From the sequence record PQ631072.1: 64,000 nt of DNA; one strand, 5' to 3'. The notes below the pieces were generated by a model. That model was given only the letters and a program-made list of their open reading frames with translations, made no database searches and had not been told where the DNA came from. Within the stretch, counting starts at the first letter, position 1. Each line of letters begins with the position of its first letter. Made by a program: the position numbers and the translations under genes. Of this stretch, positions 1 through 64,000 are shown piece by piece. Source of the DNA: Escherichia phage EC.P2.

Positions 1-302
1 AGCGACTAGGTAGATTAGTTAAAGATTACGATGAAGCTACTTGGACTTCTTTACGGGAGAAGATTGTCAAGCGTGGTTTGTATCTTAAATACACACAAAA
101 TGAAGATCTCAAAAATAAACTTATCGCTTACGCAGATAAGGAGTTCGTAGAGGCAAGCCCTTATGATTCTATTTATGGTATCAAAATGGGGATGTGGGAT
201 CGTGATGTGGAAAATAAGGACTGTTGGAAAGGACAAAATCTTTTAGGAAAATGGCATACAGACCTTGCTGTTTATCTAAAAGCACAATCTGATATTTCCT
301 GA
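1..302 (+). CDS. NADAR-domain (YbiA-like) protein, C-terminal fragment; 5' end outside window
   Basis: In-frame translation from base 3 ends ...KEFVEASPYDSIYGIKMGMWDRDVENKDCWKGQNLLGKWHTDLAVYLKA*, matching the conserved C-terminal block of the NADAR family as recalled. Confidence 0.55.
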   Translation, partial: RLGRLVKDYDEATWTSLREKIVKRGLYLKYTQNEDLKNKLIAYADKEFVEASPYDSIYGIKMGMWDRDVENKDCWKGQNLLGKWHTDLAVYLKAQSDIS

Positions 303-519
303 TATTTTGAAAATTTTTATTTTTATAAAAAGGGGTGTGGGTTTCATGTACAGAAATTCACCCTCTGCACAGTATATCCAGAGTAAATATTATTCTGTAC
401 TCTGTTAATAAAGTATTTAATTTGTTTGTTGGATTATGGTATCTGATCTTTAAAAGGCATACTATCTCTTAACTACTACTTATAACAGAACAGTAAAATC
501 ATTTTTATAAAAAGGACAA

Positions 520-727
520 AATTATTTAAAGTTTTTACAGATTTTTGGGTACAAATTTTGAAAATGAAAAGTTCAAGTTTGGTCAAAATTATTTAAAGTT
601 TTTGTACGTATTTCTATCCAGATTTTGAAAATGAAAACTTCAATTTTTTAAAAATTCCCCAGTTTATTTAAAGTTTTTTTGCCTTTTTCCGTAGAAAAAT
701 CAAAAATGAAAAGTTCAATTTCGTGTT
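520..727. repeat. Three tandem ~65-70 bp direct repeats (units start ~520, ~586, ~659)
   Basis: Each unit carries attatttaaagttttt and ttttgaaaatgaaaa(g/c)ttcaa; read directly. Confidence 0.8.
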
Positions 728-730
728 TTT

Positions 731-858
731 ATGGGTATGCGTATGATAATCATTCTCATTTGTAAATGAGAATCATTATCATTTAATTATGTAAATGATA
801 AGCATTCTCACTAAGAGAATGAGAATCATTAGCAAATGAGAATTTTTCTCATTTACAG
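731..858. promoter_or_regulatory. Array of Fur-box-like hexamer repeats (GATAAT/ATTATC units)
   Basis: tgataatcattctcatt, aatgagaatcattatcatt, aatgataagcattctcact, gaatgagaatcattagc; aatgagaatcattatc matches the E. coli Fur consensus core aatgataatcattatc at 15 of 16. Confidence 0.45.
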
Positions 859-1115
859 AATAACGCGCAGGGGCGGTGTTTGTCTCGCGCTCCCGTGTCC
901 CCTCGCCATACAATAAGAATAGCATAACCAACAACAAAAGCAAGCGATTATTTTTATCTTTACATTTCTTTACAAATTTATTTTGGACGAGCTACCGGCG
1001 ATCAACCTTCCAACCAGTGCCCCCTGGTATGTTAGCCCCGCCTTTACGCCGTGGGGGTGGCGTTTCCTCTTCTGTATGTAAAACAGTATAAGCCCGATCC
1101 CTGGGCTTGTCAAGA

Positions 1116-1382
1116 TTATTTTTTGTTTTCTTGCCAGGATAGGACACCTAACCAAAAATACATGTCGCCCCGCGCCCCTGGCGGGATCTTGCTTTCCCCG
1201 CCGCCACTGCAAGCCCATAGATAACCATCAGCGAACGGATCAAAGTTTTCTATTTCTTCCACCTTATGATCGCCCAGGTTGAGAACGGTTTCAACCTTTA
1301 AGCCCGTTGCGCTTGCTACCTGGTGCACCGTGCCGCCTTGCCAGCCCAATGAGTGCATGAGATGTAAAGGAGTATTTGTCAT
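1116..1382 (-). CDS. Hypothetical protein (88 aa) in a GC-rich islet
   Basis: ORF with AAGGG RBS; GC-rich codons atypical for the window; no recognisable motif. Confidence 0.3.
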   Translation of the reverse strand: MTNTPLHLMHSLGWQGGTVHQVASATGLKVETVLNLGDHKVEEIENFDPFADGYLWACSGGGESKIPPGARGDMYFWLGVLSWQENKK

Positions 1383-1493
1383 GGTATCGCCCTTTCTTTG
1401 ATGTGCGCCCTGGTTGGCGCGGTAGAAAGATAATAGCCGTTTCCTTTATAGATAGCAAGCAAAAAAGAAATGAAAAAAAGATTAAAAAAATGG

Positions 1494-1522
1494 TTGACGT
1501 TCCTCACCTGGTAGCGTAGTAT
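1494..1522 (+). promoter_or_regulatory. sigma70-like promoter (ttgacg-N17-tagtat)
   Basis: -35/-10 hexamers with 17-bp spacer, upstream of GC hairpin and RBS of gene 1578. Confidence 0.6.
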
Positions 1523-1577
1523 TCATCTTGTCGAGGGGCGGCAATAGTGCCGCTCATAACAGAAGAGAGAAATAATC

Positions 1578-1850
1578 ATGGCATCATATAGCGCATCAAT
1601 GATCGTAGCTGGCATCACTGGTAAACCTATGCGCGGTGGCGGATCTTTCGCTAACATCAATATTGATGGACGTTTATCCCTGGACGCAGCGATCACAGTG
1701 GCACGGGAAACGTTTAAAAAAGAATGTAATTTCAATAAACAAGATTATCTCGGTTTCGCTATTGAAAAAACCGCGCGCTTTGTGGATTATAAAAGCCCGA
1801 AAATGATCGACACTACACTAAAAGCGCAAGATGTAGCGTTTTTGCTTTAA
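1578..1850 (+). CDS. Hypothetical early protein (90 aa)
   Basis: ORF preceded by promoter, 5' hairpin and RBS. Confidence 0.55.
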   Translation: MASYSASMIVAGITGKPMRGGGSFANINIDGRLSLDAAITVARETFKKECNFNKQDYLGFAIEKTARFVDYKSPKMIDTTLKAQDVAFLL

Positions 1851-1853
1851 GGC

Positions 1854-1882
1854 TTGACACTGAAAAATAATTTGGTAATATA
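1854..1882 (+). promoter_or_regulatory. sigma70-like promoter (TTGACA-N17-aatata)
   Basis: Consensus -35, AT-rich -10; followed by hairpin 1893-1914. Confidence 0.6.
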
Positions 1883-1892
1883 TACCACGTAA

Positions 1893-1914
1893 GGCGGGGA
1901 AATGGTTTCCCGCC
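1893..1914 (+). other. Conserved 5'-UTR GC hairpin ggcgggGAAATGGTTTcccgcc (representative of about 16 copies)
   Basis: Inverted repeat between promoter -10 and RBS; no downstream T-tract. Confidence 0.7.
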
Positions 1915-1936
1915 AAATCAAAGAAAGGGTAATGCA

Positions 1937-2299
1937 ATGAGCAAGCAAATCAATACTATCATGTTTAATCTGGTATCTTTCCGCGATGACGTGAAAAATC
2001 TTTCGCGTGATGCAGTGGATGCACGGATCGAAAGCTATCGCACACAGATCGCAACATTACCGTTAAAACGTGATCAACATGCCGCTAATATGATGCTTGA
2101 TGCTATGATTAAAAAGATGATTCAATGTGATCTTACCCTGGCTTATGAATATGCTGGCGATCTCTTTGTAACATATAGCAAGCCCGTTCCAGGTATGAGC
2201 ACCACGGAAGAATTGCATGCCTTAAATCTGCGACAAGATGCATGGGATAACATGCGCCGTGTTATGGTATGGGTAGAAAGCGGTAAAATTTACGAATAA
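1937..2299 (+). CDS. Hypothetical early protein (120 aa)
   Basis: ORF; promoter, hairpin and RBS upstream. Confidence 0.6.
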   Translation: MSKQINTIMFNLVSFRDDVKNLSRDAVDARIESYRTQIATLPLKRDQHAANMMLDAMIKKMIQCDLTLAYEYAGDLFVTYSKPVPGMSTTEELHALNLRQDAWDNMRRVMVWVESGKIYE

Positions 2300-2377
2300 A
2301 AACGGTTGACATTGCACTAAAACCTGATAAGCTATCTTAAAGCGGGAACTATTCCCGCTTACATAGGATAAAACTTT

Positions 2378-2524
2378 ATGAAACAATATGTAATGAGTAT
2401 TCACACCAAAAACGGCGCTACTGTTACGACTCCGGCACGGTTTGCACTTGTAAACCGTTGCAAGAGACTAAAACGAGAGCTAAAAAATAACCGTGCAACG
2501 GGCTTTAAACGCTGGGGAGGATAA
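2378..2524 (+). CDS. Small basic hypothetical protein (48 aa)
   Basis: Short ORF after hairpin 2341-2358; below the ORF-track cutoff, found by reading. Confidence 0.35.
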   Translation: MKQYVMSIHTKNGATVTTPARFALVNRCKRLKRELKNNRATGFKRWGG

Positions 2525-2526
2525 TC

Positions 2527-2787
2527 TTGTTTTTTCTAAAAGTTTTTGATAATGTGATCGCTTTTGAACATGCTACAACGTTCGACCTGGCGAGATACGC
2601 TATCAGGTTTAAAGATAATGTTTATCCCCGTGCTGGCGGCGGTTACACTATTTTTAATCATCGCAACGCGCAACTGACTGATGTAACTAATCCAGATCCT
2701 GGAGTGTATCGGATAGGCTGGCTACCGTCAAAAGACGCTGCAAGCATGTTTAAGGTATGTAAACTACTAACAGAAGAGGCGAACTAA
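2527..2787 (+). CDS. Hypothetical protein (86 aa, probable TTG start)
   Basis: ORF with GGAGG 7 nt upstream of TTG; no ATG alternative. Confidence 0.35.
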   Translation: MFFLKVFDNVIAFEHATTFDLARYAIRFKDNVYPRAGGGYTIFNHRNAQLTDVTNPDPGVYRIGWLPSKDAASMFKVCKLLTEEAN

Positions 2788-2788
2788 C

Positions 2789-3343
2789 ATGGGGCGTGAA
2801 TATGTGATCCAGTCCTGGGTAAAGCATGACGCAAATGATCCGCGCATAATACCAGATGACATGATCGATCACATGGTAGGGTATAGCGGGGAGCAGATAG
2901 GAAATCGAGCGGCAAAGAGCAACGGCAACACCAGGACGCGATCCGTTCGTCCTGGATGGCTGGCGAATGGTAACGCTGACATTGCAAGCGCCGCAGATCC
3001 AAGCGATGACGCTAAAAATAATCCCTTGTACAGCATTGATCCGGCTTTTAAGGTGTTGGAAGAGTATCCCGCTAAATTAGCCGCACTAGATAAGGCATAC
3101 GAAGAAAAGCGCATGGCCTGGACTGTATACAACACCGCTAAAATGGTGCTAGATGCAAAATTGATTAAAGCCCAGGAGAAGATCAATAAACTTGTTACAG
3201 TAGCGCAAGAGGAAGACCAGGGCGACCAGGAGGAAGAGGAAGAAATCATGCCCACCCTGGAAGAGGAAGAGATCCAGCCATACATGCCGACGGAAGAGGA
3301 AAAAAGACAAGCCTTAAAAAATTATGAAAATTGCATTGTGTAA
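2789..3343 (+). CDS. Hypothetical protein with acidic E/D-rich C-terminus (184 aa)
   Basis: ORF with RBS; low-complexity EEEE tract. Confidence 0.55.
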   Translation: MGREYVIQSWVKHDANDPRIIPDDMIDHMVGYSGEQIGNRAAKSNGNTRTRSVRPGWLANGNADIASAADPSDDAKNNPLYSIDPAFKVLEEYPAKLAALDKAYEEKRMAWTVYNTAKMVLDAKLIKAQEKINKLVTVAQEEDQGDQEEEEEIMPTLEEEEIQPYMPTEEEKRQALKNYENCIV

Positions 3344-3424
3344 GGCTTGACATATGCAAACAAGCCCCGTAATATGTACCACATAAAGCGGGGCAACGCC
3401 CCATAAGGTGAAATAAAAAATCAC

Positions 3425-3452
3425 TTGACACCTGAAATCAGTAAGCTATAAT
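3425..3452 (+). promoter_or_regulatory. Consensus sigma70 promoter (TTGACA-N16-TATAAT)
   Basis: Perfect -35 and -10 hexamers. Confidence 0.7.
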
Positions 3453-3489
3453 GCTTATATAGATTGAAACATTACTAAGGAATAAAAGC

Positions 3490-3669
3490 ATGGCTATTAT
3501 TGCAAAGACTGAGATCGTAGGTTTAGATTCTATCATCCTGGCATATGAGGAAGCTATAGAAATGTATGTGGTTTCCTATGGTGAATATATTCGTGAATAT
3601 AAATCTATTGATCTAGCTTTTGAATGCTATATTCGCCAGGTCAATAAAGCATATGATGATTATCGTTAA
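3490..3669 (+). CDS. Small hypothetical protein (59 aa)
   Basis: ORF downstream of consensus promoter and RBS aagga. Confidence 0.4.
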   Translation: MAIIAKTEIVGLDSIILAYEEAIEMYVVSYGEYIREYKSIDLAFECYIRQVNKAYDDYR

Positions 3670-3688
3670 AAGTTTTAGTCTTGTGCTA

Positions 3689-3717
3689 TTGACAACGAAC
3701 GATAGTACAAGCATAAT
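3689..3717 (+). promoter_or_regulatory. sigma70-like promoter (TTGACA-N17-cataat)
   Basis: Hexamers read directly. Confidence 0.6.
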
Positions 3718-3764
3718 AACTTTTATCGGGAATACTCCTAACTAATCAAAAGAGATTAAAGACT

Positions 3765-4130
3765 ATGGCTAAAAATATCAATGTTTCTGCTTATGCTACC
3801 CTGGCTAACACTGCTAAAATTGAACTATCCAGCATTGAAGCGGTACATATTAGCGCCCGTCGCTGGTTTCAAAAGTCTTATGGCAATACTTATTTCTCTT
3901 TGATGGTTGACGTTGAGATCGGCGGTAAACTGATTGAAGTCGTTAACGTTCCGTTTCAATATGGCTATGGGGATCATTTTGATACCGTTGCCCTAGAAGA
4001 GTTTAGCAAGGTTATCAACCTGGAAGGTAAAGACTTTTCAAATTATGCTTACCTTTCCCGTTTTTGCCGTGACAATGGGATCGCTGTATACAGTCATGCA
4101 AGCGATGTAAAACGTAAAAAAGATTTATAA
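3765..4130 (+). CDS. Hypothetical early protein (121 aa)
   Basis: ORF with RBS and promoter. Confidence 0.6.
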   Translation: MAKNINVSAYATLANTAKIELSSIEAVHISARRWFQKSYGNTYFSLMVDVEIGGKLIEVVNVPFQYGYGDHFDTVALEEFSKVINLEGKDFSNYAYLSRFCRDNGIAVYSHASDVKRKKDL

Positions 4131-4136
4131 AAAGCA

Positions 4137-4164
4137 TTGACAGCACGAATAAAAAGCATATAAT
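4137..4164 (+). promoter_or_regulatory. Consensus sigma70 promoter (TTGACA-N16-TATAAT) followed by hairpin 4178-4194
   Basis: Hexamers read directly. Confidence 0.7.
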
Positions 4165-4218
4165 ACTTATATCGAGAGCGGGAATAGTTCCCGCCTCACT
4201 GAAAAAGAGATTAACATC

Positions 4219-4458
4219 ATGGCTAAATCTAAAATGTACAACGGTCACAAAAATAAAACTCATTGGAATGTAAGCCTTTGGATTAATAACGATCCAGGTT
4301 TTTATAATATGGCAAAAGAATTTATAGCCGTGAACAACAATAAAGATAACGCCGCGCGTGAAATGATGGCACTACTTAACGAAATGGGCCAAAATACTAC
4401 GCCAGATGGCTATAAATTCAGTAAAACCAGTATCCGCGCCGCTATGGTAGGAATGTAA
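4219..4458 (+). CDS. Hypothetical early protein (79 aa)
   Basis: ORF; promoter, hairpin, RBS. Confidence 0.55.
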   Translation: MAKSKMYNGHKNKTHWNVSLWINNDPGFYNMAKEFIAVNNNKDNAAREMMALLNEMGQNTTPDGYKFSKTSIRAAMVGM

Positions 4459-4467
4459 TAAAAGCAG

Positions 4468-4495
4468 TTGACAACGTTTTTTAATCTGGTAAAGT
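4468..4495 (+). promoter_or_regulatory. sigma70-like promoter (TTGACA-N16-TAAAGT, TG-extended) followed by hairpin 4506-4527
   Basis: Same module recurs at about 5348, 8005, 8869, 9851. Confidence 0.6.
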
Positions 4496-4549
4496 TTATC
4501 ACATAGGGCGGGAAATGGTTTCCCGCCAAATGAAAGAAAGGTTATCATT

Positions 4550-4777
4550 ATGGCTATCGTTATTGTTCGCGTATCCGGTACGGTTGGAATCTCTCAGGTA
4601 GTAGCAGTTATCACAGAGAAGAAAGGGGATGATCTTCACTCCTCCTTGAATAGCTGGGCGGTCGCTAACTTTGGGCAATGGTCGAGCGTTGAGTACATCG
4701 AATCCTACCAGGTGCCAACGATTAGCCTAACTGATCTCAACGTTGATCGCTTGTTGTGCCTGGATCAATTAAACTAA
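4550..4777 (+). CDS. Hypothetical early protein (75 aa)
   Basis: ORF; promoter, hairpin, RBS. Confidence 0.55.
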   Translation: MAIVIVRVSGTVGISQVVAVITEKKGDDLHSSLNSWAVANFGQWSSVEYIESYQVPTISLTDLNVDRLLCLDQLN

Positions 4778-4864
4778 AAATAATATTGACAAGATAACTA
4801 AAATCAGTAAAATGTAATGCATAGGGCGGCAATAGTGCCGCTCCTAGTGAGAGAGATTATCAAA

Positions 4865-5080
4865 ATGGCTAATATCCGCACCTTGTTAAAAAATGCAAAG
4901 CAAGTTTTATTTTCAGATGACGAATATTTTAATAAAGATATTACAGGCGTGAAAAATCTTAAAGATGTGAAAGATGTTATCGGTATCCGTGGATCTTTAC
5001 GTAAAGGTGACATATACGGTAACAAGGTGCAATATAAATTGTCAAAAGATTATGATTTTACTTTGACAATTATTTCATAA
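4865..5080 (+). CDS. Hypothetical early protein (71 aa; start moved to internal ATG after hairpin)
   Basis: Track ORF 4817 starts inside hairpin 4824-4843; ATG 4865 has an RBS. Confidence 0.5.
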   Translation: MANIRTLLKNAKQVLFSDDEYFNKDITGVKNLKDVKDVIGIRGSLRKGDIYGNKVQYKLSKDYDFTLTIIS

Positions 5081-5170
5081 AACTACTTGCAAACCTGGTA
5101 AAATAAAGTAAACTATATTCATTAAGGCGGTGGAATAGCCCACCGCCTAACAAAGAGAAGAGGAAACATC

Positions 5171-5341
5171 ATGATCACTTTCGCCACCCGTGAAGCCGCT
5201 CGCAACGTTGCACGTAAAGTTAACGCCGCCAACCTGGGCGCTACGCTTAAAGCCCCGGTGAAAGATGAATCAGGAAAATGGATCTTTCCTGGTCTGCGTC
5301 ACGCTGATAAGCTGGGAACATTAACGTTAAAAAATAAATAA
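5171..5341 (+). CDS. Small hypothetical protein (56 aa)
   Basis: ORF after hairpin 5127-5147 and RBS aggaaac. Confidence 0.4.
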   Translation: MITFATREAARNVARKVNAANLGATLKAPVKDESGKWIFPGLRHADKLGTLTLKNK

Positions 5342-5427
5342 TATTCGCTTGACAGTAGCATCATTTATAAGTAAAGTAACAACAACGGCGGGAAATGGTT
5401 TCCCGCCATCAATAAAGAGATAAGATT

Positions 5428-5787
5428 ATGAAATCAGCAAAAGCAATTAAAACTTACATTTTATCGGCTATTTCTTTTGATGGTACTACAACCGAAAAAG
5501 AAAAAATCACCGAACTGATGCGCCGTTTTAATTCTGAATACTGGTATCCCGATAATCAAAAACGTTACAATTATAACGTGATCAAGGCAATAGCCTCATG
5601 GTTACAAGGTTTACCGTCAGAAATCAATATTGCTTTTGATTATAACGAGATCGATCACTTGTTAATTGAATGGAAGTACATAAAAGAAACAAGCAAAGAA
5701 ACAACCGTTACCCGTGAGCGGGAAAATTATTGGTTATATATTGCAAGCATGATCGTAACTTTGGCAAAATATCATAACGTAGCGTAA
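5428..5787 (+). CDS. Hypothetical early protein (119 aa)
   Basis: ORF; promoter 5348-5376, hairpin 5388-5407, RBS. Confidence 0.6.
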   Translation: MKSAKAIKTYILSAISFDGTTTEKEKITELMRRFNSEYWYPDNQKRYNYNVIKAIASWLQGLPSEINIAFDYNEIDHLLIEWKYIKETSKETTVTRERENYWLYIASMIVTLAKYHNVA

Positions 5788-5801
5788 TCGAGAGGAAAAA
5801 C

Positions 5802-5939
5802 ATGAACGCATCACAGCAGATCGAAAAATTCAACCGCAACAAAGCGCGTAAAGATTGGAACGAAGAGATCACCAAGAAAGGCGACAAGCGGAACAAAACA
5901 AAAAGAGATCGCAGCACTAAAAGACACTGGAACGGATAA
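5802..5939 (+). CDS. Small Lys/Arg-rich hypothetical protein (45 aa)
   Basis: Short ORF with RBS gagagg, followed by terminator. Confidence 0.35.
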   Translation: MNASQQIEKFNRNKARKDWNEEITKKGDKRNKTKRDRSTKRHWNG

Positions 5940-5945
5940 CAAAAA

Positions 5946-5966
5946 GGGCGCAATAAGCGCCCTTTT
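5946..5966 (+). terminator. Rho-independent terminator (gggcgc-aataa-gcgccc + TTTT)
   Basis: GC stem-loop followed by T-run. Confidence 0.6.
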
Positions 5967-6057
5967 AGCTTATATAGAGGCTTGTTACCCATAGGCAATG
6001 GTAACGCCAGGGCAAGCCTATAAATCAACGTTAGACAGCTTTACAGGAGCTTTAAAA

Positions 6058-6240
6058 ATGAAATTAGACGAAATAAGCAAGGCACTAGCCCAGGGGCAAA
6101 GGTTATGCGCCCGATATCGTGATCAATATGGTTTCATAACTAGCGGCGTGATCCTGGGGATTGAAGGAAATAAAATTTTTATTGACACGTTGAAAAACGT
6201 TGTATATAGTGACAATATAATCTCAATAAAACATATATGA
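6058..6240 (+). CDS. Small hypothetical protein (60 aa; start at ATG with AGGAG RBS)
   Basis: Track ORF 5998 trimmed to RBS-supported ATG. Confidence 0.4.
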   Translation: MKLDEISKALAQGQRLCARYRDQYGFITSGVILGIEGNKIFIDTLKNVVYSDNIISIKHI

Positions 6241-6248
6241 GGCAAGAA

Positions 6249-6650
6249 ATGAAAAAATTATTGATCGCTGGTTTAATCTATTTTGGCATGGTTGGAACAT
6301 CTAGCGCGGCGATATCCTCCACAGTAGCAGAATTAAGCGCCGTTGATGCAATGGAAAACGTCATGATCATTAATAACGCGATCCCCGATGAAATCATGGA
6401 GGATTCACACATGATCGCTTATGGTGCTGTTACACAATTAACGGCAAAAATAGATAAATCTATTGTTAATGGCTTAAATGAAGATGTGCCATGTGAAATT
6501 ATTACCAGTGTGCTCACTACTCAAAATTTTACGCCGTGGTTAAAAAGTATTCAAAAAGTACACAGTACAGCCGCAGATCGTAGCAATGAAAAACTAGTGT
6601 CAGCACTTGCAACGTATACCCTAGCAAAATGTACCGAGATAAAAGATTGA
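6249..6650 (+). CDS. Putative secreted protein with N-terminal signal peptide (133 aa)
   Basis: MKKLLIAGLIYFGMVGTSSAA hydrophobic leader. Confidence 0.5.
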   Translation: MKKLLIAGLIYFGMVGTSSAAISSTVAELSAVDAMENVMIINNAIPDEIMEDSHMIAYGAVTQLTAKIDKSIVNGLNEDVPCEIITSVLTTQNFTPWLKSIQKVHSTAADRSNEKLVSALATYTLAKCTEIKD

Positions 6651-6697
6651 CAATATAGAAAGCACGTTATAAGATACACACAACAAAGGAGAACTAC

Positions 6698-7000
6698 ATG
6701 AACGGCATAGCTAAAACGTTTTTTCTTTTTTCTGGTGTAAATGATCCATCAATAAAAGTCGATAGTGTAAAAGAAAACAATACTATCACAGCTAAATTGT
6801 CTCAAGATGAAACAAATAACGTGCTAATCATTAATCTTAAAGAAATAACAAAAGGTTATTATACTATTGCTTACCATGCGATTTATCATGCTGGTACTAA
6901 TGAGGAAGTGCAAACAAGCAACAACGAAAGCGCGGCGCTACCTGGTAATCTGGTGCTGGGCGTTATCAGTTTAATTGTCAATGATTTTTTTAAGGAGTAA
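6698..7000 (+). CDS. Hypothetical protein (100 aa)
   Basis: ORF with RBS aaggag. Confidence 0.5.
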   Translation: MNGIAKTFFLFSGVNDPSIKVDSVKENNTITAKLSQDETNNVLIINLKEITKGYYTIAYHAIYHAGTNEEVQTSNNESAALPGNLVLGVISLIVNDFFKE

Positions 7001-7329
7001 AACCATGCCCTATTTACATTTATTTTTCGGGATCTTATTGACAGGATCTTTTTTCTTCTGTATGCTTGTTTCTATTGTAAACCACGTTTTAAGACATTAA
7101 GGAAACAGCATGAAAATTATTCCCGTACAGTATAGCGTAATAAATCCAGCATATGAGGAAGGAAGGAAAACAAGCATGGCTTTATGTTGTATTGCTACTA
7201 TAGCCATGTTATTATATATTGTGTTTTAATAGGTTTTATAGTTGTACGCTTTAAAGGCTTGACAATTTTTTGTTATGCTTTAAACTATATCTTGAAAACG
7301 GCAAAGGCCGCAAACAAAAGGGTAAAATT

Positions 7330-7653
7330 ATGAAATCTGTGATCGGTGTTTATTTGGATAACTCTGATTTTTTCTATCATCGTGCGCGTTTACTTGATGC
7401 GATTGAAATGATAGAATCAGGCTTTAAAGAGTATCGCCTTGCACATGATGACCTGGAAGCATTACAGGGCGATAGTGTTTTTACATTGCAAGCTAAAGCA
7501 CTATGCAAAAGCCGGATCGACATTGCGAGCAAAAAGATAGAACGCGGCATGTCCTGGTTGCGCACCGCAGAAATCAACATGGGGCAATGGTACGGCGAAA
7601 ACTTAGAAAATAAACGCCCTTTTGTAAATGTAGAAAATATTAAAGATTATTGA
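7330..7653 (+). CDS. Hypothetical protein (107 aa)
   Basis: ORF; promoter ttgaca at 7263-7268; start trimmed to ATG 7330. Confidence 0.5.
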   Translation: MKSVIGVYLDNSDFFYHRARLLDAIEMIESGFKEYRLAHDDLEALQGDSVFTLQAKALCKSRIDIASKKIERGMSWLRTAEINMGQWYGENLENKRPFVNVENIKDY

Positions 7654-7735
7654 TTGACAGCACACCTGATAAGTAATATATTGTATCTCATAGAGCGGGG
7701 AAATGGTTTCCCCGCCTTAACAGAAGAGATAAGAT

Positions 7736-8020
7736 ATGAAGATCACAAAAGCACTTTCCAACTATGCAGCACGTCGCGGCTTATGCTTAACCGTTGAAAA
7801 CTTAGGGAAAGAAGATTTTTTGTGCTTTTGGGAGCTTGAGAATGATAATGAGTGGATCTTCTCTTATTCTATCTGCAAAGATCAAAATGGTTGCTTGTTA
7901 ACCTGGCGCGGTAATATCTATTTACCGGAAGAAATAAAACAAGAATTACCAGGCACGATCATGACTGAGAAACAGCTTAAGGAAGTGATCAATTTTGTAG
8001 GGCAAAACATTAAAAAATAA
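7736..8020 (+). CDS. Hypothetical early protein (94 aa)
   Basis: ORF; promoter 7654, hairpin 7695-7716, RBS. Confidence 0.55.
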   Translation: MKITKALSNYAARRGLCLTVENLGKEDFLCFWELENDNEWIFSYSICKDQNGCLLTWRGNIYLPEEIKQELPGTIMTEKQLKEVINFVGQNIKK

Positions 8021-8104
8021 TTTGACAGTAGGCAAACAACGTAGTAAAGTTTACCACATAGGGCGGGAAATGGTTTCCCGCTCACAACAAAAGAGAAACA
8101 AATC

Positions 8105-8275
8105 ATGATCCCGACTATGTTTTACGTATCGCGCAAAGGTCACAATATTTTTTGGTCTGAAGATTTAAATGAAGCCATGACGTTTGCCCGTGATCGTGTT
8201 GCTATCGGTGGCGTTAATATTACCGTAACCGATGAAAACGGCATTGAATACTACAACGGCGACGATGAAGAGTAA
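8105..8275 (+). CDS. Small hypothetical protein (56 aa)
   Basis: ORF after promoter 8005 and hairpin 8061-8081. Confidence 0.4.
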   Translation: MIPTMFYVSRKGHNIFWSEDLNEAMTFARDRVAIGGVNITVTDENGIEYYNGDDEE

Positions 8276-8322
8276 TTAATAAGGCGGGGGAGTATTCCCC
8301 GCCGTCAATAAAGAGATAAATC

Positions 8323-8592
8323 ATGAAAATAACATTAGATGACGCAATCAAGGCTATCGAATCCGGTTACACCCTGGTAAAAGATGATAAGGCTAAAATA
8401 GTGCATCATGTTAACAAGGAAACAGGCGAAAGCATGATCACGTATAAAACTGCTTACTTTCTCCAATGGGTAGTAAACCCGCGCATTCAAATAAAAATTA
8501 CTGTGGCTATTGCTAAAAAATTATGTGCTTTACAGGGCACAAGTTTTAACGAGATCCCGCCGTGTTTTGACTGGTCGAGCTTGAAAAAATAG
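8323..8592 (+). CDS. Hypothetical early protein (89 aa)
   Basis: ORF after hairpin 8283-8303 (no separate promoter seen). Confidence 0.55.
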   Translation: MKITLDDAIKAIESGYTLVKDDKAKIVHHVNKETGESMITYKTAYFLQWVVNPRIQIKITVAIAKKLCALQGTSFNEIPPCFDWSSLKK

Positions 8593-8672
8593 TTTGACAA
8601 TAATTATAAATAGGGTAGAATGTATTGCGTAGGGCGGCAATAGTGCCGCTCACAACTAAAAGAGAAATCATC

Positions 8673-8867
8673 ATGGCGCTTAAAAAACTAACAAGCAATA
8701 CTCGTTGGGATGAAATTGACGGGGAAGTATACATTTTCGCCCGTAAACCAGGTGATCAAAAATGGTCAAAGGCTTTTACTTGTCACCCTGCAACAATAGA
8801 TCTAATAAAAAGTAAAGGTTTTCGTGAAGCAGTAGCGAGAAGTTTACTGATCCCTTGTAAAAAATAG
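8673..8867 (+). CDS. Hypothetical early protein (64 aa)
   Basis: ORF; promoter 8594-8621, hairpin 8632-8651; start trimmed. Confidence 0.5.
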   Translation: MALKKLTSNTRWDEIDGEVYIFARKPGDQKWSKAFTCHPATIDLIKSKGFREAVARSLLIPCKK

Positions 8868-9246
8868 TTTGACAATATGCGGTTATCTGGTAAAGTGTAC
8901 CACGTAGGGCGGGAAATGGTTTCCCGCCAGAATAGAGAGAACTAAAATGATTATTCTTACCATGATGTGCGCGGCGGTTATTATTCCTTTGATAACGCTT
9001 ATTGTTTCTGAGATCGATGATCTTCTCTTTGAAAGAAGTTTAAAAAAGTAATTGACAACGGCTAATAAGCTGATAATATGTATCACATAGGGCGGGGCAA
9101 TAAGGCAACGCCCACTAATGAGGGTAGCATCATGTTAGAGAAAATTTTCACGGTTGTAATAGTGGGCCTGGCGTTATCGGTTGGAGTGATTGCAACTATG
9201 GCTAACATGATTCTATCTTCCCACGGTATTGGATAAGGTGAAACAA

Positions 9247-9462
9247 ATGATCACGAACAAAACAGGTAAAACGGAATTTTTACGTAACTTGCAGATCGGC
9301 AAGCCTGAGATCTGGTATTGCACTAAAACACCACGTGACGAAATGAAAGATTTCACCGCTACTTTACAACGTGTTAAAATATCTATCACACAGAAAAAAG
9401 CCTTGATAGTTGCAGAAAACGAGATCCCGCAAACCATTATCATTGTTGAGCGTACAGCATGA
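9247..9462 (+). CDS. Hypothetical protein (71 aa)
   Basis: ORF with RBS aaggtga. Confidence 0.45.
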   Translation: MITNKTGKTEFLRNLQIGKPEIWYCTKTPRDEMKDFTATLQRVKISITQKKALIVAENEIPQTIIIVERTA

Positions 9463-9845
9463 AAACAGAAATCATTATTGAAATCATCAACGGCTATAAA
9501 GAAGCCTTTATTTTTGCCGAACCAGCGACGGATCACAATGGGGAATATATTGAGAATCTAGGCGATTATGATTTTTCAGATCAAGCCCATCAGCGGATCA
9601 TTCATGACGTAGCGGCTTATTGTGATGCCAATGATGCGGCTATCTCTGAGGCAATGAGCGACGGCGCAACAGCAAACCAGATCGGGAATGATTTACATTT
9701 TACCCGTAACGGTCACGGCGTTGGTTTTTGGGATCGCCCTGAAATATACACTACTAACACAGCAAACCGTTTAACTAATGCAGCTAAATTAATGCCATCG
9801 GTGCATGCTTACATTGGTGAAGATAATTTGATTTATATTGAATAA
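9459..9845 (+). CDS. Hypothetical protein (128 aa)
   Basis: ORF overlapping upstream stop (ATGA). Confidence 0.55.
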   Translation: MKTEIIIEIINGYKEAFIFAEPATDHNGEYIENLGDYDFSDQAHQRIIHDVAAYCDANDAAISEAMSDGATANQIGNDLHFTRNGHGVGFWDRPEIYTTNTANRLTNAAKLMPSVHAYIGEDNLIYIE

Positions 9846-9932
9846 AAGTATTGACACCGATCCCCAATATGGTATTATTTACCACGTAGGCGGGAAATGG
9901 TTTCCCGCCAGGTAATCAAAAAGGTAAATACT

Positions 9933-10322
9933 ATGCGCAACCTGGTTTCTGTTTCTAACGTTGAAAAATTCCAATCCTTGCAGGGTATCGTTAACAACGT
10001 AGCGCCTTTTTTAGTCAATGGCTTGATTGCAAAGATGAAAAATAAACATCATGCGGCATGGTCTGCTTACTGCTTTGACAATGATGAAAAAGCGGCTGAA
10101 ATGATGTTAAATATGCTGTTAGACAGTGTAGAATCATCTTTACCGGAAAACATCGCAGAAGAGATCACCTATCGTTATAATATGGCGATCACTTACCAGG
10201 AGGTTGCGCAATTTAATATGATGGACGATGACGAACAACAGGATCAGGAAATTTTCTGGGAGTATGCTGATCGTCAATCGGCTTTTGATGAAAAGTTAGC
10301 GATGTATTATAATGAATATTAA
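9933..10322 (+). CDS. Hypothetical early protein (129 aa)
   Basis: ORF; promoter 9851, hairpin 9889-9908; start trimmed. Confidence 0.55.
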   Translation: MRNLVSVSNVEKFQSLQGIVNNVAPFLVNGLIAKMKNKHHAAWSAYCFDNDEKAAEMMLNMLLDSVESSLPENIAEEITYRYNMAITYQEVAQFNMMDDDEQQDQEIFWEYADRQSAFDEKLAMYYNEY

Positions 10323-10337
10323 TACACGGTAAAAGAA

Positions 10338-10363
10338 AGGGGCGCACTAAGCGCCCTTTTTTG
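10338..10363 (+). terminator. Rho-independent terminator (aggggcgc-actaa-gcgccct + TTTTTT)
   Basis: GC stem-loop followed by T-run. Confidence 0.7.
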
Positions 10364-10784
10364 TATTCTTTTTTCACGATGGAAACAACACGTAAAGAAT
10401 AGGCGTAAAGGTGGCGTAAAACCATCTAAAACCGATTGTAACCGTTTAAACAAGGTAGGAATGATTAATCACCTTGCCAGGATGAAAAAGCTGTTATAAA
10501 GCTATATAGGGCGTTTAAAGCACATAGGAAATAATTTGCTTTTTATCTTGCCTTTTATTCTGCTTTTGATTATTATTATGGAACGGGCGGCACCTGGGAA
10601 CAGGGGAAGATAATCACCGGACGACCCCGCTATATATTGATAGCTAACATCTATCAAACAACAAAACATCAAAGGAATAAACTATCAAATCTTTACAATC
10701 TCATCTATTGACCGGTAAATCATAGCAGTTTAATATTGTTTTTAGAGGGTAGAACATACCCAAAACGAAAACAGGAAAAAGAAA

Positions 10785-11021
10785 ATGAAAGAAGTCATGA
10801 TCCTCAAAAAATCACCTATTTTACGTGGTGGCTTTATCGCTTACTCTGATGATCTGTTAATTGCAACGGTTGCAAAAATACTAAAATCAGAAGAGGATAG
10901 TAAAAACGGCGTTTATCGTATCTGTTTCACCCGTGGGAAATTGCAAGGCAAGATCGCCTATGCTTTTGATTTACAAGATGTAAATGATAAAATCTGCGCT
11001 GTTATTGATTATGCAAAATAA
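10785..11021 (+). CDS. Hypothetical protein (78 aa)
   Basis: ORF; promoter ttgacc at 10708. Confidence 0.5.
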   Translation: MKEVMILKKSPILRGGFIAYSDDLLIATVAKILKSEEDSKNGVYRICFTRGKLQGKIAYAFDLQDVNDKICAVIDYAK

Positions 11022-11108
11022 TTAACTTTCTTATTGACACCGGATCACGCTTACATTATTATTTATCACGTAGGGCAAATCATTTTAAACGGTAAACGAG
11101 GAATCACC

Positions 11109-11492
11109 ATGAGCAATATCATCAACCTGGCGGCTACTGTAAACGGTAAAGACTTTAACGGCGCTGTAGATCGTGATCCTATGTGGTGCTTATCAGTGTT
11201 TAAAGGCGATCTGGTTGAAGTTAGAACAACCGAAGGTTATAGCGACGATTATAAATGCGAGATCCATTTACATAACTGGTACACGGGTAAAACTTATGCG
11301 CTGAATCACGCGTTTATCGGGAAAATTGAATATCGCGAAATGATCGACGAAGAAACGGGGCAAGATTTTAGCGATTATGTTTATATTCGTTCCGAAACAT
11401 TAGCCGAACGGTTGATCGAGAAAATGAAAGCAAAAAATAAAATTAATTTAACTCATTGGATTGATATAACAAACGATCCAGCTTATCAGTAA
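11109..11492 (+). CDS. Hypothetical protein (127 aa)
   Basis: ORF; promoter ttgaca at 11043; start trimmed to RBS-supported ATG. Confidence 0.5.
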   Translation: MSNIINLAATVNGKDFNGAVDRDPMWCLSVFKGDLVEVRTTEGYSDDYKCEIHLHNWYTGKTYALNHAFIGKIEYREMIDEETGQDFSDYVYIRSETLAERLIEKMKAKNKINLTHWIDITNDPAYQ

Positions 11493-11508
11493 ATAACATT
11501 CCATACAA

Positions 11509-11534
11509 GGGCGCAATAAGCGCCCTTTCTTTTT
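11509..11534 (+). terminator. Rho-independent terminator (gggcgc-aataa-gcgccc + T-run)
   Basis: Same stem sequence as terminator 5946. Confidence 0.65.
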
Positions 11535-11739
11535 ACCTCAATAAAGATGATAGCTTTTACCTATCAAAAACGTTCACCGAAAAAAGTGAATAGATCGCGG
11601 TATCGAGCTAATCAAGGAGCAGATGAATAACCATACCATGAAGATCATAAGGCGCTTACAACGTGTTTTAGACCGCTTATTTTTAATTTCTCCATGTAAC
11701 TATCTGGCAAAAACAGCCTTTTTCTTATCTTTCCTCTTA

Positions 11740-11820
11740 AATAATAATCATTCTCATTTATAGCTGATTATTTATGCAATAAACTGAATAATGCAATAAT
11801 GATAATCATTCTTAACTTAA
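11740..11820. promoter_or_regulatory. Fur-box-like repeat cluster (second region)
   Basis: aatgataatcattctcatt and aatgataatcattctt. Confidence 0.4.
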
Positions 11821-11829
11821 GACCATCTA

Positions 11830-12130
11830 ACCTATAAAATAATAAGTTATCTAACTAAATTAAAACTAATTATCTTACTTTTATTTATAACTTACTGTTA
11901 CTACCTCATTGATAACCTTATATTAAACAACAATAACTAATATAAATCATTACTAAGCTAAATATAATCTATCTAACCTTTAAAACTATAACTATAATCT
12001 ATTTAATTATTGCACAAAGTAACTATTAAATCGTTAGTAACATTACTAAATAATTAATATCCTATCTATTTATGATCTAATCTTTACCTTACTATCTATT
12101 ACCTAAATAATCATTTCGTACCGTAATCAT
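11830..12130. repeat. About 300-bp tract almost devoid of G on the + strand, with degenerate short repeats
   Basis: Only about a dozen G in about 300 nt by eye; strong strand compositional skew. Confidence 0.6.
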
Positions 12131-12654
12131 TTCATACAATAATTATAACAAGAAATATAATTCGCAAGCGTATCATTAGCAGCCTATGCCGGACACATAG
12201 GCGGCTAATAATAACGCAACTACACATCCCACATAATAACCATCACCGATAGTTATTATTTGTGCTTATGTAGCTTGCAACAACTGCAAGCGCAACAATA
12301 TACATGGTATATTGTATTCCCTTACATTGTTGCGGTGCGTTATTATTAGCTAATGTTTGGAACATTGGCTATAATATAAGCTATCCAATAATAAACATAG
12401 TGAATAATAACCCTGATGATCATAATGCGCCACCTTCCAGGGGGCGCTATGTGAACACAAAGAAATCTTTCTTGTCAAGAAAAATATTACCATTATTGCG
12501 CAAAATTATTTACATCTGAATAGATGGTTTTTCATACTATTGCCCCCAAATTATGCCCCTTTTGTTGCAATATAAACTACTATTTGTTGAGCCTACTTTC
12601 TTAAAAGCGCAATAAATTAGAATTATCTTGATTTTTAGGACGTTTTATAGTATA

Positions 12655-12885
12655 GAAAGTATGCAAATGATAATCATTATCAGCTATCTTCCACGGGTGG
12701 CACTATTTCACGCAGGATCATTTCATTTGGCAAGGTGTATATAGATGTTTAGACTTGCCAAGTCATTGATTTACTTAGAATTTATCTGTTTTGTTGGGAA
12801 TAGTGCCTTTATTGTTCAGAAAATAATCAAAAGTCTTATAAGTCATTGAATGATAATGCAAATGATAATAATTCTCATTGATATT
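12655..12885. promoter_or_regulatory. Fur-box-like repeats incl. perfect core aatgataatcattatc (12664-12679)
   Basis: Also gaatgataatgcaaatgataataattctcatt near 12845. Confidence 0.45.
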
Positions 12886-13237
12886 TGAGGGGGACGGTCG
12901 GCAGAAATCGGGGGCGCTGAAAATCGCGTTAAGCACCTCTCGCAAGCGAGCAGTATTTTGCGGCAAGTTATTGATATTATTGACTTTACGCTTATGAAAA
13001 GGGGGTGTGTCGAAATAAATCGGGTATACCGGAAAATTTTTGTGGCATAGATATTTATTTGTCTATATTATGTACTAAGGGGTGTGTTAAAAATAATAGG
13101 TATATATAGAATAATTGATAGGGAAATCCTATACTAAATCCTTCATTAATGATGTTCCTATGTTGCTGTCCTTGTAACAGATGAAAAGACGCTGTATGAT
13201 GTGTGGCATGAAACGTAAATTTATAAAGGAGTCTGAT

Positions 13238-13603
13238 ATGTGTGTTCCTCTTAGCAGTCCACTGCTGTTAGAATTTTACAAAGCATGGATGGAAGATCAT
13301 TCCTCAATGCATCGTGAGAATGTTGGTTTGTGTAATTGCCTTATGGATTACCTGGCAACCACTATGTCAAAGAAAAAACCTACGCAAGAAGATATAGAAC
13401 ATTTCAAGATGGTTCGTAGCAAAACGCTGGAAGAGATGAAACTGCAATTCACGTGTGCTGGGCTATCCTCCTTCCTACCCTTTAATTATGATCTTCTGTG
13501 TTATGAAGATGAAGGTAAGACACATTCTTGCCATACCAACCCAAAGAGATTGCAGTGGGTGAAAGACAGAATCGAAGATGCAAATAATGCTTGCATTGAG
13601 TAG
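13238..13603 (+). CDS. Hypothetical protein, paralog family member A (121 aa)
   Basis: Shares LLxFY, GLCxCL, HPFN and KRxQWVxDRI motifs with ORFs 15383 and 16375. Confidence 0.55.
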   Translation: MCVPLSSPLLLEFYKAWMEDHSSMHRENVGLCNCLMDYLATTMSKKKPTQEDIEHFKMVRSKTLEEMKLQFTCAGLSSFLPFNYDLLCYEDEGKTHSCHTNPKRLQWVKDRIEDANNACIE

Positions 13604-13673
13604 AAATGTCTGTACACTGTGTTCCATATAATATGCAATACCGCGCATAACAAACTACTAATGAGAGGTGTAA

Positions 13674-13991
13674 ATGAAAACCTTAGCTTTGTATATTGAT
13701 CGTCACTCCATTCGAGAAATGCGAGATGTAGAACAGGATTATGAATTCTACCCAGAAATTTGTGAACGCTATGAAACAATTCTTAGTTCTGTAGAAGATC
13801 CAGATACTAGTGAAACAGGTGCTTCCCACTTACTGTGGATGTTGAGTGAAATTCAGGATGGGTGTAATGGTATGTCTGAAACCAAACGCCATCGTTGGCT
13901 AGGCTATATTCAGGGTGTTATGGTTATGAAAAACCTTATTACAGTGAACGATGAACGTAATGCTACACGCCCCGTCTTTAATGGAGCATAA
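13674..13991 (+). CDS. Hypothetical protein (105 aa)
   Basis: ORF with RBS gagagg. Confidence 0.55.
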   Translation: MKTLALYIDRHSIREMRDVEQDYEFYPEICERYETILSSVEDPDTSETGASHLLWMLSEIQDGCNGMSETKRHRWLGYIQGVMVMKNLITVNDERNATRPVFNGA

Positions 13992-13992
13992 C

Positions 13993-14208
13993 ATGAAAAG
14001 CATTAGGGTGTGTATTGAAAATAATTGTGGCTATCTGGGGTTGACACACGTCACTTTCCCTCTTATATTAGATGCCGATATAGCTTACAGCGGAGTTGCT
14101 TATGTGTCATTCAAGACAATGAGCCAAGTACCTGGCTGGAATTGGGAAGTGGTTGATGTTGTTGAAGGAGAAGATTATGTTTTCCTTCCACACGAATATA
14201 CTGTTTAA
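13993..14208 (+). CDS. Hypothetical protein (71 aa)
   Basis: ORF; start trimmed to ATG with RBS ggag. Confidence 0.45.
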   Translation: MKSIRVCIENNCGYLGLTHVTFPLILDADIAYSGVAYVSFKTMSQVPGWNWEVVDVVEGEDYVFLPHEYTV

Positions 14209-14221
14209 AAGAGGAAAAGAA

Positions 14222-14398
14222 TATGGATAAACAAACTACTGTGTACTTAGTAACAAAGAATACCCCAGGCTGGAGCCAATGCAGCACTGTTCCTTACAAG
14301 ATCTGTGCAACATTAGAACTAGCACAACGTGCAGAAGCAGAAGTGAATGCCATGCAATACAGCTATGGTGAGATCATTCCTTTTACTCTTGAACAATA
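14222..14398 (+). CDS. Small hypothetical protein (58 aa)
   Basis: ORF with RBS gaggaaaag; below track cutoff. Confidence 0.4.
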
Positions 14399-14410
14399 AG
14401 GATTTGTGTA

Positions 14411-14863
14411 ATGTTTGAAATTGGTAAAGTATATCGTTTTAAAAACGCATCTTATATCCGTAAGTTTGGTAATGTGTCTGAGTGCAATAGCAAGATTGCT
14501 TTTTTCTTAGGTGATTCCTGTTTTCGTGTATTGGATGTGGATGACTGGTATGGTGTCACTTCTTTGCAATCCTTAGCAGGAGAACAAGAAATTATCACTC
14601 AAAACGAAGGCGATTTTCGTCAGTGTTACACATTGCTTGCAAAAAGTGAGTTTGAATACTTTGTAGAAGTATTAGAGGAAGCACCAAAAAGTAAACATGA
14701 AGAGAAATATCTTCTCGTAGTGGACGGAGTTCCAATCATGGAAACCATCTACCGTGAGGAAGTTGAAAAAGAGGCAAAACGTTACAAGCTGGATCGTACA
14801 CAGAGTGTAGTTGAAGTATATTCTCTTATTGGTGTTGCAGATATTCATGTGAACATTGTATAA
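14411..14863 (+). CDS. Hypothetical protein (150 aa)
   Basis: ORF. Confidence 0.55.
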   Translation: MFEIGKVYRFKNASYIRKFGNVSECNSKIAFFLGDSCFRVLDVDDWYGVTSLQSLAGEQEIITQNEGDFRQCYTLLAKSEFEYFVEVLEEAPKSKHEEKYLLVVDGVPIMETIYREEVEKEAKRYKLDRTQSVVEVYSLIGVADIHVNIV

Positions 14864-15077
14864 TATGTGTAATGATAGATACATTCTTCGTGTATCTGAT
14901 AAGTCTCCAATGTTTGACTGGCGGGGCTGGTGGCTACTAGCTCCGATACAAGGTCTGACAGACGTGGAAAAGGAGGCTTATGTGTATACAAAAGAAGAGA
15001 TAGAAGATAGCCTTTATTTGACAGATAACATTAAGAATGGTATCTTTGAGTGTAAATTGAAAGGAGAGGAAGAATGA
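14856..15077 (+). CDS. Hypothetical protein (73 aa)
   Basis: ORF overlapping neighbours. Confidence 0.45.
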   Translation: MYNMCNDRYILRVSDKSPMFDWRGWWLLAPIQGLTDVEKEAYVYTKEEIEDSLYLTDNIKNGIFECKLKGEEE

Positions 15078-15373
15078 CTGTTACAGAAAAACTGCGCTGT
15101 ATTGCAAAGCAAAGTGGAGAAGGCTTGTGGTTTCCTATTGATGAAGTTATTCAGGACTGTTATGATCAGGCTAAGACTGGCAAATACTCCAAAGCATTTA
15201 AACCATCTGTTTTCGGTTTGGATGACTATCCGACAAATGAACAAGCAAAGAAACGCCAAGTGGATTTGATTGATCTTGCTATGGAAGCACTACGAGAGCG
15301 TGGTCTTAGTAAGGTGTATGCTTTAAACACCAAAGAGGGTTTTGTAGATTCAGTGATCGTAGACTGGCATTAA
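15074..15373 (+). CDS. Hypothetical protein (99 aa)
   Basis: ORF with RBS ggagagga. Confidence 0.55.
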   Translation: MTVTEKLRCIAKQSGEGLWFPIDEVIQDCYDQAKTGKYSKAFKPSVFGLDDYPTNEQAKKRQVDLIDLAMEALRERGLSKVYALNTKEGFVDSVIVDWH

Positions 15374-15382
15374 GGATAGATC

Positions 15383-15751
15383 ATGCAAGAGAATAATAAA
15401 GTGTGTAACATGAAAAGCAGCCCCTATTTGCTACAATTTTATGAGTGGTGGTTAGAACAAGAAGATACAAACTTTAGCAAAAAGCATTATGGTCTTTGCA
15501 CGTGTCTTGTAGACTTCTTATACAATATTGCTTGGATAAAAGACGTTGAGAATGTAGCAAACCTTCAAACCTCTGTACGAGAGGAAATGAAGGAACAGTT
15601 TAAGAAAGCTGGTTTGAACCATTTACACCCATTTAATACAGATTTCTCACACTACTTTACGGAAACAGAGTTAGGCATTGCACACCTTAACAAAGAACGT
15701 GTACAATGGGTGATTGATCGTATTCGTGATATGGAGGAATATAATGGTTAA
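15383..15751 (+). CDS. Hypothetical protein, paralog family member B (122 aa)
   Basis: Motifs shared with 13238 and 16375. Confidence 0.55.
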   Translation: MQENNKVCNMKSSPYLLQFYEWWLEQEDTNFSKKHYGLCTCLVDFLYNIAWIKDVENVANLQTSVREEMKEQFKKAGLNHLHPFNTDFSHYFTETELGIAHLNKERVQWVIDRIRDMEEYNG

Positions 15752-15962
15752 GTTTAAAACTTTCTGTGCAATCTCTGTTTGTCTTATTTTTGCATACGTG
15801 TTATTCTCTGGTATCATTCGTTTAGGTGATCATATGGCAAGAGAAGCTCGTGAAAGTGAAGCTAAAAAAGAACAGTGTATTGTGTTCAAGCATCAAAGAA
15901 ATGCTGAAAAGTTTCTCGCACTTGATTGTAATCGTTATGTATCTTATCAAATGTATGAGTAA
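15744..15962 (+). CDS. Small single-pass membrane protein, TM-paralog 1 (72 aa)
   Basis: Hydrophobic N-terminus; C-terminal block similar to ORF 19815. Confidence 0.5.
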   Translation: MVKFKTFCAISVCLIFAYVLFSGIIRLGDHMAREARESEAKKEQCIVFKHQRNAEKFLALDCNRYVSYQMYE

Positions 15963-15971
15963 GGAGGATTT

Positions 15972-16196
15972 ATGGTAAAACGTCTGGAATGGGATGCGTG
16001 TACTGCTCACGCTTGTCACTGCGCTATTGTGGAAGATCCTAATGGAGAAATGGTGTATTATGAAGATTACGAAGCATTGCACAATGCTGTGATTGCTTTG
16101 CTGGATGATATTAGCTCACGCTACCCAGGACAACAATTCACGTGTCCACATATTCAACTGTTAGCCAAACTTACGGAGTATCCAAGTGTTCCATAA
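15972..16196 (+). CDS. Hypothetical protein (74 aa)
   Basis: ORF with RBS aaggagg. Confidence 0.55.
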   Translation: MVKRLEWDACTAHACHCAIVEDPNGEMVYYEDYEALHNAVIALLDDISSRYPGQQFTCPHIQLLAKLTEYPSVP

Positions 16197-16197
16197 T

Positions 16198-16365
16198 ATG
16201 GGTGTCCCTGAACAACTGCTCTTTATTGTAGGACTAGTAGGCTTATTGGCGGCTGGAGCTAAAGCCGCTTCTCACACGCGTCACATAATGTTAAGATTTC
16301 TATTCCTGCTCCCTTCTATCCTCGTGCTACTAGTCATACTGATCGATAACATTTTTCACAATTAA
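16198..16365 (+). CDS. Small hydrophobic membrane protein (55 aa)
   Basis: Two hydrophobic segments; below track cutoff. Confidence 0.35.
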   Translation: MGVPEQLLFIVGLVGLLAAGAKAASHTRHIMLRFLFLLPSILVLLVILIDNIFHN

Positions 16366-16374
16366 GGAGAGGTC

Positions 16375-16959
16375 ATGAGTAAAATTATACCAAGCAGTTA
16401 TGAATTATTGCAGTTTTATGTGTATTATATAGACTGGGTTACTAGATCGAATGTTAAAGATAATGCAATGTTTAGTAAAAGCATCTGTTTAACGGAAAGT
16501 ATCTTCCGTTATTGGCACACAGGTAGAAAGTGTACACACAGTGAAGCTATGCGCATTGTAGGTGAATACCTGGAGCAATTGCAAAAAGCAGAACTTCCTG
16601 TCCTTCACCCATTCAATGAATCTAAAGAAGAATTAGAACAAGAGTGTAGGGAAGGTAAGTGCCATTTGAATGAAAAACGTATTGAATGGGTAAGGCAACG
16701 TTTAGCCGATGCAGGAAAGACTCCTAGTGACTCTGACTACACGTGGTACGATGTAGAGGGTTTAGTTCAGGGTTTTGAGGCTTGTGCTATAGATAATACC
16801 AATTTTGCCAAAGTTTTATGCGAGGCTTATGATCTGGCAGATAAAATCCGAAAGCAAGGATGGAAACAAGAGCACAAAGAATCATATGAACGTCTTGACA
16901 AGATTTTCAAACAGATCTATTCTAACCACAAAGAGATGTTCCAAATGGAGGATGTGTAA
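16375..16959 (+). CDS. Hypothetical protein, paralog family member C (194 aa)
   Basis: Motifs shared with 13238 and 15383, plus C-terminal extension. Confidence 0.55.
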   Translation: MSKIIPSSYELLQFYVYYIDWVTRSNVKDNAMFSKSICLTESIFRYWHTGRKCTHSEAMRIVGEYLEQLQKAELPVLHPFNESKEELEQECREGKCHLNEKRIEWVRQRLADAGKTPSDSDYTWYDVEGLVQGFEACAIDNTNFAKVLCEAYDLADKIRKQGWKQEHKESYERLDKIFKQIYSNHKEMFQMEDV

Positions 16960-17014
16960 TGAAAGAGATTATGTTTTATTGAATTGCTAAAACACGTTAA
17001 ATAAGGAGAGTGAT

Positions 17015-17419
17015 ATGTGGTCTGTTAAAATCAAATATAATGCGCAGTATTATGGTGGAAAACCTTACGAAGTTGTTATTTGTGATTGTATCTCTGAAGA
17101 AGTTGCACAGCTTTGTGGCGCTGGTGTTAGTGAAGCTATGAACAAAATGCATAATTCTACTGTGCGTTTCCTGGATCGGGATATTCCAGAAGATGTAAAT
17201 GACTATGGTTACGAAGTTATTTACAGTGAAGGTAAGAAGCTCTCTATTGAAGATGCACTTAAAGCACTACCTGCTATGTGCAACCCGACACCAGAAGCAG
17301 TTAAAGAGATTTTACCAGAATCCAACCCCGATGAATATGCTTCTATGGTTGCTTCAGATATGTGGAATCTCTGTCGAGAAACTATGATTAAAAATCTTGT
17401 GGAAATGGCACATGAGTAA
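17015..17419 (+). CDS. Hypothetical protein (134 aa)
   Basis: ORF with RBS aaggagag. Confidence 0.55.
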   Translation: MWSVKIKYNAQYYGGKPYEVVICDCISEEVAQLCGAGVSEAMNKMHNSTVRFLDRDIPEDVNDYGYEVIYSEGKKLSIEDALKALPAMCNPTPEAVKEILPESNPDEYASMVASDMWNLCRETMIKNLVEMAHE

Positions 17420-17630
17420 AACGCACTTTATACATCCGTTTGATCCAAAGAACAAGGCGGTTATACACCGCCGTTGGACTGAAACGCGCATTACAAAATG
17501 TCCTGTGCCAGCAGCACAGGAATATAACAAAACATATAAAGCAGAATTTGTGGAGTACACCTTTGTGAATAACAAAGGGAAGGAGATTTATGTTCCAGAA
17601 TACTGCCTTTGGATAAAATGGGAGGAATAA
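17412..17630 (+). CDS. Hypothetical protein (72 aa)
   Basis: ORF; start trimmed to ATG. Confidence 0.45.
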   Translation: MSKTHFIHPFDPKNKAVIHRRWTETRITKCPVPAAQEYNKTYKAEFVEYTFVNNKGKEIYVPEYCLWIKWEE

Positions 17631-17797
17631 TGCAAACATTTTTTATCGACAAGTTCAACAAAAATATGAACACGTGGATGGCAACATTCACTATGCAATT
17701 TGCGTCATTTAAAGAGGCTCAAGAATGGTGCGATCAACACAAGGATTTTGATTTTTACTATCAAATTAATACAAATCTTTCTCCAGAGGATAAATAA
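17630..17797 (+). CDS. Small hypothetical protein (55 aa)
   Basis: ORF with RBS gggagg. Confidence 0.4.
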   Translation: MQTFFIDKFNKNMNTWMATFTMQFASFKEAQEWCDQHKDFDFYYQINTNLSPEDK

Positions 17798-17798
17798 T

Positions 17799-18143
17799 AT
17801 GTTGGCTGATATTGAAATCCTTATGTACCGACAAGGTATGATCAAAATGTGGCTGGATTCTTTTAGCAACATATACTCCACAGTACGATCAGCAGACGAG
17901 CGTAAAACGCTTATTTTATCTGCTATTGTTGATAAACAACGTTTCTTCAAGGAAATTTTACAAACAGGCTTCTCCGATGCAGGAGTAGAGATTGCAACTC
18001 TTAGTCTTGGGGTGCTGTCTTACTTGGAATCCGTTGTTTTATATGTCTTCTCTTTGGAAGAACACTTGCAATTTGAAGCATTAAAACTTATCTTAGATGC
18101 TGCAATTGACATAGAACAAAATCGAATTGACTCTTTTAAATAA
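17799..18143 (+). CDS. Hypothetical protein (114 aa)
   Basis: ORF; start trimmed to ATG after RBS. Confidence 0.5.
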   Translation: MLADIEILMYRQGMIKMWLDSFSNIYSTVRSADERKTLILSAIVDKQRFFKEILQTGFSDAGVEIATLSLGVLSYLESVVLYVFSLEEHLQFEALKLILDAAIDIEQNRIDSFK

Positions 18144-18159
18144 AAATAAGGAGAAAACT

Positions 18160-18618
18160 ATGCAAGAGGTTAAACATTATCCACATGGTCGTAGTTTTGT
18201 AGCTGTATGGCATGTTCCTGCTCGTAATGAACTTTTTTGTGCATCTTTTCATTATAAAGATGGACAATATTTCACCTATGACGAAACGATGGATGATTTT
18301 ATCCCAGAGTGCGATCATGGGTATACACCAATGTTCTTTAAACGTATGAAAGCTCGTTTCTTCGTTACAGATGTTGATGGTGAACCTACTTGGCACATCG
18401 AAGAAGATTGGCAAGATTCTGTGGATATTAAAGAAGCCCCAGAATGGGCTACACTGCTGGTACACGTCAAAACCCCTACCCTTGACGTTATGGCGTGGGT
18501 TAATCATGATGATACCCATTTCCAATACATAAATAGTAGCACAGAGATTTCTGGTGAGATTATTGGTCGTTGGAAACCTACGAATCAGGTTGCTATTGTC
18601 GGGTATAAGACTGTATAA
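18160..18618 (+). CDS. Hypothetical protein (152 aa)
   Basis: ORF with RBS aaggag. Confidence 0.55.
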   Translation: MQEVKHYPHGRSFVAVWHVPARNELFCASFHYKDGQYFTYDETMDDFIPECDHGYTPMFFKRMKARFFVTDVDGEPTWHIEEDWQDSVDIKEAPEWATLLVHVKTPTLDVMAWVNHDDTHFQYINSSTEISGEIIGRWKPTNQVAIVGYKTV

Positions 18619-18619
18619 T

Positions 18620-18814
18620 ATGAAAAATAGTATAGATTGGGATGATTTATCCGATTTTGAAAAATGGTTCTTAGGTAGTGGTTGTTATGCAGATGGGGAT
18701 CTCGAAAGAGATCCTTCTGGAAACTACACTATGCCATTAACCCAAGGTTTTTATGAGTGCTGGTGCGCAGCACAAAACAACGTACTGAATAAGGAGACAA
18801 CACAATGCAATTAA
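18620..18814 (+). CDS. Hypothetical protein (64 aa)
   Basis: ORF; start trimmed. Confidence 0.45.
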   Translation: MKNSIDWDDLSDFEKWFLGSGCYADGDLERDPSGNYTMPLTQGFYECWCAAQNNVLNKETTQCN

Positions 18815-19044
18815 ACATCGGACAACCAATTTTTGATGAAGATACTGGTCAATATGCAGTGATTGTTGCTCGTATGAGCGGTCATGACCTTATTGTTTCA
18901 GAGCTACTCGGATCAGATCCGCAACTGCGCGTAGTTTGTGACCTATATCTTCGAGACGAAAGTGATCGCATTGCACTGAAAGAAGATGGTATGCTCTACT
19001 ACACCTGGACTAGAGATCCTGGGGTAACGGAGGTAGAGGTATAA
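18805..19044 (+). CDS. Hypothetical protein (79 aa)
   Basis: ORF with RBS aaggag. Confidence 0.5.
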   Translation: MQLNIGQPIFDEDTGQYAVIVARMSGHDLIVSELLGSDPQLRVVCDLYLRDESDRIALKEDGMLYYTWTRDPGVTEVEV

Positions 19045-19343
19045 TGGTAAGGAACAGGGGTTTACATAAAAGAAGACACCTTACTTACTGGCATCGTAAA
19101 GTACATGAACCTGTATCAAAGAAAGAATGGCAATATCTGCCTTATGGGAAGGAGCGAAGAAAGTATTTGTTAGCTCATTTAAGGGTACATGGTTCGCTTC
19201 CTGTTAACAGTAAGTGGCAATTGCAAACAGCTTATGACGAAGATATGAAATATCTGTTAAAGAGAGGCATTATTTGCCTTGTTAAGATAGGTAGATGGAA
19301 ATCTCGTCAATCTTATATCGTACTTAAACAGGAGAAACGATGA
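19044..19343 (+). CDS. Highly basic hypothetical protein (99 aa), possible nucleic-acid binder
   Basis: Arg/Lys-rich composition; inference only. Confidence 0.45.
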   Translation: MVRNRGLHKRRHLTYWHRKVHEPVSKKEWQYLPYGKERRKYLLAHLRVHGSLPVNSKWQLQTAYDEDMKYLLKRGIICLVKIGRWKSRQSYIVLKQEKR

Positions 19344-19591
19344 ATATCAAAGATGTTGTAGCCTACGTAGAAGATGAAGTTAAAAACCATACAAGTTTAC
19401 TGAAAGTAATGGTTGTGGTTAAAAATGGTGTTGGACAAGTAAACGTACAACATGTCTTATCTGACACTGTATACAATGTGTTTGAATGCAAAGAAACACC
19501 TCATGGAGTACGTGTGGTTTATATTGATAACAATTTCAAAGAATGTGTGAGACATACTTTAGAAAATGAACTAAGGATCACAATCCTATGA
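19340..19591 (+). CDS. Hypothetical protein (83 aa)
   Basis: ORF overlapping neighbours (ATGA). Confidence 0.5.
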   Translation: MNIKDVVAYVEDEVKNHTSLLKVMVVVKNGVGQVNVQHVLSDTVYNVFECKETPHGVRVVYIDNNFKECVRHTLENELRITIL

Positions 19592-19761
19592 GTTATTATG
19601 TTGTACCTTATGCCAATAAGTGGAGAGTAAGAGAAACTTGTTTTCTATTCTCCTGGTGGGCTACATTCGGAGATGGTTGTGGAAATGATACAGGAAAGCC
19701 TGTAGAGTATGACACAAAAGAAGAATGTGAACAGTGGATAAAATTAACACAAAGATGTTGA
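19588..19761 (+). CDS. Small Cys/Trp-rich hypothetical protein (57 aa)
   Basis: ORF below track cutoff. Confidence 0.35.
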   Translation: MSYYVVPYANKWRVRETCFLFSWWATFGDGCGNDTGKPVEYDTKEECEQWIKLTQRC

Positions 19762-19814
19762 CACGATCTTAACTTCTTGTTAGTATCAATGTGTACTAAC
19801 GATAAGGAGGGTTC

Positions 19815-20039
19815 ATGAAGTCTGTAAACAAGTTGCAACAATTTTTGTTATCAACAGCAATCTTTTTGCTTTTGTTAATTGGTATTCTGTATGGTGCAGC
19901 TAACTTATACAATCTACACAACAATGTAGAACATAACATAGAGAAGTGCACCATTCTAAAACATAATAAACAAGCAGAAGATTTCTTAAAGAATAAGTGT
20001 TACAATTACGTTGATTATGAGGAGACAAACAATGATTAA
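19815..20039 (+). CDS. Small single-pass membrane protein, TM-paralog 2 (74 aa)
   Basis: EKCTILKHNKQAEDFLKNKCYNYVDY versus EQCIVFKHQRNAEKFLALDCNRYVSY in ORF 15744. Confidence 0.5.
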   Translation: MKSVNKLQQFLLSTAIFLLLLIGILYGAANLYNLHNNVEHNIEKCTILKHNKQAEDFLKNKCYNYVDYEETNND

Positions 20040-20274
20040 AGAATTAGGCATGCGAGTATACAGTGAGTGGACTCCAAGCAATGGCCCAGGAATTGTTGCA
20101 GCTAAGTGTATCAATGGTCGTATTGAGTACCTGGAAGGTTATGAAGATAATGAAGAGTTAGTAGATTATGCTAAATCTTTTATTGAAGATGATACAGACT
20201 TTATTGTATTATATGATACAGGAGAGTTGGAGTATGGATATGATGGAGATGGGGATATCTTTGAACTTCAATAA
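20032..20274 (+). CDS. Hypothetical acidic protein (80 aa)
   Basis: ORF with RBS ggag. Confidence 0.5.
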   Translation: MIKELGMRVYSEWTPSNGPGIVAAKCINGRIEYLEGYEDNEELVDYAKSFIEDDTDFIVLYDTGELEYGYDGDGDIFELQ

Positions 20275-20481
20275 GAGTAGTAAGTAAGATATAAAGAGTA
20301 TATAGTTAGTTATAGAGTTAGTAACATTACATATACTCTTTCCATGTATAACATGGAATATTCTCTACCTCGCTATCGCTCGGTATATAAGATTAGGGTA
20401 GCATGTTTTTTACGAAAAGTAAAACTGTTTGTACCGATTGATAGCAGGTTTTTAATAGATTTTATCTATGAGGAGTAGAAA

Positions 20482-20700
20482 GTGTACAAATTATATAAAG
20501 CAAAAGATAAGTTTACGGGTAATACATCTGGTTTCTATGTAACACCTCGTGGTGTTGCTGTGTTCGATTGGATCTCTGGTACTCCAGATCGTGAAATGAT
20601 CTCTCTTGTAAAACTGTCGGAACAAGAGTACACTTACGGTGACATTACAACATTCTATTCTCGTGCAGAAAATCCAAAACTGATCGCGGAGTGGGAATAA
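20482..20700 (+). CDS. Hypothetical protein (72 aa, GTG start)
   Basis: ORF with RBS gagg. Confidence 0.4.
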   Translation: MYKLYKAKDKFTGNTSGFYVTPRGVAVFDWISGTPDREMISLVKLSEQEYTYGDITTFYSRAENPKLIAEWE

Positions 20701-20963
20701 TGGTTACACGATATGGCTTAGAGGTGTACAGCCAAGGTGCTGCTGGTCAATGTGATATTGTACCAGATCCAGAAGGGGATTATGTTCTTCTTGCTGATTA
20801 CAATAAGCTAGAAGAAAGACTTCTGGCTGTGTATGCTAAAGAGAACAAAACAATCTGCCCTTATTGCAGTGGAATGGGTTGGGTGGTTGCAGATGTTGGA
20901 CAAATGTACGAATGTGTGCCTTGTAAAACCACAGGATTTATTGAAAAGGATACTGACAAATGA
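20700..20963 (+). CDS. Hypothetical protein with C-x2-C ... C-x2-C (87 aa)
   Basis: CPYCSG ... CVPC pattern suggests zinc ribbon. Confidence 0.45.
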   Translation: MVTRYGLEVYSQGAAGQCDIVPDPEGDYVLLADYNKLEERLLAVYAKENKTICPYCSGMGWVVADVGQMYECVPCKTTGFIEKDTDK

Positions 20964-21208
20964 CTGTAGCAGATAAAATGAGAGAACTGGCAGAAAACGC
21001 AGAACTTAACAAAGCAAAGGATAGTCTACAAAATATCTACTCGTATATTGAGAGAGCAGCTAAAGATGGAGACAGAGAAGTTGCTATATACACGCTTTAT
21101 CCAACTTTTGTAAAAGTTAACTTGGATGCTGAAGGTTTTTCAACTTTTATTGATACAGAAACATCTCATTACGACGAAAACTTTACTCGAATAGTTATTC
21201 GATGGTAA
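20960..21208 (+). CDS. Hypothetical protein (82 aa)
   Basis: ORF. Confidence 0.5.
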   Translation: MTVADKMRELAENAELNKAKDSLQNIYSYIERAAKDGDREVAIYTLYPTFVKVNLDAEGFSTFIDTETSHYDENFTRIVIRW

Positions 21209-21313
21209 ATTTCTGATATTTATGCGCCCTGGCTACCTGGGCGTAATAAATTCAGCTTATATTTGATCCGCGCCTTCGGCGCTTAGGCAAAGCCACGCCA
21301 CACAGGAGGGTTT

Positions 21314-21724
21314 ATGTTCAAATGGTTAAAAGGGTTTCTAACATCTTTGGCAGAACCTAAGCAAGATGTTATTAAAAGCTCTATCACAGGGAAACCGCTT
21401 GTTATAGTTACAGGCGGCTTTGGTCATGGGTTTTCTCTTAAACAAACAGATATAGGTTTACAGGGGTGTCTGATTAGCTTTAGAATCACTCAATTAGGAG
21501 ATAATAGACAAACAATCTTAGATCTTTTCAATGGGGAGTTTGATGATTATTTATCTAAGAGTGATAAAGAACGTCTGATCGAGCATATAAAACACCGCTA
21601 TGAGCGTGGTGGTTACTATTTAGAGACAAAACGTAACTCACAAGGTGATCTTGACATAGTTAGCATAGCGTGGGATAATGAATTTAAAACTAAACTTGGT
21701 AAACTTCTGGAGGAGTTATGGTAA
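21314..21724 (+). CDS. Hypothetical protein (136 aa)
   Basis: ORF with RBS aggaggg. Confidence 0.55.
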   Translation: MFKWLKGFLTSLAEPKQDVIKSSITGKPLVIVTGGFGHGFSLKQTDIGLQGCLISFRITQLGDNRQTILDLFNGEFDDYLSKSDKERLIEHIKHRYERGGYYLETKRNSQGDLDIVSIAWDNEFKTKLGKLLEELW

Positions 21725-21900
21725 ATATTAAAACAGGTGATATTGTACGTCTTGCCAGCGAAGAAATGTTAATGACTGTAATGGTATCTACTTACGATAC
21801 TTGCGAAGTAGTGTGGTTTGATGTTAATGAGCAACTACAGAAAGCTACATTTGATAAACGTATGCTTCGTAAAGTTGAAGAAGTGAAGGAGGAAGAATAA
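21718..21900 (+). CDS. Hypothetical protein (60 aa)
   Basis: ORF. Confidence 0.4.
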   Translation: MVNIKTGDIVRLASEEMLMTVMVSTYDTCEVVWFDVNEQLQKATFDKRMLRKVEEVKEEE

Positions 21901-21901
21901 T

Positions 21902-22114
21902 ATGGGAATATTGCTTCGTGTTTTTGTGTTTCTTATGTTCTGGATTATCGTTGGTAACGGTATCGTATTTTTGATTTTTCCTGAAGTAATGACAGGTAAT
22001 GAAAATAAAGCCGTGCCTTACATTATGCTTATCGGTTACGGTATTGGTACACTTGGACTACTGTTTGCTGATTGGTTAATCAATACTTTGTTCTCTAAGT
22101 ACAGGAACAACTAA
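21902..22114 (+). CDS. Small membrane protein, two predicted TM segments (70 aa)
   Basis: Hydrophobic stretches. Confidence 0.5.
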   Translation: MGILLRVFVFLMFWIIVGNGIVFLIFPEVMTGNENKAVPYIMLIGYGIGTLGLLFADWLINTLFSKYRNN

Positions 22115-22115
22115 T

Positions 22116-22388
22116 ATGTCGGAAAACTTACCTAATGTTTTCTTTTGTTTTGTAGATTGTGTTACACAAGAAATTATAGTTGACGAAGAAGGTATGTTTA
22201 CTTATTTTGCATCTGAAGAAGAGGCAAAACTATCAGCTATGAAATGTATAAGCCAAATGTCAGTACCTGCTGTCAACAGGTTCGGTATTGCCCAGGTGTA
22301 TAAAACAGTAACAGAGTTTACACCAGATCGAAAACTAACTTTTCTTAACGTTCACTTTGTTTGTAAGTTTAGTGAACTACGACATTAA
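22116..22388 (+). CDS. Hypothetical protein (90 aa)
   Basis: ORF. Confidence 0.5.
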   Translation: MSENLPNVFFCFVDCVTQEIIVDEEGMFTYFASEEEAKLSAMKCISQMSVPAVNRFGIAQVYKTVTEFTPDRKLTFLNVHFVCKFSELRH

Positions 22389-22402
22389 AAGCAGGAGTAA
22401 AA

Positions 22403-23002
22403 ATGAAAGAATATTGGAGTGGTGAGAAGGGCTTGCTAAAGCCAGGGATGCTTTTGCGAGTAAAGAACATGTTGATCACACAAGATTACATAATGCCTAA
22501 TCCTGGAGCATTAGTAGAATTCCTTACTGCGCGAGATCAACCTGGGGTTGGTGAAATGTGGATTGTAACGTGGATATCTCTCGATAGTAAATTGCGCGTT
22601 GCTCCTATTGACCCAAAACACTTGGAATCTCCTTACGCCAGCATTGATTCTCGGATCATAGATTTGGCTAGAGTTTATAAAGCTAGGACTGGTGTAGAAT
22701 TAGATGTAGAAATTTTAAATCAATGTATTGACTTCTTACCTGAAAAAGTGCATAATGCACAACAAGAAGATAGCAGTTTAGAAGTTATTCTTCTGAATGA
22801 TGGGATGTTCTCTGGTTTAGCATCTGTAGATTTTCCAATAACATTAAGATTGTTACCTGGGGAATACGTACTGGATGAAGATACTATTGCTATATCCTCT
22901 AAAATTTTAGAACTCATTCCAGGTGCAAGGTGTGTTGGTGATACATCTTCCTTGCTGTTCACTCTGAATGAAGAAGCCATTATAGTTAAAAAGGAGAAGT
23001 AA
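22403..23002 (+). CDS. Hypothetical protein (199 aa)
   Basis: ORF with RBS aggag. Confidence 0.6.
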   Translation: MKEYWSGEKGLLKPGMLLRVKNMLITQDYIMPNPGALVEFLTARDQPGVGEMWIVTWISLDSKLRVAPIDPKHLESPYASIDSRIIDLARVYKARTGVELDVEILNQCIDFLPEKVHNAQQEDSSLEVILLNDGMFSGLASVDFPITLRLLPGEYVLDEDTIAISSKILELIPGARCVGDTSSLLFTLNEEAIIVKKEK

Positions 23003-23158
23003 ATGATGACGTTTATTGTTGGTGTTGTTGTTGGTTATTTTGGTCACAAGTATCAAGATGTTATCATCGCTAAAGTTGACGAAGTAATCGAAAAATTTAA
23101 ACACTAATTTTCTAAAAGGCTGTACTATTGTGCAGCCTATCTTTCAAAGGAGAGTAAA

Positions 23159-23333
23159 ATGTTCAAAGATACCAATTATAAATGTGTACATTGTGGTAAA
23201 TCTTTTGGTGATCACCAAGCTAAGACGTTCAATTGTCCACGAAAAGGGCGAGGTAGCTTTAAAGGTTTTAATCCATCCCACGTTTATTCTCCCAACTACG
23301 AGAAACCAGAAGAAGAAAAATTTGTAATCTGAG
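23159..23333 (+). CDS. Small zinc-ribbon-like protein (58 aa)
   Basis: CVHCG ... NCPRKG; RBS aaggagag; below track cutoff. Confidence 0.35.
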
Positions 23334-23341
23334 GAGGAAAT

Positions 23342-23629
23342 ATGGAACTAGTACAAGAAGTTTATGAAAAACTAAAAGAAGAGAATCTTGATTGGCCTGA
23401 ACATGCTCTTATTGTCGTCAAAGATACCAGTGGTGAAATAAAATTCTCAAGTGTAAGTGAAGATGATGTTGTTTTAAGTCCTACAGGATATTATATGAGA
23501 GGTGTTACGTGTCTGTTCAACACCAAAGTGTATCCTGAAGTTAAACTTAGTTACGGTGAACCTGATCATCCAGAAATCGTTACACGTAATGAATATGAAA
23601 ATTATTATTTTGCTCGTGAAAGCAAATAA
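23342..23629 (+). CDS. Hypothetical protein (95 aa)
   Basis: ORF with RBS gaggagg. Confidence 0.55.
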   Translation: MELVQEVYEKLKEENLDWPEHALIVVKDTSGEIKFSSVSEDDVVLSPTGYYMRGVTCLFNTKVYPEVKLSYGEPDHPEIVTRNEYENYYFARESK

Positions 23630-23637
23630 GGAAAACT

Positions 23638-23961
23638 ATGCAAAAAATAAACACTGGTTCTCGTCCTAAACAGAAGCAAACAAAAGCAAGGGTATCTTAT
23701 GTTGATAACTCTTGTTATAATTTTAAAAATGTTAAAGAAGTCATCATTGACGAAAAAGAAGGTTTGATTCACATTTCATCTGAACGTTTGAAAGGTAGTG
23801 TTACTATTCGTGAGAATGTATCTGTACCTATGAAAGTCGTGGCTACACTCTGTGTTGATAAACCAGATGTTGTTAACTACTATGTGTTCCGTGATAACTA
23901 TATTGCATTACATAATAAGATTTTTAAATCTTCGCACGTTAAAACAAAACACATTGTATAA
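23638..23961 (+). CDS. Hypothetical protein (107 aa)
   Basis: ORF followed by terminator. Confidence 0.55.
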   Translation: MQKINTGSRPKQKQTKARVSYVDNSCYNFKNVKEVIIDEKEGLIHISSERLKGSVTIRENVSVPMKVVATLCVDKPDVVNYYVFRDNYIALHNKIFKSSHVKTKHIV

Positions 23962-23966
23962 CACTA

Positions 23967-23989
23967 AACCCGCTTCGGCGGGTTTTCTT
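23967..23989 (+). terminator. Rho-independent terminator (aacccgc-ttcg-gcgggtt + TTTT)
   Basis: GC stem with tetraloop and T-run. Confidence 0.7.
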
Positions 23990-24045
23990 GTATGTATGCT
24001 CTTTATCTGTTATAAACACTTTTAGCATAAACAATAGGAGGTATT

Positions 24046-24267
24046 ATGTCTGTAGTTGTAGAAGGTAGTATTGGTTTCTTAGTAGATAACCCTCACCCTT
24101 TCGTGGTTAAGGTTCATATTCAAGAAAAGGTAAGCAACAATACGTGGCTGTGTTTGTTAGATAGTAAGATACACTCTTATACAGAGGTTTATCTTCACAC
24201 TTGGCAAATTGGTACAATAACAGCAGAGGATGAATTGATAATTGAACTCTATGAACGAGATCTATAG
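24046..24267 (+). CDS. Hypothetical protein (73 aa), last gene of + strand block
   Basis: ORF with RBS aggagg. Confidence 0.5.
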   Translation: MSVVVEGSIGFLVDNPHPFVVKVHIQEKVSNNTWLCLLDSKIHSYTEVYLHTWQIGTITAEDELIIELYERDL

Positions 24268-24349
24268 ATGACTTTACTAGAGAGTATTGTAGTGTTAATC
24301 ATCTTTATCATTATTGTCATAGGATATTTTACAGAAGACTAAAATAAAG

Positions 24350-24377
24350 CCCCTAGAAGCGATTCTAGGGGTTTTTG
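24350..24377 (+). terminator. Rho-independent terminator (cccctagaa-gcga-ttctagggg + TTTTT)
   Basis: 9-bp stem followed by T-run; closes + strand block. Confidence 0.7.
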
Positions 24378-24442
24378 TTTGCATTAGGTAGGGAAACGTA
24401 TTACTAAAATAAAAAGTGCGTTAGAATGCGTTACAGGAGGTT

Positions 24443-24700
24443 TTAGGAATGCATAAAATCTTCTTCAGGGCAGGTTGAGAGATAAGAGATGCACGTTGGG
24501 ACAACAACAACATTATCTTTAAGGTTTTCAACCAAGCCTTTTGTAATTCCAGCCACTGCCCCGTTAATATCTGCTTGACGGATACCAAAGCCTTGTTGTG
24601 CGGATAGATAACAAAATCCCTCGCCTTTCTGTTGATTGTTATTGAAGTAATAAACGTAGTGCATCATAAAATGGTCTTTAACGATTTGTTCTGTGGTCAT
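24443..24700 (-). CDS. Hypothetical protein (85 aa)
   Basis: ORF with RBS aggag. Confidence 0.5.
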   Translation of the reverse strand: MTTEQIVKDHFMMHYVYYFNNNQQKGEGFCYLSAQQGFGIRQADINGAVAGITKGLVENLKDNVVVVPTCISYLSTCPEEDFMHS

Positions 24701-24716
24701 AATATTCTCCTATAAG

Positions 24717-24736
24717 AAAAGGGGCTTTCGCCCCCT
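24717..24736 (-). terminator. Hairpin ggggc-tttcg-gcccc with A-run (minus-strand terminator)
   Basis: Same ggggctttcgcccc stem recurs at 36009 and 49094. Confidence 0.5.
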
Positions 24737-24744
24737 TGGTTAAG

Positions 24745-25557
24745 TTATTTAGTCAAATGATCTTCTATCATTTTTATGAAAGCAGGATTGCTAAAAGCAT
24801 CTGCGGCTTTTTCTCGATAAACAAAGACTCCTCTATCTTCGTAAAGAAGAGTTTCTTCGTAATTAATTCCTGGGTTAACAACAATCATTTTTGTACCCAT
24901 ATTAAGTGCAGGGAATAATTCCCAATTAAAATTGATAACTTGGTTTGAACATCCTACTACAACAACCAAATCTTGCATGGTCAAAGTATCAAACAAGTGA
25001 GCCATATCTGCATACAAAGGTGCAGCCTCACCAAAAAATACAACATTAGGCTTCACCCAGTTATAATCATCTATGTTTATGCTGTTGTAACCAATATCTA
25101 CCAGTGTTTTGTAATCTCCAGGATGCATACGGTAAACTACTTCAGGAAGATATCCGTGCACGTGAATAACCGAATCTCTGTCTACACCTGCTCGCTCTAG
25201 TAGATCATCAACGTTTGTTGTCAAGTTTATTACTTGGTTAGGATATTCCTTAAACCACTTTGCTATTTGAATATGTGCAGCATTAGGTTGTACATCTTTA
25301 AGCTCAACACGTCTTTTGTTATAAAATTCGTGTGTTTTGGCATACAAATCCATACCATTTTCGTCTACACCACCAACCACTGGAAGATCTGGAGATGTTC
25401 TCACACGATAACCTGCTTGGAAAGCTCCAATATCGCAGACCTCTTCTAAATCATATTCTTCCCATAAAGCACGACCACTATCTGTGTCTGTTCGGAATGT
25501 TCGAATCCCACTGTCTGCACTTAAACCTGCACCACTGACAAAAATTACTCTTCGCAT
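24745..25557 (-). CDS. Sir2-family (sirtuin-like) NAD+-dependent enzyme, no zinc-ribbon cysteines (270 aa)
   Basis: GAGLSADSGIRTFR, TTNVDDL, HG and VVFFGE motifs; no CxxC pairs. Confidence 0.7.
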   Translation of the reverse strand: MRRVIFVSGAGLSADSGIRTFRTDTDSGRALWEEYDLEEVCDIGAFQAGYRVRTSPDLPVVGGVDENGMDLYAKTHEFYNKRRVELKDVQPNAAHIQIAKWFKEYPNQVINLTTNVDDLLERAGVDRDSVIHVHGYLPEVVYRMHPGDYKTLVDIGYNSINIDDYNWVKPNVVFFGEAAPLYADMAHLFDTLTMQDLVVVVGCSNQVINFNWELFPALNMGTKMIVVNPGINYEETLLYEDRGVFVYREKAADAFSNPAFIKMIEDHLTK

Positions 25558-26099
25558 TCAATATCCTCTTCGTAATCATCATACCAAGAAGATGCGTCGT
25601 AACGCTCTTCCTCTTCGAAATCCCAATTAATTTCTACTCCAAAATCTAAAAACAATTTAACAATGTTTTCTGTAGAGTAGTATTTATCATAAGCATTAGC
25701 TAGTTCCCAATACTTATCACTCAATTTTTTATAATTAGGATCATTATAATCATGAGCTACTTTATCACCATAATCATACATCTCTTGTTCAGCTTTAAGC
25801 ATAGCTTCTGGTGTAAGAAGATTAGGGAACGGACGATTTCTTTCTTTTAACTTAGAAGCAATCCAGTTTGCAACATTCGCCACTTCACCATCTCGATTAT
25901 CACCTAAACAGCTTGCATAATCTCCATCTTGGTAAGTGCCTAAATCCCCACTGACTTCATGTACAATAGATGAATACGATCCACACGTTTCACAATCTGA
26001 AAAAGTGTCTACTGTTGTAATATCAATAGATAAAACTGGTAAAGCCATAGCTTCTTTCACACAAGCCTCCTCATATAATAACATATCATCAAAACCCAT
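25545..26099 (-). CDS. Highly acidic hypothetical protein (184 aa), co-transcribed with Sir2-like gene
   Basis: ORF with GGAGG RBS; D/E/Y-rich C-terminus; 13-nt overlap with Sir2 start. Confidence 0.55.
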   Translation of the reverse strand: MGFDDMLLYEEACVKEAMALPVLSIDITTVDTFSDCETCGSYSSIVHEVSGDLGTYQDGDYASCLGDNRDGEVANVANWIASKLKERNRPFPNLLTPEAMLKAEQEMYDYGDKVAHDYNDPNYKKLSDKYWELANAYDKYYSTENIVKLFLDFGVEINWDFEEEERYDASSWYDDYEEDIECEE

Positions 26100-26152
26100 A
26101 TATCCTCCAGACAAATAAAGCCCCTGGTTGGGGCTTTGGTTAAGTTTTACGG

Positions 26153-26182
26153 ATTATACCAGACTTTTAAGGTAGTTGTCAA
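26153..26182 (-). promoter_or_regulatory. Consensus sigma70 promoter on minus strand (TTGACA-N18-TATAAT) for the acidic protein/Sir2-like pair
   Basis: Reverse complement of 26153-26182 gives ttgaca ... tataat; followed by GC hairpin 26113-26137. Confidence 0.55.
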
Positions 26183-26765
26183 GTGCTTCTTGATCACCTT
26201 GACAAACATAGCAACGGAAATCTTGAGCAGAAGGTTCTTTGTCCTCTTCCCAATCCCAATAGACAGTACCTTTATAGCGTGAACCTGGGAACTCGAAGTA
26301 TGCTACGTGGGTAATATGGTGTGGGCCACCCCAAAACTCTGTAAAAGTAAATTGAGGATATGCTGCTTTAACTGTATTTTCAAACCAAGTTTTACGATCT
26401 AATGCTTCGTTTATAAAATAAGCATGGCGTTCCATTTCATCCCAATCTTTCCAAACGCATTTTTCATCCAGGGAAAAAACAAAATTCTCACTGTTAAAAT
26501 CGTCTGTATCTGATTCCAAAATATCATAATCATATGCGCTAGGTATCCACCATCCAGCTTCTAATAGTGCTTTCGCAGGTACAAAACCTTTTTCAGCGTA
26601 TTGATCAAATTCTTTTACTCTACGTACAGTGCAGTATTCATCTTCACCACCAATGTCCAGCATACAAGCGCCTTTGCGTCTTGCTGCAAGACCATGTGTA
26701 TCAAAAACTACAACACTACCTTCACCATCTTCACGATCTACTTGATATGCAACTTTTTGAGTCAT
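26154..26765 (-). CDS. Hypothetical protein (203 aa)
   Basis: ORF. Confidence 0.55.
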   Translation of the reverse strand: MTQKVAYQVDREDGEGSVVVFDTHGLAARRKGACMLDIGGEDEYCTVRRVKEFDQYAEKGFVPAKALLEAGWWIPSAYDYDILESDTDDFNSENFVFSLDEKCVWKDWDEMERHAYFINEALDRKTWFENTVKAAYPQFTFTEFWGGPHHITHVAYFEFPGSRYKGTVYWDWEEDKEPSAQDFRCYVCQGDQEALDNYLKSLV

Positions 26766-26888
26766 ATTACCCCCAATGTATATGGGAAATTAACCAAAAG
26801 ATAAATTCCCAAAAACACCAACCAAGAAAAGTTAATGGAATTATAAAAGCTATCAGAGCAGTCTTCCAGCCTTTCCACAATGTTTCCA

Positions 26889-27878
26889 TCATTCCTCCAT
26901 ACACTTAAGAATATGTGCAATGACAGGTATAGTCCAACCATTACCTAACATCTTATATGCTTGTGTGTTACTACTCACTTTAAAGTAATCATCTGGAACA
27001 CCTTGTAAGCGGCAACACTCTTTAACCGTTAACTTTCTATAATGCACGCCTTCGCTCAATTTTTCAAAGGCATCCAGATATCTTCCAGGTGGAATGTAAG
27101 CTAATAGTACATCTTTCGGCACAGTCGTGAGGCAACGAGTTTTTTCACTGTCTTGAACTTCCAAGCAATGTACCAAACGATCAGTTTTAGATGTACTACG
27201 TTTGCCATTTTCATTAATTCTACGCCCATATATTGCTGCTGGATAAAAAGCCAGTTGTCTGCGACTCTTTTCAAAATACTGTTCTATATTACCACCTTTG
27301 GCATAATTTGCATCTATGCAATAAGCCTTATCTCTGTCTACGATACTATCATCTTCAATGATATCTTGCAACACTTCATTGGTAATATCCCAAGGTTTTA
27401 TTTCCCAATTGCACCAGTATAAACGTTGTCTATTCTGTGCAGTGAAATCTGCGGAGTTAATGAATACGGGATCAACACCTAAGTAACTTGTGATCACGTT
27501 TTCCCACTCCACCTTCATCTTAACGTTTTCAAGCATGAACTTAACATTAGGGTTAAACTTTTTAATATGTTCAAGAATTTCAACATATTCAAAGAACAGT
27601 TTAGATCGCGGATCTTGAAAGTTCAAACCCTTACCAGAAGAAGAGAAGCCTTGGCACGGGCTACCACCTAACAAAAGATCAATTTCTCCCCACGGGATAT
27701 CCCATTCTCTCCATTTTGTAACATCCCCTAATTGAATAATGTCTGGAAAATTGGCTTGGCTTTCAGCTATGGCAAATTTGTCCAATTCTGAGGCATAATA
27801 TTTATCTACTTCAATACCTGCACTTTTTAGTGCAAGCATTCCTCCTGACATACCATCAAAAAGACTTAAAACTTTCAT
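26889..27878 (-). CDS. DNA (cytosine-5)-methyltransferase
   Basis: Motif I FDGMSGG, motif IV GGSPCQGFS, motif VI ENV, C-terminal GNGWT. Confidence 0.85.
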   Translation of the reverse strand: MKVLSLFDGMSGGMLALKSAGIEVDKYYASELDKFAIAESQANFPDIIQLGDVTKWREWDIPWGEIDLLLGGSPCQGFSSSGKGLNFQDPRSKLFFEYVEILEHIKKFNPNVKFMLENVKMKVEWENVITSYLGVDPVFINSADFTAQNRQRLYWCNWEIKPWDITNEVLQDIIEDDSIVDRDKAYCIDANYAKGGNIEQYFEKSRRQLAFYPAAIYGRRINENGKRSTSKTDRLVHCLEVQDSEKTRCLTTVPKDVLLAYIPPGRYLDAFEKLSEGVHYRKLTVKECCRLQGVPDDYFKVSSNTQAYKMLGNGWTIPVIAHILKCMEE

Positions 27879-28291
27879 TATTGCTTCTTCTCCTTAACAC
27901 TAGCTGGTAATTCTGCCTTAAGGCAGAAGTTTAAACGGTAAGCCTCATTTTCATTTAAAAGTACAGATTCACACGATAACCAAAACAAGAGATCCTCAAT
28001 ACTAGGACTGTGGAGCCAACAGTGCAGAAGAGAATGTTGTTCTATATCAATGTAATTTAGCAACAAGCCTTGTAAGGCGTAACTAGTTCCTGTCGCTTTT
28101 GCTTTTTCAAGGATGATATTGTGTTTACTAACAACCTTCTTTCTAAGACCAAACCATTTACTAACAACAACAGTCTCTTCTTGTAGTTGTTTTCTTATTT
28201 TCTCACATTCTTTAACTACAATCTGCATCTTATCCACTGCTGATTGAAGTTGTTCTTTTGTTGGGTTTACAAAATAGTCACTATAATACAT
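27878..28291 (-). CDS. Hypothetical protein (137 aa)
   Basis: ORF with RBS gaggag. Confidence 0.5.
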   Translation of the reverse strand: MYYSDYFVNPTKEQLQSAVDKMQIVVKECEKIRKQLQEETVVVSKWFGLRKKVVSKHNIILEKAKATGTSYALQGLLLNYIDIEQHSLLHCWLHSPSIEDLLFWLSCESVLLNENEAYRLNFCLKAELPASVKEKKQ

Positions 28292-28374
28292 GCTAATCTC
28301 CTCTTCTGTTTTTGTGTAGTTTATTCGAAAAAACTGGTGTTGTCAACAAAAAAACCCGCCGAAGCGGGTTTATA

Positions 28375-28632
28375 TTATTCTACAGGAATTTCTTCACCAA
28401 GAGAAACTTCCAAACGGAATGCTTTACTTTCAATACATTCACTACCTTTTAAGAAATCGAATTGCACTATAGACTGACTTAATAGAATAGATAGAATCAC
28501 ATCGCAATCTTCACTAGGAGCTAGATGTTTGTATTCTTCCTTCAAGGTAACATCATAAAAACATAAATCCCCTACCCCTAGTTCATCCCATCCTTCCCAC
28601 GCATCTACAAAATTAAACTCTAAACCTTTCAT
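28375..28632 (-). CDS. Hypothetical protein (85 aa)
   Basis: ORF with RBS ggagg. Confidence 0.5.
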   Translation of the reverse strand: MKGLEFNFVDAWEGWDELGVGDLCFYDVTLKEEYKHLAPSEDCDVILSILLSQSIVQFDFLKGSECIESKAFRLEVSLGEEIPVE

Positions 28633-29153
28633 ACAACCTCCTCGTAATTGTTATTGTGTTTTACTGTCTCAACATACAATAAAGATTCCATCTGTAAGAC
28701 ATTACCAGAAATAATAAACCCATAAGCCATTTCAGATGTGTCTATATCGTATGCCCCATCTTCCGGTTTAGCAAAGTGTAAAACTATTTCATCTGGGTTT
28801 TCTTCATCCCATATTTTAGAAATTTTCCGAACCAGAATATTAGCTAAAATAGTTGACATTCGGGATAAAGCTGTATCCTCGTATCTTTTAAAACCTAACC
28901 AATAGAGGTTAAGAATTTCTACTTCTTCTTGTGTTAAGTTTTTGTCTAAAGTAATCAGATCTGTAGTGCACGGCGTTTTTGTTGAACCTACTGTTACAAA
29001 ACCTGGAGTGTTATGAAAAACAATCTTAACTTTATCACGTATGAAGTTTAAACCTTGTGCTTCAACTATATATTGTATTGTAGGTACAATATCGTTTGTT
29101 ACATCAATAAAGCTATCTTTAATGACGCTTATATTATTTCTGGACAAGACCAT
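28629..29153 (-). CDS. Hypothetical protein (174 aa)
   Basis: ORF with RBS gaggag. Confidence 0.55.
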   Translation of the reverse strand: MVLSRNNISVIKDSFIDVTNDIVPTIQYIVEAQGLNFIRDKVKIVFHNTPGFVTVGSTKTPCTTDLITLDKNLTQEEVEILNLYWLGFKRYEDTALSRMSTILANILVRKISKIWDEENPDEIVLHFAKPEDGAYDIDTSEMAYGFIISGNVLQMESLLYVETVKHNNNYEEVV

Positions 29154-29712
29154 TCTCCTCTAAAATAGGTTTAATAAATTCGAAAATTTGTTTTTTACTT
29201 TTACCTCGAATATTAAAACAAGGAACATTAAACTTTTTAGCCAACATCCAAGCTGTTCTCGTACCACCTAAAGGATCTCCATTTTTATCTGTATTTGCAC
29301 AAGCTAAAAGAAAACAAGATGGTTTTGGATTCTCAAGATCTCTGCCAAGAACTTGGTGGATATTCCTTTGATGTAATTTTTTAGCACCTTGAGATAATCT
29401 GTCCCAAGCCGGATGCAATTCTTTTGCATATTGCAATGTTAGAGCATAGTTCACACTATCTGGTCTGTCAAGAACAATAACCTCTCCCTCTATCTCATTA
29501 CCTTTAAACGAAGACCAAGGAATGTATATTTCTTTCTTTGTGTTGTTTCCACTATCATATACCCCGCATTCAAATGCGGAATCTGCACCTTCTGCTTTAC
29601 CAGATCGTAAAATGAACCATGTAGATAACCATTTTGCAACAGCTACCATAGTGTCCCATTCTTCGTCTGTAATATCTCTGCTACCAACACCTGTGTAGAA
29701 TAAATCGCTCAT
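29134..29712 (-). CDS. DprA/Smf-like Rossmann-fold (SLOG-superfamily) protein, putative (192 aa)
   Basis: GVGSR ... SGKAEGAD pattern resembling DprA GSR ... SGxAxGxD; start trimmed to ATG with AAGGAG RBS. Confidence 0.35.
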   Translation of the reverse strand: MSDLFYTGVGSRDITDEEWDTMVAVAKWLSTWFILRSGKAEGADSAFECGVYDSGNNTKKEIYIPWSSFKGNEIEGEVIVLDRPDSVNYALTLQYAKELHPAWDRLSQGAKKLHQRNIHQVLGRDLENPKPSCFLLACANTDKNGDPLGGTRTAWMLAKKFNVPCFNIRGKSKKQIFEFIKPILEENGLVQK

Positions 29713-29722
29713 GGTTTTCTCC

Positions 29723-30043
29723 TTAACAAGTAATATTGGGAATAATACTGGGAGTAACAATTGGAGTAATAGGGTACGTAAACCAAGGGCTTCCAATTTC
29801 CCAAGGACTATAAGGTGTACGAGGATCAAATGGAGGCGTTACTTGAGGCTTTTTCCAAATCTCCGCTAGTTGTTTCTTCCATTTATCCCTTGCTGTATCA
29901 TTATCTTCATCCAACTGTTCGTCATTATCTTTTATTTCTGATTTTGGAAATAAAAGCTCTTTGACTAACTCAACGTCTTCCGTTTCAATAGTAGTTTCTT
30001 TCGTAATATTCCCTACCGTCTCTTTAATTGTGACTTTATACAT
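29723..30043 (-). CDS. Hypothetical protein (106 aa)
   Basis: ORF with RBS ggagg. Confidence 0.5.
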   Translation of the reverse strand: MYKVTIKETVGNITKETTIETEDVELVKELLFPKSEIKDNDEQLDEDNDTARDKWKKQLAEIWKKPQVTPPFDPRTPYSPWEIGSPWFTYPITPIVTPSIIPNITC

Positions 30044-30789
30044 TAGTCCTCCTCTAAAGTAGAATAAAATTGTAACGTATTTGAATCATCAAAATATGCA
30101 AAGGTTAAATTACCATTGAAGCAAGATCCTGTATCCATATATACCCTATTACTGCTAATTACAGGTTTAGGAACATAAGAATGCCCGTGAAATACATAAT
30201 CTACTCCTGAAACTCTAGGAAGAAGAATCCCTTCAAGGGCGCAATCTATCATATCACGATCCCACATTAAAGATTCTGTGAATCGAGATACTTGTTCTTT
30301 ATTCATATTCGAACAAAATGGCAAAACTTCCGTCACTGGCAGATGTTCCAAAACTGAAGGATATCCACCGTGAATAAAGCCTAGTTTCATATTACGATAG
30401 TTGACAACAAGTACAACAGGTAAATCTTCTAGCATCAAAGCAAGAGCAGTTGCACCTTCTTCTCCACACTCATTTAGAACTGTATGACCTCCGTTCTGAA
30501 ACCAACATTCGTAATATCGTCTATCACCTTCTAGCAACCCTTTAATCATCATATCTTCGTGATTTCCACGAATAGCATAGCGATTTAGCTTTCTGGTGAA
30601 TTCAACGGTACAACGAAAATTCTGCTTGCCGCGATCTGTAAGATCTCCTAAAGATACAACAACATCTTGATCTCGGATACCTAAAGTATTAACACCTTTC
30701 TGGTATAAATCAAAGCAACCATGTAAATCACCAATAATAAACAGGTCTTGATCATCTTTTACACTAATTTCTTGATATACTAGCATCAA
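30043..30789 (-). CDS. Ser/Thr protein phosphatase (calcineurin-like metallophosphoesterase)
   Basis: GDLHG, GDLTDRG and GNHE motifs. Confidence 0.8.
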   Translation of the reverse strand: MMLVYQEISVKDDQDLFIIGDLHGCFDLYQKGVNTLGIRDQDVVVSLGDLTDRGKQNFRCTVEFTRKLNRYAIRGNHEDMMIKGLLEGDRRYYECWFQNGGHTVLNECGEEGATALALMLEDLPVVLVVNYRNMKLGFIHGGYPSVLEHLPVTEVLPFCSNMNKEQVSRFTESLMWDRDMIDCALEGILLPRVSGVDYVFHGHSYVPKPVISSNRVYMDTGSCFNGNLTFAYFDDSNTLQFYSTLEED

Positions 30790-31112
30790 CTCTCCTCAAA
30801 ATCCATAAGTATAAAGATATTAACTTTACCTTCTATATTATGTTCTACAACAAGATCTGCAAATTCTTTGTAGGCTTTTTCTTCTATTTGTTCAATGTGA
30901 GACGCTACATCTTTGTATATAGCGTCACCATCTACTTTAACAAGGAGGAATAGAGATCTTACCTCAATCTCTTTATTTTTTCGGGGTAGAAAATCGACGG
31001 CTTCTTGTATACGCCAGCCGAGATACCCTGGAGTCCTTTGAATATCCTCCAAATGACTTTCTAAGATTTCCCTTCCTTTGTCTATTAAAGCCTGTTCTGT
31101 CGTTATTTTCAT
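30786..31112 (-). CDS. Hypothetical protein (108 aa)
   Basis: ORF. Confidence 0.5.
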   Translation of the reverse strand: MKITTEQALIDKGREILESHLEDIQRTPGYLGWRIQEAVDFLPRKNKEIEVRSLFLLVKVDGDAIYKDVASHIEQIEEKAYKEFADLVVEHNIEGKVNIFILMDFEES

Positions 31113-31122
31113 CCCCTTCTCC

Positions 31123-31695
31123 TTAATGTGTTAATGAAACTGCGTAACTAAACACAGGTTCAGATATTACATCGGCTACAGTAATAAAAACGTCCTCATC
31201 TTGCGTTGTTTCTACACGACATACAGTTACACCATTTACTACAAATTCAACGCAATGTGGAATATCTTCACAAACGAATGTAGTGTAAGTAACACCCAAA
31301 GCATCATACAAAGATTTAACAGTATTTGCAAGTGCCGCAGTTTCTTCTTTTTCTGAGACAATGAATGCTGTAACAACAAGATTGTTTGCATAGTTTAGAC
31401 TGTCCTCTATAGCCAATGATTTACAAGGTAGTAATGCAAAATATTTACCTGGTTTAATCAGACCTGCTTCCCATTGATTCAAAATTGCTTGGGATGGTTT
31501 AGTAATGTAAAACAGATTTTCGCTTGGGTTATCAATATTACTTCTGGCAATACAACGTGAAGGATTATTAATATCAAACACATGATCAAAATCTACACAA
31601 ACTGGTAAACTGAAAGGTGTGAATTTTTTACCTAATAATCCTACTGCTGACAATATGTTTGCTGTGCTTATCTTCCCGTTAAAAGCTAAACGCAT
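31123..31695 (-). CDS. Hypothetical protein (190 aa)
   Basis: ORF. Confidence 0.55.
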   Translation of the reverse strand: MRLAFNGKISTANILSAVGLLGKKFTPFSLPVCVDFDHVFDINNPSRCIARSNIDNPSENLFYITKPSQAILNQWEAGLIKPGKYFALLPCKSLAIEDSLNYANNLVVTAFIVSEKEETAALANTVKSLYDALGVTYTTFVCEDIPHCVEFVVNGVTVCRVETTQDEDVFITVADVISEPVFSYAVSLTH

Positions 31696-31706
31696 ATTTA
31701 ACTCCT

Positions 31707-31910
31707 TTAACTAGCAACCGTAACTTCCGAACTTTCTTCTTTCGTACTGTCTACGATATGCCTGGTGGCAATATACGAGACTTGCCAGTTACCATCTGGT
31801 GTAGTCTCAATAAGTACCCTATCTACTTCGAGAAAATGCAAAAATTCAACCATCGCTCGCTTCGATAGGAATTGTTTTTTAACAGTCTCCTCAAAAGATT
31901 GAACTGCCAT
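31707..31910 (-). CDS. Hypothetical protein (67 aa)
   Basis: ORF. Confidence 0.4.
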   Translation of the reverse strand: MAVQSFEETVKKQFLSKRAMVEFLHFLEVDRVLIETTPDGNWQVSYIATRHIVDSTKEESSEVTVAS

Positions 31911-31919
31911 GTTTCCTCC

Positions 31920-32582
31920 TTATTTAATATTCAATTTTGCACAAAGACGTTGTACCGCTTTGGCATCGAACAAACTCCCACGAATAGTTCTCTTTCCTGA
32001 TTCATTCAGATGCTTTGCAATAGTCATATATGGCGTTTTACAAGCTCTGTATGCAACTAAAGAATCTTTTAAAGAAAGTGCAAACTCTTTTGAGCGTTTT
32101 GCTTCTTCCGTTTTCGTATAATCTGTTCTTTTGTATTTAGGGTTTGCTGCACCAAGAAGCGTTCCCTTCGCTTTTGCTACCTTAAGGCTCTTCTTAACAC
32201 GATCAGATATTGCACGAGCCTCTTCTTCTGCCAGAACTGCTAAAATATTTATTATCATATTTTCAGCGGAGGGCATAGTTGCTATCCGCACATTAATCAT
32301 CTCTAACAAGGTTGCAACAGAAGCTGTGTTACGTCCAAGACGGTCAACCTTAGCAACAACAAGTGTAGCACCTGTTTCTTTGCAAAGATTAACAGCTTTT
32401 ACAAGCTCTCTACGTTGCTTCCAATCGCCTTTACCAGAATAAAACTCTGCAAAGCTACCTACAATAGTATAATTTTCTTGTGAATCCAAGAAGCGTTGGA
32501 TATCTGCTTCCTGTGATTCTATACCATACTGGTTGCCTTGTTGTTTCTTCTTAGAAAGTCGATGATACAGTACAAACTTCAT
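31920..32582 (-). CDS. Serine recombinase (resolvase/invertase family)
   Basis: N-terminal YHRLSKKKQ (catalytic Ser), LVVAKVDRLGRN motif, C-terminal HTH-like segment. Confidence 0.7.
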   Translation of the reverse strand: MKFVLYHRLSKKKQQGNQYGIESQEADIQRFLDSQENYTIVGSFAEFYSGKGDWKQRRELVKAVNLCKETGATLVVAKVDRLGRNTASVATLLEMINVRIATMPSAENMIINILAVLAEEEARAISDRVKKSLKVAKAKGTLLGAANPKYKRTDYTKTEEAKRSKEFALSLKDSLVAYRACKTPYMTIAKHLNESGKRTIRGSLFDAKAVQRLCAKLNIK

Positions 32583-32639
32583 AATACCCTCCTGTTCTGT
32601 TGCAGGAAGTATGCACTACCTTAATGTTAAAGTCAACAG

Positions 32640-32843
32640 TTAAGTAGTGGTAATATCATCTTCTTGAATATCAGGGTCAACTTCTGCAAAGATAGCCTCT
32701 ACAGGAATTTCTTCACCTGCTATTCTAGAAAGAAGCACTGAACCAATAGCTTTTGCGTGTTCTTCGGATTCCGCATAAACATTAGTTCCTGTGTCTTTTT
32801 TCTTAGTTTCGTTAAAATATACCAGATAGTAATTGTATGCCAT
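32640..32843 (-). CDS. Hypothetical protein (67 aa)
   Basis: ORF. Confidence 0.4.
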   Translation of the reverse strand: MAYNYYLVYFNETKKKDTGTNVYAESEEHAKAIGSVLLSRIAGEEIPVEAIFAEVDPDIQEDDITTT

Positions 32844-33094
32844 TATTCATCCCAATCGTTGTTGCGAGCACTTTCAAGAACCTTGACAACTTCTGCGTAC
32901 TCTACAGCTAAACCAGCACACACTTCAGCTTGTTTTGCAATTGCTTGCTTAAAGAACATAGCGATTGCAACACTCTGTGTTGTGTGAATGTTATCTGCTT
33001 TAGTTGATACATGAAGATCAAAATCTTCTTCATCAAAGGTGAGTTCCATAGTAACAATAAATTTCTCGGTCATAAAAATGCTCCTCTTAAACAA
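32843..33094 (-). CDS. Hypothetical protein (83 aa)
   Basis: ORF. Confidence 0.45.
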   Translation of the reverse strand: MFKRSIFMTEKFIVTMELTFDEEDFDLHVSTKADNIHTTQSVAIAMFFKQAIAKQAEVCAGLAVEYAEVVKVLESARNNDWDE

Positions 33095-33596
33095 AATAGA
33101 AAGGTTGAGTTAAACCCAGCCTGTTTTTTGGGTCGTAGACGTACCAAGCATATGCTGTCTTGTCAGTACCACCTGCAACAAAAGATGGTCGTTCAGAAAG
33201 AACAATCAAATTTGTTGGTGGGTTCTGTTTATGGAATTCCCTTCGTTTAATAGACTCTAGGAACCCAAGACGCAACAAGTATATGCAAACGTCTGCTTCT
33301 TTTAAGCTCTTTTGCAAGAACTCAAGTGCAAGTCTGAATGGTGGATTTGTGATTATAATATCCGGCTTAGTATGCCATTCGTGGTTAAAATAATCCTTCC
33401 CTTCTTCTAACTCGCAATATTCTGATCCTTCTGGAAAATGTTGATAAATTGCAGCAGCAGCGCCTTTACACGGTTCTGCAAAAATAAAACCTTCTTCTTT
33501 AAGGTTATTAAAATCTATTACACTAAACAATGCATTTATACATTTTTGTGGAGTAGGATAGTAATCAGTTGGTGGACGATCATACTTATTTGCCAC
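33087..33596 (-). CDS. Phage-type DNA N6-adenine methyltransferase, putative (169 aa)
   Basis: NPPF catalytic motif, EPCKGAAA AdoMet-like motif; size typical of small phage Dam proteins. Confidence 0.6.
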   Translation of the reverse strand: MANKYDRPPTDYYPTPQKCINALFSVIDFNNLKEEGFIFAEPCKGAAAAIYQHFPEGSEYCELEEGKDYFNHEWHTKPDIIITNPPFRLALEFLQKSLKEADVCIYLLRLGFLESIKRREFHKQNPPTNLIVLSERPSFVAGGTDKTAYAWYVYDPKNRLGLTQPFYFV

Positions 33597-34014
33597 TACT
33601 TAAAATCTCCTCTTTTGTGATTTCAGGGTTTTCTTCAAAAACCATAATATCTCTTAAGAACGTTAATTCTTCCATAGATACTGGTATTGTATCTTCTTCT
33701 GTTTTTCGTTTACATAAGTCGTCAAGAAAGTTTTTAACGCTTTCTGACACATCGTAAAATTTCAACAGTTGATAATCACAGGAGGAGATCCTATCTAGTT
33801 CTAACATTCTTTCTAAGATATTTTCTGTGTTGCCGTACAACACACGAACTTCTCCGAAAGGGTTGACTAAATATTGTGAAGTTCTGAACCATCCCTTTTT
33901 AGATACAGTGTAACGCTGTTCTGCTAAACTTTCAATAAAATTTTTAGCTCTTTTACAGTTTTGTTCTAAAGAGTAATAGGCTTTTTCTACAAAGATTACA
34001 GGTACTGGTAACAT
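33586..34014 (-). CDS. Hypothetical protein (142 aa)
   Basis: ORF. Confidence 0.5.
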   Translation of the reverse strand: MLPVPVIFVEKAYYSLEQNCKRAKNFIESLAEQRYTVSKKGWFRTSQYLVNPFGEVRVLYGNTENILERMLELDRISSCDYQLLKFYDVSESVKNFLDDLCKRKTEEDTIPVSMEELTFLRDIMVFEENPEITKEEILSSGK

Positions 34015-34054
34015 ATCTCCTCCTAATAACCCCCGTGAGGGGGTTTATGTTAGA

Positions 34055-34708
34055 TTAATTATCAGAGGACACTTTATCAAGTTTTTCAGAGACTGTCAAT
34101 ACTTTTTCTTGTGATTCTTTCATTTCTGCTAAAATACTTTCAGCTTCATCACTATCAGGATCACCAGTCAACAGCATACTAATTAGTTGCTCCTTGCTGA
34201 AGTTCAGAATATCTTCCGCTGTTAGCTCCAGTTGTTCTTCGATCTCTTCAACAAAAGTTTCACCGCCTGAAAAAGCATCTCGTAGTTTTGCAACTTCCAT
34301 CGCTTCTTCTGGGGTTGCCCCAGCGTCTAAAGCTGCTAAAGCAAAATCTGCCCCACTACCAACAGCATAGTAATCTTCAGTTAAAGGATATGCTCGCGTT
34401 GGATTATTACCCTCGTGCATATAAATTTTACCGTCTGGGTGAACAACCAATGCCACAAACTCTTCATCTTCTTTATCAGGATCTGATTGGATCACCAAAC
34501 CTGGGATTGTCTCTTGTGCTGCCTGGCACTGTAAGTTTTGTTCAAACCAAGAAAAGAAAGTCAGGATAGAAGACAGACGTCCTGCACCACCAACAAGGTA
34601 ATCCCCAATTTTACGCACTTTCTTGAAATTTAAAGTGTCTACTCGATTACCTACTGTTACTTTACCGTCAGATAGAATTTTGTTATGTGTTGCAATAATT
34701 GTTGTCAT
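34055..34708 (-). CDS. HslV-like N-terminal-Thr peptidase with acidic C-terminal extension
   Basis: MTTIIA start, KKVRK ... GGAG and YAVGSGADFALAA blocks resembling E. coli HslV as recalled. Confidence 0.6.
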   Translation of the reverse strand: MTTIIATHNKILSDGKVTVGNRVDTLNFKKVRKIGDYLVGGAGRLSSILTFFSWFEQNLQCQAAQETIPGLVIQSDPDKEDEEFVALVVHPDGKIYMHEGNNPTRAYPLTEDYYAVGSGADFALAALDAGATPEEAMEVAKLRDAFSGGETFVEEIEEQLELTAEDILNFSKEQLISMLLTGDPDSDEAESILAEMKESQEKVLTVSEKLDKVSSDN

Positions 34709-35199
34709 TGTACTTCCTCCTGTAGTGTTTTAAGGACTGCTTTACCACCGCTTACATACTTACGTAGGTAATCAATAGCTCTTAGTGTTTCTTTATCCAC
34801 AAGAATTTTATTGGTTCTTGTTAGTGGATGATTTAGTAAATCACTGCAATTTCTTACTAACATAGATTTCTTGTGAAAGATACTGCTAAGAAAAAGAAGT
34901 TTAGAATCTTCTTCATCAATCAGGAGTAATTCTGAATTAGATCCGGCTACATTTATTATACACTCAAACAAGCCTTCTTGACTATCAGATAATTCCTGGT
35001 AATATTTAGTTAGCCAATCCTCTCCTTTTAACCAACTAAAAAACATCTGAACTTTTTGTAAAGTTGTCATGTTCTCTAAACGAAGAGATATTTCTTTTTC
35101 AATCTTGTCAATATAAATCTGTCTAAACTCATTCGGCTTAACTAAGCCAGCTTGATAGCATTCATCAATACCATTGCGATCAATCTCAATTAGCGTCAT
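34705..35199 (-). CDS. Hypothetical protein (164 aa)
   Basis: ORF. Confidence 0.5.
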   Translation of the reverse strand: MTLIEIDRNGIDECYQAGLVKPNEFRQIYIDKIEKEISLRLENMTTLQKVQMFFSWLKGEDWLTKYYQELSDSQEGLFECIINVAGSNSELLLIDEEDSKLLFLSSIFHKKSMLVRNCSDLLNHPLTRTNKILVDKETLRAIDYLRKYVSGGKAVLKTLQEEVQ

Positions 35200-35235
35200 T
35201 TAACCTCCATAACAGGCATCCTTGCCTTGTAATTA

Positions 35236-35988
35236 TTAATATACTTCCGTGATAAACTGAGACAAACGGGAACGTTGGTTATCAGCAGTTGTCATTTCAA
35301 CATAACCAATAAAATCTACAATAGCTTCCCTTTCTCCTTCTTCGTTAATAGGAACAACACGATCTAACAAATCACCTAACCCATTAGCTCTTCGTTTAAT
35401 TGCATATGTTTGATTAACATCGCCCATAATGACAATACGTGTATTAAGACCTGCTCGCTCAAGGAGAAGTTTTACTGTGTTTGGTGACATAAGTTGAACT
35501 TCATCAATAAGAATAATGCTGTTATCCCACGTAGCACCTAGTGCATAGTTTGGAATATTAAGTTCAATTTTGCCACTTGCAATATCGTTTTCCAATTTAT
35601 TTGCAGTCATAAACTGTTGGAAAATTCGTTTAGTTGATTCGTAGTGTGCTGCTAGTTTATCAGTCTTATCTCCAGATAAGAAACCGATTTGGTCATCACC
35701 TACTTCTGTCGGGTTTTTAAGGAAAATCAACTTTCTGAAGTCACCAGCTTTAAGCATTTGTAATGCTTTCCATAGTGCTGTTGTCGTTTTTCCTGTTCCT
35801 GCTGGGGCATTAACAATGGTTAAATCATTCCAAACCATGCTTCTTACAATAGCTTCTTGATTCCCAACAGGGGTAAATTCATCAAGACGGTAATCATCAT
35901 TTCCTACTGCTTTAGCCGCATAACGACTGGCACGTTTGTCATCATTGGCTGCTGATTGACGACGAGCCTTTGCGGTTTTATTTCCCAT
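35236..35988 (-). CDS. phoH: PhoH-like ATPase
   Basis: Walker A VNAPAGTGKTTTAL; PhoH-like organisation. Confidence 0.8.
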   Translation of the reverse strand: MGNKTAKARRQSAANDDKRASRYAAKAVGNDDYRLDEFTPVGNQEAIVRSMVWNDLTIVNAPAGTGKTTTALWKALQMLKAGDFRKLIFLKNPTEVGDDQIGFLSGDKTDKLAAHYESTKRIFQQFMTANKLENDIASGKIELNIPNYALGATWDNSIILIDEVQLMSPNTVKLLLERAGLNTRIVIMGDVNQTYAIKRRANGLGDLLDRVVPINEEGEREAIVDFIGYVEMTTADNQRSRLSQFITEVY

Positions 35989-36026
35989 GTTTGCACTCCT
36001 TATAAAAGGGGCTTTCGCCCCTTTGT

Positions 36027-36527
36027 TTAGTTATAAGCGTCTAATGTTCCAGTTTTAAGCACCTGAATTACACGCTCTGCGCGATTAGGCGTTTGGCGAT
36101 ACCATTTACTTTTACGTAAATTTATAGAGGCTTGAGTATAATATGAATTACTCACTAAAGTCAAGCTATTTTTGAAAGATTCTGCACCTTTCAATCCCAT
36201 TTGAAATACCATATTGATAATAGCCATTTTACGATTAGGACTTACTTTATCGTAAATAGGAGATAATATGGTACTTGAATGGATTTGTTGTATCGCTTTC
36301 TTTACGTCACCCTCAAAGATTTTTCTAGCTTCCGCTTCAGTAATAACCCCATTAGTTTTTCTACCTACTAAGTTATCAAGAATGCGTATAGCTTCTGATT
36401 TATCTTTAAGTTTTGTCAGAAGGTGTCCAATACCAACCGTCCAATACCCTTCGGTATCAGTATATACAGTTAGCTTTAGTCCTTCATCAAAACGTAACAT
36501 ATCAAACACATCAACTACTTTAGCCAT
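36027..36527 (-). CDS. T4-type lysozyme (GH24 muramidase, endolysin candidate)
   Basis: FDMLRFDEGLKLTVYTDTEGYWTVGIGHLL closely resembles the T4 lysozyme catalytic N-terminus. Confidence 0.85.
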   Translation of the reverse strand: MAKVVDVFDMLRFDEGLKLTVYTDTEGYWTVGIGHLLTKLKDKSEAIRILDNLVGRKTNGVITEAEARKIFEGDVKKAIQQIHSSTILSPIYDKVSPNRKMAIINMVFQMGLKGAESFKNSLTLVSNSYYTQASINLRKSKWYRQTPNRAERVIQVLKTGTLDAYN

Positions 36528-36687
36528 GTTTTCCTTATATTAGTCGCCCTCCCCATGATCTAGCTCTTGAAACAGTAGGTGTTCAGGAGACATTTCACGT
36601 TTAGGCTTCGTCTTTTTAGTTTGGGACTTAAGCTCTGTTGCCAAAGCACGAGAAAAGATCTTACGTTTCTGTTTACCTTTCATATTG

Positions 36688-36954
36688 TTACTCCGCAATC
36701 TGAGCCATGAATTCACGTAGTTCAGAAAAACCTCCTACGTGGGTTAGATGTTCACCATCTTCCACAAAAATTTGAGGGAAGGTACGTGGCAGAACACCTG
36801 TTTTCTCTAAAACCAGATTCTGAATCTGATCTAAAGAATAGTCTTCATCTAAGGTAAGGTATTTAAAATCCTGTTCACGCTGTTCTAGCAGAATTTTAGC
36901 GTTAGTGCAGAAAGGACAATTTGGTTTACCGTAGATAATAAAATTCATTTTCAC
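36688..36954 (-). CDS. Glutaredoxin-like protein (CPFC active site)
   Basis: IYGKPNCPFCTNAK motif; 88 aa. Confidence 0.75.
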   Translation of the reverse strand: MKMNFIIYGKPNCPFCTNAKILLEQREQDFKYLTLDEDYSLDQIQNLVLEKTGVLPRTFPQIFVEDGEHLTHVGGFSELREFMAQIAE

Positions 36955-37781
36955 TCCTTGTTTAAAAGTATAGTTAAAGTTCTTACAATACCGCTATCAA
37001 CACTTCGCGGATTTAAAGTAGGATCTGTTTTTAAATAAGATGTTGCTGGTCTGACTGCTTTAGAATTATAGGTTGAAGCAGATACAGGATTAACTGTAAC
37101 AGATAAATCTATAACAAGAAATATCTTTCGTGCAAAATCATACCAAGAAATATAATCTGCACCTGCATAGTGTACAATTTTACTATTTACACCATCTTTT
37201 ACAAGTTTAAAAATTGTTTCTGCCAGATCAGGTGCATAAGTAGGACATGATAAATGATCACATACTACATTAAATTCTTTTTGACCACCGTTGTAGCGTT
37301 CCAACATAGTTTTCAAAAAGTTATGTCCAAACTCACTATAAACAGAAGCTGTTCTGATAATAAGTGCTGTAGGACAAACTGTTTGTACTAAAGTTTCACC
37401 TAATTGTTTACTGTAACCATAGGTGTTCAAGGGGTTTGTTTTACTATCTTCTGTGCCAGCGACATGCCCATCAAAAACATAGTCTGTTGAAATATGTACA
37501 AACTGTATCAGTAAATCATTACATGCTTTGGCAATGTTTGTTGCACCGTATGCATTAACATTTATACAGGTGTTAACATCTTCTTCAGCTTTATCTACTG
37601 CTGTGTAAGCCGCACAATTCACAACAACATCAGGCACGTGCTGTACAAGACTATTCATAACATCTTTAAAGTTGGTAATGTCTATATCACTTGCTTCAAT
37701 CAAAATAACATCTTCTGGCGCAACTTTTGCCAAAGACTGTCCTAATTGACCTTTTGAACCAAAGATTAAAAATTTTGTCAA
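36951..37781 (-). CDS. rmlD: dTDP-4-dehydrorhamnose reductase
   Basis: N-terminal FGSKGQLG Rossmann motif; position in rmlBACD cluster. Confidence 0.8.
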   Translation of the reverse strand: MTKFLIFGSKGQLGQSLAKVAPEDVILIEASDIDITNFKDVMNSLVQHVPDVVVNCAAYTAVDKAEEDVNTCINVNAYGATNIAKACNDLLIQFVHISTDYVFDGHVAGTEDSKTNPLNTYGYSKQLGETLVQTVCPTALIIRTASVYSEFGHNFLKTMLERYNGGQKEFNVVCDHLSCPTYAPDLAETIFKLVKDGVNSKIVHYAGADYISWYDFARKIFLVIDLSVTVNPVSASTYNSKAVRPATSYLKTDPTLNPRSVDSGIVRTLTILLNKE

Positions 37782-38332
37782 AATATGATCTCCTTTAGTG
37801 TTTTGGCTTGCTGATCTTTTTGTGACAAGATAGGTTTAAAATTAATATCATTAAAGATTAAATCAAAACCCCAATCTATATTGATATCTGGATCATTCCA
37901 CGCAAGACTACACTCTGAAGTCGGATCGTAATATTCTGTGCATTTATATTCAAAATCAGCAATATCGCTAATCACAACAAAACCATGAGCGAAACCAGGA
38001 GGAATCCAAAATTGTGTTTTATTCTTTTCAGATAAGAGAACACCTACCCATTCTCCAAATGTTGGACTACCAACCCTAATATCTACAGCAACATCATAAA
38101 CTTCACCACGAACACAACGTACTAACTTCCCTTGTGGGTTTTTCTTTTGAAAATGAAGCCCACGTAGAACTCCTCGAATAGAACGTGAATGGTTATCTTG
38201 GACAAAGTTTTGTTTACCTATGTATTGATCATATAAAGCCTGATTAAAACTTTCTAAGAAAAAACCACGTTCATCTCCGTAAACGTCAGGTTGAATGATC
38301 AACAAATCTTCGATTTTTGTTGCTTGAATCAT
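37778..38332 (-). CDS. rmlC: dTDP-4-dehydrorhamnose 3,5-epimerase
   Basis: RGVLRGLHFQ cupin motif; 184 aa. Confidence 0.85.
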   Translation of the reverse strand: MIQATKIEDLLIIQPDVYGDERGFFLESFNQALYDQYIGKQNFVQDNHSRSIRGVLRGLHFQKKNPQGKLVRCVRGEVYDVAVDIRVGSPTFGEWVGVLLSEKNKTQFWIPPGFAHGFVVISDIADFEYKCTEYYDPTSECSLAWNDPDINIDWGFDLIFNDINFKPILSQKDQQAKTLKEIIF

Positions 38333-38344
38333 TTAACTCCCCCT

Positions 38345-39214
38345 TTATTTTAATTTAAGTAAATACTTACCGTAGTCTGTTTTACTTAAAACCTCTCCAG
38401 AACTTCTTACAGAGTCTAAAGTAATCCATTCATTTTTAAAAGCAATCTCTTCTAGGCATGCAACCTTCATCCCTTGTTGCTTTTCTATTGCATGAACAAA
38501 TTGAGATGCTTCCATAAGACTTTCATGTGTTCCTGTATCCAGCCAAGTGAAACCCCTTCCTAGTTTACAGACACGTAAAGTCTTTTCTTTCCAGTACATC
38601 TCATTTATATCTGTAATCTCTAACTCCCCTCTAGCAGAAGGTTTAACGCTCTTAGCTTTCTGTATAACAGAATTATCGTAAAAGTACAAGCCTGTGATTG
38701 CATAGTTGCTTTTTGGTGTTTTTGGTTTTTCTTCAATACTCACCACTGTACCTTCAGAATCAAATTCAACAACACCAAATCTTTCAGGATCATTTACGTG
38801 ATACCCAAAAATATTAGCTCCACCATTCTTTTCAATATGTTCTTTAGCAGAATCTAAAATGCTACCAAAACTCTGACCAAAGAATAAATTATCACCTAGC
38901 ACAAGTGCTACAGAATCTTCACCAATAAAGTTCTCACCAATAATAAAGGCTTCTGCTAAACCTTTTGGGCTGTTCTGTACTGCATACTGTAGGGAAATAC
39001 CAAAAGAAGAACCATCACCTAGAAGATTTACAAAATTAACTTGATCTTCTGGTGTTGTAATTATTAGTATTTCCCTAATTCCAGAAAGCATTAGGACAGA
39101 GAGTGGATAATAAATCATAGGCTTATCGTAAATTGGTAATAGTTGTTTACTAACCCCTTTAGTAACTGGGTAAAGTCTTGTTCCACTACCACCTGCTAAG
39201 ATAATACCTTTCAT
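38345..39214 (-). CDS. rmlA: Glucose-1-phosphate thymidylyltransferase
   Basis: [19 protein letters not shown]-terminus; 289 aa. Confidence 0.9.
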
Positions 39215-39222
39215 ACTCCTCC

Positions 39223-40212
39223 TTAAACTTTATTTTCCCACCACTCTTTGTTATCTACATACCAATCAATGGTTGAATAAAGTTTTTCTTCAAATGTGCC
39301 TTTAGCTTTCCACCCTAATTCCTTTTCAATCTTATAAGGATTCACTTCGTATCTTAAATCATGCCCAGGTCTATCTGTAACCATCTCAATGAGGCTACAA
39401 GCATCTGTTTCAGATGGATACACCGCATCCATATAATCACAAATCATATAGATTACATCAATATTAGTTCTAGGGTTTCTGCTTCCAATATTATATGTTT
39501 CTCCAGGTTTGCCTTTAGTTACTACTAGGTGTAATGCTTCTGCGTGATCGTCAACGTATAACCAATCTCTTACTTGAAGACCATTACCATAAACAGGGAT
39601 TGGTTTATGCATCAAGATATTTGTTATCGTTTTAGGTATTAGTTTTTCTGGATGATGATATGCTCCAAAATTATTTGAACAATTTGTTATAACTGTCGGA
39701 ACACCATAAGTACGATGCCACGCTCTTACCAAATGATCGCTTGCTGCCTTAGATGCAGCATATGGACTACTTGGCTTATAAGGATTCTGTTCTGTAAACG
39801 GATAATCCCCTTCTTCCAGATCACCATACACTTCATCTGTTGAAATATGATGGAACATTTTAAGATTTGATTTATCTCCCATTAAACGAACAGCTTCTAG
39901 AAGATTAAATGTCCCAACAATATTTGAATTTATAAAAACACTCGGTGATGCTATTGAATTATCTACGTGACTTTCTGCTGCAAGATGCATTATATAATCT
40001 GGATTAACATCTGCCACAATCTTAGCAGTTAACTGCGCATTTGTCAAGTCAACACGACAAAACTTTACATTAGGTGTTTCTGATAAATTTCTAGGGTCTG
40101 AAGCGTAACCCCATTTATCTATAACGTAAATATCATTCTTAGTATTTTTAGCCAGGAAACGAACTACTGCACTTCCAATAAAGCCTAAACCACCTGTTAC
40201 TAAGTATTTCAT
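39223..40212 (-). CDS. rmlB: dTDP-glucose 4,6-dehydratase
   Basis: [18 protein letters not shown]-terminus; 329 aa SDR. Confidence 0.85.
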
Positions 40213-40406
40213 TTAGTCTCCTTCCAATTATTTCCTTCAGTAAAAATAATACCTTCATAAAACAACCATCTGGAACCTTTTTCAACAGGAACAGGAATCT
40301 CTTCTTCAGTAAAGTTATAAACCTCTCTAGCATCTTCTAAAAGTGATGCAAATGTTTTTGGACTTACTGTTACGCGAGGAGCATTGATCAGTCGATCTAG
40401 CATCAT
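40209..40406 (-). CDS. Hypothetical protein (65 aa)
   Basis: Track ORF trimmed to ATG with GGAGG RBS. Confidence 0.4.
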   Translation of the reverse strand: MMLDRLINAPRVTVSPKTFASLLEDAREVYNFTEEEIPVPVEKGSRWLFYEGIIFTEGNNWKETK

Positions 40407-40419
40407 TCTACTATCCTCC

Positions 40420-40746
40420 TTACCAAACGTGTTGAGAAATAATAGTTTCCGTTTCAATGTTATATTTTTCAAGAAGTTGTACGTAGGCTTCTTTTGCATT
40501 CTTATTTAGTTGCTCAAGATCTACAGCTATACTTCCTTCGCCACCTTCTAAATAAATGCCATATATGCAATAAGATTCATCAGCATCATAGAAAGGAGAG
40601 ATACGACTTAAATCAAGACCTTCTTGTAAGAACCAGTTCAAATCTCCATCAAATTCTTCTTCAATTTTAGGATCTTCTCCTACAGCCTCTTCCCATTTAT
40701 TAAAAGGTGCACCCTGTAACATACGCCATGCAATATCAACTCCCAC
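40420..40746 (-). CDS. Hypothetical acidic protein (108 aa, GTG start)
   Basis: ORF with GAGGAGG RBS. Confidence 0.45.
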   Translation of the reverse strand: MGVDIAWRMLQGAPFNKWEEAVGEDPKIEEEFDGDLNWFLQEGLDLSRISPFYDADESYCIYGIYLEGGEGSIAVDLEQLNKNAKEAYVQLLEKYNIETETIISQHVW

Positions 40747-40882
40747 TATCTTCCTCCTCTTCTTTTTCTTCTGTATGAACGAAACCTAAGCCGTTACAAT
40801 TCCAACAAGGAATAAATTGTTCCATACTAACAATAAAATTCCCAGTACCACCGCAGACAGGACAAATACTTACATCGTCCAT
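40736..40882 (-). CDS. Small zinc-ribbon protein (48 aa)
   Basis: CPVCGG ... CWNCNG; below track cutoff. Confidence 0.35.
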   Translation of the reverse strand: MDDVSICPVCGGTGNFIVSMEQFIPCWNCNGLGFVHTEEKEEEEDSGS

Positions 40883-40884
40883 TA

Positions 40885-41067
40885 TTAAAGCTCCTCAATC
40901 TTTTCTAACATCTGTTTTAACTCATTCTCTGTTAACAGAATTTCTGTGATACCATCATAAGTTTCTACCATCAGAGTAAAACATTTCTCTCCATCTGAAC
41001 ACACAAAAGCGCCACCTTCATCTTCTGTTAAGTCAGAATTAATATCTACATCAACAAAATCAATCAT
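40885..41067 (-). CDS. Hypothetical protein (60 aa)
   Basis: Trimmed to ATG with AAGGAG RBS. Confidence 0.4.
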   Translation of the reverse strand: MIDFVDVDINSDLTEDEGGAFVCSDGEKCFTLMVETYDGITEILLTENELKQMLEKIEEL

Positions 41068-41278
41068 CTTTTTCTCCTTTGATAATTTCAAACTTGGCTA
41101 CACCATTAACTATAATATGACCGCAAGACATAACTCCTAGCCAATGATCACCATTCTTTTTTAAACGTTTGCCGTAAACATCACAGAAACCATTCTGTAA
41201 TTCGGAAGCCTCATAAGAGGCTCCCTTTTCGAAAACGTCTTTGAAGTCAGAAATTAATCCAACACAAAGTAGTTTCAT
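41060..41278 (-). CDS. Hypothetical protein (72 aa)
   Basis: ORF. Confidence 0.45.
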   Translation of the reverse strand: MKLLCVGLISDFKDVFEKGASYEASELQNGFCDVYGKRLKKNGDHWLGVMSCGHIIVNGVAKFEIIKGEKDD

Positions 41279-42363
41279 TAGAAGTCTAACTCCTCGTCAT
41301 CACTTACATCTTTATTTGCTGAATTCAGTTTGTAAGCTGTAATTTGGATCTCCTGTGCTGCTGCTTGAATTTGATCTGGATTTAACCAAACATCCATCCA
41401 AGGCAGTGGACTTTTCTTCGGTGCACGGAATTTGTGTTTCATTTTCAGTCTGCGATAGATAGGTGCAGCATTGAAGTAAACCCAAAGTTTGAACAACTCT
41501 GCGTTACCACCAACGATAACCCTTCCTTCACTAAACAAATAGTCACACCAATCTTCCTCTTGTCCAACTACCGTATCAAGAATTTCTGTCAGAACGTCGA
41601 TATTATCTTCGTATACTTTTCTCCAAACAGGATCTTTCAGCAGTGCATCAATAATAGCATAATCCATTTTAACGTGCAATAGTTCATCCAACATAATTTT
41701 TTGAATGAGTTTAGCTGCACCTACAAACAATTGCTGCTCTGCTAAGGCAAATGTTGCAGCAAAAGAGGATATGAATTGAATGCCTTCCAGACCGATAAGT
41801 GCAATCATTCCTTTCAAGATCAGTAGACGAAGGTTATCATCCTTCTCAATCAGACCTAGAGCATATTTATGTCCTGCCTCTGCCAGATCACCCATTATCT
41901 CTTCAACTATACCCATCCTCTGGAAGATTCTTTCATTCTCCATAATCTGATCGATAACTTCATTTGGATTAGGGATACACTGACGAATAATTTCAGAATA
42001 TGTCAAAGCGTGTAAAACTTCCATTTCTGATTGCTTCATCATCATTGCACATGCTTCGTTGTTGCTTAAAAATGGTGCAAACAAAGTGATAATTGATTTA
42101 GCAAGTGAATCATTTTCCCATTGGAAAGATAGGTTTTTGATCATAACATCATAGTTGCTTTTAGAACAAGCTACGAAATCTTTTCGTGTCTGATCTAAGT
42201 CTACTTCGTTTTCATCCCAATCTTGCTGTTTTTGTAGTTTGTACAGACGATGCATTTCTGGGTATGTTACATTAATAGAATCAAAAATACCTAACTGTTC
42301 TCCCAAAAATACAGGATAGAAACCTTCTTTGTAAGTGTCGTTGTATAAATTAATCGCTGCCAT
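41278..42363 (-). CDS. nrdB: Ribonucleotide reductase class Ia small subunit
   Basis: LIGLEGIQFISSFAATFALAE block; adjacent to nrdA. Confidence 0.85.
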   Translation of the reverse strand: MAAINLYNDTYKEGFYPVFLGEQLGIFDSINVTYPEMHRLYKLQKQQDWDENEVDLDQTRKDFVACSKSNYDVMIKNLSFQWENDSLAKSIITLFAPFLSNNEACAMMMKQSEMEVLHALTYSEIIRQCIPNPNEVIDQIMENERIFQRMGIVEEIMGDLAEAGHKYALGLIEKDDNLRLLILKGMIALIGLEGIQFISSFAATFALAEQQLFVGAAKLIQKIMLDELLHVKMDYAIIDALLKDPVWRKVYEDNIDVLTEILDTVVGQEEDWCDYLFSEGRVIVGGNAELFKLWVYFNAAPIYRRLKMKHKFRAPKKSPLPWMDVWLNPDQIQAAAQEIQITAYKLNSANKDVSDDEELDF

Positions 42364-42685
42364 TTAAATCCTCCACAATATCACACATTGCTTTTATTGT
42401 ATCAATGTGTTTTCTCTCCATACCATTCTCTATGTAAGCCTTCTCTAATGCGTTCCATACACTCTTTGTGAGTAGTACAGTAACCTCTCCGTCATATCTT
42501 GCCCTGGTTAAAGCATACCAGGTAGCTTCTGGATCATTGGAAGCCCATATTTCAACACTGGAAAATTGAAAACCTGCAATATAATGGCAACACCAATCGA
42601 ATGTAAAATCTTTACTATCTACCAGTGTATAATTTCCCCAACGTCTTTGTGGTGTTGCCCCAGGTAATACAACTAATGTAGGCAT
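42350..42685 (-). CDS. Hypothetical protein between nrdA and nrdB (111 aa)
   Basis: Trimmed to ATG with AAGGAGG RBS. Confidence 0.45.
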   Translation of the reverse strand: MPTLVVLPGATPQRRWGNYTLVDSKDFTFDWCCHYIAGFQFSSVEIWASNDPEATWYALTRARYDGEVTVLLTKSVWNALEKAYIENGMERKHIDTIKAMCDIVEDLNGSD

Positions 42686-42725
42686 ATTCCTCCTTAAGAA
42701 AGGGGGACAAAGCCCCCTAGTTTCA

Positions 42726-44987
42726 TTACATCTTACAAGCCTCACAACCAGATTCTTCATCTTCTTGAGCGAGTGAGGTTGCCGATTTTGTTCTACTATT
42801 TAGATAGTACAAAGATTTACCACCAAGTTTTGCAAACTGAAGGATATATTGCATTTCTGATTTAATGGATAAACGACCACCTTCCATTTTAGAATAGTCA
42901 ATCCACTTATCACATGATGCACCTTGATCTAAGAATTTAGTCAATAATCCATATGCTTCAGCCATATCTTTATCTGGCGTATCCCAAGCCGATTGGTAAA
43001 TATCTTTTAGTTTATCATAGTCTGGCACAATAAACAGGACATTACCTTTTTGGCTTTGTTTATAAACTATAGTATCACGTACAGGATACACAGAGTTAGT
43101 CGTATTACTTACAAGACTACTGGACTCATTCGGAGCAATAGCTGCTAATACGCTATTTCGGATACCGCCTTGTGCAATGATATCTTGTCGTAAACCTTCC
43201 CAATCCATTTTAAGTTTAAAATTGCCAATATCGTCTACAGCTTTAGCGTAGGTGTCAATAGGCAACCATCCTTCAGGCCATTTGGTTTTATGCATCCATT
43301 CTGCATTACCCTTCTCTTTTGCCAAACGAAGAGAAGCTCTTGCTAACCAGTAATAATGCCTTTCTGCTAATTCGTGAATTAGTTTTTTGCCGTAAGGATC
43401 TGAATAAGTAACAAAATTACTTGCCAGATAATGTGCAAGGTTTGTAATACCTACACCGATAGACCTACGTGCTTTAGCAGTGATTTCGTTATGTTTAAAC
43501 GGATACTGCATTGTTTCAATAACATTATCAATAGTTAGAACTGTATAGTATGCAACATCTTCATATTCTTCTGGTGTAACACGACCAGCTACAATAGAAG
43601 ACAGGAAGCATAATGCCAATTCTTGATCTTCTGTATTCTCACCTGTGAAAAGATCAGTCATATTGTGAAATGCTTTCGTAGGTAAGAAAATTTCTTGACA
43701 CAAGTTTGACTGATAAATAACATCCTTAAACGGAGTATGCCTATTAGCATTATCCGCAAAGAACATATAAATACGTCCTGTCTCTGCTCTTTGTGTAATA
43801 ATTTCTGCCAGAAGATCTCGTGCTTTTACGAACTTTTTCTTAATTCGTTTGCGACTAACTTTTTCATATACTTCTTCAAACTCTTCCTCGCTTTTATAAA
43901 GCGCCTCATAGAGTTCTGGTGCTTCGTCATAACTAACTAGCATCCAATCTTTACCTTTTGCTGCACGGCGCAGGAAAGCATTGTTTACTACGATAGAGTA
44001 ATCAAGTTTATCTACTCGTTTTTCACTAACAGTAGTTGGGTTTTTCAAACGTACCAGATCTTCAAAATCAGGTTCTAATATTGTAAACGTTACTGTTGCA
44101 CTTCCACCACGACTTGCTTGTTTTGATGCTCCAACACTTGTTTCCATCCATTTCAGATATGGTAAAAGACCACCGTGAACGATACGGTTGTTCTTAACAC
44201 CTTGTCCTGTGGCACGGGTTTGGAGGTTAACACCAATACCTGCATTATTCAATGTATATTCATGCGCAAGATAGTTAGCAATTGCTAAAGATTCTGCTGT
44301 ATCATCTGCTCTAAACAGACAACAAGAAGCACTACCTTTAATCTTAGTACGCAAAGTTGTTAAATAAGGTGATGGTAAATTAATCTTAAGATCACTTACG
44401 TAGGTATATAGACGTTTAATGTCTTCTACTCTGCGATCTTTTGGTTGGATTTCCATTACCTTCATTGCTACACCAATGAATAAAAACTGTGGTGATTCAA
44501 AAACAACATCATTGATCGCATCTTTCACAAGATACTTATCAACCATCTGGCGCAGTACGGAATAACCATAAGTTAGGTTTTTATCGTGATTGACAATCTT
44601 ACCAATCTCAATAATTTCTTCTTCTGTATAATCCATTTTTCCCCAATAGCCTTTACTTACAGACATATTGTAGAAATCCAGGAGGGAGGGGATATTGTGA
44701 TATCCCCCATGAGCCTGTTTATAAATCATACCAAGAAGTAACCGACCTGCCATATCACTATATGCCTGATCTTTCTTATCAATACATGCTGCTATCATAG
44801 CTTTATGTAAATCACGAGTAGGCACACCATCGTAACAACGTTTAACAGCTTCAAGTTCAATTTCAGACCAATTTAATTTACCAGCAGCAAACTCTGACCA
44901 TTTACGAAGTTTTTCTGGATTAAATTCTTCTTTCTTGCCGTTTGTTTTTGTTACATAACGGATAGATTTGCTTAGATACTGAGTCAC
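42726..44987 (-). CDS. nrdA: Ribonucleotide reductase class Ia large subunit
   Basis: NLCQEIFLPT active-site motif; C-terminal CEAC tail; 753 aa. Confidence 0.9.
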   Translation of the reverse strand: MTQYLSKSIRYVTKTNGKKEEFNPEKLRKWSEFAAGKLNWSEIELEAVKRCYDGVPTRDLHKAMIAACIDKKDQAYSDMAGRLLLGMIYKQAHGGYHNIPSLLDFYNMSVSKGYWGKMDYTEEEIIEIGKIVNHDKNLTYGYSVLRQMVDKYLVKDAINDVVFESPQFLFIGVAMKVMEIQPKDRRVEDIKRLYTYVSDLKINLPSPYLTTLRTKIKGSASCCLFRADDTAESLAIANYLAHEYTLNNAGIGVNLQTRATGQGVKNNRIVHGGLLPYLKWMETSVGASKQASRGGSATVTFTILEPDFEDLVRLKNPTTVSEKRVDKLDYSIVVNNAFLRRAAKGKDWMLVSYDEAPELYEALYKSEEEFEEVYEKVSRKRIKKKFVKARDLLAEIITQRAETGRIYMFFADNANRHTPFKDVIYQSNLCQEIFLPTKAFHNMTDLFTGENTEDQELALCFLSSIVAGRVTPEEYEDVAYYTVLTIDNVIETMQYPFKHNEITAKARRSIGVGITNLAHYLASNFVTYSDPYGKKLIHELAERHYYWLARASLRLAKEKGNAEWMHKTKWPEGWLPIDTYAKAVDDIGNFKLKMDWEGLRQDIIAQGGIRNSVLAAIAPNESSSLVSNTTNSVYPVRDTIVYKQSQKGNVLFIVPDYDKLKDIYQSAWDTPDKDMAEAYGLLTKFLDQGASCDKWIDYSKMEGGRLSIKSEMQYILQFAKLGGKSLYYLNSRTKSATSLAQEDEESGCEACKM

Positions 44988-44998
44988 TTCCTCTCCTA

Positions 44999-45247
44999 TT
45001 AATTGTGCATGTTTAGAACATCTACATCATAACCGCCACGCATCTCATTATATAAGCCATTTGCGTATAGAAAACCTTCAAAATGATCTATACCTTCAAA
45101 ACCTTTTGCCTTTGCTTTGCGGTCTGCTTCTTGTCTTTTTGGTGATAATCTTTTAGATGTATCAAGGATAACTGTTACATTGCAACCTAATGTTTCATCA
45201 AAATAGACTTCAATTTCACAGCCTTCATATTTATTACTTTCTGTCAT
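44999..45247 (-). CDS. Hypothetical protein (82 aa)
   Basis: Trimmed to ATG with gagagg RBS. Confidence 0.45.
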   Translation of the reverse strand: MTESNKYEGCEIEVYFDETLGCNVTVILDTSKRLSPKRQEADRKAKAKGFEGIDHFEGFLYANGLYNEMRGGYDVDVLNMHN

Positions 45248-45259
45248 TTGGCCTCTCAA

Positions 45260-45670
45260 TTAGAATTCAGAATCATCATCTCGTGATGGATCATGTTCAT
45301 TTCCGAAGTCTTCCATTTTGATATGAGAGCTACCCCAACCTGTAAAATCTTCTTCTCCAAAGTGCAAAATATCTACACCTTGATAGATTCGCTTATATTT
45401 ATAGTCTTGTCGAACTGGGAAAGTATACAATGTAGTATTTGCAAACACCACACGTCGATTGTTGTTACTACGAATATTAACACCACGTTCTACTGTATAA
45501 TGTCCATCGGTAGACATACCAAGCATTACTAATGCTGCTCGCAATGTGGTGTTATGATACTCGTGAGGAATTTTTCCTCCGTGCTTTTTAGCCATTTCTT
45601 TCCAGATCGGTGTAGCCTTAATGGTAGACATACTTACGGTCGCCCAAATGGTTGTATTAATTAGTGACAT
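45260..45670 (-). CDS. Hypothetical protein (136 aa)
   Basis: ORF with AAGGAG RBS. Confidence 0.5.
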   Translation of the reverse strand: MSLINTTIWATVSMSTIKATPIWKEMAKKHGGKIPHEYHNTTLRAALVMLGMSTDGHYTVERGVNIRSNNNRRVVFANTTLYTFPVRQDYKYKRIYQGVDILHFGEEDFTGWGSSHIKMEDFGNEHDPSRDDDSEF

Positions 45671-45767
45671 AAATTCTCCTTCTCTCTTTTAAGGAGAGCA
45701 TAGCTCTCCTAACGTTAGCCTATACTACACGAATCTCAATTAAAAGTCAACTATAATTTTAAGTTGA

Positions 45768-46739
45768 TCACCATTTTGTATGGTTCGTCAAAAGTTGACG
45801 ATGTTGAATCCAACCACAGAAGTTTCCACTCCACAAACGATGTTTACGATCCATATGTGTAATACCTTCTTCCCAAGAGGAAGGGAACGGAGGAATATTA
45901 ATACCACCTTTCTGTTGTTTTAATCCTGACAAATCCATTTCTTTCATTGGCGTTGCCTGGTGTTCAAACGGAGATGCATGTACCTTTTGTCCAGACAGCA
46001 AACGAGAATAGATATCCAATGCTTTATCTTTAGTATCATTCAACTTACGATAACTTACCTGAGCGCAACAAGAAGCTGAAATAGCTTTTGCTTCATCTTC
46101 TGTCAACACTTTCTCGTTGGAGAAGGTTTCACCCAAGAAATAACGGATCATACCAGTTTCTGGATCTCGATCACGATTAACGTAAGGTGTATGCCATTCC
46201 CCTGGGAAAAGAAGATATGGTTCAGAAGATTCATACAGTTTTTTAATTTCTTTAGCAAGAGCCTCAATAGTAGGATCTGCATCAGCATCTACGCGCAACC
46301 ACAAGAAGTTTTCTAGCTCTGTAGTGGTTACTACAGTCTTCATACGCTGAAATGGTTCTAGTAGGCGGTTTGCAACCTGTTTATGATAACCAGCAAGGGC
46401 AAACTCTTCTGCAAAACGTGCAGCACTTAGTGCAGCCAAGTCCCACCATTCTTTTGCAGTATAACCTGCATCAATCAGGGCATCGTGATCTGTGCCTTTA
46501 TCTTGCATACCTGGTTGGTTAGCACCAAAACGATAAGGACGTGCTGGAGATTGCCGTACCATTTCAATCAGAGTTTTAACAGGGATAGCTCGACTTGATG
46601 CGGCATTACGAGAAAACAAACGATGCGTCATCAATTCAGAGTGAATGATTCGAGGATATTCAAGTTCAAAGGTAACAATATCCTTACCTTCGGATGTTTG
46701 AGAGTGTGCAATAATTTTTGCTGAAATAGAATTTGTCAT
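45768..46739 (-). CDS. thyX: Flavin-dependent thymidylate synthase (ThyX-like), putative
   Basis: HRLFSRNAASSR resembles the ThyX RHR-x7-8-S-x-R signature (first Arg replaced by Thr). Confidence 0.55.
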   Translation of the reverse strand: MTNSISAKIIAHSQTSEGKDIVTFELEYPRIIHSELMTHRLFSRNAASSRAIPVKTLIEMVRQSPARPYRFGANQPGMQDKGTDHDALIDAGYTAKEWWDLAALSAARFAEEFALAGYHKQVANRLLEPFQRMKTVVTTTELENFLWLRVDADADPTIEALAKEIKKLYESSEPYLLFPGEWHTPYVNRDRDPETGMIRYFLGETFSNEKVLTEDEAKAISASCCAQVSYRKLNDTKDKALDIYSRLLSGQKVHASPFEHQATPMKEMDLSGLKQQKGGINIPPFPSSWEEGITHMDRKHRLWSGNFCGWIQHRQLLTNHTKW

Positions 46740-46748
46740 TATTTCTCC

Positions 46749-47339
46749 TTAAGGTAGTAAAATACTTTCAATTTCTTCCCACTGATTATCTAAACCAGTG
46801 ATAATTACATTAGGAAGTTTCTTTAACTCTTCCAAATATGGATCTTCGTAAATAGTGTTGAAATATATTTTCAACGTTTCATCTGGAAACAGGACAAGAT
46901 TTTCAGCCCTATCGTCAATAGTTACATCGCAAGGTAATAAGTATTTTTCTTTTGTTGCGAAAAAGCCATTACCAGATGTTCTACTAAAATCCACTTTATC
47001 TAAAGATCGTGTTACGTGTCTATATTTAGAACTAAGGTGTCCACCCTTAGTGTGGCTCGCTATAGATATATTAGCTCCATTTGCAATTATACGATGAACA
47101 ACATCTGTACTATTAGGTACTACTCCCATAGTATCATATAGATGTTGGTTATCCCAAAAAGAGTAAGGATCTACACCAAATTGCTTTTTAAAATCAGGGA
47201 AATATTTCGTAATATCATAGTGCACAGTCTTATGTGTCTTATCAAATTTGATATTAGATCTACTTACCGCATTTAACCAATTTAACCATTCTATATCCGC
47301 TGGAGCTATTACTAAATCCCAATCACATACTAGACGCAT
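46749..47339 (-). CDS. HAD-like 5'(3')-deoxyribonucleotidase, putative
   Basis: N-terminal VCDWDLV resembles the HAD DxDx(V/T) motif; weak call. Confidence 0.3.
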   Translation of the reverse strand: MRLVCDWDLVIAPADIEWLNWLNAVSRSNIKFDKTHKTVHYDITKYFPDFKKQFGVDPYSFWDNQHLYDTMGVVPNSTDVVHRIIANGANISIASHTKGGHLSSKYRHVTRSLDKVDFSRTSGNGFFATKEKYLLPCDVTIDDRAENLVLFPDETLKIYFNTIYEDPYLEELKKLPNVIITGLDNQWEEIESILLP

Positions 47340-47886
47340 TATTTCTCCTGTTATAACATTTTCTACACATTGTTTCGTAAATGTCTTCTCCTCCAATAAC
47401 AATCTGTTCTTTAGAGTCGATAAGTCTAGCATTGAAAATAGCTTTTCTTCCACATTTACAAATGCTTTTCAATTCTGTAATTGAATCTGCTATGGCTAAT
47501 AACCGTTCAGAACCTTCAAACAATTCTGTAGCAAAATCTGTTTTAAGTCCATAGCAGAATACAGGAATATCGTAATTGTCTACCACATCTCCAAGAATGT
47601 CAACCATATCTTTAGTTAGGAATTGTGATTCATCCACAAATACTGCATCTACTGGATTCTCTTTAAGTTGTGTATAAATTTCCAGCATATCTTCTTTTGT
47701 TTTAACTGGTTTTGCTTCCTCTTTAATACCTATTCTAGAAGCAATAGCACCACCAGATCTGGTATCTAAAGCTGAAGTTAAAAGAAGAACTTTCATATTT
47801 CTTTCTTTATAGTTCCAAGCTGTTTGTAGAAGATGTGTGCTTTTACCACTGTTCATCGGACTATATCGGAAATAAAGTTTAGCCAT
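47323..47886 (-). CDS. tdk: Thymidine kinase
   Basis: P-loop SPMNSGKST; C-terminal Cys cluster; 187 aa. Confidence 0.9.
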   Translation of the reverse strand: MAKLYFRYSPMNSGKSTHLLQTAWNYKERNMKVLLLTSALDTRSGGAIASRIGIKEEAKPVKTKEDMLEIYTQLKENPVDAVFVDESQFLTKDMVDILGDVVDNYDIPVFCYGLKTDFATELFEGSERLLAIADSITELKSICKCGRKAIFNARLIDSKEQIVIGGEDIYETMCRKCYNRRNNASSM

Positions 47887-47931
47887 ATTTTCTCCTCTAA
47901 CGCTCCCGTTTGTGGGAGCGATAATACTTTA

Positions 47932-48507
47932 TTATTTCTCTTCGTCAAGAAGAATTTTTACTATTTGTTTTCTTCGCTTACTTACTGTACTTTCTGGTGA
48001 AATTCCGCGCTTCGTTAGCCAATTTTTATCCTTTTTAGACTGGCATAAAGCTATCGCTTCCTTCTCCGCTTTTGCTTCCCTGAATGTTATATCGTGCTTG
48101 TCAGCATAAGCTAGGATAGCGTTACACTGCTTACAAACTACACGCAGGTCGTCTTCTGTTACATACAATAGGCGTAAAACAAAACTTGGGATATCTTCAT
48201 AACAGGTTAATGTACCTGCTGCATTAATATGGTCTACTTGAAAGTCTTTCATACCTCCTGTATGTCCACACAATTCACATTGACAATTCCAAACCTGTTT
48301 CGGTTTGCCTGTTTTCTTATCTAAAACTACATTGCCATCTTTATCCAACCTATCGGCTTTAAATCGTACAGATTGGATCTTTTTTATCTTATTCGGGTGT
48401 CTCACCCATGCTTTCCTTAAGCAACCTCTTAAATATGTATAAAAGGCTGCTTGAGTTTTCCAAGGTGTTCCATCTCCCCAAATAACTTTAGGTTCTTTAT
48501 TTTCCAA
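47932..48507 (-). CDS. HNH endonuclease-like protein
   Basis: CELCGHTG ... DHINAAG ... CKQCN pattern. Confidence 0.5.
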   Translation of the reverse strand: MENKEPKVIWGDGTPWKTQAAFYTYLRGCLRKAWVRHPNKIKKIQSVRFKADRLDKDGNVVLDKKTGKPKQVWNCQCELCGHTGGMKDFQVDHINAAGTLTCYEDIPSFVLRLLYVTEDDLRVVCKQCNAILAYADKHDITFREAKAEKEAIALCQSKKDKNWLTKRGISPESTVSKRRKQIVKILLDEEK

Positions 48508-48691
48508 TAGTGCTCACCTTTTTAGCTACATAATCTCCAGGTGGAATGTTATATTTAAAGAAAAGCATACGGTCTAAACCAGCCTTACACATGTTTTCTG
48601 GGATTGTGATTGTATATAGGAGTTTATCTCCACGTTTATTGTATATTTTATATACTTCACCCTCTCCGTATTGTTTACCGTGAGAAGCCAT
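48497..48691 (-). CDS. Hypothetical protein (64 aa)
   Basis: ORF. Confidence 0.4.
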   Translation of the reverse strand: MASHGKQYGEGEVYKIYNKRGDKLLYTITIPENMCKAGLDRMLFFKYNIPPGDYVAKKVSTIGK

Positions 48692-49076
48692 CTACACTCT
48701 CCTTCAATTGTTCAATAGCATCTGCTGCTTCAATATACTTACCTTTATACATTGCTTTTAAAGCCTTACGAACAAGATCATCGTCTGTGTATAAATCAAT
48801 TAGCTGATTAGCTAACTCAATTTTTACAGGATTTTTTAAGTTAGGGTAGGCTTCATACAACATATTGTAATATTTATCACTCAATTCTTTTTCAATATGA
48901 ATAACGTGAATCGCTTTGTTTAGGTTGATCACACGATCACCTTTGTTTCGACAAGCATACTTAGCTAACTTAGTGAAACAAGGAGTTGCACCAATTAGAT
49001 ATGCAAGTTCCAAAGGTTGCATACGCATACGTTTGTAGTGATCACCATCAATTTGAATATCCAGTGCTGTAGTCAT
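48675..49076 (-). CDS. Hypothetical protein (133 aa)
   Basis: ORF. Confidence 0.5.
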   Translation of the reverse strand: MTTALDIQIDGDHYKRMRMQPLELAYLIGATPCFTKLAKYACRNKGDRVINLNKAIHVIHIEKELSDKYYNMLYEAYPNLKNPVKIELANQLIDLYTDDDLVRKALKAMYKGKYIEAADAIEQLKESVDGFSR

Positions 49077-49085
49077 AAATCCTCC

Positions 49086-49112
49086 AAAAATAAAGGGGCT
49101 TTCGCCCCTTTT
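49086..49112 (-). terminator. Bidirectional-looking terminator hairpin (ggggc-tttcg-gcccc flanked by A- and T-runs)
   Basis: Stem-loop with T-tract on both strands. Confidence 0.6.
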
Positions 49113-49114
49113 TA

Positions 49115-50077
49115 TTAAATTCCAATAACAGTGTTTACACGCTTCTCTTTGCTACGCAAATTAACACGTCCACGAGACAGGCTATTACATGATGTGCATC
49201 TTAGCACTTGGAATGTACTAACCGCTGTTGTGTAAACCTTACCAGGAACAACTTCAAGGTGCTCTTTACCGCAACGAGGACAACGAAGTTTTTCATCGTC
49301 ATAGAATGCAGATACGTTAGGATGTTGTGGAATCCACGCACGAAGTTTGATGTAAAGATCTCTAAGAGAAACAACATCACCATCGTTGTATGTTTGCATA
49401 CGGAAGAAGGCGTGTCTGTCTCCTTCACAACATGCTTTCCACAAAGGAAAACCTTCATTATCAAGTTTAAAGTTTTCTGTATCAAAATACAAACACATTT
49501 CTTTAAGCGCATTAGAAGGTAGTGCAAACTGCTTCTTAGCTGCCTTGAGTGTATCAATTACAACATAGTGTGATGGTGGCTCCATACCGTGGAAAGCAAA
49601 ACGTTGGTTAATATAAGCCTTATCAAACTTAATACCGTTGTGCGCGATCACAATATCTGCATCGTCAAGCAAGTGCCACAGATCTTGACATAATTCCCAA
49701 TCGTCTGTATGATCTATGTCAAACAGAGGGTAATTGCTAAGGTTCTTACCTTCTACTTCTCCTGTTTCTAAATCAGCAGATGAATAGGAAAGCAAGTAAC
49801 CTCGACGAATAACTTGTTCAGGTGCAATAAAGGCTTTGAAACGTGAGAAGCTATACACAATCTCCGGTGCTGTCTCTACGTCAATAATTTTAATTACTGG
49901 CCCACCTTTATCTTGCGGAGCACCGCGATGTGGTGAATTTACACGAGCTAAGTAATCATTTACTGTGCTCTTCTTAGTAGAACTTCCCAACACCTCTTGT
50001 GCAATCTTACGCGAAGAATAACCTTGTGCTTTCATAGATACAATCAAGGCTTTCTGTTCGTCTGTTAATTTACTCAA
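49115..50077 (-). CDS. DnaQ-like (DEDD) 3'-5' exonuclease with N-terminal HTH
   Basis: IIDVETAP (Exo I) and AHNGIKFDKAYI (Exo II) motifs. Confidence 0.55.
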   Translation of the reverse strand: MSKLTDEQKALIVSMKAQGYSSRKIAQEVLGSSTKKSTVNDYLARVNSPHRGAPQDKGGPVIKIIDVETAPEIVYSFSRFKAFIAPEQVIRRGYLLSYSSADLETGEVEGKNLSNYPLFDIDHTDDWELCQDLWHLLDDADIVIAHNGIKFDKAYINQRFAFHGMEPPSHYVVIDTLKAAKKQFALPSNALKEMCLYFDTENFKLDNEGFPLWKACCEGDRHAFFRMQTYNDGDVVSLRDLYIKLRAWIPQHPNVSAFYDDEKLRCPRCGKEHLEVVPGKVYTTAVSTFQVLRCTSCNSLSRGRVNLRSKEKRVNTVIGI

Positions 50078-51108
50078 TGTTCCTCCTGCTCTGAAATATA
50101 TGCTTGTAGCATACTTTCAAAAGTTGTTTCATCATTCGCCCAACGTTTCATATATACCAACTGAAAAATTGTCTCTATCCATTCGTCAGTTGTCATCTCT
50201 ACTTCTTCACCATCCCAAGAAGTAAATTTAACGCCATCTGGGAACCATTCATAATACTGATCTTTAACTGTCTGAAAAAGTTCAGCCTGTGTTTTACATT
50301 TGGAAATAAGATTAAAGCAAGTAATATCTCCAAACTTAACATCGAAATCTTGGTAAGGTCGAATACTATCTGTCTTATCACCCATTAGCATTTGATAAGC
50401 TAACCAGTAACTACCCCAACCCTTAATTTCTTTTTTCTTACCTTTTTCTACGATCCAGATATCACCAATAGATTCATCAATCAGAATAATACAAGGATTT
50501 TTATAAACACCATCCTCTTTATAAAAGTTAAAGAGTAAACTTGGTGTGTGCAAGCTATCTTTGTCGATAGATGCTACAATATGAGAAAACTTACCAGTTT
50601 CCTTGTAGGCTTTATACCCTGCATATCCATAGATTTCTAAAGCATCATCTGCCTCAATACCAGTAACAACGTCACCGTTATGTTTTTCAACTAGATAATC
50701 TTTAGTATCTGATAAATGGATTGGTCTTAAATCTGATCGTTCTGATTTATATTCTTTTGGCATCTTGAAAGAATGCCGGAAGGTTTTTCCTACCCCGATG
50801 ACACCGCAATACTTTTGAAGTTTTAGGTGATCCATCATCTGGGTTATTTTTGTCTTTGCAGCTTGAAACGTAAAAGAAATATTATCTGGGACTATTTGAA
50901 CGTCTTTTATTTCAAAATCTTCTCTAGAGAACAACTTCTTACCAGCAGCTTCGCGTTGCGCGTTAAGTGCTCCTAACCATCCTCCAATATTTTTTGAAGA
51001 TTTACCCCAAAAATCTGTTCTTGTTTCAAACTCTTTTACATTACCGGAAGCCTTGTGTACAGCGTGGATTTTTCTTTGTTCTAAAGCTGAAGACGCTTGG
51101 AACGCCAC
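50074..51108 (-). CDS. 5'-3' exonuclease / flap endonuclease (FEN family)
   Basis: GIEADDAL ... SIDKDSLHTP resembles the FEN GxEADD ... DKD signature. Confidence 0.6.
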   Translation of the reverse strand: MAFQASSALEQRKIHAVHKASGNVKEFETRTDFWGKSSKNIGGWLGALNAQREAAGKKLFSREDFEIKDVQIVPDNISFTFQAAKTKITQMMDHLKLQKYCGVIGVGKTFRHSFKMPKEYKSERSDLRPIHLSDTKDYLVEKHNGDVVTGIEADDALEIYGYAGYKAYKETGKFSHIVASIDKDSLHTPSLLFNFYKEDGVYKNPCIILIDESIGDIWIVEKGKKKEIKGWGSYWLAYQMLMGDKTDSIRPYQDFDVKFGDITCFNLISKCKTQAELFQTVKDQYYEWFPDGVKFTSWDGEEVEMTTDEWIETIFQLVYMKRWANDETTFESMLQAYISEQEEH

Positions 51109-51200
51109 TTGATCGTAGTCTATTGCAAGAATTGTGTTCTCGTCAACATATTTGTGCAGGTCTTCCGGTTGGATTAAAATGTAACCGCTAATATTACCTC

Positions 51201-51413
51201 CTATTCATCATCTGAACTCTCTGTTGAGAATGTTCGTGTGTAGGGACACTGACGACTTGCAGAAACCTCTATAACCTTGTCGTACATACCGTTAGAGTAA
51301 AAACAGTATTTTGTACTTCCAGAAACTTGTTCTCCAGAATTAATTAAAGTTATTTGACCAGCATAAGAATAAGAACTGATTACTAGAAGTAAACCGACAA
51401 GAAGTTTTTTCAT
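51201..51413 (-). CDS. Small secreted protein with signal peptide (70 aa)
   Basis: MKKLLVGLLLVISSYSYA leader. Confidence 0.5.
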   Translation of the reverse strand: MKKLLVGLLLVISSYSYAGQITLINSGEQVSGSTKYCFYSNGMYDKVIEVSASRQCPYTRTFSTESSDDE

Positions 51414-51487
51414 GGTGTGTCTCCTTAAAAGCCCACCTAACTAAGTAGGTAGGCATATTAACACATATTAAATTAGTAAGTCAAGTA

Positions 51488-52372
51488 TTATTTTTGAATA
51501 GTTGACTTGATAAGGTCTTGCATAATACCACGGATTTCGTTAAAGCACAGAAGGACAGATGCTTCAAAAGATCCTTCTTCATCATTAAAGTATTTAGGGA
51601 ATTTAATACCACTCAACTTAAATTCTTTATCAACAATAAAGTTAACGAAGCCGTCATATTCCAGGCCAATGGCAACAACGTGCTTACCATCTTCCATAAG
51701 TTCTACTGCACGAGATTCATAAAGGGACTCTTTACTCCATACAACCACACCTTCCGAATCTTCAAGTTTAATATAATTACCCAGGGTCAGTCGTTCAGCT
51801 TCATGTTCTTCTAAGATGGTATCAAAACCTTTAATAATCGCTTCTTCGTGTACACTAAACGGCAGAACTGGGAAAGTACCCAACACCTCACGAAGAAATA
51901 CAGCAATATCTTCACTAATTTTCTTAGTACCATTAAGAACATAGGTAATACTGTTTTCAGTGTCTACAACAACATAGTTATAGAAATCATCTGCCTCTGT
52001 TTCTGGGAGCAAAGAAAACACAATATCAGCCTCAATTGCTTTTTTACTTTCTTTGTCCAAGAAAAACTCTTTGGTAGGATTTGCAGCAATAAACTCTTGT
52101 TCCATTTCCTGGAGCTTTTCATTAAGAATGCGTTTAACTTTCTTCTTGTTAACTTTCTTAACAGACTGCCCTACTTTAATAACCTCTAAACCAGAGAACA
52201 CTTTTACATAGGAACCATCATCTTCAAAACGAACAAGACCAATGGTATGTGCTTGTTGCCCCTGTGCCACAACAAAATCCAGCGGTTTGTCTGTTACTGT
52301 GTTCAGTGCTGAAATAGACAGACCATCACCAGAAATCAGGGTTACGCAAGATTTGAAATTTTTAGCAAACAT
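51488..52372 (-). CDS. Hypothetical protein (294 aa)
   Basis: Trimmed to ATG with GAGGAG RBS. Confidence 0.55.
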   Translation of the reverse strand: MFAKNFKSCVTLISGDGLSISALNTVTDKPLDFVVAQGQQAHTIGLVRFEDDGSYVKVFSGLEVIKVGQSVKKVNKKKVKRILNEKLQEMEQEFIAANPTKEFFLDKESKKAIEADIVFSLLPETEADDFYNYVVVDTENSITYVLNGTKKISEDIAVFLREVLGTFPVLPFSVHEEAIIKGFDTILEEHEAERLTLGNYIKLEDSEGVVVWSKESLYESRAVELMEDGKHVVAIGLEYDGFVNFIVDKEFKLSGIKFPKYFNDEEGSFEASVLLCFNEIRGIMQDLIKSTIQK

Positions 52373-52382
52373 AGTTTTCTCC

Positions 52383-52661
52383 TCAAATAACAACTACAAA
52401 ATATTTTACACCATCATATTCGACAATATGATCAGGATATTTAAATCCTTTATAAGATTTACCAAACAGACTAACAGCTTCATTAGCTTTGTTTTGCGGA
52501 TTACTCAACCACTGTTCTTCTGTGTAAAACTTAAATTCTGTTCTCTTACCTTCTTTTTCTAAACCAACAATTTCCTGTGTGATATCTTCAATACCTGCAT
52601 TCTTCAAGGATTTGATTACCTGACGCAAACCGTGTTTAAAGATATCTTCTGCTGTTAACAT
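52383..52661 (-). CDS. Hypothetical protein (92 aa)
   Basis: ORF with GGAGG RBS. Confidence 0.5.
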   Translation of the reverse strand: MLTAEDIFKHGLRQVIKSLKNAGIEDITQEIVGLEKEGKRTEFKFYTEEQWLSNPQNKANEAVSLFGKSYKGFKYPDHIVEYDGVKYFVVVI

Positions 52662-52697
52662 AATACCTCCAATAAGCCCCCGAAGGGGCTTTATTTC

Positions 52698-53420
52698 TTA
52701 AGCAATGATTGCTGCGATATTAGGTTTAACAAAGGTAGATGGTTTCATAATTTTACCTTTGTCATCAAAGAATACGTATACCTTTTGAACTTCGTTATAT
52801 ACAGCATGTACTCCAGTATAAGAACCTTCTGCACGATCTTTGCTTCGCATCTCGATAGCATCACACTCTTTTTCAAGAGCTTCAACAATATCCTTAGTTT
52901 CCCAAATAGCCAGGAGTTGCTTCTTGGTAGGATACTTGGACTCATTGCTATTCAACACTTCACGCATAACCTTCTTCTCGTTATAAACAGAACGCACCAA
53001 AGTATCTCGTGCCATACGTGTAAGTGTAAGAGACATTAGGGCAAATTGCAAGTCATTTTCTACCATTTTATCAAATTCAATGATAACATCGTAGATGTTT
53101 TCTGCCAGAACATCTCCTGTCGGCATTTCCAGAGCTTTATCAACACCTTCTTTACCAAAGAACATAAACGCCAGGTAGGATGCTACCACAAAAATATCTG
53201 CTGCTGCATCAAGTAATTCAACGTGATCATTTTCCTGTGCTGCTGCTTGGAACTCTTTTAGTTCTTCTCGTACAAAAGAAAGTTGAGCTTCAAACATCTC
53301 TTGAGTAAATTCTGGGGTTACGCCACCACGTGCCTTAGCATTCCAAGCAACAATTTGATCGGCAGCCTTGATAAAGAAGCTATTGTCCACTTTTACTTGT
53401 TTGAAAAAATTCTCGATCAT
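52698..53420 (-). CDS. MazG-like nucleotide pyrophosphohydrolase, putative
   Basis: EELKEF ... ELLDAAADIFVV resembles the MazG ExxE ... D metal-binding helices; weak. Confidence 0.3.
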   Translation of the reverse strand: MIENFFKQVKVDNSFFIKAADQIVAWNAKARGGVTPEFTQEMFEAQLSFVREELKEFQAAAQENDHVELLDAAADIFVVASYLAFMFFGKEGVDKALEMPTGDVLAENIYDVIIEFDKMVENDLQFALMSLTLTRMARDTLVRSVYNEKKVMREVLNSNESKYPTKKQLLAIWETKDIVEALEKECDAIEMRSKDRAEGSYTGVHAVYNEVQKVYVFFDDKGKIMKPSTFVKPNIAAIIA

Positions 53421-53618
53421 TGTTTCTCCTTATTTAAAATATTGTTCTAACAAAACACTAATGCGAACTACCGATTCGCCCATATACGCCCCAGCACAGA
53501 GGAAAACAATAAATCTACAAAAATTGCAGTACCATTTGTCCACTGGAAACGAGCCTAACATTATAATTGCAATAGCAATTAACATCATAAGAACTGTTAC
53601 TAATACCATACTTACCTC

Positions 53619-54734
53619 TTACTCTGCTGGCTCCCAAGTACCTGGAATCATCTTACGTAAACGGACACCTGTTGGTTTAGTAGGTATTCCACCATCGGAA
53701 AACTCTTCATACTCAATCTCAACAAATTTACCAATTAACATTTCAGCATTTTCTGCTTTACGATAGTTAATGGTTTCATCTGAATCCTTACGCATCAGGA
53801 ATTCGACTACTTTACCATTTTCCATCTCGCCTGTCAATACCCCGTCACCATTTTTATCACGTTTTGCACTTACCACCTTAACTTCAAGCGTCTGCCGTGG
53901 TTTACGTTTAATAACATCATAAGAACGTTTATCAAACTCGTAAACACCTTGTGCATTACGATAAACAACACCTTCAGCTTTCTCACGCAGAGCTTTTGCA
54001 TAGAACGCATCAAACTGCTCTTGGTTTTCAATGTACTCTGTATGCACTACACAAATAAGTTCATCTAAACCTTTATCTTCAACTACTTCTTTTAGAGCAG
54101 CCAAAACTTCAACCCTCTTCTCAAATGGTACAGATGGTACAGGAACATCATATACATAGTATTTAAGAAGCGGAGTGTTAGCATTATGCTTTTTCCACGC
54201 ACTATTAATTTGTTGAAGGCTAAGGACACCCAAACCAGCAAAAACTTCACCGTCAAGAGGATGACCAACTACTTCTTTAATGAAGGTTGGAATTTCTTTC
54301 CAGTGAGGTGGAAGTTTATATACTTCCCCAGCTTTAGATAAGCATTCACCTTGCATGTTAATCATTGAACGTAGACCATTCAATTTATATTGTGCATAAC
54401 CTGGGAACAAAACACGATCAGCATAATCTTTATAATCCTGACATTTCATGGGTGTGGAAGGAACATGGTTTTCAGCTTCCTCTTTTGTTTTATAATACCC
54501 ATTCTTAAGTTGCTTTGTCCATTTGGCAAGAGCTTCGATTTCAGCTTGTTCTTCTGCTGTTGTTTCATTTGAGCGACCAATATTTTTAGGTTCTGCTGTA
54601 TAAGATTTGCTAGTAATCTTTCCACCTAATTGACCATGAGCAACAGTTACAACACTACCTTCGGTATAGACTGACCACTGTTTAATTTTACCTGTAGAAG
54701 TTTTACCATATAGTGTAGGATTAGTTTGTTTCAT
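53619..54734 (-). CDS. ATP-dependent DNA ligase-like nucleotidyltransferase
   Basis: Motif I-like KLNGLR (N in place of usual D), motif III LDGEVF, motif IV EGVVYR, motif V IKRK, C-terminal OB-like GGIPTKPTGVRLR. Confidence 0.5.
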   Translation of the reverse strand: MKQTNPTLYGKTSTGKIKQWSVYTEGSVVTVAHGQLGGKITSKSYTAEPKNIGRSNETTAEEQAEIEALAKWTKQLKNGYYKTKEEAENHVPSTPMKCQDYKDYADRVLFPGYAQYKLNGLRSMINMQGECLSKAGEVYKLPPHWKEIPTFIKEVVGHPLDGEVFAGLGVLSLQQINSAWKKHNANTPLLKYYVYDVPVPSVPFEKRVEVLAALKEVVEDKGLDELICVVHTEYIENQEQFDAFYAKALREKAEGVVYRNAQGVYEFDKRSYDVIKRKPRQTLEVKVVSAKRDKNGDGVLTGEMENGKVVEFLMRKDSDETINYRKAENAEMLIGKFVEIEYEEFSDGGIPTKPTGVRLRKMIPGTWEPAE

Positions 54735-54924
54735 CTTTAACCTCCAGTTGCGAAAGAACCCATTTAGCCATTTCAATTTCACCGTGTAGTCTGCCTAGTT
54801 CATAGGCATCATCAATATTACCACCAGTGTAATCATCCACCATAAAGTAAGGATCTTCGCTACTGTTAGGTGCGTTTGCAATTCTCGTTAGTTCTTCGAT
54901 AAATGTCATAGTTACCCTTACCAA
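54721..54924 (-). CDS. Hypothetical protein (67 aa)
   Basis: ORF. Confidence 0.4.
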   Translation of the reverse strand: MVRVTMTFIEELTRIANAPNSSEDPYFMVDDYTGGNIDDAYELGRLHGEIEMAKWVLSQLEVKDETN

Positions 54925-55142
54925 TTATACACAAGAGTTTGAATCTCTTCCATCAAGTCTTCAAGATCTGTATCAACGTATTCAGAAGATGTTGCCATAA
55001 AGTATGTAATCATTGTGAACCCTTCCGAAGAAAGGGCATCAAGGATATCATTAAACATATCTTCCATTTCAGTATTCTCACCAAATGAGAATAACATTTG
55101 TTGATCTTCGCTTACACCTTTAACATAGATAGCTGTACTCAT
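54918..55142 (-). CDS. Hypothetical acidic protein (74 aa)
   Basis: ORF. Confidence 0.4.
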   Translation of the reverse strand: MSTAIYVKGVSEDQQMLFSFGENTEMEDMFNDILDALSSEGFTMITYFMATSSEYVDTDLEDLMEEIQTLVYNW

Positions 55143-55145
55143 ATA

Positions 55146-55466
55146 TTAATCCTTAAGACGTTCATTTAAATCTGCAATAACATCACCTAAATCTTCACAT
55201 TCCAGTGTTAACTCTGAAACTTGTCCACTCAAATAACAAACTTCTTCATTTAAATCTGAAATAATGTTTTCTAATGAATCTACTTGGTCATCATATGAAC
55301 GTTTTGTTTCTTCAAGTTCTTCCGTAAGATCATTAATCAAACGGAGCAAAGATAAGATATAGCCGTCTCCTGTCTCGTTCCTCCACTCACTTCCATAGCG
55401 ATAAATAATAATTTCACCATTATCTACTACTGTAAAATACTTACCTTCACCAGAATAAATTTCCAT
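55146..55466 (-). CDS. Hypothetical coiled-coil-like acidic protein (106 aa)
   Basis: ORF. Confidence 0.45.
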   Translation of the reverse strand: MEIYSGEGKYFTVVDNGEIIIYRYGSEWRNETGDGYILSLLRLINDLTEELEETKRSYDDQVDSLENIISDLNEEVCYLSGQVSELTLECEDLGDVIADLNERLKD

Positions 55467-55475
55467 ACACTCTCC

Positions 55476-55880
55476 TTATTGTAGCTTAAGTGAACTGCGA
55501 AGACGTTTCTCTTGCTGATCACGAATATGTTGTGGAACCTCATGAATTGAGTCGTTACCGTGCCTATTTTCAACAACTAAGGAGATAACTTGATAACCAA
55601 ACTCTTCAGCAAGAGTAAAATAAGGTTTAAGTTCTTTCTCTGTGGTTGAAGTGTTAGAGACAATAATCTTTTTAATATTAGATGCCATAGCATCACGAAC
55701 AATACTCTGACACCATGCGTGTGCTTTACCTACATTCTCTGGCTTCCAATCGTAAACACCACTATCTGTGTAATGATATTGATCTGCCTCACAGATAGGC
55801 CAATAACCTTCAGAAATAATTTCTGCTACTGTAGATTTACCTGCACCTGAAACACCACGTAAGATGATAAGTTGTTTCAT
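55476..55880 (-). CDS. P-loop kinase, polynucleotide-kinase-like
   Basis: Walker A LRGVSGAGKST; adjacent to RNA-ligase-like gene. Confidence 0.5.
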   Translation of the reverse strand: MKQLIILRGVSGAGKSTVAEIISEGYWPICEADQYHYTDSGVYDWKPENVGKAHAWCQSIVRDAMASNIKKIIVSNTSTTEKELKPYFTLAEEFGYQVISLVVENRHGNDSIHEVPQHIRDQQEKRLRSSLKLQ

Positions 55881-56813
55881 TTAGCCTCCAAAGAAGTTTT
55901 CTATTTCTTTACGTCGCTCTTGTGGATCTAAAGCAGCCCATTGAGTTTTAGTAAAGTTGTTTCGAAGCCATTCTAGCAAAGTATAATATTCTTCGTCAAC
56001 AATTTGTTTAGCATTTTTTGGGTTGTCCCAAATCATATCCCACTTCTTATTGCCACCACGCATAAGGAATTTCTTAGCAAGATAGTATGGTGACTTAATC
56101 TTTAACAGCAAGTTAAACGGATAGTTTGTTTCACGAACAACAAACCCTTCGTGCTTACAATGTTTAGACATTTCAACAACATCTGAAAATTTAATCATCG
56201 GATAAACTTCAGGACGTTTAAATTTTGTAATAGATGCAATCCCATCAAGCACACCTTCAGGTAGCATGAAACTTGTCCCATCAGGATTTTGAATCCTTGC
56301 TCCAATTAAGTATGCGCCTGGTTCTTCTTCAACAATATGTGGATCAGAAGGATCACAGATTTCAAAAAGGAAAGTTGCTTTTGCACTTTCTGTCCACTTA
56401 ATGAAATATTCTATGTCATCACACTCGGAAACAATATGATTCTTGGCAAGAATTGCAAAATCTGACTCTAGGCTCCCTGTTGTTGATACAATAAGTTGCC
56501 CTTTGTACACACCTACAGATGCCATAAAACCGTTTACTTTACGGACAGCATCTACAAGCTGGTCTGCTGGAAGATCTGTACCATTCTCAAAACGATTAAA
56601 GATTTTAGTAAAAGGCCAAATAACAACATTGTCTTCTGAGTCAACAACCAACCCACGACAATCTAGAAGGCGTTTGTCTACGTCCCACAAGTTGTCCCAG
56701 AATACATTGTTTTTGTATTTAAGTACAGCAAGACCAGCATACTCTCCAGATTTAACTTCTTTTTTATGCACTAAACCTTTTGCAATCAGGTCATCACAAT
56801 TGAACTTAGCCAC
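55881..56813 (-). CDS. RNA ligase, T4 Rnl1-like (putative)
   Basis: LLDCRGLVV ... KIFNRFENG and KVNGFM resemble T4 RnlA LECRGIMF ... FFNLNEN and KEDG as recalled. Confidence 0.5.
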   Translation of the reverse strand: MAKFNCDDLIAKGLVHKKEVKSGEYAGLAVLKYKNNVFWDNLWDVDKRLLDCRGLVVDSEDNVVIWPFTKIFNRFENGTDLPADQLVDAVRKVNGFMASVGVYKGQLIVSTTGSLESDFAILAKNHIVSECDDIEYFIKWTESAKATFLFEICDPSDPHIVEEEPGAYLIGARIQNPDGTSFMLPEGVLDGIASITKFKRPEVYPMIKFSDVVEMSKHCKHEGFVVRETNYPFNLLLKIKSPYYLAKKFLMRGGNKKWDMIWDNPKNAKQIVDEEYYTLLEWLRNNFTKTQWAALDPQERRKEIENFFGG

Positions 56814-56814
56814 C

Positions 56815-57366
56815 TTAATCTCCTTTGATTATCTTATGATGGTCTACAACAACAATATCACGCTTATCCATAATAGAGATGATTTCGTCAAAATGCAAGA
56901 TTTTTCCGTGTGCGTCCCAACCAACATCCAACATTTTCCCATACAAATGATCAGGGAATGATCCGTGAGAGTGCCCGTGTAGCATGATTGATCCATGCCC
57001 TTGTTTATTCCAGGAAGCCATAGGGTAATGGCTTAAGACGAAGAACAGTTTCTGATATTTCACTTCATCATAATACACCACCTCGCCATATTCTGCAAGC
57101 ACTTCTCGGTGTTTGCTGTAATCATGGTTCCCAACACAGTAAGTGATATCACCTTGGAGACGGGAAGCAATCTTACGGGTATCTTCTTCAGTCCCGAAAC
57201 AGAAGTCCCCAAGATGGTACATCTTTACTCCTGGTGTTGTGGCACATTTATTCCATGCTTCGATCAGTGCTTCTGTCATATGCTCCATATCTTCCCACGG
57301 GCGATATTCAGGAGCAAACTCTCGGATACGTTTGTGCATAAAATGCAAATCACTTGTAATAAACAT
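56815..57366 (-). CDS. Calcineurin-like metallophosphoesterase
   Basis: DLHF, GDF, GNHD, GHSH metal-binding motifs. Confidence 0.7.
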   Translation of the reverse strand: MFITSDLHFMHKRIREFAPEYRPWEDMEHMTEALIEAWNKCATTPGVKMYHLGDFCFGTEEDTRKIASRLQGDITYCVGNHDYSKHREVLAEYGEVVYYDEVKYQKLFFVLSHYPMASWNKQGHGSIMLHGHSHGSFPDHLYGKMLDVGWDAHGKILHFDEIISIMDKRDIVVVDHHKIIKGD

Positions 57367-57725
57367 TAGTATAATCCCTCGCTGAATAGTTCACTGTCGT
57401 GACCATTTCTTTCGTAGTTAATTTGTTTGGCGTTATCTGCAATGATATAAGCATCTTTGCGACTCCACCAGTTATAATACTGGTCAATAAACCCTTGATT
57501 ATCAGGTAAGCAAAACAGTTTATCAATCAATCCTGCATCTTTTAAAACATTAATTTGTGCAGATAGTACAGGATTCGCATGCCTAACACAAGGAATAATT
57601 AACTCTTCGCCATTGTTGAGAATATACTTATTCGCAGCGCAGACTATAACACGTTGAGCATAGTGATCCTCACCAATCCAAGTAAGAGGTTGGTAACAAA
57701 TATCATGTTGATTAGTAGTGCACAT
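57366..57725 (-). CDS. Hypothetical Cys-containing protein (119 aa)
   Basis: ORF, ATGA overlap with upstream gene. Confidence 0.45.
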   Translation of the reverse strand: MCTTNQHDICYQPLTWIGEDHYAQRVIVCAANKYILNNGEELIIPCVRHANPVLSAQINVLKDAGLIDKLFCLPDNQGFIDQYYNWWSRKDAYIIADNAKQINYERNGHDSELFSEGLY

Positions 57726-57871
57726 CAATTTTCTTCATACTCTTCGTCTGTATGTATATCGTAAAAGCAATCTTCAAAAGTTGCAAGTGCTTTTTCTACA
57801 TCGGGCCAATGGTTAGTGTGTTTGTATATATAAAACCCATCCCCTTCATCTACCCAAATAACATAAAGCAT
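57725..57871 (-). CDS. Small acidic hypothetical protein (48 aa)
   Basis: AAGGAGG RBS; below track cutoff. Confidence 0.35.
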   Translation of the reverse strand: MLYVIWVDEGDGFYIYKHTNHWPDVEKALATFEDCFYDIHTDEEYEEN

Positions 57872-57880
57872 AACACCTCC

Positions 57881-58222
57881 TTAATAGTTAACACGTTTAA
57901 TTTCAACACCATAGGATGAAATAAAATTTTCCTTAGCTAACATATATTTACCAGCAGCAGAAGGGTTTGATGTATGGACATAGATAGTTTTAAGAGCATC
58001 CCATTCACCCGCATACAACATACATTCTACGTCTAAGAATGCATGATATCCTTCCTGATCTTCTCCAAGATCATTATCGAAGTGTATCTCTGAGATATTA
58101 TTGAAATTATCTTCATCTGAAACAAAAGATAACCAATCCTCAAAAGATTTTAACCAAATGGCATCCTCATAACCATAATCTTTAGGATCTCTTAAATCGT
58201 CTAACCAAAGAATTTTAGCCAC
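57881..58222 (-). CDS. Hypothetical protein (113 aa, GTG start with GGGGG RBS)
   Basis: Track ORF trimmed; no ATG available. Confidence 0.4.
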   Translation of the reverse strand: MAKILWLDDLRDPKDYGYEDAIWLKSFEDWLSFVSDEDNFNNISEIHFDNDLGEDQEGYHAFLDVECMLYAGEWDALKTIYVHTSNPSAAGKYMLAKENFISSYGVEIKRVNY

Positions 58223-58224
58223 TA

Positions 58225-58416
58225 TCAACCCCCTTCTTGTTTCTCTTCTTTCCAAGTTTTACCATTATCTACCAACCTCTTAGAAACAGCAAATCTTTCT
58301 CCATTGATATAAAACAAATAAAGAATAAAGGATTTTCCTATAGTTACAGTATCTACTACTTCTACACGCTTCACACCTTGCATGTATTTGGCTTTACCTG
58401 AATAAATAAGGAACAT
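58225..58416 (-). CDS. Hypothetical protein (63 aa)
   Basis: ORF. Confidence 0.4.
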   Translation of the reverse strand: MFLIYSGKAKYMQGVKRVEVVDTVTIGKSFILYLFYINGERFAVSKRLVDNGKTWKEEKQEGG

Positions 58417-58694
58417 TACTTATTCCTTTTGTTGTTGATCACATCTAAAGCTGTGTAAGGTTTGTTTGTACCGCTGTATTCAAGAATAATTGGTACATAT
58501 TCATAGACCAACTCAAAAGTACCATACATAGAATCTGCAACTGAAATAAGCATTTCAGTGCCTTTGTCGTTCTTAATTAATGAAAATCTTGCCCCTGGTT
58601 TATTGAGCACTTCATATTTCTTACCTGCTGTCAGCAAACCTGAATACCATTCATTTTGCACAACAGACAAACACTTCAGATAAGTTTTTCTCAT
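58416..58694 (-). CDS. Hypothetical protein (92 aa)
   Basis: ORF. Confidence 0.45.
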   Translation of the reverse strand: MRKTYLKCLSVVQNEWYSGLLTAGKKYEVLNKPGARFSLIKNDKGTEMLISVADSMYGTFELVYEYVPIILEYSGTNKPYTALDVINNKRNK

Positions 58695-59026
58695 TTCTTT
58701 TTGCTCCTTCTTTTAGGCTTCTCGTATAAACCTAACACAGCCGACTCTTTTGCGCAAATAGGAACTGACTTCATTCCTCGTTTTTTAGCTTCTGGTAGAT
58801 TCAAAACCCACCAGCCAAACCAGTACAATTCATCTTCTGTGAAAGGATCTGCCATAGGATCTGCATCACGTGCTTCAAATTTAGCAAGAGCTTCTTCTAT
58901 CTTTTCTATTGGAGTATCAAAGACAAAAGCCTCTGTGTCAAATTTTTGTTTCTTAGGAGCGGCTTTTGCCGCCCCATCTTTAGATGCGCGCTTTGTTACG
59001 GATCGCTTCTTCGGTGTTTTCGCCAT
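58691..59026 (-). CDS. Hypothetical protein with Lys-rich N- and C-termini (111 aa)
   Basis: ORF with GGAGG RBS. Confidence 0.45.
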   Translation of the reverse strand: MAKTPKKRSVTKRASKDGAAKAAPKKQKFDTEAFVFDTPIEKIEEALAKFEARDADPMADPFTEDELYWFGWWVLNLPEAKKRGMKSVPICAKESAVLGLYEKPKRRSKKK

Positions 59027-59219
59027 CAACAACCTCCATGCGGTGTAAGAAATCTTGCTGGAATCGCCAATACTGTTGACCAGTCCTTACATCTTCGTAG
59101 ATCACAACAGGATCAAATACTTTAGATACACCCGCTGGTTTAGGAAAGCCAACTACACGATATAAACCGCCTTTGCTAATACAAGAATATGTTACACCAG
59201 TTAAAATTTCTTTTTTCAT
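58980..59219 (-). CDS. Hypothetical protein (79 aa)
   Basis: ORF; 3' end overlaps next gene by about 45 nt. Confidence 0.4.
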   Translation of the reverse strand: MKKEILTGVTYSCISKGGLYRVVGFPKPAGVSKVFDPVVIYEDVRTGQQYWRFQQDFLHRMEVVDGENTEEAIRNKARI

Positions 59220-59413
59220 TTCTTAATAAACTCCAATACAGGTACGTGATCAGCAGTTAAAGTTACACAATTGTAACTTACCTTTTCAACTTCAGAGAAT
59301 GCTTCAACCCATAGCAAGAAATTCTCTTTAGCTTCTTCATAATTCAATGTTGACTTAACAACATGGAACTCACCAAGGATTACTCTATAGATTGTTTGCA
59401 TAGTTTGATTCAT
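59216..59413 (-). CDS. Hypothetical protein (65 aa)
   Basis: ORF. Confidence 0.4.
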   Translation of the reverse strand: MNQTMQTIYRVILGEFHVVKSTLNYEEAKENFLLWVEAFSEVEKVSYNCVTLTADHVPVLEFIKK

Positions 59414-59479
59414 TTATTTTTCCTTTGTTTAAAATGTGTTAAACAATCGCAAATGCTTGTGACGCACTTTGTGATCCCA

Positions 59480-59848
59480 CTAATTAATGTCAGCACTATG
59501 ATTGTTGAGAGTATAGGATACTCCATCGCCCAAGTCAACATGAATCTCAACTCCTAACTGTCTTTCTAATGGTAAACGTTTTGAGAATTGATAATTACAA
59601 AGTTTACAGTCTAAGTCAAGCAACTCATGTTTGCTTAAACCTGCAACGATAACTTTGCTTCCCACTGTCCACTCAATACCTTCAAAGTTATCTCTTCTTT
59701 TCAAAATGTCAAGTAAGAAGATTATTTGTTGCCATTCCGTAGACAAGTCTTCTTCATAGAATGCAGAACAAAAAGTTTTATCATCGTAGAAAGCATACAT
59801 TATGCCTCCATCTATTGTTTCACTTCTAACGTAACGTGTGACCCTCAT
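59480..59848 (-). CDS. Hypothetical protein (122 aa), first gene of minus-strand block
   Basis: Trimmed to ATG with AGGAGGG RBS. Confidence 0.5.
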   Translation of the reverse strand: MRVTRYVRSETIDGGIMYAFYDDKTFCSAFYEEDLSTEWQQIIFLLDILKRRDNFEGIEWTVGSKVIVAGLSKHELLDLDCKLCNYQFSKRLPLERQLGVEIHVDLGDGVSYTLNNHSADIN

Positions 59849-60189
59849 TATTCCCTCCTGTATGGCTCTGTAACGAGCTAATAGCACCTAAGATATGCAA
59901 TCACCTTACCTCACAGTAAAACTCGTTACAATCGTTTTTAGGAGGTTCAGGTTGTACTTAAAAATAATCTAAAAAGGTGTTGACAAACGCAAAAAAGTAT
60001 GCTACCCTAACCCCCGAAAAACGCCGAGCGCAGCGAGGGGGTGTTATCTAATCTTGTGATACATGATCTAACAGACAACTGAGTAGTCTACATATAGCAC
60101 TATGTTATGTCTATAATACTAACATACATGCTCTATACTAACAATAGATTATTTATTAATTTTATTATTAATTAAATAATAAATATCTA

Positions 60190-60218
60190 TTGACTTTAGA
60201 TCTATCTGTATGTAGAGT
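60190..60218 (+). promoter_or_regulatory. sigma70-like promoter (ttgact-N17-tagagt) for prs-like gene
   Basis: Hexamers read directly; RBS aaggag follows. Confidence 0.55.
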
Positions 60219-60257
60219 AGAGAACATAAAGTCCTAACTCAACTAAGGAGATAAAGA

Positions 60258-61151
60258 ATGAAAGTTAGTATTCTGCATGGTGTTGACTGTTATGTTACTG
60301 ATGTAGACGTTAAAGTGTTTACATTCTCTGGTGGAGAACAACATGTTCAATTAGATACGAATCTATCAGGTTTCAATCATGCTACAGACAGAATCTTACT
60401 CACTTTAGAAGTAAGATCTGCTAAAGACTTGATGACTTTGGTTATGACTAAGAATGCATTGGACAATATGCTATATCATAAACCATATTGTGTTGATTTA
60501 CTCATGTTGTATGTGCCGTATGCACGACAAGACAGAGTGTGTGAGCCTGGGGAAGCATTCGGAGTTAAAGCATTTGCTTCTATAATTAATTCATTAAATT
60601 TCTCACGTGTTATCGTTGCTGATCCGCATAGTGATGTTACTCCAGCAGTGTTTGACAGACTCTGTGTAATACCTCAAGAAGAGATTGCTTACGAAACTTT
60701 AAAGTGGAAGTTACGTATGGAGAATTTTGCTCTTGTTAGCCCTGATGGTGGTGCTCTTAAGAAAATATTTAAATTATCTAAGAAAATGTCTTTAGATGTG
60801 TTCTGTGCAGAGAAGGTTAGAGATACCGCAACAGGTGCTATTGTTCGTACAGACATTTCTGTACAGGATTTCAATAAGCGTAACCTGATGATCGTAGATG
60901 ATATCTGTGATGGTGGTAGAACTTTTATCGAATTGGCTAAAGTGCTACGTGCTCGTAACGCAGGTAAGATTGAGCTATATGTTACGCACGGTATCTTTTC
61001 TAAAGGTCTTAAAGAGTTAAGTGAGCACTTTGACTGCATTCATTCTCTTAATGTGTGGGAAGATAACATCCAAGAAGATTCTGGTGTTCTTGTTAAGAAT
61101 CAGTCAGATTTGCAACAACAAATTGTATCTCCATACGTGTGGAATTTTTAA
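60258..61151 (+). CDS. prs: Ribose-phosphate pyrophosphokinase (Prs) family protein; candidate ADPR-PP synthetase of a NARP1-like module
   Basis: YARQDR, VSPDGGA and IVDDICDGGRT Prs-type motifs. Confidence 0.8.
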   Translation: MKVSILHGVDCYVTDVDVKVFTFSGGEQHVQLDTNLSGFNHATDRILLTLEVRSAKDLMTLVMTKNALDNMLYHKPYCVDLLMLYVPYARQDRVCEPGEAFGVKAFASIINSLNFSRVIVADPHSDVTPAVFDRLCVIPQEEIAYETLKWKLRMENFALVSPDGGALKKIFKLSKKMSLDVFCAEKVRDTATGAIVRTDISVQDFNKRNLMIVDDICDGGRTFIELAKVLRARNAGKIELYVTHGIFSKGLKELSEHFDCIHSLNVWEDNIQEDSGVLVKNQSDLQQQIVSPYVWNF

Positions 61152-61161
61152 ATAATAAGTG

Positions 61162-61190
61162 TTGACAATAGGGAGTATGCTTAGTAAGAT
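61162..61190 (+). promoter_or_regulatory. sigma70-like promoter (TTGACA-N17-taagat) overlapped by inverted repeat gggagtat/atactccc
   Basis: Hexamers and 8-bp inverted repeat read directly. Confidence 0.5.
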
Positions 61191-61222
61191 ACTCCCACAT
61201 TAACAAACAAGGAGACATAACT

Positions 61223-62956
61223 ATGAATATTTTTGCACCTTTTGCTACTGATTGGTACAAACCTGGTCACAAGCAGATGTACAACCAAAATACAAAACTT
61301 ATTTTCTCTAATTTAACTCCTCGTAATGATAAAAACTTTGCACACTATGCAGATCGTGAAGCACGTGGTGTGATTGTTTTAGGTATTCGTCGAGCAGTCA
61401 CTGATGCTCTTGTAACTATGTGGGATAGCTTCTTTAAAATGTCTCGTAGTGCAGCAGTAAATAAGTTTTATCGTATGTCTAAAAATGCATTAGGTGCTTC
61501 TGCGCCTTCTGCTGAATGTTGGGGAGAATTGCACGACTTAGGTTATCTTCCGCTGGAAGTTCGATCTCTGCCAGAGGGTGTTTTGTGTCCTATTGGTGTT
61601 CCTGTATTTACTGTGCATAATACTTTAGAAAAATTCTTTTGGTTAACTAACTATGTGGAAACACTGTTGTCAGATGAAACTTGGAAGACAATGACTAATG
61701 CCACAGCAGCTTTTCAGTATAAGCGTATCGCTATGGCATATGCGATGGCAACGTGTGATAATATTGATCACGTTAACTTCCAGTGTCATGATTTTAGCCT
61801 ACGTGGTTTAAGTAATATCGAAGATGGTTATAAGAGTGGTATCGCTCACTTGGCATCGTTCACAGGAACAGATAATATTCTGGCTATTGAAACTGTGCAT
61901 GATTATTATGGTATTGATTATGATCAGTTTGTTGCAGGTTCGATTCCGGCAACAGAACATTCAGTAGCAACGACTAACATTGGAGCTATTGTTGAAGATC
62001 TGAAGAAACATTTCCCACATCTTAAAGATGATGTAGATGGGCTTCGTTATGTAGCAGAAAAAGAGTTTCTTCGTCGTTATATCGAAGAAATTGTTCCAGA
62101 AGGTTTTTGTTCATATGTAGCAGACTCTTATGACTATTGGGCTGTATTGACTCGCATTCTGGTAGAATTGAAAGATTCCATTATGTCACGAAATGGTCGT
62201 CTTGTTATTCGTCCAGATTCAGGAGATCCGGTTAAAGTTGTTGCAGGATACAATGTTGAATCTTTTGATAACTATGAAGACCTTTTAAATAATGGTATTG
62301 CGACAGCCACTGAAGTAGTTCATTTGGCTGATGTTAATAAGTATTACAATGTTCTTCAGGATTGCAGTGTTGCTGATTGCATTGATGAAACTTATGAGAT
62401 TCCTTATTGTGAAGCAGTAGGTTCTATTCAAATTCTTTGGGAAGTGTTTGGTGGTACTATCAACCGAAAAGGCTACAAGGTTCTTGATCAGCATATCGGT
62501 ATGATTTATGGTGATTCTATTACTGTTGAACGAGAACACGAGATCTTACGCCGACTGAAGAAGAAAGGTTTTGCAGCTTCCAATATTGTATTTGGTGTTG
62601 GTAGTTATACTTATCAGTTCAATACACGAGATACTTTTGGTTTTGCTGTTAAAGCAACAGGTAGTATCATCGGTGAACACGAAATTTTGGTAAGTAAGGA
62701 GCCTAAAACTGATCCTGGTAAACGCTCTGCAAAAGGTTTTATTAAGGTTGTTAAGGATACCAATGGTAATCTTTCTCTTGTAGATAATCTTTCTTTTAAA
62801 GATATCCAGGATGAAGACAATGAGTTACAAGTTATCTTCAAGAATGGTAAGGTTATTACACCACAAGTAGAAGGTCGTGATGAAACATTCACTGATATCC
62901 GCAACCGTGTTGATGTAGAGGTTCTTCGTACTATGGGAACCATCCAGGTTGACTAA
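61223..62956 (+). CDS. nadV: Nicotinamide phosphoribosyltransferase (Nampt/NadV) family protein with C-terminal extension
   Basis: N-terminal FATDWYKPGHKQMY characteristic of Nampt; 577 aa. Confidence 0.8.
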   Translation: MNIFAPFATDWYKPGHKQMYNQNTKLIFSNLTPRNDKNFAHYADREARGVIVLGIRRAVTDALVTMWDSFFKMSRSAAVNKFYRMSKNALGASAPSAECWGELHDLGYLPLEVRSLPEGVLCPIGVPVFTVHNTLEKFFWLTNYVETLLSDETWKTMTNATAAFQYKRIAMAYAMATCDNIDHVNFQCHDFSLRGLSNIEDGYKSGIAHLASFTGTDNILAIETVHDYYGIDYDQFVAGSIPATEHSVATTNIGAIVEDLKKHFPHLKDDVDGLRYVAEKEFLRRYIEEIVPEGFCSYVADSYDYWAVLTRILVELKDSIMSRNGRLVIRPDSGDPVKVVAGYNVESFDNYEDLLNNGIATATEVVHLADVNKYYNVLQDCSVADCIDETYEIPYCEAVGSIQILWEVFGGTINRKGYKVLDQHIGMIYGDSITVEREHEILRRLKKKGFAASNIVFGVGSYTYQFNTRDTFGFAVKATGSIIGEHEILVSKEPKTDPGKRSAKGFIKVVKDTNGNLSLVDNLSFKDIQDEDNELQVIFKNGKVITPQVEGRDETFTDIRNRVDVEVLRTMGTIQVD

Positions 62957-63027
62957 ATAAAAACTTCGTGATAAGATTAAGGTAAGGAGAGCCTACAACT
63001 GCCCTGGATGGGCTTCACGAAGGATTT

Positions 63028-63249
63028 ATGAAACAACATAATTTTTATTTTCGTTGCCGAGCCTGTAACAGACACTTGACTAATCATTCCCGTAGAGACA
63101 GGAATGGTAATATTCAAGAGTCGGATCTATGCTCGATTTGTACAAGTTTGGCATTCGATGACAGTCCCGAAAGGGTTTATCAACATCAAAGTGTAACTGA
63201 TCTTCTTCTAAATTACACAGCACCAGAGGAGGAATTAGATTTCACATAA
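63028..63249 (+). CDS. Small zinc-ribbon-like protein (73 aa)
   Basis: CRACN ... CSIC pattern. Confidence 0.45.
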   Translation: MKQHNFYFRCRACNRHLTNHSRRDRNGNIQESDLCSICTSLAFDDSPERVYQHQSVTDLLLNYTAPEEELDFT

Positions 63250-63369
63250 TTAAGGAAACAGTATGTCTACAGAAATTATTTTTTGCTTATCTGTTTTTAT
63301 TGCTCTTGTATCTTTTGTATGCGGTTATACACTAGGTTACAGATCAAGAAAAAATATTGTAAAAACTAG

Positions 63370-63399
63370 TTGACAACATAGCTAGTTATTTGCTAAGAT
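63370..63399 (+). promoter_or_regulatory. sigma70-like promoter (TTGACA-N18-taagat)
   Basis: Hexamers read directly; precedes ORF 63430. Confidence 0.5.
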
Positions 63400-63429
63400 A
63401 AGCCCAAGTTAAACAAAAAGGAGAAAACT

Positions 63430-63696
63430 ATGACAGAACGTACTTATGGTAAAGAACTGATTGAGAAGCACGTATTGATTGATAATAAAGGTGGAGCAAT
63501 CTTTATTTTTGAACCTGAATCAGTTCTTACTGAAAACGAAAATGGTAGCGTTAGCCTTAAAACAGAAAGTTTGGTAATTGACTTCCTTGCTCTTCTGGAT
63601 GAAATGGGGCTTCCTCACGAAGAAGAAGCAGCTATTGCTTTGATTACAGTTCTTCTGGAGAAACGCGAAGCTGGTGAAATGACCCAGTATGCTTAA
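63430..63696 (+). CDS. Hypothetical protein (88 aa)
   Basis: ORF with AAGGAG RBS. Confidence 0.5.
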   Translation: MTERTYGKELIEKHVLIDNKGGAIFIFEPESVLTENENGSVSLKTESLVIDFLALLDEMGLPHEEEAAIALITVLLEKREAGEMTQYA

Positions 63697-63703
63697 TATT
63701 CAA

Positions 63704-63779
63704 GGTTCCATAGCTCACTGACGAGAGCGCACACCTCATAAGTGTCGAGGGCAGGGATTGTAACCCTGGGGAACCACCA
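63704..63779 (+). tRNA. tRNA with CAT anticodon (Met, or Ile if lysidinylated), CCA encoded
   Basis: Manual cloverleaf: acceptor ggttcc/ggaacc, D-stem gctc/gagc, anticodon loop cuCAUaa, T-stem caggg/ccctg. Confidence 0.7.
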
Positions 63780-63810
63780 TTTAAAAGGAGGTGCTATGCA
63801 TCTCCTATAT

Positions 63811-63896
63811 GCAAGTGTGGTGGAATTGGTGATACACATTGTGCTTAAAACGCAACGCTTAAATGATTGAGGGTTCGAATCCCTCCACTTGCACCA
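63811..63896 (+). tRNA. tRNA-Leu (TAA anticodon), type II with long variable arm, CCA encoded
   Basis: Acceptor gcaagtg/cacttgc, anticodon loop cuUAAaa, 13-nt variable arm, T-arm gaggg-ttcgaat-ccctc. Confidence 0.75.
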
Positions 63897-64000
63897 ACGC
63901 CTAGTAGGGTATTTGGTAATTCCGAGGCCATCAAAGCCTGAAAAATATGTTAGACCGCTTTGTCTAACTAAATACGAAATATGGTTCGATTCCATAACTA

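Follow-up and report, generated by a model that had tools for sequence, protein, structure and literature searches.

Which reaction does a Sir2-family protein carry out for a virulent phage, and does the small acidic protein encoded just before it take part? The question is raised by two overlapping genes of Escherichia phage EC.P2 (PQ631072.1), in a stretch of 64,000 nucleotides that was analysed as a whole (the window) and assigned to Justusliebigvirus (phi92-like). The pair corresponds to phi92 gp038 and gp039; annotations of it already exist in phi92 and in over 100 relatives, and it is ordinary for this window. The locus consists of the following features.

24350-24371, both strands: bidirectional terminator, past gp037
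24443-24700, minus strand: gp037 orthologue, 85 aa, no assigned function, the final gene on the strand before the bidirectional terminator
24709-24737, minus strand: terminator-like hairpin and U tract, directly 3' of the Sir2 stop codon
24745-25557, minus strand: Sir2-family gene, 270 aa, phi92 gp038 orthologue, PHROG 2162
25545-25557, minus strand: overlap of 13 nt between the Sir2 and acidic genes, with the partner's stop codon over the Sir2 start codon
25545-26099, minus strand: gene of the orphan acidic protein, 184 aa, phi92 gp039, PHROG 9509
26117-26137, minus strand: GC-rich 8-bp hairpin, its U tract weak (AUUUGU), 3' of the promoter and 5' of the partner's ribosome-binding site
26153-26182, minus strand: extended sigma-70-type promoter, a perfect TTGACA-N18-TGgTATAAT

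An initial annotation had described the pair, its overlap, the bracketing by promoter and hairpin and the loss of zinc cysteines, all of which stood; its reading of Sir2 as a defence NADase and of the combination with NAD+ salvage as unusual did not. It had overlooked the second hairpin (26137-26117), a CxxC...C motif in the acidic protein and gp037 on the same strand. Flanking ACTTAACCAA decamers are exact copies in the lineage of the window only and are absent from Schickermooser, so that they are kept as an observation and no longer regarded as the signature of a mobile cassette.

The Sir2 signatures GAGLSADSGIRTFR, TTNVDDL and HVHG are all present in the ORF, which matches Pfam SIR2 PF02146 (E=1.5e-22, 80.9 bits, gathering cut-off 24) and PHROG 2162 (E=1.9e-105) and is a single-domain protein with no fusion to a sensor or partner domain. 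In a PDB sequence search, CobB (1s5p) came first (E=1.1e-18), followed by Sir2Af2, Sir2Tm, Sir2Af1 and SIRT5. The AF2 model (pLDDT 87.5) also had CobB as its top match in Foldseek (TMt 0.85; TM 0.72 when normalised to the query), and the top 50 matches were deacylase-type sirtuins throughout. Among 34 homologues (56-91% identity), G9, A10, G11 and S13 of GAGxS, F21, R22, N115, D117, H134 and G135 are invariant, and the NAD+-binding and catalytic motifs align to CobB (N and D of the TQNID-like motif, His of HG). The FGE loop is also kept across them, except that G176 is variable in five members. Sequence and model thus place the phage Sir2 with E. coli CobB, Sir2Af1 and SIRT5 (class III).

The resemblance to CobB and SIRT5 (PDB 1S5P, 6RXJ, 3RIY, 4UTN) extends over the Rossmann and small-domain fold, GAGxS...FR, T(Q/T)N(I/V)D, the His of HG, the FGE loop and the class-III Tyr-x-x-Arg. 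On the other hand, the phage protein is only about 25-27% identical to them, all its zinc-binding cysteines are replaced, residues 47-72 form a variable insertion of 25 aa, and the cofactor loop has a distinct sequence, FRTDTDSGxxLW. The NCBIfam CobB/deacylase models were matched with E values from 1e-30 to 1e-11, every score lying under the equivalog cut-off (the best, NF001753, with 106 bits against 243; NF040867 with 86 against 320). Because these scores are so far under the CobB equivalog cut-offs, the substrate may well differ from that of CobB. As for the substrate, the pair Y79/R82 (FY79NKR82R) is invariant in the 34 homologues; we take it to be equivalent to Y92/R95 of CobB (FYNARR; from an alignment read by eye) and Y102/R105 of SIRT5. 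In SIRT5 and CobB, Tyr-x-x-Arg recognises acidic acyl groups. The invariant Tyr79-x-x-Arg82 suggests that the substrate bears a negative charge, for example on a succinyl or malonyl group.

The absence of zinc-ribbon cysteines noted earlier is real. Sir2 has two cysteines, C41 and C203, both outside residues 135-170, the part of the small domain that holds the Zn cysteines in E. coli CobB; the 34 homologues are alike, C41 and C203 being the only conserved Cys columns and zinc-site Cys occurring in none of the aligned members. The three-stranded sheet of the small domain is still predicted in the AF2 model despite the absent Cys4. The defence Sir2 NADases (ThsA, DSR1/DSR2, Sir2-HerA, SPARSA) are not known to have the Cys4 zinc ribbon, and the loss had been taken as a trait of that type. 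The Pfam, PADLOC, PDB sequence and Foldseek results speak against this reading. In Pfam at E<=0.1, PF02146 was the only family matched, with no match to any other, SIR2_2 included; no PADLOC model was significant (the best, PDC-S65, reached E=0.003 and 14.9 bits over 37 residues); and the top 50 structural matches included no defence Sir2. Sensor or partner genes (SLOG, HerA, pAgo, TIR etc.) were sought around Sir2 and none was found, the neighbours being orphans and the Dcm methylase. The phage Sir2 shares with the defence NADases the NAD+-using Rossmann core, but it has no sensor or partner domains, belongs to a virulent phage and has kept both Y-x-x-R and the FGE loop typical of deacylases. 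The profile and structure searches that the initial annotation had called for put the protein with CobB-type sirtuins, the first of two outcomes which it had named as speaking against itself. Judged from profile, sequence and fold matches, the phage Sir2 is not a defence-type destroyer of NAD+.

Nor does the supposed rarity of Sir2 beside NAD+ salvage hold. Nampt and PRPP synthetase genes are present in the window, and 983 phage records contain a member of the same Sir2 family, KVP40 and T5-like phages among them. KVP40 presumably carries an NAD+ salvage pathway. In the T5-like group, the NARP3 salvage pathway has been described (PMC13464706). The phages that carry the clade are T5-like, rV5-like, phi92-like, KVP40-like and jumbo phages; the Sir2 of the window is 100% identical to a protein of pEC-M2929-1AR.1, 48-60% to rV5-like and T5-like proteins (48.7% to the rV5-like orthologue) and 39% to that of KVP40. 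It is thus a member of what Iyer, Burroughs and Aravind 2022 called a 'distinct clade' of phage sirtuins (PMC9503650; PHROG 2162; phi92 gp038, PVP-SE1 gp109, KVP40.0043, T5-like 'Sir2'). The comparisons indicate an old, phage-only, zinc-ligand-free branch of CobB/SIRT5-type sirtuins with the small-domain fold kept. In the literature searched, we found no experimental, biochemical or genetic work on sirtuins of this clade, and a search on zinc-less sirtuins brought up nothing of use.

The orphan acidic protein is real and folded. Its description as a D/E/Y-rich protein of 184 aa overlapping Sir2 by 13 nt was borne out (pI 4.05, net charge -30, 44 D+E against 14 K+R, 15 Tyr); the ORF runs from ATG 26099 to 25545, and GGAGGA stands six nt 5' of the ATG. 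The net charge is -20 to -34 in all full-length members of its family, and C36-x-x-C39...C64 is invariant, while the acidic tail is disordered; it is probably a small metal-binding protein. A conserved C-terminal Cys was considered as a fourth metal ligand and rejected, the nonsense codon of EmilieFrey cutting the tail away. Most of the terminal EEDIECEE results from reading the ribosome-binding site and start codon of Sir2 in another frame, and its 'E-C' is no ligand because it stems from the ATG of Sir2, translated in the frame of the partner. The PDB fold search found nothing similar to the protein, including the DNA mimics Ocr and ArdA; it is no macrodomain either, and no fold is recognisable. 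Paralogy with gp041 or with bas61_0198, another 'aminoacyl-tRNA synthetase' gene, was not significant in BLASTP. This label in the BASEL records is unsupported and may stem, as a guess, from a sub-threshold PheRS_B1 match (E=0.034).

The promoter proposed for the pair matches the consensus at 12/12 positions (TTGACA-N18-TATAAT, 26182-26153, minus strand) and has in addition a TG extended -10; the window has 3 such perfect sites against 0.08 expected from shuffles. This strong promoter lies within the final codons and the stop of gp041, the gene upstream. Its -35 box, TGn, -10 box and spacing are invariant in five divergent relatives; FKP3 keeps it although the overlapping codon changes from Leu to Phe. 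The hairpin 3' of Sir2 was confirmed at 24737-24719, followed by TTTTCTTAT (dG -15 kcal/mol and z -2.4 for 24709-24737), and Schickermooser has annotated ARNold terminators in the corresponding places. The second hairpin (26137-26117) is kept in position in 5 lineages, with stem and loop sequences differing. It is probably a terminator or attenuator of the Dcm-gp041 transcript and also the stem-loop at the 5' end of RNA made from the promoter itself, and it could end much of this RNA. The arrangement points to transcription of the partner and Sir2 together. The Sir2 Shine-Dalgarno GAGGA (about 25565-25569) lies inside the last codons of the partner, from which we infer that translation of the two is coupled; the junction overlaps or abuts in Schickermooser, phAPEC8, ukendt, L015 and L016, and in EmilieFrey a GAA to TAA change shortens the partner's tail and leaves the Sir2 SD and ATG untouched. 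This layout is kept in all Stephanstirmvirinae lineages examined except FKP3, where an HNH gene is inserted between the two.

How closely the two proteins belong together is a separate matter. The partner adjoins Sir2 in Stephanstirmvirinae only, a subfamily that shares the complete gene order Dcm-gp041-partner-Sir2-gp037. Partner homologues elsewhere, in jumbo phages and other contigs, lie apart from Sir2; those in jumbo phages are loosely near NADAR and RNA-ligase genes. A small Cys-rich acidic gene was looked for 5' of Sir2 in T5-like, KVP40 and rV5-like phages, and unrelated genes were found there, cREC in the case of an rV5-like phage. Obligate co-occurrence as in type II toxin-antitoxin pairs was not seen either, with 983 records for Sir2 versus 136 for the partner, so that Sir2 does not need a partner, most phages with Sir2 having no homologue of it. 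Moreover, Sir2 is 96% and the partner 37% identical between genera, and Sir2 has therefore been swapped without its neighbour. The overlapping pair with the small acidic protein first resembles type II toxin-antitoxin and SirTM-macrodomain systems, and two-gene sirtuin modules exist (PMC9503650); it differs from them in that the partner is no macrodomain and that Sir2 mostly occurs in phages without it. A functional tie between the two is possible, as far as gene arrangement can tell.

Taken together, motifs and predicted fold make an NAD+-dependent deacylase or an ADP-ribosyl-transfer enzyme the most likely identity of Sir2. With moderate confidence, we favour a catalytically intact deacylase of the CobB/SIRT5 lineage, most likely acting on protein lysines, rather than an NAD+-depleting effector. 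Like CobB, it would spend NAD+ on attacking an acyl group carried by a macromolecule, and nicotinamide together with an acyl- or phospho-ADP-ribose would be set free. The deacylation would reset the acylation state of the host or of the phage itself during infection, and Nampt and PRPP synthetase, both encoded by the phage, may recycle the nicotinamide set free. The catalytic Asn and His are also found in Sir2 NADases and ADP-ribosyltransferases, and for this reason the motifs are no proof of deacylation.

The sole function proposed for phage sirtuins in the literature searched is a computational prediction of RNA repair by Iyer, Burroughs and Aravind, published for this exact clade and naming rV5, Mydo, SP15 and Serratia BF (PMC9503650). 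Sir2 would act like Tpt1/KptA, moving an RNA 2'-phosphate onto NAD+-derived ADP-ribose, and, in concert with RNA ligase, kinase, phosphoesterase and cREC of the phage, would mend tRNAs cut by host anticodon nucleases. Pointing to RNA repair, the rV5-like phage WalterGehring has an operon in the order Rnl-cREC-Sir2-MazG-like, with kinase and phosphoesterase divergent, and the window carries the full repair gene set.

52698-53420: MazG-like gene
55476-55880: kinase gene
55881-56813: Rnl1 gene
56815-57366: Metallophos gene
57881-58213: cREC gene

Sirtuin chemistry, a nucleophile at C1'' followed by attack of the 2''-OH, is formally analogous to that of Tpt1, and the invariant Y79/R82 could bind phosphate. 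However, unlike in the neighbourhood of RNA ligase, cREC and MazG genes described for the clade, the Sir2 gene of the window follows an orphan acidic gene in a separate unit bracketed by hairpins, 27-33 kb from the repair genes (52.7-58.2 kb). Sir2 is found in 289 Salmonella-phage records and this Rnl1 family in 15, and Pseudomonas phages have 175 Rnl1 records yet are missing from the ten genus names met most often with Sir2; by these counts, the two genes are often uncoupled at the search sensitivity used. In addition, 34/34 Sir2 members are acidic (pI 4.65-5.78, net charge -6 to -19), which would be atypical of an RNA-binding enzyme, and the deacylase-type FGE peptide-binding loop is retained. 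We regard RNA repair as an unlikely account of this Sir2.

It is likewise doubtful, and compatible with the deacylase reading of Sir2, that the acidic protein works independently as an early or middle protein that merely shares a transcript with Sir2, with nucleic-acid mimicry or counter-defence as conceivable roles. This would suit the restriction of the adjacency to Stephanstirmvirinae, the homologues away from Sir2, the fast divergence of the partner and the uniformly strong negative charge of its family. The acidic gene also lies in a methyltransferase-rich region, near a Dcm-like gene (26889-27878) and N6-adenine methyltransferase genes. On the other side stand the missing fold similarity to Ocr, ArdA or anything in the PDB and the retention of the translational coupling layout in every Stephanstirmvirinae lineage examined but FKP3.

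We consider it improbable to a much greater degree that the Stephanstirmvirinae Sir2 and its CxxC...C partner form a two-subunit enzyme for a non-canonical NAD+-dependent reaction in infection, such as removal of RNA 2'-phosphate or reversal of a host defence modification, with the partner as a metal or specificity module in trans or a nucleic-acid-mimicking gate. If this were true, the partner homologues near NADAR and RNA-ligase genes would reflect a shared role centred on ADP-ribose. Also very unlikely is that Sir2 is a toxin-like NADase or ADP-ribosyltransferase gated by the acidic protein as inhibitor, antitoxin or DNA/substrate mimic: a toxin-antitoxin layout (small acidic gene first, enzyme second, overlap, own promoter), the lost zinc ribbon and salvage genes that could buffer NAD+ consumption would fit, but no PADLOC defence Sir2 matches significantly, fold and sequence group with deacylases, the partner is mostly missing, is split from Sir2 by the HNH gene of FKP3 and has diverged far more between genera, and the strong acidity of both proteins would disfavour a tight complex.

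Finally, nearly a thousand sequenced genomes of virulent phages carry a CobB-like sirtuin. The loss of zinc ligands in the phage Sir2 is no sign of a defence NADase, and a misleading cue is thereby removed. The clade has dropped the zinc cysteines and kept the catalytic residues and the SIRT5-type Tyr/Arg pair, which would favour substrates bearing succinyl, malonyl or phosphate groups.

The minus-strand ORF at 24745-25557, the orthologue of phi92 gp038, encodes a 270-aa protein with the Sir2 motifs GAGLSADSGIRTFR, TTNVDDL and HVHG and without zinc-ribbon cysteines, as described in the initial annotation, whose sequence statements all proved right. Its sole Cys residues are C41 and C203; aligned with E. 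coli CobB by HMMER, the protein has a counterpart of the zinc-cysteine segment, of similar length but with no Cys. The Pfam search matched SIR2 and no other family, and NCBIfam CobB/deacylase models matched at 1e-30 to 1e-11, all far under their equivalog cut-offs. The PDB sequence search was led by E. coli CobB (1.1e-18), followed by Sir2Af2, Sir2Tm, Sir2Af1 and SIRT5. The best 50 PDB matches found by Foldseek for the AlphaFold2 model (pLDDT 87.5, from an input alignment of 34 homologues) were all deacylase-type sirtuins, with CobB first (target-normalised TM 0.85) and no defence Sir2 among them. In the 34-sequence alignment, which spans 56-91% identity, the residues G9, A10, G11, S13, S16, G17, F21, R22, Y79, R82, R83, N115, D117, H134, G135, F174, F175 and E177 are invariant. 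By our reading, FYNARR of CobB aligns with Y79-x-x-R82, and this Tyr-x-x-Arg pair of SIRT5 and CobB recognises succinyl and malonyl groups. No small-domain Cys column was seen in the 34 family members examined. Judging from the conserved motifs, the CobB/SIRT5 matches and the lack of such a column, the enzyme looks fully competent. It comes from the CobB/SIRT5 lineage, and the zinc ligands were lost long ago throughout the clade, so their absence does not mark it as a defence-type NADase.

The family (PHROG 2162) was found by tblastn in 983 phage records, including T5-like phages and Epseptimavirus (52-60% identity), Vequintavirinae (about 48%), KVP40-like phages (39%), jumbo phages (30-39%) and Stephanstirmvirinae. 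Iyer, Burroughs and Aravind (PMC9503650) set it apart as a phage sirtuin clade of its own; our literature search on this clade brought up no experiments on any of its members. In the T5-like phage DT57C (NC_027356.1, 46526-46636), only about 13% of the query aligns despite an annotated 'sir2' gene. Some T5-like phages may therefore have a shortened or strongly diverged version of the gene, which, if so, would be dispensable. The stretch 24400-26800 is shared, at 97-99% identity, by over 50 genomes of Justusliebigvirus (phi92-like, Stephanstirmvirinae), with phi92 gp037-gp041 and EmilieFrey bas61_0185-0188 as counterparts of the ORFs, and existing records label the ORF 'Sir2-like NAD-dependent deacetylase'. 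The gene is therefore already annotated and belongs to a known, computationally described clade. Four records labelled as Campylobacter jejuni phages (A150, A145, C3 and A110a; MG065639, MG065645, MG065656 and MG065689) show 98% identity over the 2.4-kb query, and are probably mislabelled or contaminant genomes. According to the EmilieFrey annotation, four genes of a dTDP-rhamnose pathway (RmlA/B/C/D-like) lie at about 36950-40210 on the minus strand, adjoined by glutaredoxin and endolysin genes.

The main rival to a CobB/SIRT5-type deacylase is a KptA/Tpt1-like role in RNA repair, which was predicted for the clade from gene neighbourhoods (PMC9503650). The rV5-like phage WalterGehring has the gene order RNA ligase-cREC-Sir2-MazG-like, with kinase and phosphoesterase genes divergent, and this genome has all of these genes:

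52698-53420, minus strand, MazG-like protein (PRA-PH)
55476-55880, minus strand, P-loop kinase
55881-56813, minus strand, T4-type RNA ligase 1 (Rnl1)
56815-57366, minus strand, calcineurin-like phosphoesterase (Metallophos)
57881-58213, minus strand, cREC domain protein (PF20274)

The minus-strand region 52698-58213 holds a complete RNA-repair gene set, the same that adjoins Sir2 in rV5-like phages. Here, however, it lies some 27-33 kb away from Sir2. The two families are often uncoupled across phages: Salmonella-phage records number 289 for Sir2 and 15 for this Rnl1 family, and Pseudomonas phages account for 175 Rnl1 records but, for Sir2, are not among the ten genus names that occur most often. 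Moreover, all 34 Sir2 homologues are acidic (pI 4.65-5.78), which would be unusual for an RNA-binding enzyme. Because of the distance, the uncoupling and the acidity, we regard a role in RNA repair as unlikely, though still the chief competitor of the deacylase reading. The defence-type NADase raised initially as a possibility fares worse, since PADLOC defence models gave no significant match to the protein and the PDB sequence and Foldseek searches group it with CobB/SIRT5 deacylases.

Two NAD+ salvage genes, possibly of a complete NARP2-type pathway, are present in the window:

60258-61151, plus strand, PRPP synthetase
61223-62956, plus strand, NAPRTase/Nampt-family enzyme, after PRPP synthetase

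It is plausible that the phage Nampt recycles nicotinamide set free by the sirtuin. KVP40, which carries a Sir2 of this family, presumably has an NAD+ salvage pathway as well. T5-like phages also carry the family, and one of them, Bas30, is the phage for which the NARP3 pathway has been described (PMC13464706). The combination is thus not unusual in phages, contrary to what had been supposed.

The ORF directly upstream (25545-26099, minus strand; phi92 gp039) encodes the acidic protein noted initially, of 184 aa, pI 4.05 and net charge -30. ATG at 26099, preceded by GGAGGA, is the best start and agrees with the N-termini of homologues (MGFDD, MTFGD and MSFDD). Conservation down to 25% identity with indels that keep the frame, the strong RBS and a confident AF2 model (pLDDT 85.3) indicate that it is a real gene. 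In the model, CxxC sits at the tip of a long beta-hairpin, which is accompanied by helices and one more strand; residues 171-184 form a disordered tail. C36, C39, G40, G59, A62 and C64 are invariant and, by our reading of the alignment blocks, position 60 is conserved as an acidic residue, which suggests a Cys3(+Asp/Glu) metal site. The family is tiny, since 1.84 billion representative proteins include only 12 clusters of it, and it corresponds to PHROG 9509, which has no assigned function. Records call it hypothetical or, in BASEL, 'putative aminoacyl-tRNA synthetase', a label that is unsupported and may come from a sub-threshold PheRS_B1 match (E=0.034). A 19-nt repeat, 89% identical, is shared by the minus-strand genes of this protein (25609-25627) and the flanking gp041 (26242-26260), and encodes (I/V)xWD(F/W)EE(E/D) in both; gp041 is also acidic. 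Comparison revealed no relationship to gp041 otherwise, nor to bas61_0198.

The two ORFs overlap by 13 nt (25545-25557), as noted initially. The C-terminal EEDIECEE of the acidic protein is encoded by the Shine-Dalgarno (GAGGA) and ATG of Sir2, read in the frame of the acidic gene, and the codon of the seemingly conserved Cys consists of the last two bases of this ATG and the base that follows. In EmilieFrey, a GAA to TAA change deletes this tail without touching the start signals of Sir2. The promoter TTGACA-N18-TATAAT (26182-26153, minus strand) was confirmed at 12 of 12 positions with a TG extension, as was the hairpin with a U tract downstream of Sir2 (24737-24719). Three perfect promoter sites occur in the window against 0.08 expected. 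The other sites, and the features downstream of Sir2, are as follows:

3425-3452, plus strand, perfect TTGACA-N16-18-TATAAT site
4137-4164, plus strand, perfect TTGACA-N16-18-TATAAT site
24443-24700, minus strand as Sir2, gp037, downstream
24350-24371, bidirectional terminator after gp037

The two plus-strand sites, the only others of this kind in the window, sit in a region with many small genes and probably serve as strong early promoters. The minus-strand promoter is separated from the first gene by a second hairpin that resembles a terminator (26137-26117; AAAGCCCC-AACCA-GGGGCUUU, followed by AUUUGU), so that the transcript would start about 9 nt ahead of the stem-loop. In Schickermooser, phAPEC8, ukendt and Klebsiella phage FKP3, promoter, hairpin and RBS occupy equivalent positions, with the -35 box, TGn and -10 box (TATAAT or TATAGT) invariant. 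FKP3 retains TTGACA although a codon that the upstream gene shares with it changed from Leu to Phe, which we take as a sign that the promoter itself is under selection. The 64-kb window has just two exact copies of the decamer ACTTAACCAA, at 26136-26145 and 24736-24745 on the minus strand, immediately 5' of the hairpins bracketing the pair, and the decamer was not seen at the equivalent Schickermooser sites; an intergenic cassette could have been duplicated locally, or the repeat could be due to chance.

With this arrangement, the two genes very probably share a transcript and are coupled in translation. In Stephanstirmvirinae-like genomes (the window, phi92, Schickermooser, phAPEC8, ukendt and metagenomic contigs L015 and L016), the acidic gene always precedes Sir2, overlapping or abutting, except in FKP3, where an HNH homing-endonuclease gene (L010, 3046-3696) sits exactly between them. 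The adjacency carries little weight, since the whole order Dcm-like methylase-gp041-acidic gene-Sir2-gp037 is syntenic throughout these genomes. No Sir2 was found near the acidic homologue in Serratia phage BF, jumbo phage MT939486 or two other contigs. In MT939486 (L014, 5001-6951) and BF (L005), a NADAR-domain gene, annotated GTP cyclohydrolase in BF, lies two genes downstream of that homologue, and an RNA ligase about 5 kb away. Between this phage and Schickermooser (Phapecoctavirus; L009, 3971-4786), Sir2 is 96% identical, whereas the acidic protein is 37% and flanking genes 24-68% identical; this points to recent recombination in which the Sir2 ORF alone was exchanged. Sir2 proteins from the other Phapecoctavirus phages reach 66-70% identity. 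Homologues of the acidic protein occur in 136 phage records against 983 for Sir2, so most Sir2 carriers are without it, and both proteins are strongly acidic. Taken together, these results do not support the acidic protein as a regulator, antitoxin or subunit of Sir2, a role that would at best be lineage-specific.

The new details are modest: the whole clade is zinc-less, the SIRT5-type Tyr/Arg pair is kept, and an orphan protein with a Cys motif bears a Shine-Dalgarno-encoded tail. The reason for the presence of a CobB-like sirtuin in so many virulent phages is a real question, but one on which the window lends no special leverage.

Follow-up and report, generated by a model that had tools for sequence, protein, structure and literature searches.

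Introduction

The best-described systems close to the gene considered here are the small serine recombinases Sin and Tn552 Bin3 and the Tn3 and gamma-delta resolvases, which recombine at multi-subsite res sites in transposons and plasmids, and the DNA invertases Gin, Hin, Cin and Pin, which flip a segment lying between inverted sites. Large serine recombinases such as the Bxb1, phiC31 and TP901-1 integrases and CcrB are built on chains of 450-700 aa. Outside these families, Cre of phage P1 is a phage site-specific recombinase able to circularise terminally redundant incoming DNA and to resolve dimers.

What role a site-specific recombinase could play in a strictly lytic cycle is the question posed by the phi92-like phages. 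Their recombinase gene is an already known and annotated object: the phi92 annotation describes gp053 as a 'putative recombinase, resolvase family protein / DNA invertase', and the RefSeq product name is likewise 'DNA invertase'. Published genome notes nevertheless disagree on whether phi92-like and phAPEC8-like phages have a recombinase at all. Genome papers on related phages state that none is encoded (PMC5374246, PMC10269720), and another guesses, without data, at 'a resolvase keeping concatemers as single genomes' (PMC10282059). Our literature search found no experimental work on the gene, speculation only. Phages of both groups are popular therapy candidates, and automated screens flag 'recombinase' and 'invertase' genes as temperate markers.

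Here we analyse the gene in a stretch of 64,000 nt of Escherichia phage EC.P2 (PQ631072.1), called the window throughout. To the existing annotation we add strong constraint on the gene, an autonomous predicted promoter, relocation between genera, membership of a large family in virulent phages and a lack of classical site architecture.

Results

Conservation and neighbourhood of the recombinase gene

The window derives from a phi92-like virulent myovirus (Justusliebigvirus, Stephanstirmvirinae), and 55 records of the genus match the region at 97.8-99.2% identity. We confirmed the minus-strand ORF boundaries of the recombinase gene (Table 1); the 220-aa translation includes both strings quoted in an earlier sequence-only reading of this DNA, MKFVLYHRLSKKKQ... 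and TLVVAKVDRLGRNT. All 55 Justusliebigvirus records encode the protein with at least 99% identity, and the match is 100% with phi92 gp053 and at least 40 other records.

Among five genus genomes the pN/pS of the recombinase was 0.034 (68 synonymous versus 8 non-synonymous differences, summed over pairs), and PhoH, HslV, the MTase and the DprA-like gene gave values in a similar range. A ratio this low indicates a working gene and no decaying passenger, and it speaks for a function of use to the phage. The recombinase copy of Schickermooser (Phapecoctavirus) is broken by several frameshifts; we set these truncated copies aside as uninformative, as they reflect either a pseudogene or a sequencing error.

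The gene is part of a long minus-strand block that also encodes Sir2, two MTases, a DprA-like protein, a NinI-like phosphatase, an HslV-like peptidase, PhoH and lysozyme, together with dTDP-rhamnose genes, Nrd, thymidine kinase, a polymerase exonuclease subunit and a ligase. Using Pfam, PHROG and the phi92 annotation, we found no repressor, integrase or tail-fibre gene within about 7 kb of the recombinase, and no transposase or TnpB-like neighbour was seen at the locus with Pfam and PHROG. The block had earlier been described as lytic-phage-like, with neither repressor nor tail-fibre genes nearby, and over these 7 kb the description was correct.

Table 1. Positions of the recombinase gene, its predicted expression signals and the two adjoining genes in the window.
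Feature	Position	Strand	Basis or remark
gp052-like small gene, 67 aa	31707..31910	-	starts 9 nt after recombinase stop
Small serine recombinase CDS (= Phi92_gp053)	31920..32582	-	ORF list, Pfam, phi92 identity, AF2 model, pN/pS
Recombinase ribosome-binding site (RBS) AGGAGG	32588..32593	-	6 nt before ATG; RBS also annotated in phi92
Predicted sigma70-type promoter of recombinase (TTGACT, 17 nt, CATACT)	32608..32636	-	consensus scan; 54 nt before ATG
gp054, 67 aa, upstream neighbour bounding the other edge of the cassette	32640..32843	-	homolog in Phapecoctavirus 536P1

Active site and predicted fold

The Pfam Resolvase profile PF00239 matched residues 4-141 of the recombinase with 78.3 bits (E=8.4e-22; gathering cut-off: 23.3 bits). 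PHROG 125 'DNA invertase' was matched at 1e-31 and PHROG 95 'integrase' at 1e-25, the latter with the N-terminal half only. Residues were mapped by alignment with the gamma-delta and Tn3 resolvases, which placed the catalytic residues at Y6, R8, S10, Q24, E46, R57, D80, R81, R84, E121 and R128; the aligned residues of gamma-delta resolvase are, in the same order, Y6, R8, S10, Q19, D36, R45, D67, R68, R71, E118 and R125. When 40 relatives of 25-88% identity were aligned, Q24, E46, A63, R81, R84, E121 and R128 were invariant, and Y6, R8, S10, D80 and others were conserved in at least 90%. The protein is a member of the serine recombinase superfamily with the full catalytic set and is predicted to be catalytically competent. 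Its assignment to the resolvase/invertase family, made before from the sequence, is borne out by PF00239, by S10 as the catalytic serine and by the other conserved catalytic residues.

An AlphaFold2 (AF2) model built on the 40-relative alignment had a mean pLDDT of 88.5. It comprises a catalytic domain (1-141) with the E-helix at 108-138, a linker of about 20 residues (139-161) and a four-helix C-terminal domain (162-216), which is the predicted DNA-binding domain. The Pfam scan detected neither a C-terminal HTH nor an HTH_7 match. Of the C-terminal HTH proposed in the sequence-only reading, a helical domain in the right place thus survives in the model, but not its detection by Pfam.

Foldseek superposed the catalytic core best on Sin (TM 0.70-0.76, rmsd about 3-3.6 Å). 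With the whole chain as query, the best matches were large serine recombinases, including their recombinase domain (Bxb1 9iu2_A, E=2e-7; phiC31 4bqq). Its C-terminal motif, IAxxLNxxGxxTxxGxxW...V.R, is similar to the beginning of the Pfam Recombinase domain, and PF07508 was matched in one family member (P0078).

Relatives in phages and plasmids

By profile comparison the catalytic domain is equidistant from Tn3/gamma-delta (1e-17 to 5e-16), Sin/Bin3 (1e-16) and Gin (1e-16). The curated NCBIfam equivalogs CcrB, Mpi, YneB and XisF were rejected as assignments, all of them scoring far below their cut-offs (CcrB, the best match, 35.8 versus 900; Mpi NF009949 33.5 versus 272; YneB 29.8 versus 175).

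A search of 1.84 billion representatives returned 2556 clusters at E<=1e-10, and the best 150 of these were nearly all 210-245 aa long and matched end to end. Relatives of this length, aligned over their whole chain, indicate that the recombinase is not a truncated integrase. Identities were 51-57% for relatives in Phapecoctavirus, allied coliphages and Klebsiella phages (55-57% for Phapecoctavirus and allied genera) and 30-49% in Vibrio and Shewanella phages of 130-140 kb; Cellulophaga podoviruses also carry relatives. Further family contexts were a T4-like one beside rII and NAD-salvage genes, one near a P22-type portal and a ClpP/YopX block. Among Salmonella phages UAB_1 was the only match, and PVP-SE1 gave none, though the phi92 annotation cites PVP-SE1 homologs for neighbouring genes.

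Full-length relatives of about 35% identity occur on many plasmids, including plasmids of 6-7 kb on which the gene lies beside Rep and ParA/RHH genes, a context seen in the two plasmids inspected. PADLOC and anti-defence families gave no match, and on this ground a defence or anti-defence role was rejected.

A predicted promoter of its own

The spacer 5' of the recombinase measures 57 bp and is fully taken by the -35 and -10 hexamers and the RBS, and the 3' spacer measures 9 bp. We compared 12 loci, namely the window and 11 others (FKP3, ESCO5 and contigs with homologs at 81, 78, 72, 57, 50, 50, 45, 38 and 36% identity). A promoter of the form TTGAC(A/T)-16/17-(-10) was located 52-64 nt before the homolog's ATG in 11/12 loci (38-100% identity), whatever the neighbouring genes, and hence in 10 of the 11 loci other than the window; in one locus a terminator stands before the promoter. 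As a control, gene starts in the 28-38 kb part of the window were scanned, and 2/21 had such a promoter: the recombinase and one gene that follows a terminator. A dedicated sigma70-type promoter suggests that host RNA polymerase would transcribe the gene, probably as soon as infection starts.

Other signals in the leader were discarded. The perfect palindrome over the -10 hexamer in FKP3/L005 (ATGAAGAGTA-GTGCA-TACTCTTCAT), considered as an operator or recombination site, is not conserved in the window or the other loci. A leader hairpin occluding the Shine-Dalgarno sequence did not hold either, the leaders being only about 20 nt long with folding z-scores near 0 in 8/9 loci. No res-like site adjoins the recombinase, and no dyad was conserved among 9 loci.

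Relocation of the promoter-plus-recombinase unit

We mapped the window proteins onto the complete genome of Phapecoctavirus 536P1. The gp047-gp061 block is colinear with the window and lies at 116.8-123.5 kb. At the syntenic site the gp054 homolog (119797-119606) is followed by a hairpin, the gp052 homolog and gp051, and exactly the promoter-plus-recombinase unit of about 730 bp is missing. The 536P1 recombinase homolog (57% identity) instead occupies 103.5-104.2 kb, about 15 kb from this site, on the opposite strand and among small early genes. Judged from these gene orders, the promoter-plus-recombinase unit is a self-contained cassette that has moved between sister genera.

Homologs of the gp052-like gene directly follow the recombinase in loci L004, L006 and L007 and in the distant L010 (E 1e-4 to 1e-19). 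As the L010 recombinase is only 50% identical and yet has the gp052-like gene on its 3' side, the phi92 arrangement is probably ancestral. The gp052-like gene is retained in Phapecoctavirus at a place that lacks the recombinase, which indicates that gp052 does not depend on it.

Neither inverted nor direct repeats were found at the cassette edges. The small mobile insertion suggested in the sequence-only reading is therefore upheld in part: a precise unit is absent from the Phapecoctavirus syntenic site and present elsewhere in that genome, but it has no terminal repeats, is fixed in 55/55 genus records and is under strong purifying selection.

Inverted repeats and genome colinearity

Whole-genome self-comparison of VEcB (Justusliebigvirus) and 536P1 (Phapecoctavirus) revealed GC-rich terminator hairpins as the only recurring inverted repeats, and no non-hairpin inverted pair of 20-34 bp was present in either genome. 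All 55 genus genomes were colinear over window positions 25001-50000, and a match in two places occurred only in records that begin and end inside this region. Colinearity also held between the window and three complete genomes, apart from a single 872-bp block whose orientation in PD211 is opposite to that in A150 and VEcB. This block (86102-86972) is situated about 4-5 kb to the left of where the window begins. We rejected it as a switch: neither junction carries an inverted repeat and the block borders a gene replacement on its left, as expected of an illegitimate one-off event.

At the level of the family, we looked in loci from IMG/VR for inverted repeats of 16 or more identical nt up to 4 kb from the gene. 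Such repeats were missing from 67/80 loci and scattered in the remainder; among shuffled controls of the 80 loci, 78/80 were free of them.

Individual candidates in the window were dismissed for the following reasons. The pair 32595-32611 / 33167-33183 (17 nt, 82%) is one of 39 pairs in 7 kb and, like others in the 29-36 kb interval, is at chance level. The best long inverted pairs (23965/28346 and 1890/7698) are self-palindromic terminators. An inverton-like pair at 1379-1405 / 1914-1940 consists of two similar RBS/start regions of divergent genes; its 13-nt exact core is at chance level, and its orientation was unchanged in every genome compared. Dyads common to both genera were limited to terminators, the Fur-like palindrome and a single dyad that lies within a conserved structural gene and has flanks 89% identical.

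The sequence-only reading had raised an invertible DNA switch and proposed a search of the flanks and the rest of the genome for inverted repeats. That search returned chance-level pairs and terminator hairpins only. With hairpins alone in two genomes, 55 colinear genomes and 67/80 family loci free of inverted repeats, both the switch and the product name 'DNA invertase' are unsupported by the genome sequences and by the repeats of at least 16 nt sought at family loci.

The terminal repeat

The phi92 ends are fixed, with direct terminal repeats of 343 bp that map to window positions 12590-12931. The repeat contains two near-palindromes (window 12663 and 12858), the positions of which are conserved in Phapecoctavirus despite diverged flanks. 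Both match the E. coli Fur box at 16-17/19 positions, and the window as a whole has 5 Fur-box matches versus 0.05 expected. To judge by this resemblance, the terminal-repeat palindromes are no less likely to be bound by host Fur than by the recombinase, and terminase would be an equally good candidate.

Discussion

Our preferred reading, to which we give a probability of roughly one in three, is that the recombinase is a resolvase-like enzyme that uses a simple site and acts early on the phage's own DNA, for resolution or cyclisation. In this proposal it would join, or delete between, directly oriented copies of a simple site on phage DNA; one site per unique genome sequence would suffice, and no phage segment would be flipped. 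One route would be the resolution of multimeric or entangled circular replication intermediates, as the plasmid relatives presumably do. By analogy with these relatives multimer resolution is possible, being compatible with their Rep/ParA context, and no res-like site adjoins the gene. By the other route, the incoming linear genome would be circularised by recombination between its two 343-bp terminal repeats, at a site that each copy would contain, as in P1 Cre/lox.

Several observations point in this direction. An intact and constrained enzyme with a host-type promoter, in a phage with neither an inverted site pair nor lysogeny, suggests early action at a single site on phage DNA, and the genome-wide absence of an inverted-repeat pair is compatible with a single-copy site. 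The position of the closest cellular relatives beside Rep and ParA/RHH genes on 6-7 kb plasmids is the classic setting of multimer resolvases and supports resolution. The whole-chain fold supports simple-site action, since it lies near that of the large serine integrases, which recombine simple sites without accessory sites or supercoiling. We also count in favour of a role on phage DNA the fixation of the gene in 55/55 records, its pN/pS of 0.034, its own predicted promoter and the near-palindromes kept at conserved positions of the terminal repeat.

Other points speak against a role on phage DNA. No res-like array lies beside the gene, and the 57-bp spacer is full. Virulent phages package concatemers, so that resolution to monomers is not obviously useful to them. 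The terminal-repeat palindromes resemble Fur boxes and may serve Fur instead, and the plasmid evidence comes from two inspected plasmids. Finally, movement of the cassette between sister genera and the lack of a match in PVP-SE1 suggest an accessory and not a core replication function.

An accessory recombinase might instead be aimed at other DNA. It could act early on the host chromosome, a prophage, a satellite, a plasmid or a co-infecting phage and rearrange it for takeover, anti-defence or exclusion. A dedicated sigma70-type promoter is typical of early host-takeover genes, the repeat and dyad scans of the phage genome yielded no target site, and the family is patchily distributed over unrelated large virulent phages (the T4-like rII/NAD-salvage context, rV5-like phages and the contig with a P22-type portal). 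However, a single-copy site would be missed equally if the enzyme acted on phage DNA, and orthologs in Escherichia, Klebsiella, Vibrio and Shewanella phages would each need a different host target. Positive evidence such as a PADLOC or anti-defence family match is lacking, and we regard this explanation as rather unlikely. A purely selfish, or formerly mobile, promoter-plus-recombinase cassette that inserted or was shuffled into intergenic positions with no benefit to the phage seems less probable still. It would account for a ~730-bp unit that lies precisely between gp054 and gp052 in Justusliebigvirus but in Phapecoctavirus is missing there and sits on the other strand at a distance of about 15 kb, as well as for the differing neighbourhoods across loci L008-L010 and L025-L027, the autonomous predicted promoter and the spread of the family over phages and plasmids. 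Yet the edges bear no terminal inverted or direct repeats, the low pN/pS is that of a selected gene, and both genera have kept the recombinase since their split. Within Justusliebigvirus it occupies the same position with at least 99% protein identity in 55/55 members, unlike sporadic homing-endonuclease genes.

Two further explanations fare worst. Inversion of a tail-fibre or promoter segment of the phage genome is very improbable. The match to PHROG 125 'DNA invertase' (E=1e-31), a weak match to the Mpi master invertase model over the full length and the inverted 872-bp block of PD211 would fit it, but the Mpi score of 33.5 bits is far under the cut-off of 272, Pfam detected no HTH_7 domain of the Hin/Gin type, and the PD211 block has no junction inverted repeat and adjoins a gene replacement. 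The genome comparisons are no kinder to it: terminator hairpins were the only recurring inverted repeats in VEcB and 536P1, window positions 25-50 kb showed no inversion among 55 genomes, and no inverted repeats of 16 nt or longer lay within 4 kb in 67/80 family loci. An integrase, or the resolvase of a hidden lysogenic or plasmid-prophage state, has next to no likelihood in our estimate. The whole-chain fold is closest to large serine integrases and plasmid-borne relatives do exist; against this, the protein has 220 aa and neither a zinc-ribbon nor a coiled-coil domain, its neighbourhood showed no repressor or partition genes, and searches of 5,426 complete E. coli genomes and of 72,556 plasmids returned no phi92-like DNA.

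A fixed, constrained and predicted early gene with no invertible segment and no trace of lysogeny argues against treating this recombinase as a lysogeny marker. As a broader and quite tentative proposal, the large, unstudied clade of ~220-aa proteins may consist of autonomous early cassettes of strictly virulent phages, expressed from a host-type promoter and catalysing a reaction undescribed for serine recombinases in lytic infection. This could be Cre/lox-like circularisation through a terminal-repeat site, possibly the Fur-box-like palindromes, or rearrangement of host or competitor DNA. Should experiments show a new lytic-cycle role for a serine recombinase, interest in the gene would rise, and if simple-site circularisation or resolution is its true activity, a compact recombinase of 220 aa might find use as a tool.

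Comparison with known recombinase systems

P1 Cre/loxP offers a functional analogy only, as Cre is a tyrosine recombinase of unrelated family and chemistry and P1 is temperate. IS607-type serine transposases have an N-terminal MerR-like HTH and often a TnpB partner, whereas the recombinase begins with its catalytic domain; with the wrong domain order and no TnpB-like neighbour, this type was rejected. Gin, Hin, Cin, Pin and Bacteroides Mpi are likewise small serine recombinases in phage genomes, and the Gin profile gave E=1e-16. In contrast to the Gin/Hin/Cin/Pin systems, the phage studied here is virulent, not temperate, and has neither an invertible segment nor a pair of 26-34-bp inverted sites, and tail-fibre genes are absent from the vicinity of the recombinase.

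The large serine recombinases (Bxb1, phiC31, TP901-1 and CcrB) resemble it in whole-chain fold and C-terminal motif, but are two to three times its size and possess the zinc beta-ribbon and coiled coil that it lacks; neither attP/attB nor lysogeny accompanies the phage gene. Sin/Tn552 Bin3 and the Tn3/gamma-delta resolvases differ from it in several ways. Identity is only about 25%, the gene belongs to a virulent phage and has no adjacent multi-subsite res or transposon or plasmid context, and its four-helix C-terminal domain follows a linker of ~20 residues and is unmatched by HTH_7. With these same resolvases, however, the recombinase shares the catalytic domain, the active-site residues, a similar size and the order of domains, from the catalytic domain through the E-helix to the C-terminal DNA-binding domain.

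Fur-box-like palindromes and adjoining repeats

Near-palindromes of the type AATGATAATCATTATC form four clusters in the window and fit the E. coli Fur-box consensus GATAATGATAATCATTATC. Allowing at most three mismatches, the consensus was matched five times, against an expectation of 0.05. The clusters at 12661-12697 and 12856-12892 lie inside the direct terminal repeat (12590-12931). Both of these palindromes, together with one at 761-783, have kept their position in 536P1, a complete genome of the sister genus Phapecoctavirus, despite diverged flanks. Candidate binders are host Fur, the terminase or a phage protein. Directly adjoining the palindrome cluster at 739-861 are three tandem repeats, located in the kilobase where the window has its lowest GC content (0.31). 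Their layout is iteron-like, and they may represent an origin of replication or a site for packaging.

Features located in the window and in related genomes
Feature	Position	Strand	Remarks
Promoter-hairpin unit copies	~1854, 4468, 4776, 5375, 7679, 8023, 8271, 8594, 8869, 9052, 9873 (span 1854-9925)
Tandem repeats	501-721		three, 70-79 nt each
Near-palindrome clusters	739-861, 11741-11813, 12661-12697, 12856-12892		type AATGATAATCATTATC
gp051 homolog	31123-31695	-	190 aa; labelled 'histidyl tRNA synthetase' from PHROG 4806 and RefSeq
872-bp block (outside window)	PD211 OM401812 86102-86972; A150 MG065639 58396-59267; VEcB OZ035773 75091-76247		corresponding segments

Inverted block in PD211

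In phage PD211 an 872-bp block has the opposite orientation to that in the other genomes. The block spans two small genes as well as the 5' end of a 216-aa gene, and an extra 83-aa gene is present at one of its edges. A search for inverted repeats at the junctions of this inversion found none.

Annotation and record labels

In Escherichia phage Schickermooser (NC_048196, locus L002, 4870-5546) the recombinase homolog is broken across three reading frames, and the annotated CDS covers only its 128-aa C-terminal part; the split gene is either a pseudogene or the product of homopolymer sequencing errors. The name carried by the homolog of phi92 gp051, near the recombinase gene, is likely a propagated mis-annotation, because a Pfam search with the protein gave no match and its length is far too small for a histidyl tRNA synthetase. 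Four UNVERIFIED records named 'Campylobacter phage' A150, A145, C3 and A110a (MG065639, MG065645, MG065656 and MG065689) share ~98% identity with phi92-type coliphage genomes over their whole length, and their host label probably reflects contamination or mislabelling.

Promoter-hairpin units

At least ten copies of a ~70-nt unit occur between 1854 and 9925, where the genome is most indel-rich; in this unit a GC hairpin (GGCGGGAAATGGTTTCCCGCC) comes after a sigma70 promoter (TTGACA-17-TAAAGT). These units recall the promoter-stem-loop cassettes of T4-type phages, which shuffle early genes there.

Follow-up and report, generated by a model that had tools for sequence, protein, structure and literature searches.

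Gene Content and Layout of the Locus

The stretch of DNA analysed here (the window) comprises 64,000 nucleotides of Escherichia phage EC.P2 (PQ631072.1), a Justusliebigvirus (phi92-like) that is about 98% identical to the phages ECGD1 and PaulScherrer. Its minus strand carries four contiguous genes, in the order of transcription rmlB (dTDP-glucose 4,6-dehydratase; 39223..40212, 329 aa, ATG start), rmlA (glucose-1-phosphate thymidylyltransferase; 38345..39214, 289 aa), rmlC (dTDP-4-dehydrorhamnose 3,5-epimerase; 37778..38332, 184 aa) and rmlD (dTDP-4-dehydrorhamnose reductase; 36951..37781, 276 aa, TTG start), just as a first-pass annotation of the letters alone had proposed. The junctions between the genes are tight, with 4-nt overlaps or gaps of 8–12 nt (the TTG start of rmlD overlaps the rmlC stop by 4 nt), and each gene is preceded by a strong Shine-Dalgarno sequence: GGAAGGAG ahead of the ATG of rmlB, AAGGAGG for rmlA, AAGGGGGAG for rmlC and AAGGAG for rmlD.

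Beyond rmlD, a minus-strand ORF at 36688..36954 encodes a glutaredoxin (grx; PF00462, E = 2.4e-12), a neighbour that stands outside the rhamnose pathway; its true start is probably the ATG at 36948, which gives the 86 aa annotated in PaulScherrer and with which grx would not overlap rmlD. On the opposite flank, the ORF list holds about five small minus-strand ORFs of unassigned function in the interval between nrdB and rmlB (40209..41278), which are annotated as hypothetical in PaulScherrer (bas60_0214-0218) and phAPEC8 (gp162-165) and, among those tested, have no match in Pfam. The upstream context is formed by nrdB (41278-42363), the left boundary of the insertion, and nrdA (42726-44987), both on the minus strand and recognized from their translations and annotated orthologues. 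The rml genes had initially been placed upstream of nrdAB, a thyX-like gene and tdk; in the direction of transcription they lie downstream of tdk, thyX, nrdA and nrdB. The thyX-like label itself holds, the thymidylate synthase being of the ThyX type (PF02511; motif THRLFSRNAASSR). The window also encodes a C5-cytosine methyltransferase, and the phage has an A+T content of 63%. A scan for promoters and terminators from 35.9 to 45.4 kb returned sites no more numerous than in shuffled sequence.

Identity of the Four Rml Proteins

The identity of each protein was judged by the equivalog cut-off of the corresponding NCBIfam model, and all four exceed it: RmlB scores 441.6 bits against TIGR01181 (cut-off 365), RmlA 474 bits against TIGR01207 (cut-off 361), RmlC 260 bits against TIGR01221 (cut-off 156) and RmlD 253.6 bits against TIGR01214 (cut-off 224). 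Their best PDB matches are to genuine Rml enzymes, with E values from 1e-44 to 1e-125 that lie far beyond chance. RmlB is closest to Salmonella enterica RmlB (1g1a, E = 1.8e-116) and in that alignment keeps GxxGxxG, the TDE triad and YxxxK (YAASK), while RmlA is closest to S. enterica RmlA (1iim, E = 3.6e-125), with which it aligns over its full length, keeps the GGSGTRL signature (GGSGTRLYP) and has the length of about 290 aa of the short form. In RmlC, whose best match is 1dzr (E = 6e-64), the residues aligned to His63, Lys73 and Tyr133 (S. enterica numbering) are retained, and Asp170 falls outside the aligned block, with a KD motif (SQKDQQ) present in the sequence though not formally aligned. 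RmlD keeps GSKGQLG, STDYVF and YxxxK (YGYSK) relative to its best PDB matches, the Firmicute RmlD structures 3sc6 and 1vl0 (E about 1e-44), and scores just 139 bits against the enterobacterial-type model NF007440 (cut-off 308), so it does not belong to the enterobacterial RmlD subtype. The four genes form a complete, intact and apparently functional set.

A Conserved Insertion between nrdB and grx

The rml operon was already known: it belongs to the conserved core of the subfamily Stephanstirmvirinae as a whole and is annotated in more than 130 of its genomes, so that the novelty implied by the first reading of a full rhamnose pathway in a virulent phage falls away. Orthologous loci, labelled rml, are present in phi92, ECGD1, PaulScherrer (Bas60), alia, phAPEC8 and Klebsiella phage 05F01; nothing of substance sets the window apart from them, and it adds one more member. 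Within Justusliebigvirus the locus is 98–99% identical at the nucleotide level, and its synteny is kept in other genera. The operon has also been discussed in print, where Olsen in 2020 termed it "peculiar" (PMC7552041) and Maffei in 2021 wrote of a "putative dTDP glycosylation machinery" (PMC8594841); our literature search found no report of an experimentally determined function for phage rml genes.

Comparison with another genus shows how the operon came to its present position. In WalterGehring, a Vequintavirus, nrdB is followed at once by grx with no rml cluster between them, whereas in phAPEC8 and Klebsiella phage 05F01 the genes occupy the identical site between nrdB and grx in the same order, B-A-C-D; in this subfamily, then, nrdB and grx are separated by rmlBACD and the roughly five small ORFs. 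Judged by gene order, the cluster was inserted at the junction of nrdB and grx, and this insertion accounts for the adjacency of rml and grx; a functional tie between them finds no support. Since nrdB abuts grx in Vequintavirus, we assign grx ancestrally to the nrdAB reductase module and reject it as a member of the rhamnose module. It follows from the insertion that rml most probably rides on the early or middle transcript of nucleotide metabolism.

The genes are under strong purifying selection. Relative to PaulScherrer, dN/dS is 0.085 for rmlB, 0.044 for rmlA, 0.035 for rmlC and 0.093 for rmlD, close to the value of about 0.03 for nrdA and nrdB; between genera, where dS is saturated, it is 0.1–0.4, and the proteins share just 54–72% amino-acid identity. 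These figures bear on the most deflationary account of the locus, namely that host O-antigen genes were captured recently and have no function or, failing that, that other SDR, cupin and nucleotidyltransferase enzymes were misread as Rml, these being the two ways in which the first-pass annotation could have been wrong. Rml genes are indeed widespread among Enterobacteria, and their G+C content is low, as is that of the phage. However, the best nucleotide match to the region in 5,426 E. coli genomes is only 65–68% identical, no match there exceeds the 60–80% identity band or spans 80% of the region, and the host gene order is B-D-A-C. Phage RmlD moreover forms a clade of its own, with phage members at 50% identity or more, bacterial homologues at 46% or less and a gap between. 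Taken with the dN/dS values and the conservation across genera, these observations lead us to reject a recent functionless capture, and the equivalog scores and PDB matches dispose of misread enzymes; the chance that either holds is negligible. An ancestor of the Stephanstirmvirinae would instead have gained the cluster long ago, by insertion between nrdB and grx, and the genes would have been inherited vertically under purifying selection since.

The four enzyme families and their catalytic motifs are those of the bacterial RmlABCD (RfbBDAC) sets found in the O-antigen clusters of E. coli and Salmonella, and the phage RmlA and RmlB align over their full length with the S. enterica enzymes (E = 1e-116 to 1e-125). 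The phage set differs in being carried by a virulent phage, in its order and in its place between nrdB and grx, outside any polysaccharide gene cluster, and its RmlD resembles the Firmicute and Bacteroidota types more closely than it does the enterobacterial type. Sugar-nucleotide genes also occur in other phages, as with rmlC beside a GDP-mannose dehydratase gene in Synechococcus phages, and in Sphingomonas phage PAU and uncultured jumbo phages, but the RmlC homologues of these unrelated phages are 34–46% identical and belong to different lineages and neighbourhoods.

Glycosyltransferases outside the Window

The first-pass annotation had found no glycosyltransferase in the window, which agrees with the annotation of the corresponding stretch in PaulScherrer and with a Pfam scan of 51 proteins that lack annotation and are 108 aa or longer; the lack itself is an artefact of where the window ends. 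A search of the remaining genome, as had been suggested, was made in PaulScherrer (98% identical) and revealed a four-gene glycosyltransferase cluster (bas60_0048-0051) about 70 kb from rml, a distance that in itself speaks against a link between the two. The cluster is called by PHROG, Pfam and fold, three genes clearly and the fourth by PHROGs only, and it consists of two GT-B/GT4-like paralogues, one GT-A/GT2-like enzyme and one putative glycosyltransferase so labelled by PHROG. The last of these, GT4 (bas60_0051), has no Pfam or NCBIfam match, owes its label to PHROG names only and shows no similarity to GT1, GT3 or Pacc40 gp100 in profile comparison. In all relatives examined the cluster adjoins the primase/helicase and DNA polymerase genes; this places it in the replication region and away from the late structural genes, an observation that counts against a virion target.

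The two loci are conserved together. Subfamily-wide record counts (at least 95% identity plus 60–80% identity) are 54 + 77 for RmlC, 55 + 77 for NrdB, 55 + 71 for GT3 and 53 + 74 for GT1, and RmlD and GT1 homologues are both present in metagenomic contigs of 118118, 151530 and 154881 bp. Isolated GT3-like paralogues among the small early genes of Klebsiella phage FKP3 and Citrobacter phage Tr1 were set aside as uninformative for co-occurrence. Further afield, a distant 135-kb phage contig carries an NDP-hexose 4,6-dehydratase-like gene within a glycosyltransferase cluster, and in Streptomyces phage KimJongPhill the neighbours of the GT1 homologue (hhalign 99.8%) are a 4,6-dehydratase-like gene and a methyltransferase gene, a group that stands just ahead of the genes for terminase and portal. 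Specific homology links GT3 to gp98 of Mycobacterium phage Pacc40 (hhalign 99.2%, E = 1.8e-19), a Cheoctovirus and thus of the genus of Che8.

Searches of GT1, GT3 and GT4 against the sequences of PDB chains gave nothing significant, and the folds come from structure prediction. Those of GT1 and GT3 match generically to GT-B/GT4 and GT-A/GT2, respectively, and glycosyltransferases for lipid-linked sugars, teichoic acids and DNA are found alike among the matches; those of GT3 include GlfT2, K4CP, TarP, TarS and the Listeria rhamnosyltransferase RmlT. GT3 also weakly matches the PHROG of the T-even beta-glucosyl-HMC-alpha-glucosyltransferase, as well as TAGT (PF20691), at no more than 23.3 bits (threshold 27.5) and over profile positions 36–96 of 205, which correspond to an N-terminal stretch of about 55 residues that includes the DxD motif.

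What the Rhamnose Pathway May Be For

E. coli always possesses RmlA and RmlB paralogues, which serve enterobacterial common antigen (ECA), and has RmlC and RmlD only in O-serotypes that contain rhamnose. The four phage enzymes, to go by their conserved active sites, would turn glucose-1-phosphate and dTTP into dTDP-L-rhamnose during infection and so most likely free a broad-host-range phage from the host serotype for one sugar donor. We read the locus as a self-sufficient supply of dTDP-L-rhamnose whose most likely users are the phage's own glycosyltransferases, encoded outside the window, with a phage protein as the preferred acceptor, a reading that we give somewhat better than even chances. 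The functional link between the two clusters is one that we infer, while their co-conservation is plain from the record counts; the latter possibly goes back to one ancestral event and is for that reason weak as a phylogenetic profile.

The model for a phage protein as acceptor is virion glycosylation of the kind known from mycobacteriophages such as Che8, Corndog and Myrna. Two papers that cite Freeman et al. 2023 describe the Che8 capsid and tail tube as glycosylated by phage glycosyltransferases (PMC11256854, PMC12363180), and the latter gives Che8 gp110 and Corndog gp38 as essential for capsid glycosylation. As here, the glycosyltransferase genes of those phages lie outside the structural module, and GT3 is homologous to the large glycosyltransferase of Pacc40; the likeness on the phi92-like side is one of genes. 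No match was found for the second Pacc40 glycosyltransferase, gp100, to which GT4 shows no similarity, and the 6-kb right end of Pacc40, where its glycosyltransferases are encoded, has no annotated sugar-nucleotide genes. The C-termini of the virion proteins show no obvious Ser/Thr-rich tail except a short one on the sheath, NSQNSNSSTVSS. The sharper proposal, that phi92-like and phAPEC8-like coliphages rhamnosylate their own virion proteins through the GT3/GT1 cluster with their own dTDP-L-rhamnose, is accordingly a tentative one, to which we give well under even chances.

The donor might instead feed glycosyltransferases that decorate DNA against restriction, as has been proposed in the literature (PMC7552041, PMC10844046); the modification might be limited to sparse sequence-specific sites. 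Such a role suits the position of rml in a block of nucleotide metabolism, that of the glycosyltransferase cluster beside primase/helicase and DNA polymerase, the C5-cytosine methyltransferase and the weak TAGT and T-even matches of GT3, and it has precedents in RB69, DLP3 and HY126 (arabinosyl-5-hydroxycytosine) and T4 (glucosyl-hmC), lytic myoviruses with an NDP-sugar supply and several GT-B/GT4-like transferases that act on DNA (PMC13326640). Yet phi92-like phages including PaulScherrer were described as "exceptionally susceptible" to restriction-modification systems (PMC8594841), whereas phages with glycosylated DNA strongly resist restriction (PMC13326640). By Pfam, moreover, ThyX is the sole thymidylate synthase, with no ThyA-type hydroxymethylase or 5-hydroxy-dCMP synthase found, and given the published sensitivity to restriction as well, the phages do not fit a hyperglycosylation system of the T4 or RB69 type; the idea of a ThyX variant as a hidden hydroxymethylase was dropped, the ThyX motif being essentially intact. 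Nor does GT3 qualify as a TAGT, since the match falls short of the gathering score and of the whole domain, and no TET/JBP or 2OG-oxygenase domain was detected by Pfam among the 51 unannotated proteins; the better fold matches of GT1 are to non-DNA GT4 enzymes. Restriction sensitivity, together with the failure to find a hydroxylase or ThyA homologue, makes bulk DNA modification unlikely, and DNA glycosylation in any form, one of the roles first suggested, is disfavoured and in our estimation rather improbable.

In bacteria, dTDP-rhamnose serves as a donor for cell-surface polysaccharides, and a phage might likewise use it to build or cap a glycan on undecaprenyl-phosphate intermediates, the LPS core or ECA, thereby masking or depleting surface-glycan receptors, with superinfection exclusion or a smaller loss of progeny on debris as the result. 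Four transferases would be about enough to assemble an oligosaccharide, the fold matches of GT3 to GlfT2, K4CP, TarP, TarS and RmlT are in keeping with this, and surface glycans including ECA and the LPS core are recognised by these phages (PMC8594841). However, no flippase, polymerase, ligase or polyprenyl-phosphate transferase appears among the annotated or scanned proteins, strictly lytic phages have little time for surface turnover, and it is actinophages that carry the nearest phage homologues of GT1 and GT3, in surroundings suggestive of the virion rather than of the host envelope; we hold envelope remodelling to be slightly less probable still than a role on DNA. The pathway might also work with no phage transferase at all, since rhamnose and the ECA sugar Fuc4NAc share the precursor dTDP-4-keto-6-deoxyglucose and the cluster sits inside the thyX-tdk-nrdAB block: it could then be a sink or regulator for dTTP, glucose-1-phosphate or that precursor, for example starving ECA of dTDP-Fuc4NAc or buffering dTTP. 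Against this, the position of rml is accounted for by the insertion, a phage with this A+T content needs its own dTTP, a sink would not need four conserved enzymes with the active sites for the final product intact, and the co-conserved glycosyltransferases offer a direct consumer, so that metabolic diversion is very improbable.

Implications

With their broad host range, the coliphages of the Stephanstirmvirinae are frequent candidates for therapy and biocontrol. A complete sugar-nucleotide pathway takes up about 3.3 kb of their DNA and the glycosyltransferases about 3.2 kb, and strong selection acts on all of these genes. If DNA or the host surface is the target, a new rhamnose-based mechanism of anti-defence or exclusion would be at work. 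If the virion is the target, glycan shielding of phages would extend beyond actinophages, with a bearing on pharmacokinetics and antibody neutralisation; virion rhamnosylation would then be the first case of virion glycosylation described among phages that infect Gram-negative bacteria, and the glycan coat could alter the immune recognition, stability or host range of therapy phages.

Identity and Organization of the Rhamnose Genes

Five closely packed open reading frames (ORFs) are called in the minus-strand stretch 36688–40212, and the four that the first-pass annotation had named as rhamnose genes were assigned correctly: all exceed the curated NCBI equivalog cut-offs (NCBIfam models), and all carry the catalytic signatures. 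rmlB (39223–40212, minus strand) scores 441.6 bits against TIGR01181 (cut-off 365), and its product aligns with the solved structure 1g1a (E = 1.8e-116) with GxxGxxG, TDE and YxxxK retained; rmlA (38345–39214, minus) scores 474 bits against TIGR01207 (cut-off 361) and aligns with 1iim (E = 3.6e-125), retaining GGSGTRL. For rmlC (37778–38332, minus) the values are 260 bits against TIGR01221 (cut-off 156) and E = 6e-64 to 1dzr, with the His, Lys and Tyr residues retained, and for rmlD (36951–37781, minus) 253.6 bits against TIGR01214 (cut-off 224) and E of about 1e-44 to 3sc6 and 1vl0, with STDYVF and YxxxK retained. Pfam results are concordant. Membership of the four in the dTDP-L-rhamnose pathway is thus unambiguous at the level of sequence, and as secure as such analysis allows.

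The fifth ORF encodes a glutaredoxin (grx), whose translation probably begins at the ATG at 36948. A strong Shine-Dalgarno sequence precedes every gene in the block and neighboring genes either overlap by 4 nt or are separated by 8–12 nt, which makes co-translation of the rml genes from a single transcript most probable. The sole terminator-like element near the block is a perfect G+C-rich palindromic hairpin, AAAGGGGCTTTCGCCCCTTT, at 36005–36024 between the endolysin gene and phoH.

The order nrdA-nrdB-small ORFs-rmlB-A-C-D-grx-endolysin-phoH is shared, without change, by phAPEC8 and the distant Klebsiella phage 05F01. In the Vequintavirus WalterGehring, a member of the rV5-like group that Maffei et al. 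handled jointly with these phages (PMC8594841), grx directly follows nrdB and the rml genes are absent, which argues that rml and a few small ORFs were inserted into an ancestral nrdAB-grx unit. Glutaredoxin is part of the reductase module; the location of the rml genes probably means that they are co-expressed in the early or middle phase, not that they are tied mechanistically to nucleotide metabolism, with which the pathway has a single real link, dTTP as substrate.

Distribution, Selection and Origin

Fifty-five GenBank records of Justusliebigvirus (phi92-like) phages, among them ECGD1, alia, muut, PHB05, VEcB and PaulScherrer (Bas60), match the rml region at 98–99% identity, and rhamnose-pathway annotation is already present there. 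For RmlC, 169 phage records contain a homologue, 54 at ≥95% identity and 77, from Phapecoctavirus and other Stephanstirmvirinae, at 60–80%; since these counts nearly equal those of the core gene nrdB (55 and 77), the operon is a core feature of the subfamily. Olsen et al. described the genes as “peculiar” and speculated that they serve DNA glycosylation (PMC7552041), Maffei et al. also remarked on them (PMC8594841), and a literature search found no paper establishing the function of phage rml genes. Already known, annotated and discussed in a well-sampled subfamily, the operon is therefore not a discovery. Four unannotated records labeled “Campylobacter phage” with host C. jejuni (MG065639, MG065645, MG065656 and MG065689) are 98.4% identical to 36688–40212, and probably reflect wrong host attribution or contaminated samples.

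Measured against PaulScherrer, dN/dS is 0.085 for rmlB, 0.044 for rmlA, 0.035 for rmlC and 0.093 for rmlD, similar to nrdA and nrdB (about 0.03). Between genera the Rml proteins share 54–72% identity, with dN/dS of 0.1–0.4 at saturated dS. A search of 5,426 complete E. coli genomes returned nucleotide matches of 60–80% only, and none of the 5,426 reached ≥80% coverage of the rml region. The phage order B-A-C-D differs from the host order rfbB-D-A-C. Among 5.8 billion proteins searched, all RmlD relatives at least 50% identical lie on phage-sized contigs, and bacterial relatives, the named ones from Bacteroidota, start after an identity gap at ≤46%. Recent or dead capture from the host is ruled out by the low dN/dS, the distant E. 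coli matches, the differing gene order and the RmlD identity gap.

Other Genes in the Window

The left third of the window (1–24000, plus strand) is a long run of small ORFs, nearly all hypothetical in PaulScherrer; GC skew is positive over it and changes sign at about 24 kb, at the coding-strand flip. By Pfam, the window encodes a Sir2-family protein (24745–25557, minus), a PRPP-synthetase-like protein (60258–61151, plus) and a nicotinamide/nicotinate phosphoribosyltransferase (61223–62956, plus), an NAD-related set that possibly serves salvage countering NAD-depleting host defenses. A full-length C5-cytosine DNA methyltransferase (26889–27878, minus; PF00145, E = 2e-43) and a protein that carries the annotation N6-adenine methyltransferase in relatives (33087–33596, minus; without a match in the Pfam search) are present although these phages are reported to be restriction-sensitive (PMC8594841). 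A weak PF00227 match marks an HslV/proteasome-like peptidase (34055–34708, minus), annotated in relatives as a proteasome component or HslV-family peptidase. An RNA ligase (PF09511) with an adjoining polynucleotide kinase (PaulScherrer annotation) at 55476–56813 (minus) resembles the tRNA-repair pair of T4. A long, divergent ThyX of 323 aa (45768–46739, minus) gives a partial-profile match of only 37 bits to Pfam Thy1; its ThyX motif is THRLFSRNAASSR, with the first Arg replaced by Thr, and the gene is kept in relatives as “thymidylate synthase”.

A Glycosyltransferase Cluster Beyond the Window

The window corresponds to about 82–146 kb of PaulScherrer. The earlier observation that it contains no recognizable glycosyltransferase holds for both the PaulScherrer annotation of the equivalent stretch and a Pfam scan of unannotated proteins, but PaulScherrer has genes so annotated elsewhere. 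These are bas60_0048–0051 (GT1 to GT4), four consecutive genes adjoining primase/helicase and DNA polymerase and annotated as disaccharide synthases or glycosyltransferases, the label of the GT4 gene coming from PHROG only. GT1 and GT3 homologues have almost the same distribution among phage genomes as RmlC, and RmlD and GT1 homologues occur together on several metagenomic phage contigs.

One distant metagenomic phage contig of 135 kb has an NDP-hexose 4,6-dehydratase-like gene (L012 2667–3737; 27% identity to phage RmlB; TIGR01181 171 bits, below cut-off) between its GT4 and GT3 homologues, and this extra gene suggests that the sugar used differs between lineages. In Streptomyces phage KimJongPhill, a GT1 homologue (hhalign 99.8%) sits between a 4,6-dehydratase-like gene and a methyltransferase, at a locus immediately preceding the terminase and portal genes. 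These two independent observations tie the GT families to 6-deoxyhexose chemistry.

A Ter-type module (TerC, TelA, vWA-TerF-like, TerD and a cell-wall hydrolase domain) lies just upstream of the cluster in every relative: in PaulScherrer at about 1500–13700 of sequence piece L003 (record 51.5–63.7 kb), and otherwise at L011 1201–8941 and at L013 453–8651. CapR, a macrodomain protein, a phosphoribosyltransferase and a HAD protein are encoded near it in PaulScherrer.

Proposed Role and Candidate Acceptors

The most defensible reading is a self-contained dTDP-L-rhamnose supply for the phage’s own transferases: the phage would make the activated sugar for its glycosyltransferase cluster whatever the host serotype. 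Among the candidate acceptors, a virion or other protein is slightly favored, though only tentatively. Outside the subfamily, nearly every phage homologue of GT3 is a cluster-F mycobacteriophage glycosyltransferase, and the profile match to Pacc40 gp98 is strong (hhalign 99.2%, E = 1.8e-19). Pacc40 is a Cheoctovirus, as is Che8, and in Che8 the capsid and tail-tube proteins carry glycans added by phage glycosyltransferases (PMC11256854; PMC12363180). This is a specific lead, but a weak one, because the essential enzymes named for mycobacteriophage glycosylation are Che8 gp110 and Corndog gp38 (PMC12363180), because profile comparison found no match between GT4 (bas60_0051) and the second Pacc40 transferase, and because the virion proteins of these phages have no clear Ser/Thr-rich tails.

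DNA, the acceptor of the published guess, is unlikely. Against bulk modification, phi92-like phages are “exceptionally susceptible” to restriction-modification systems (PMC8594841), whereas phages whose cytosines are glycosylated resist restriction strongly (PMC13326640); the sole thymidylate synthase is of the ThyX type with an essentially intact motif; the 51 unannotated PaulScherrer proteins scanned with Pfam gave no ThyA, TET/JBP or 2OG-oxygenase domain; and the GT3 match to TAGT is sub-threshold and confined to the DxD region. Modification of DNA at sparse or specific sites may still occur. Remodeling of host surface glycans by the phage transferases, which we hold to be marginally less probable still, is equally compatible with the predicted GT folds, and these phages do recognize their hosts through glycans (PMC8594841), but the annotated and Pfam-scanned PaulScherrer proteins include no evident flippase, polymerase or ligase.

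Overall, the present analysis adds the insertion point of the rml genes between nrdB and grx, selection data and evidence against host capture, the link of rml to a glycosyltransferase cluster beyond the window, and the recurring association of these GT families with 4,6-dehydratases and actinophage glycosylation loci.
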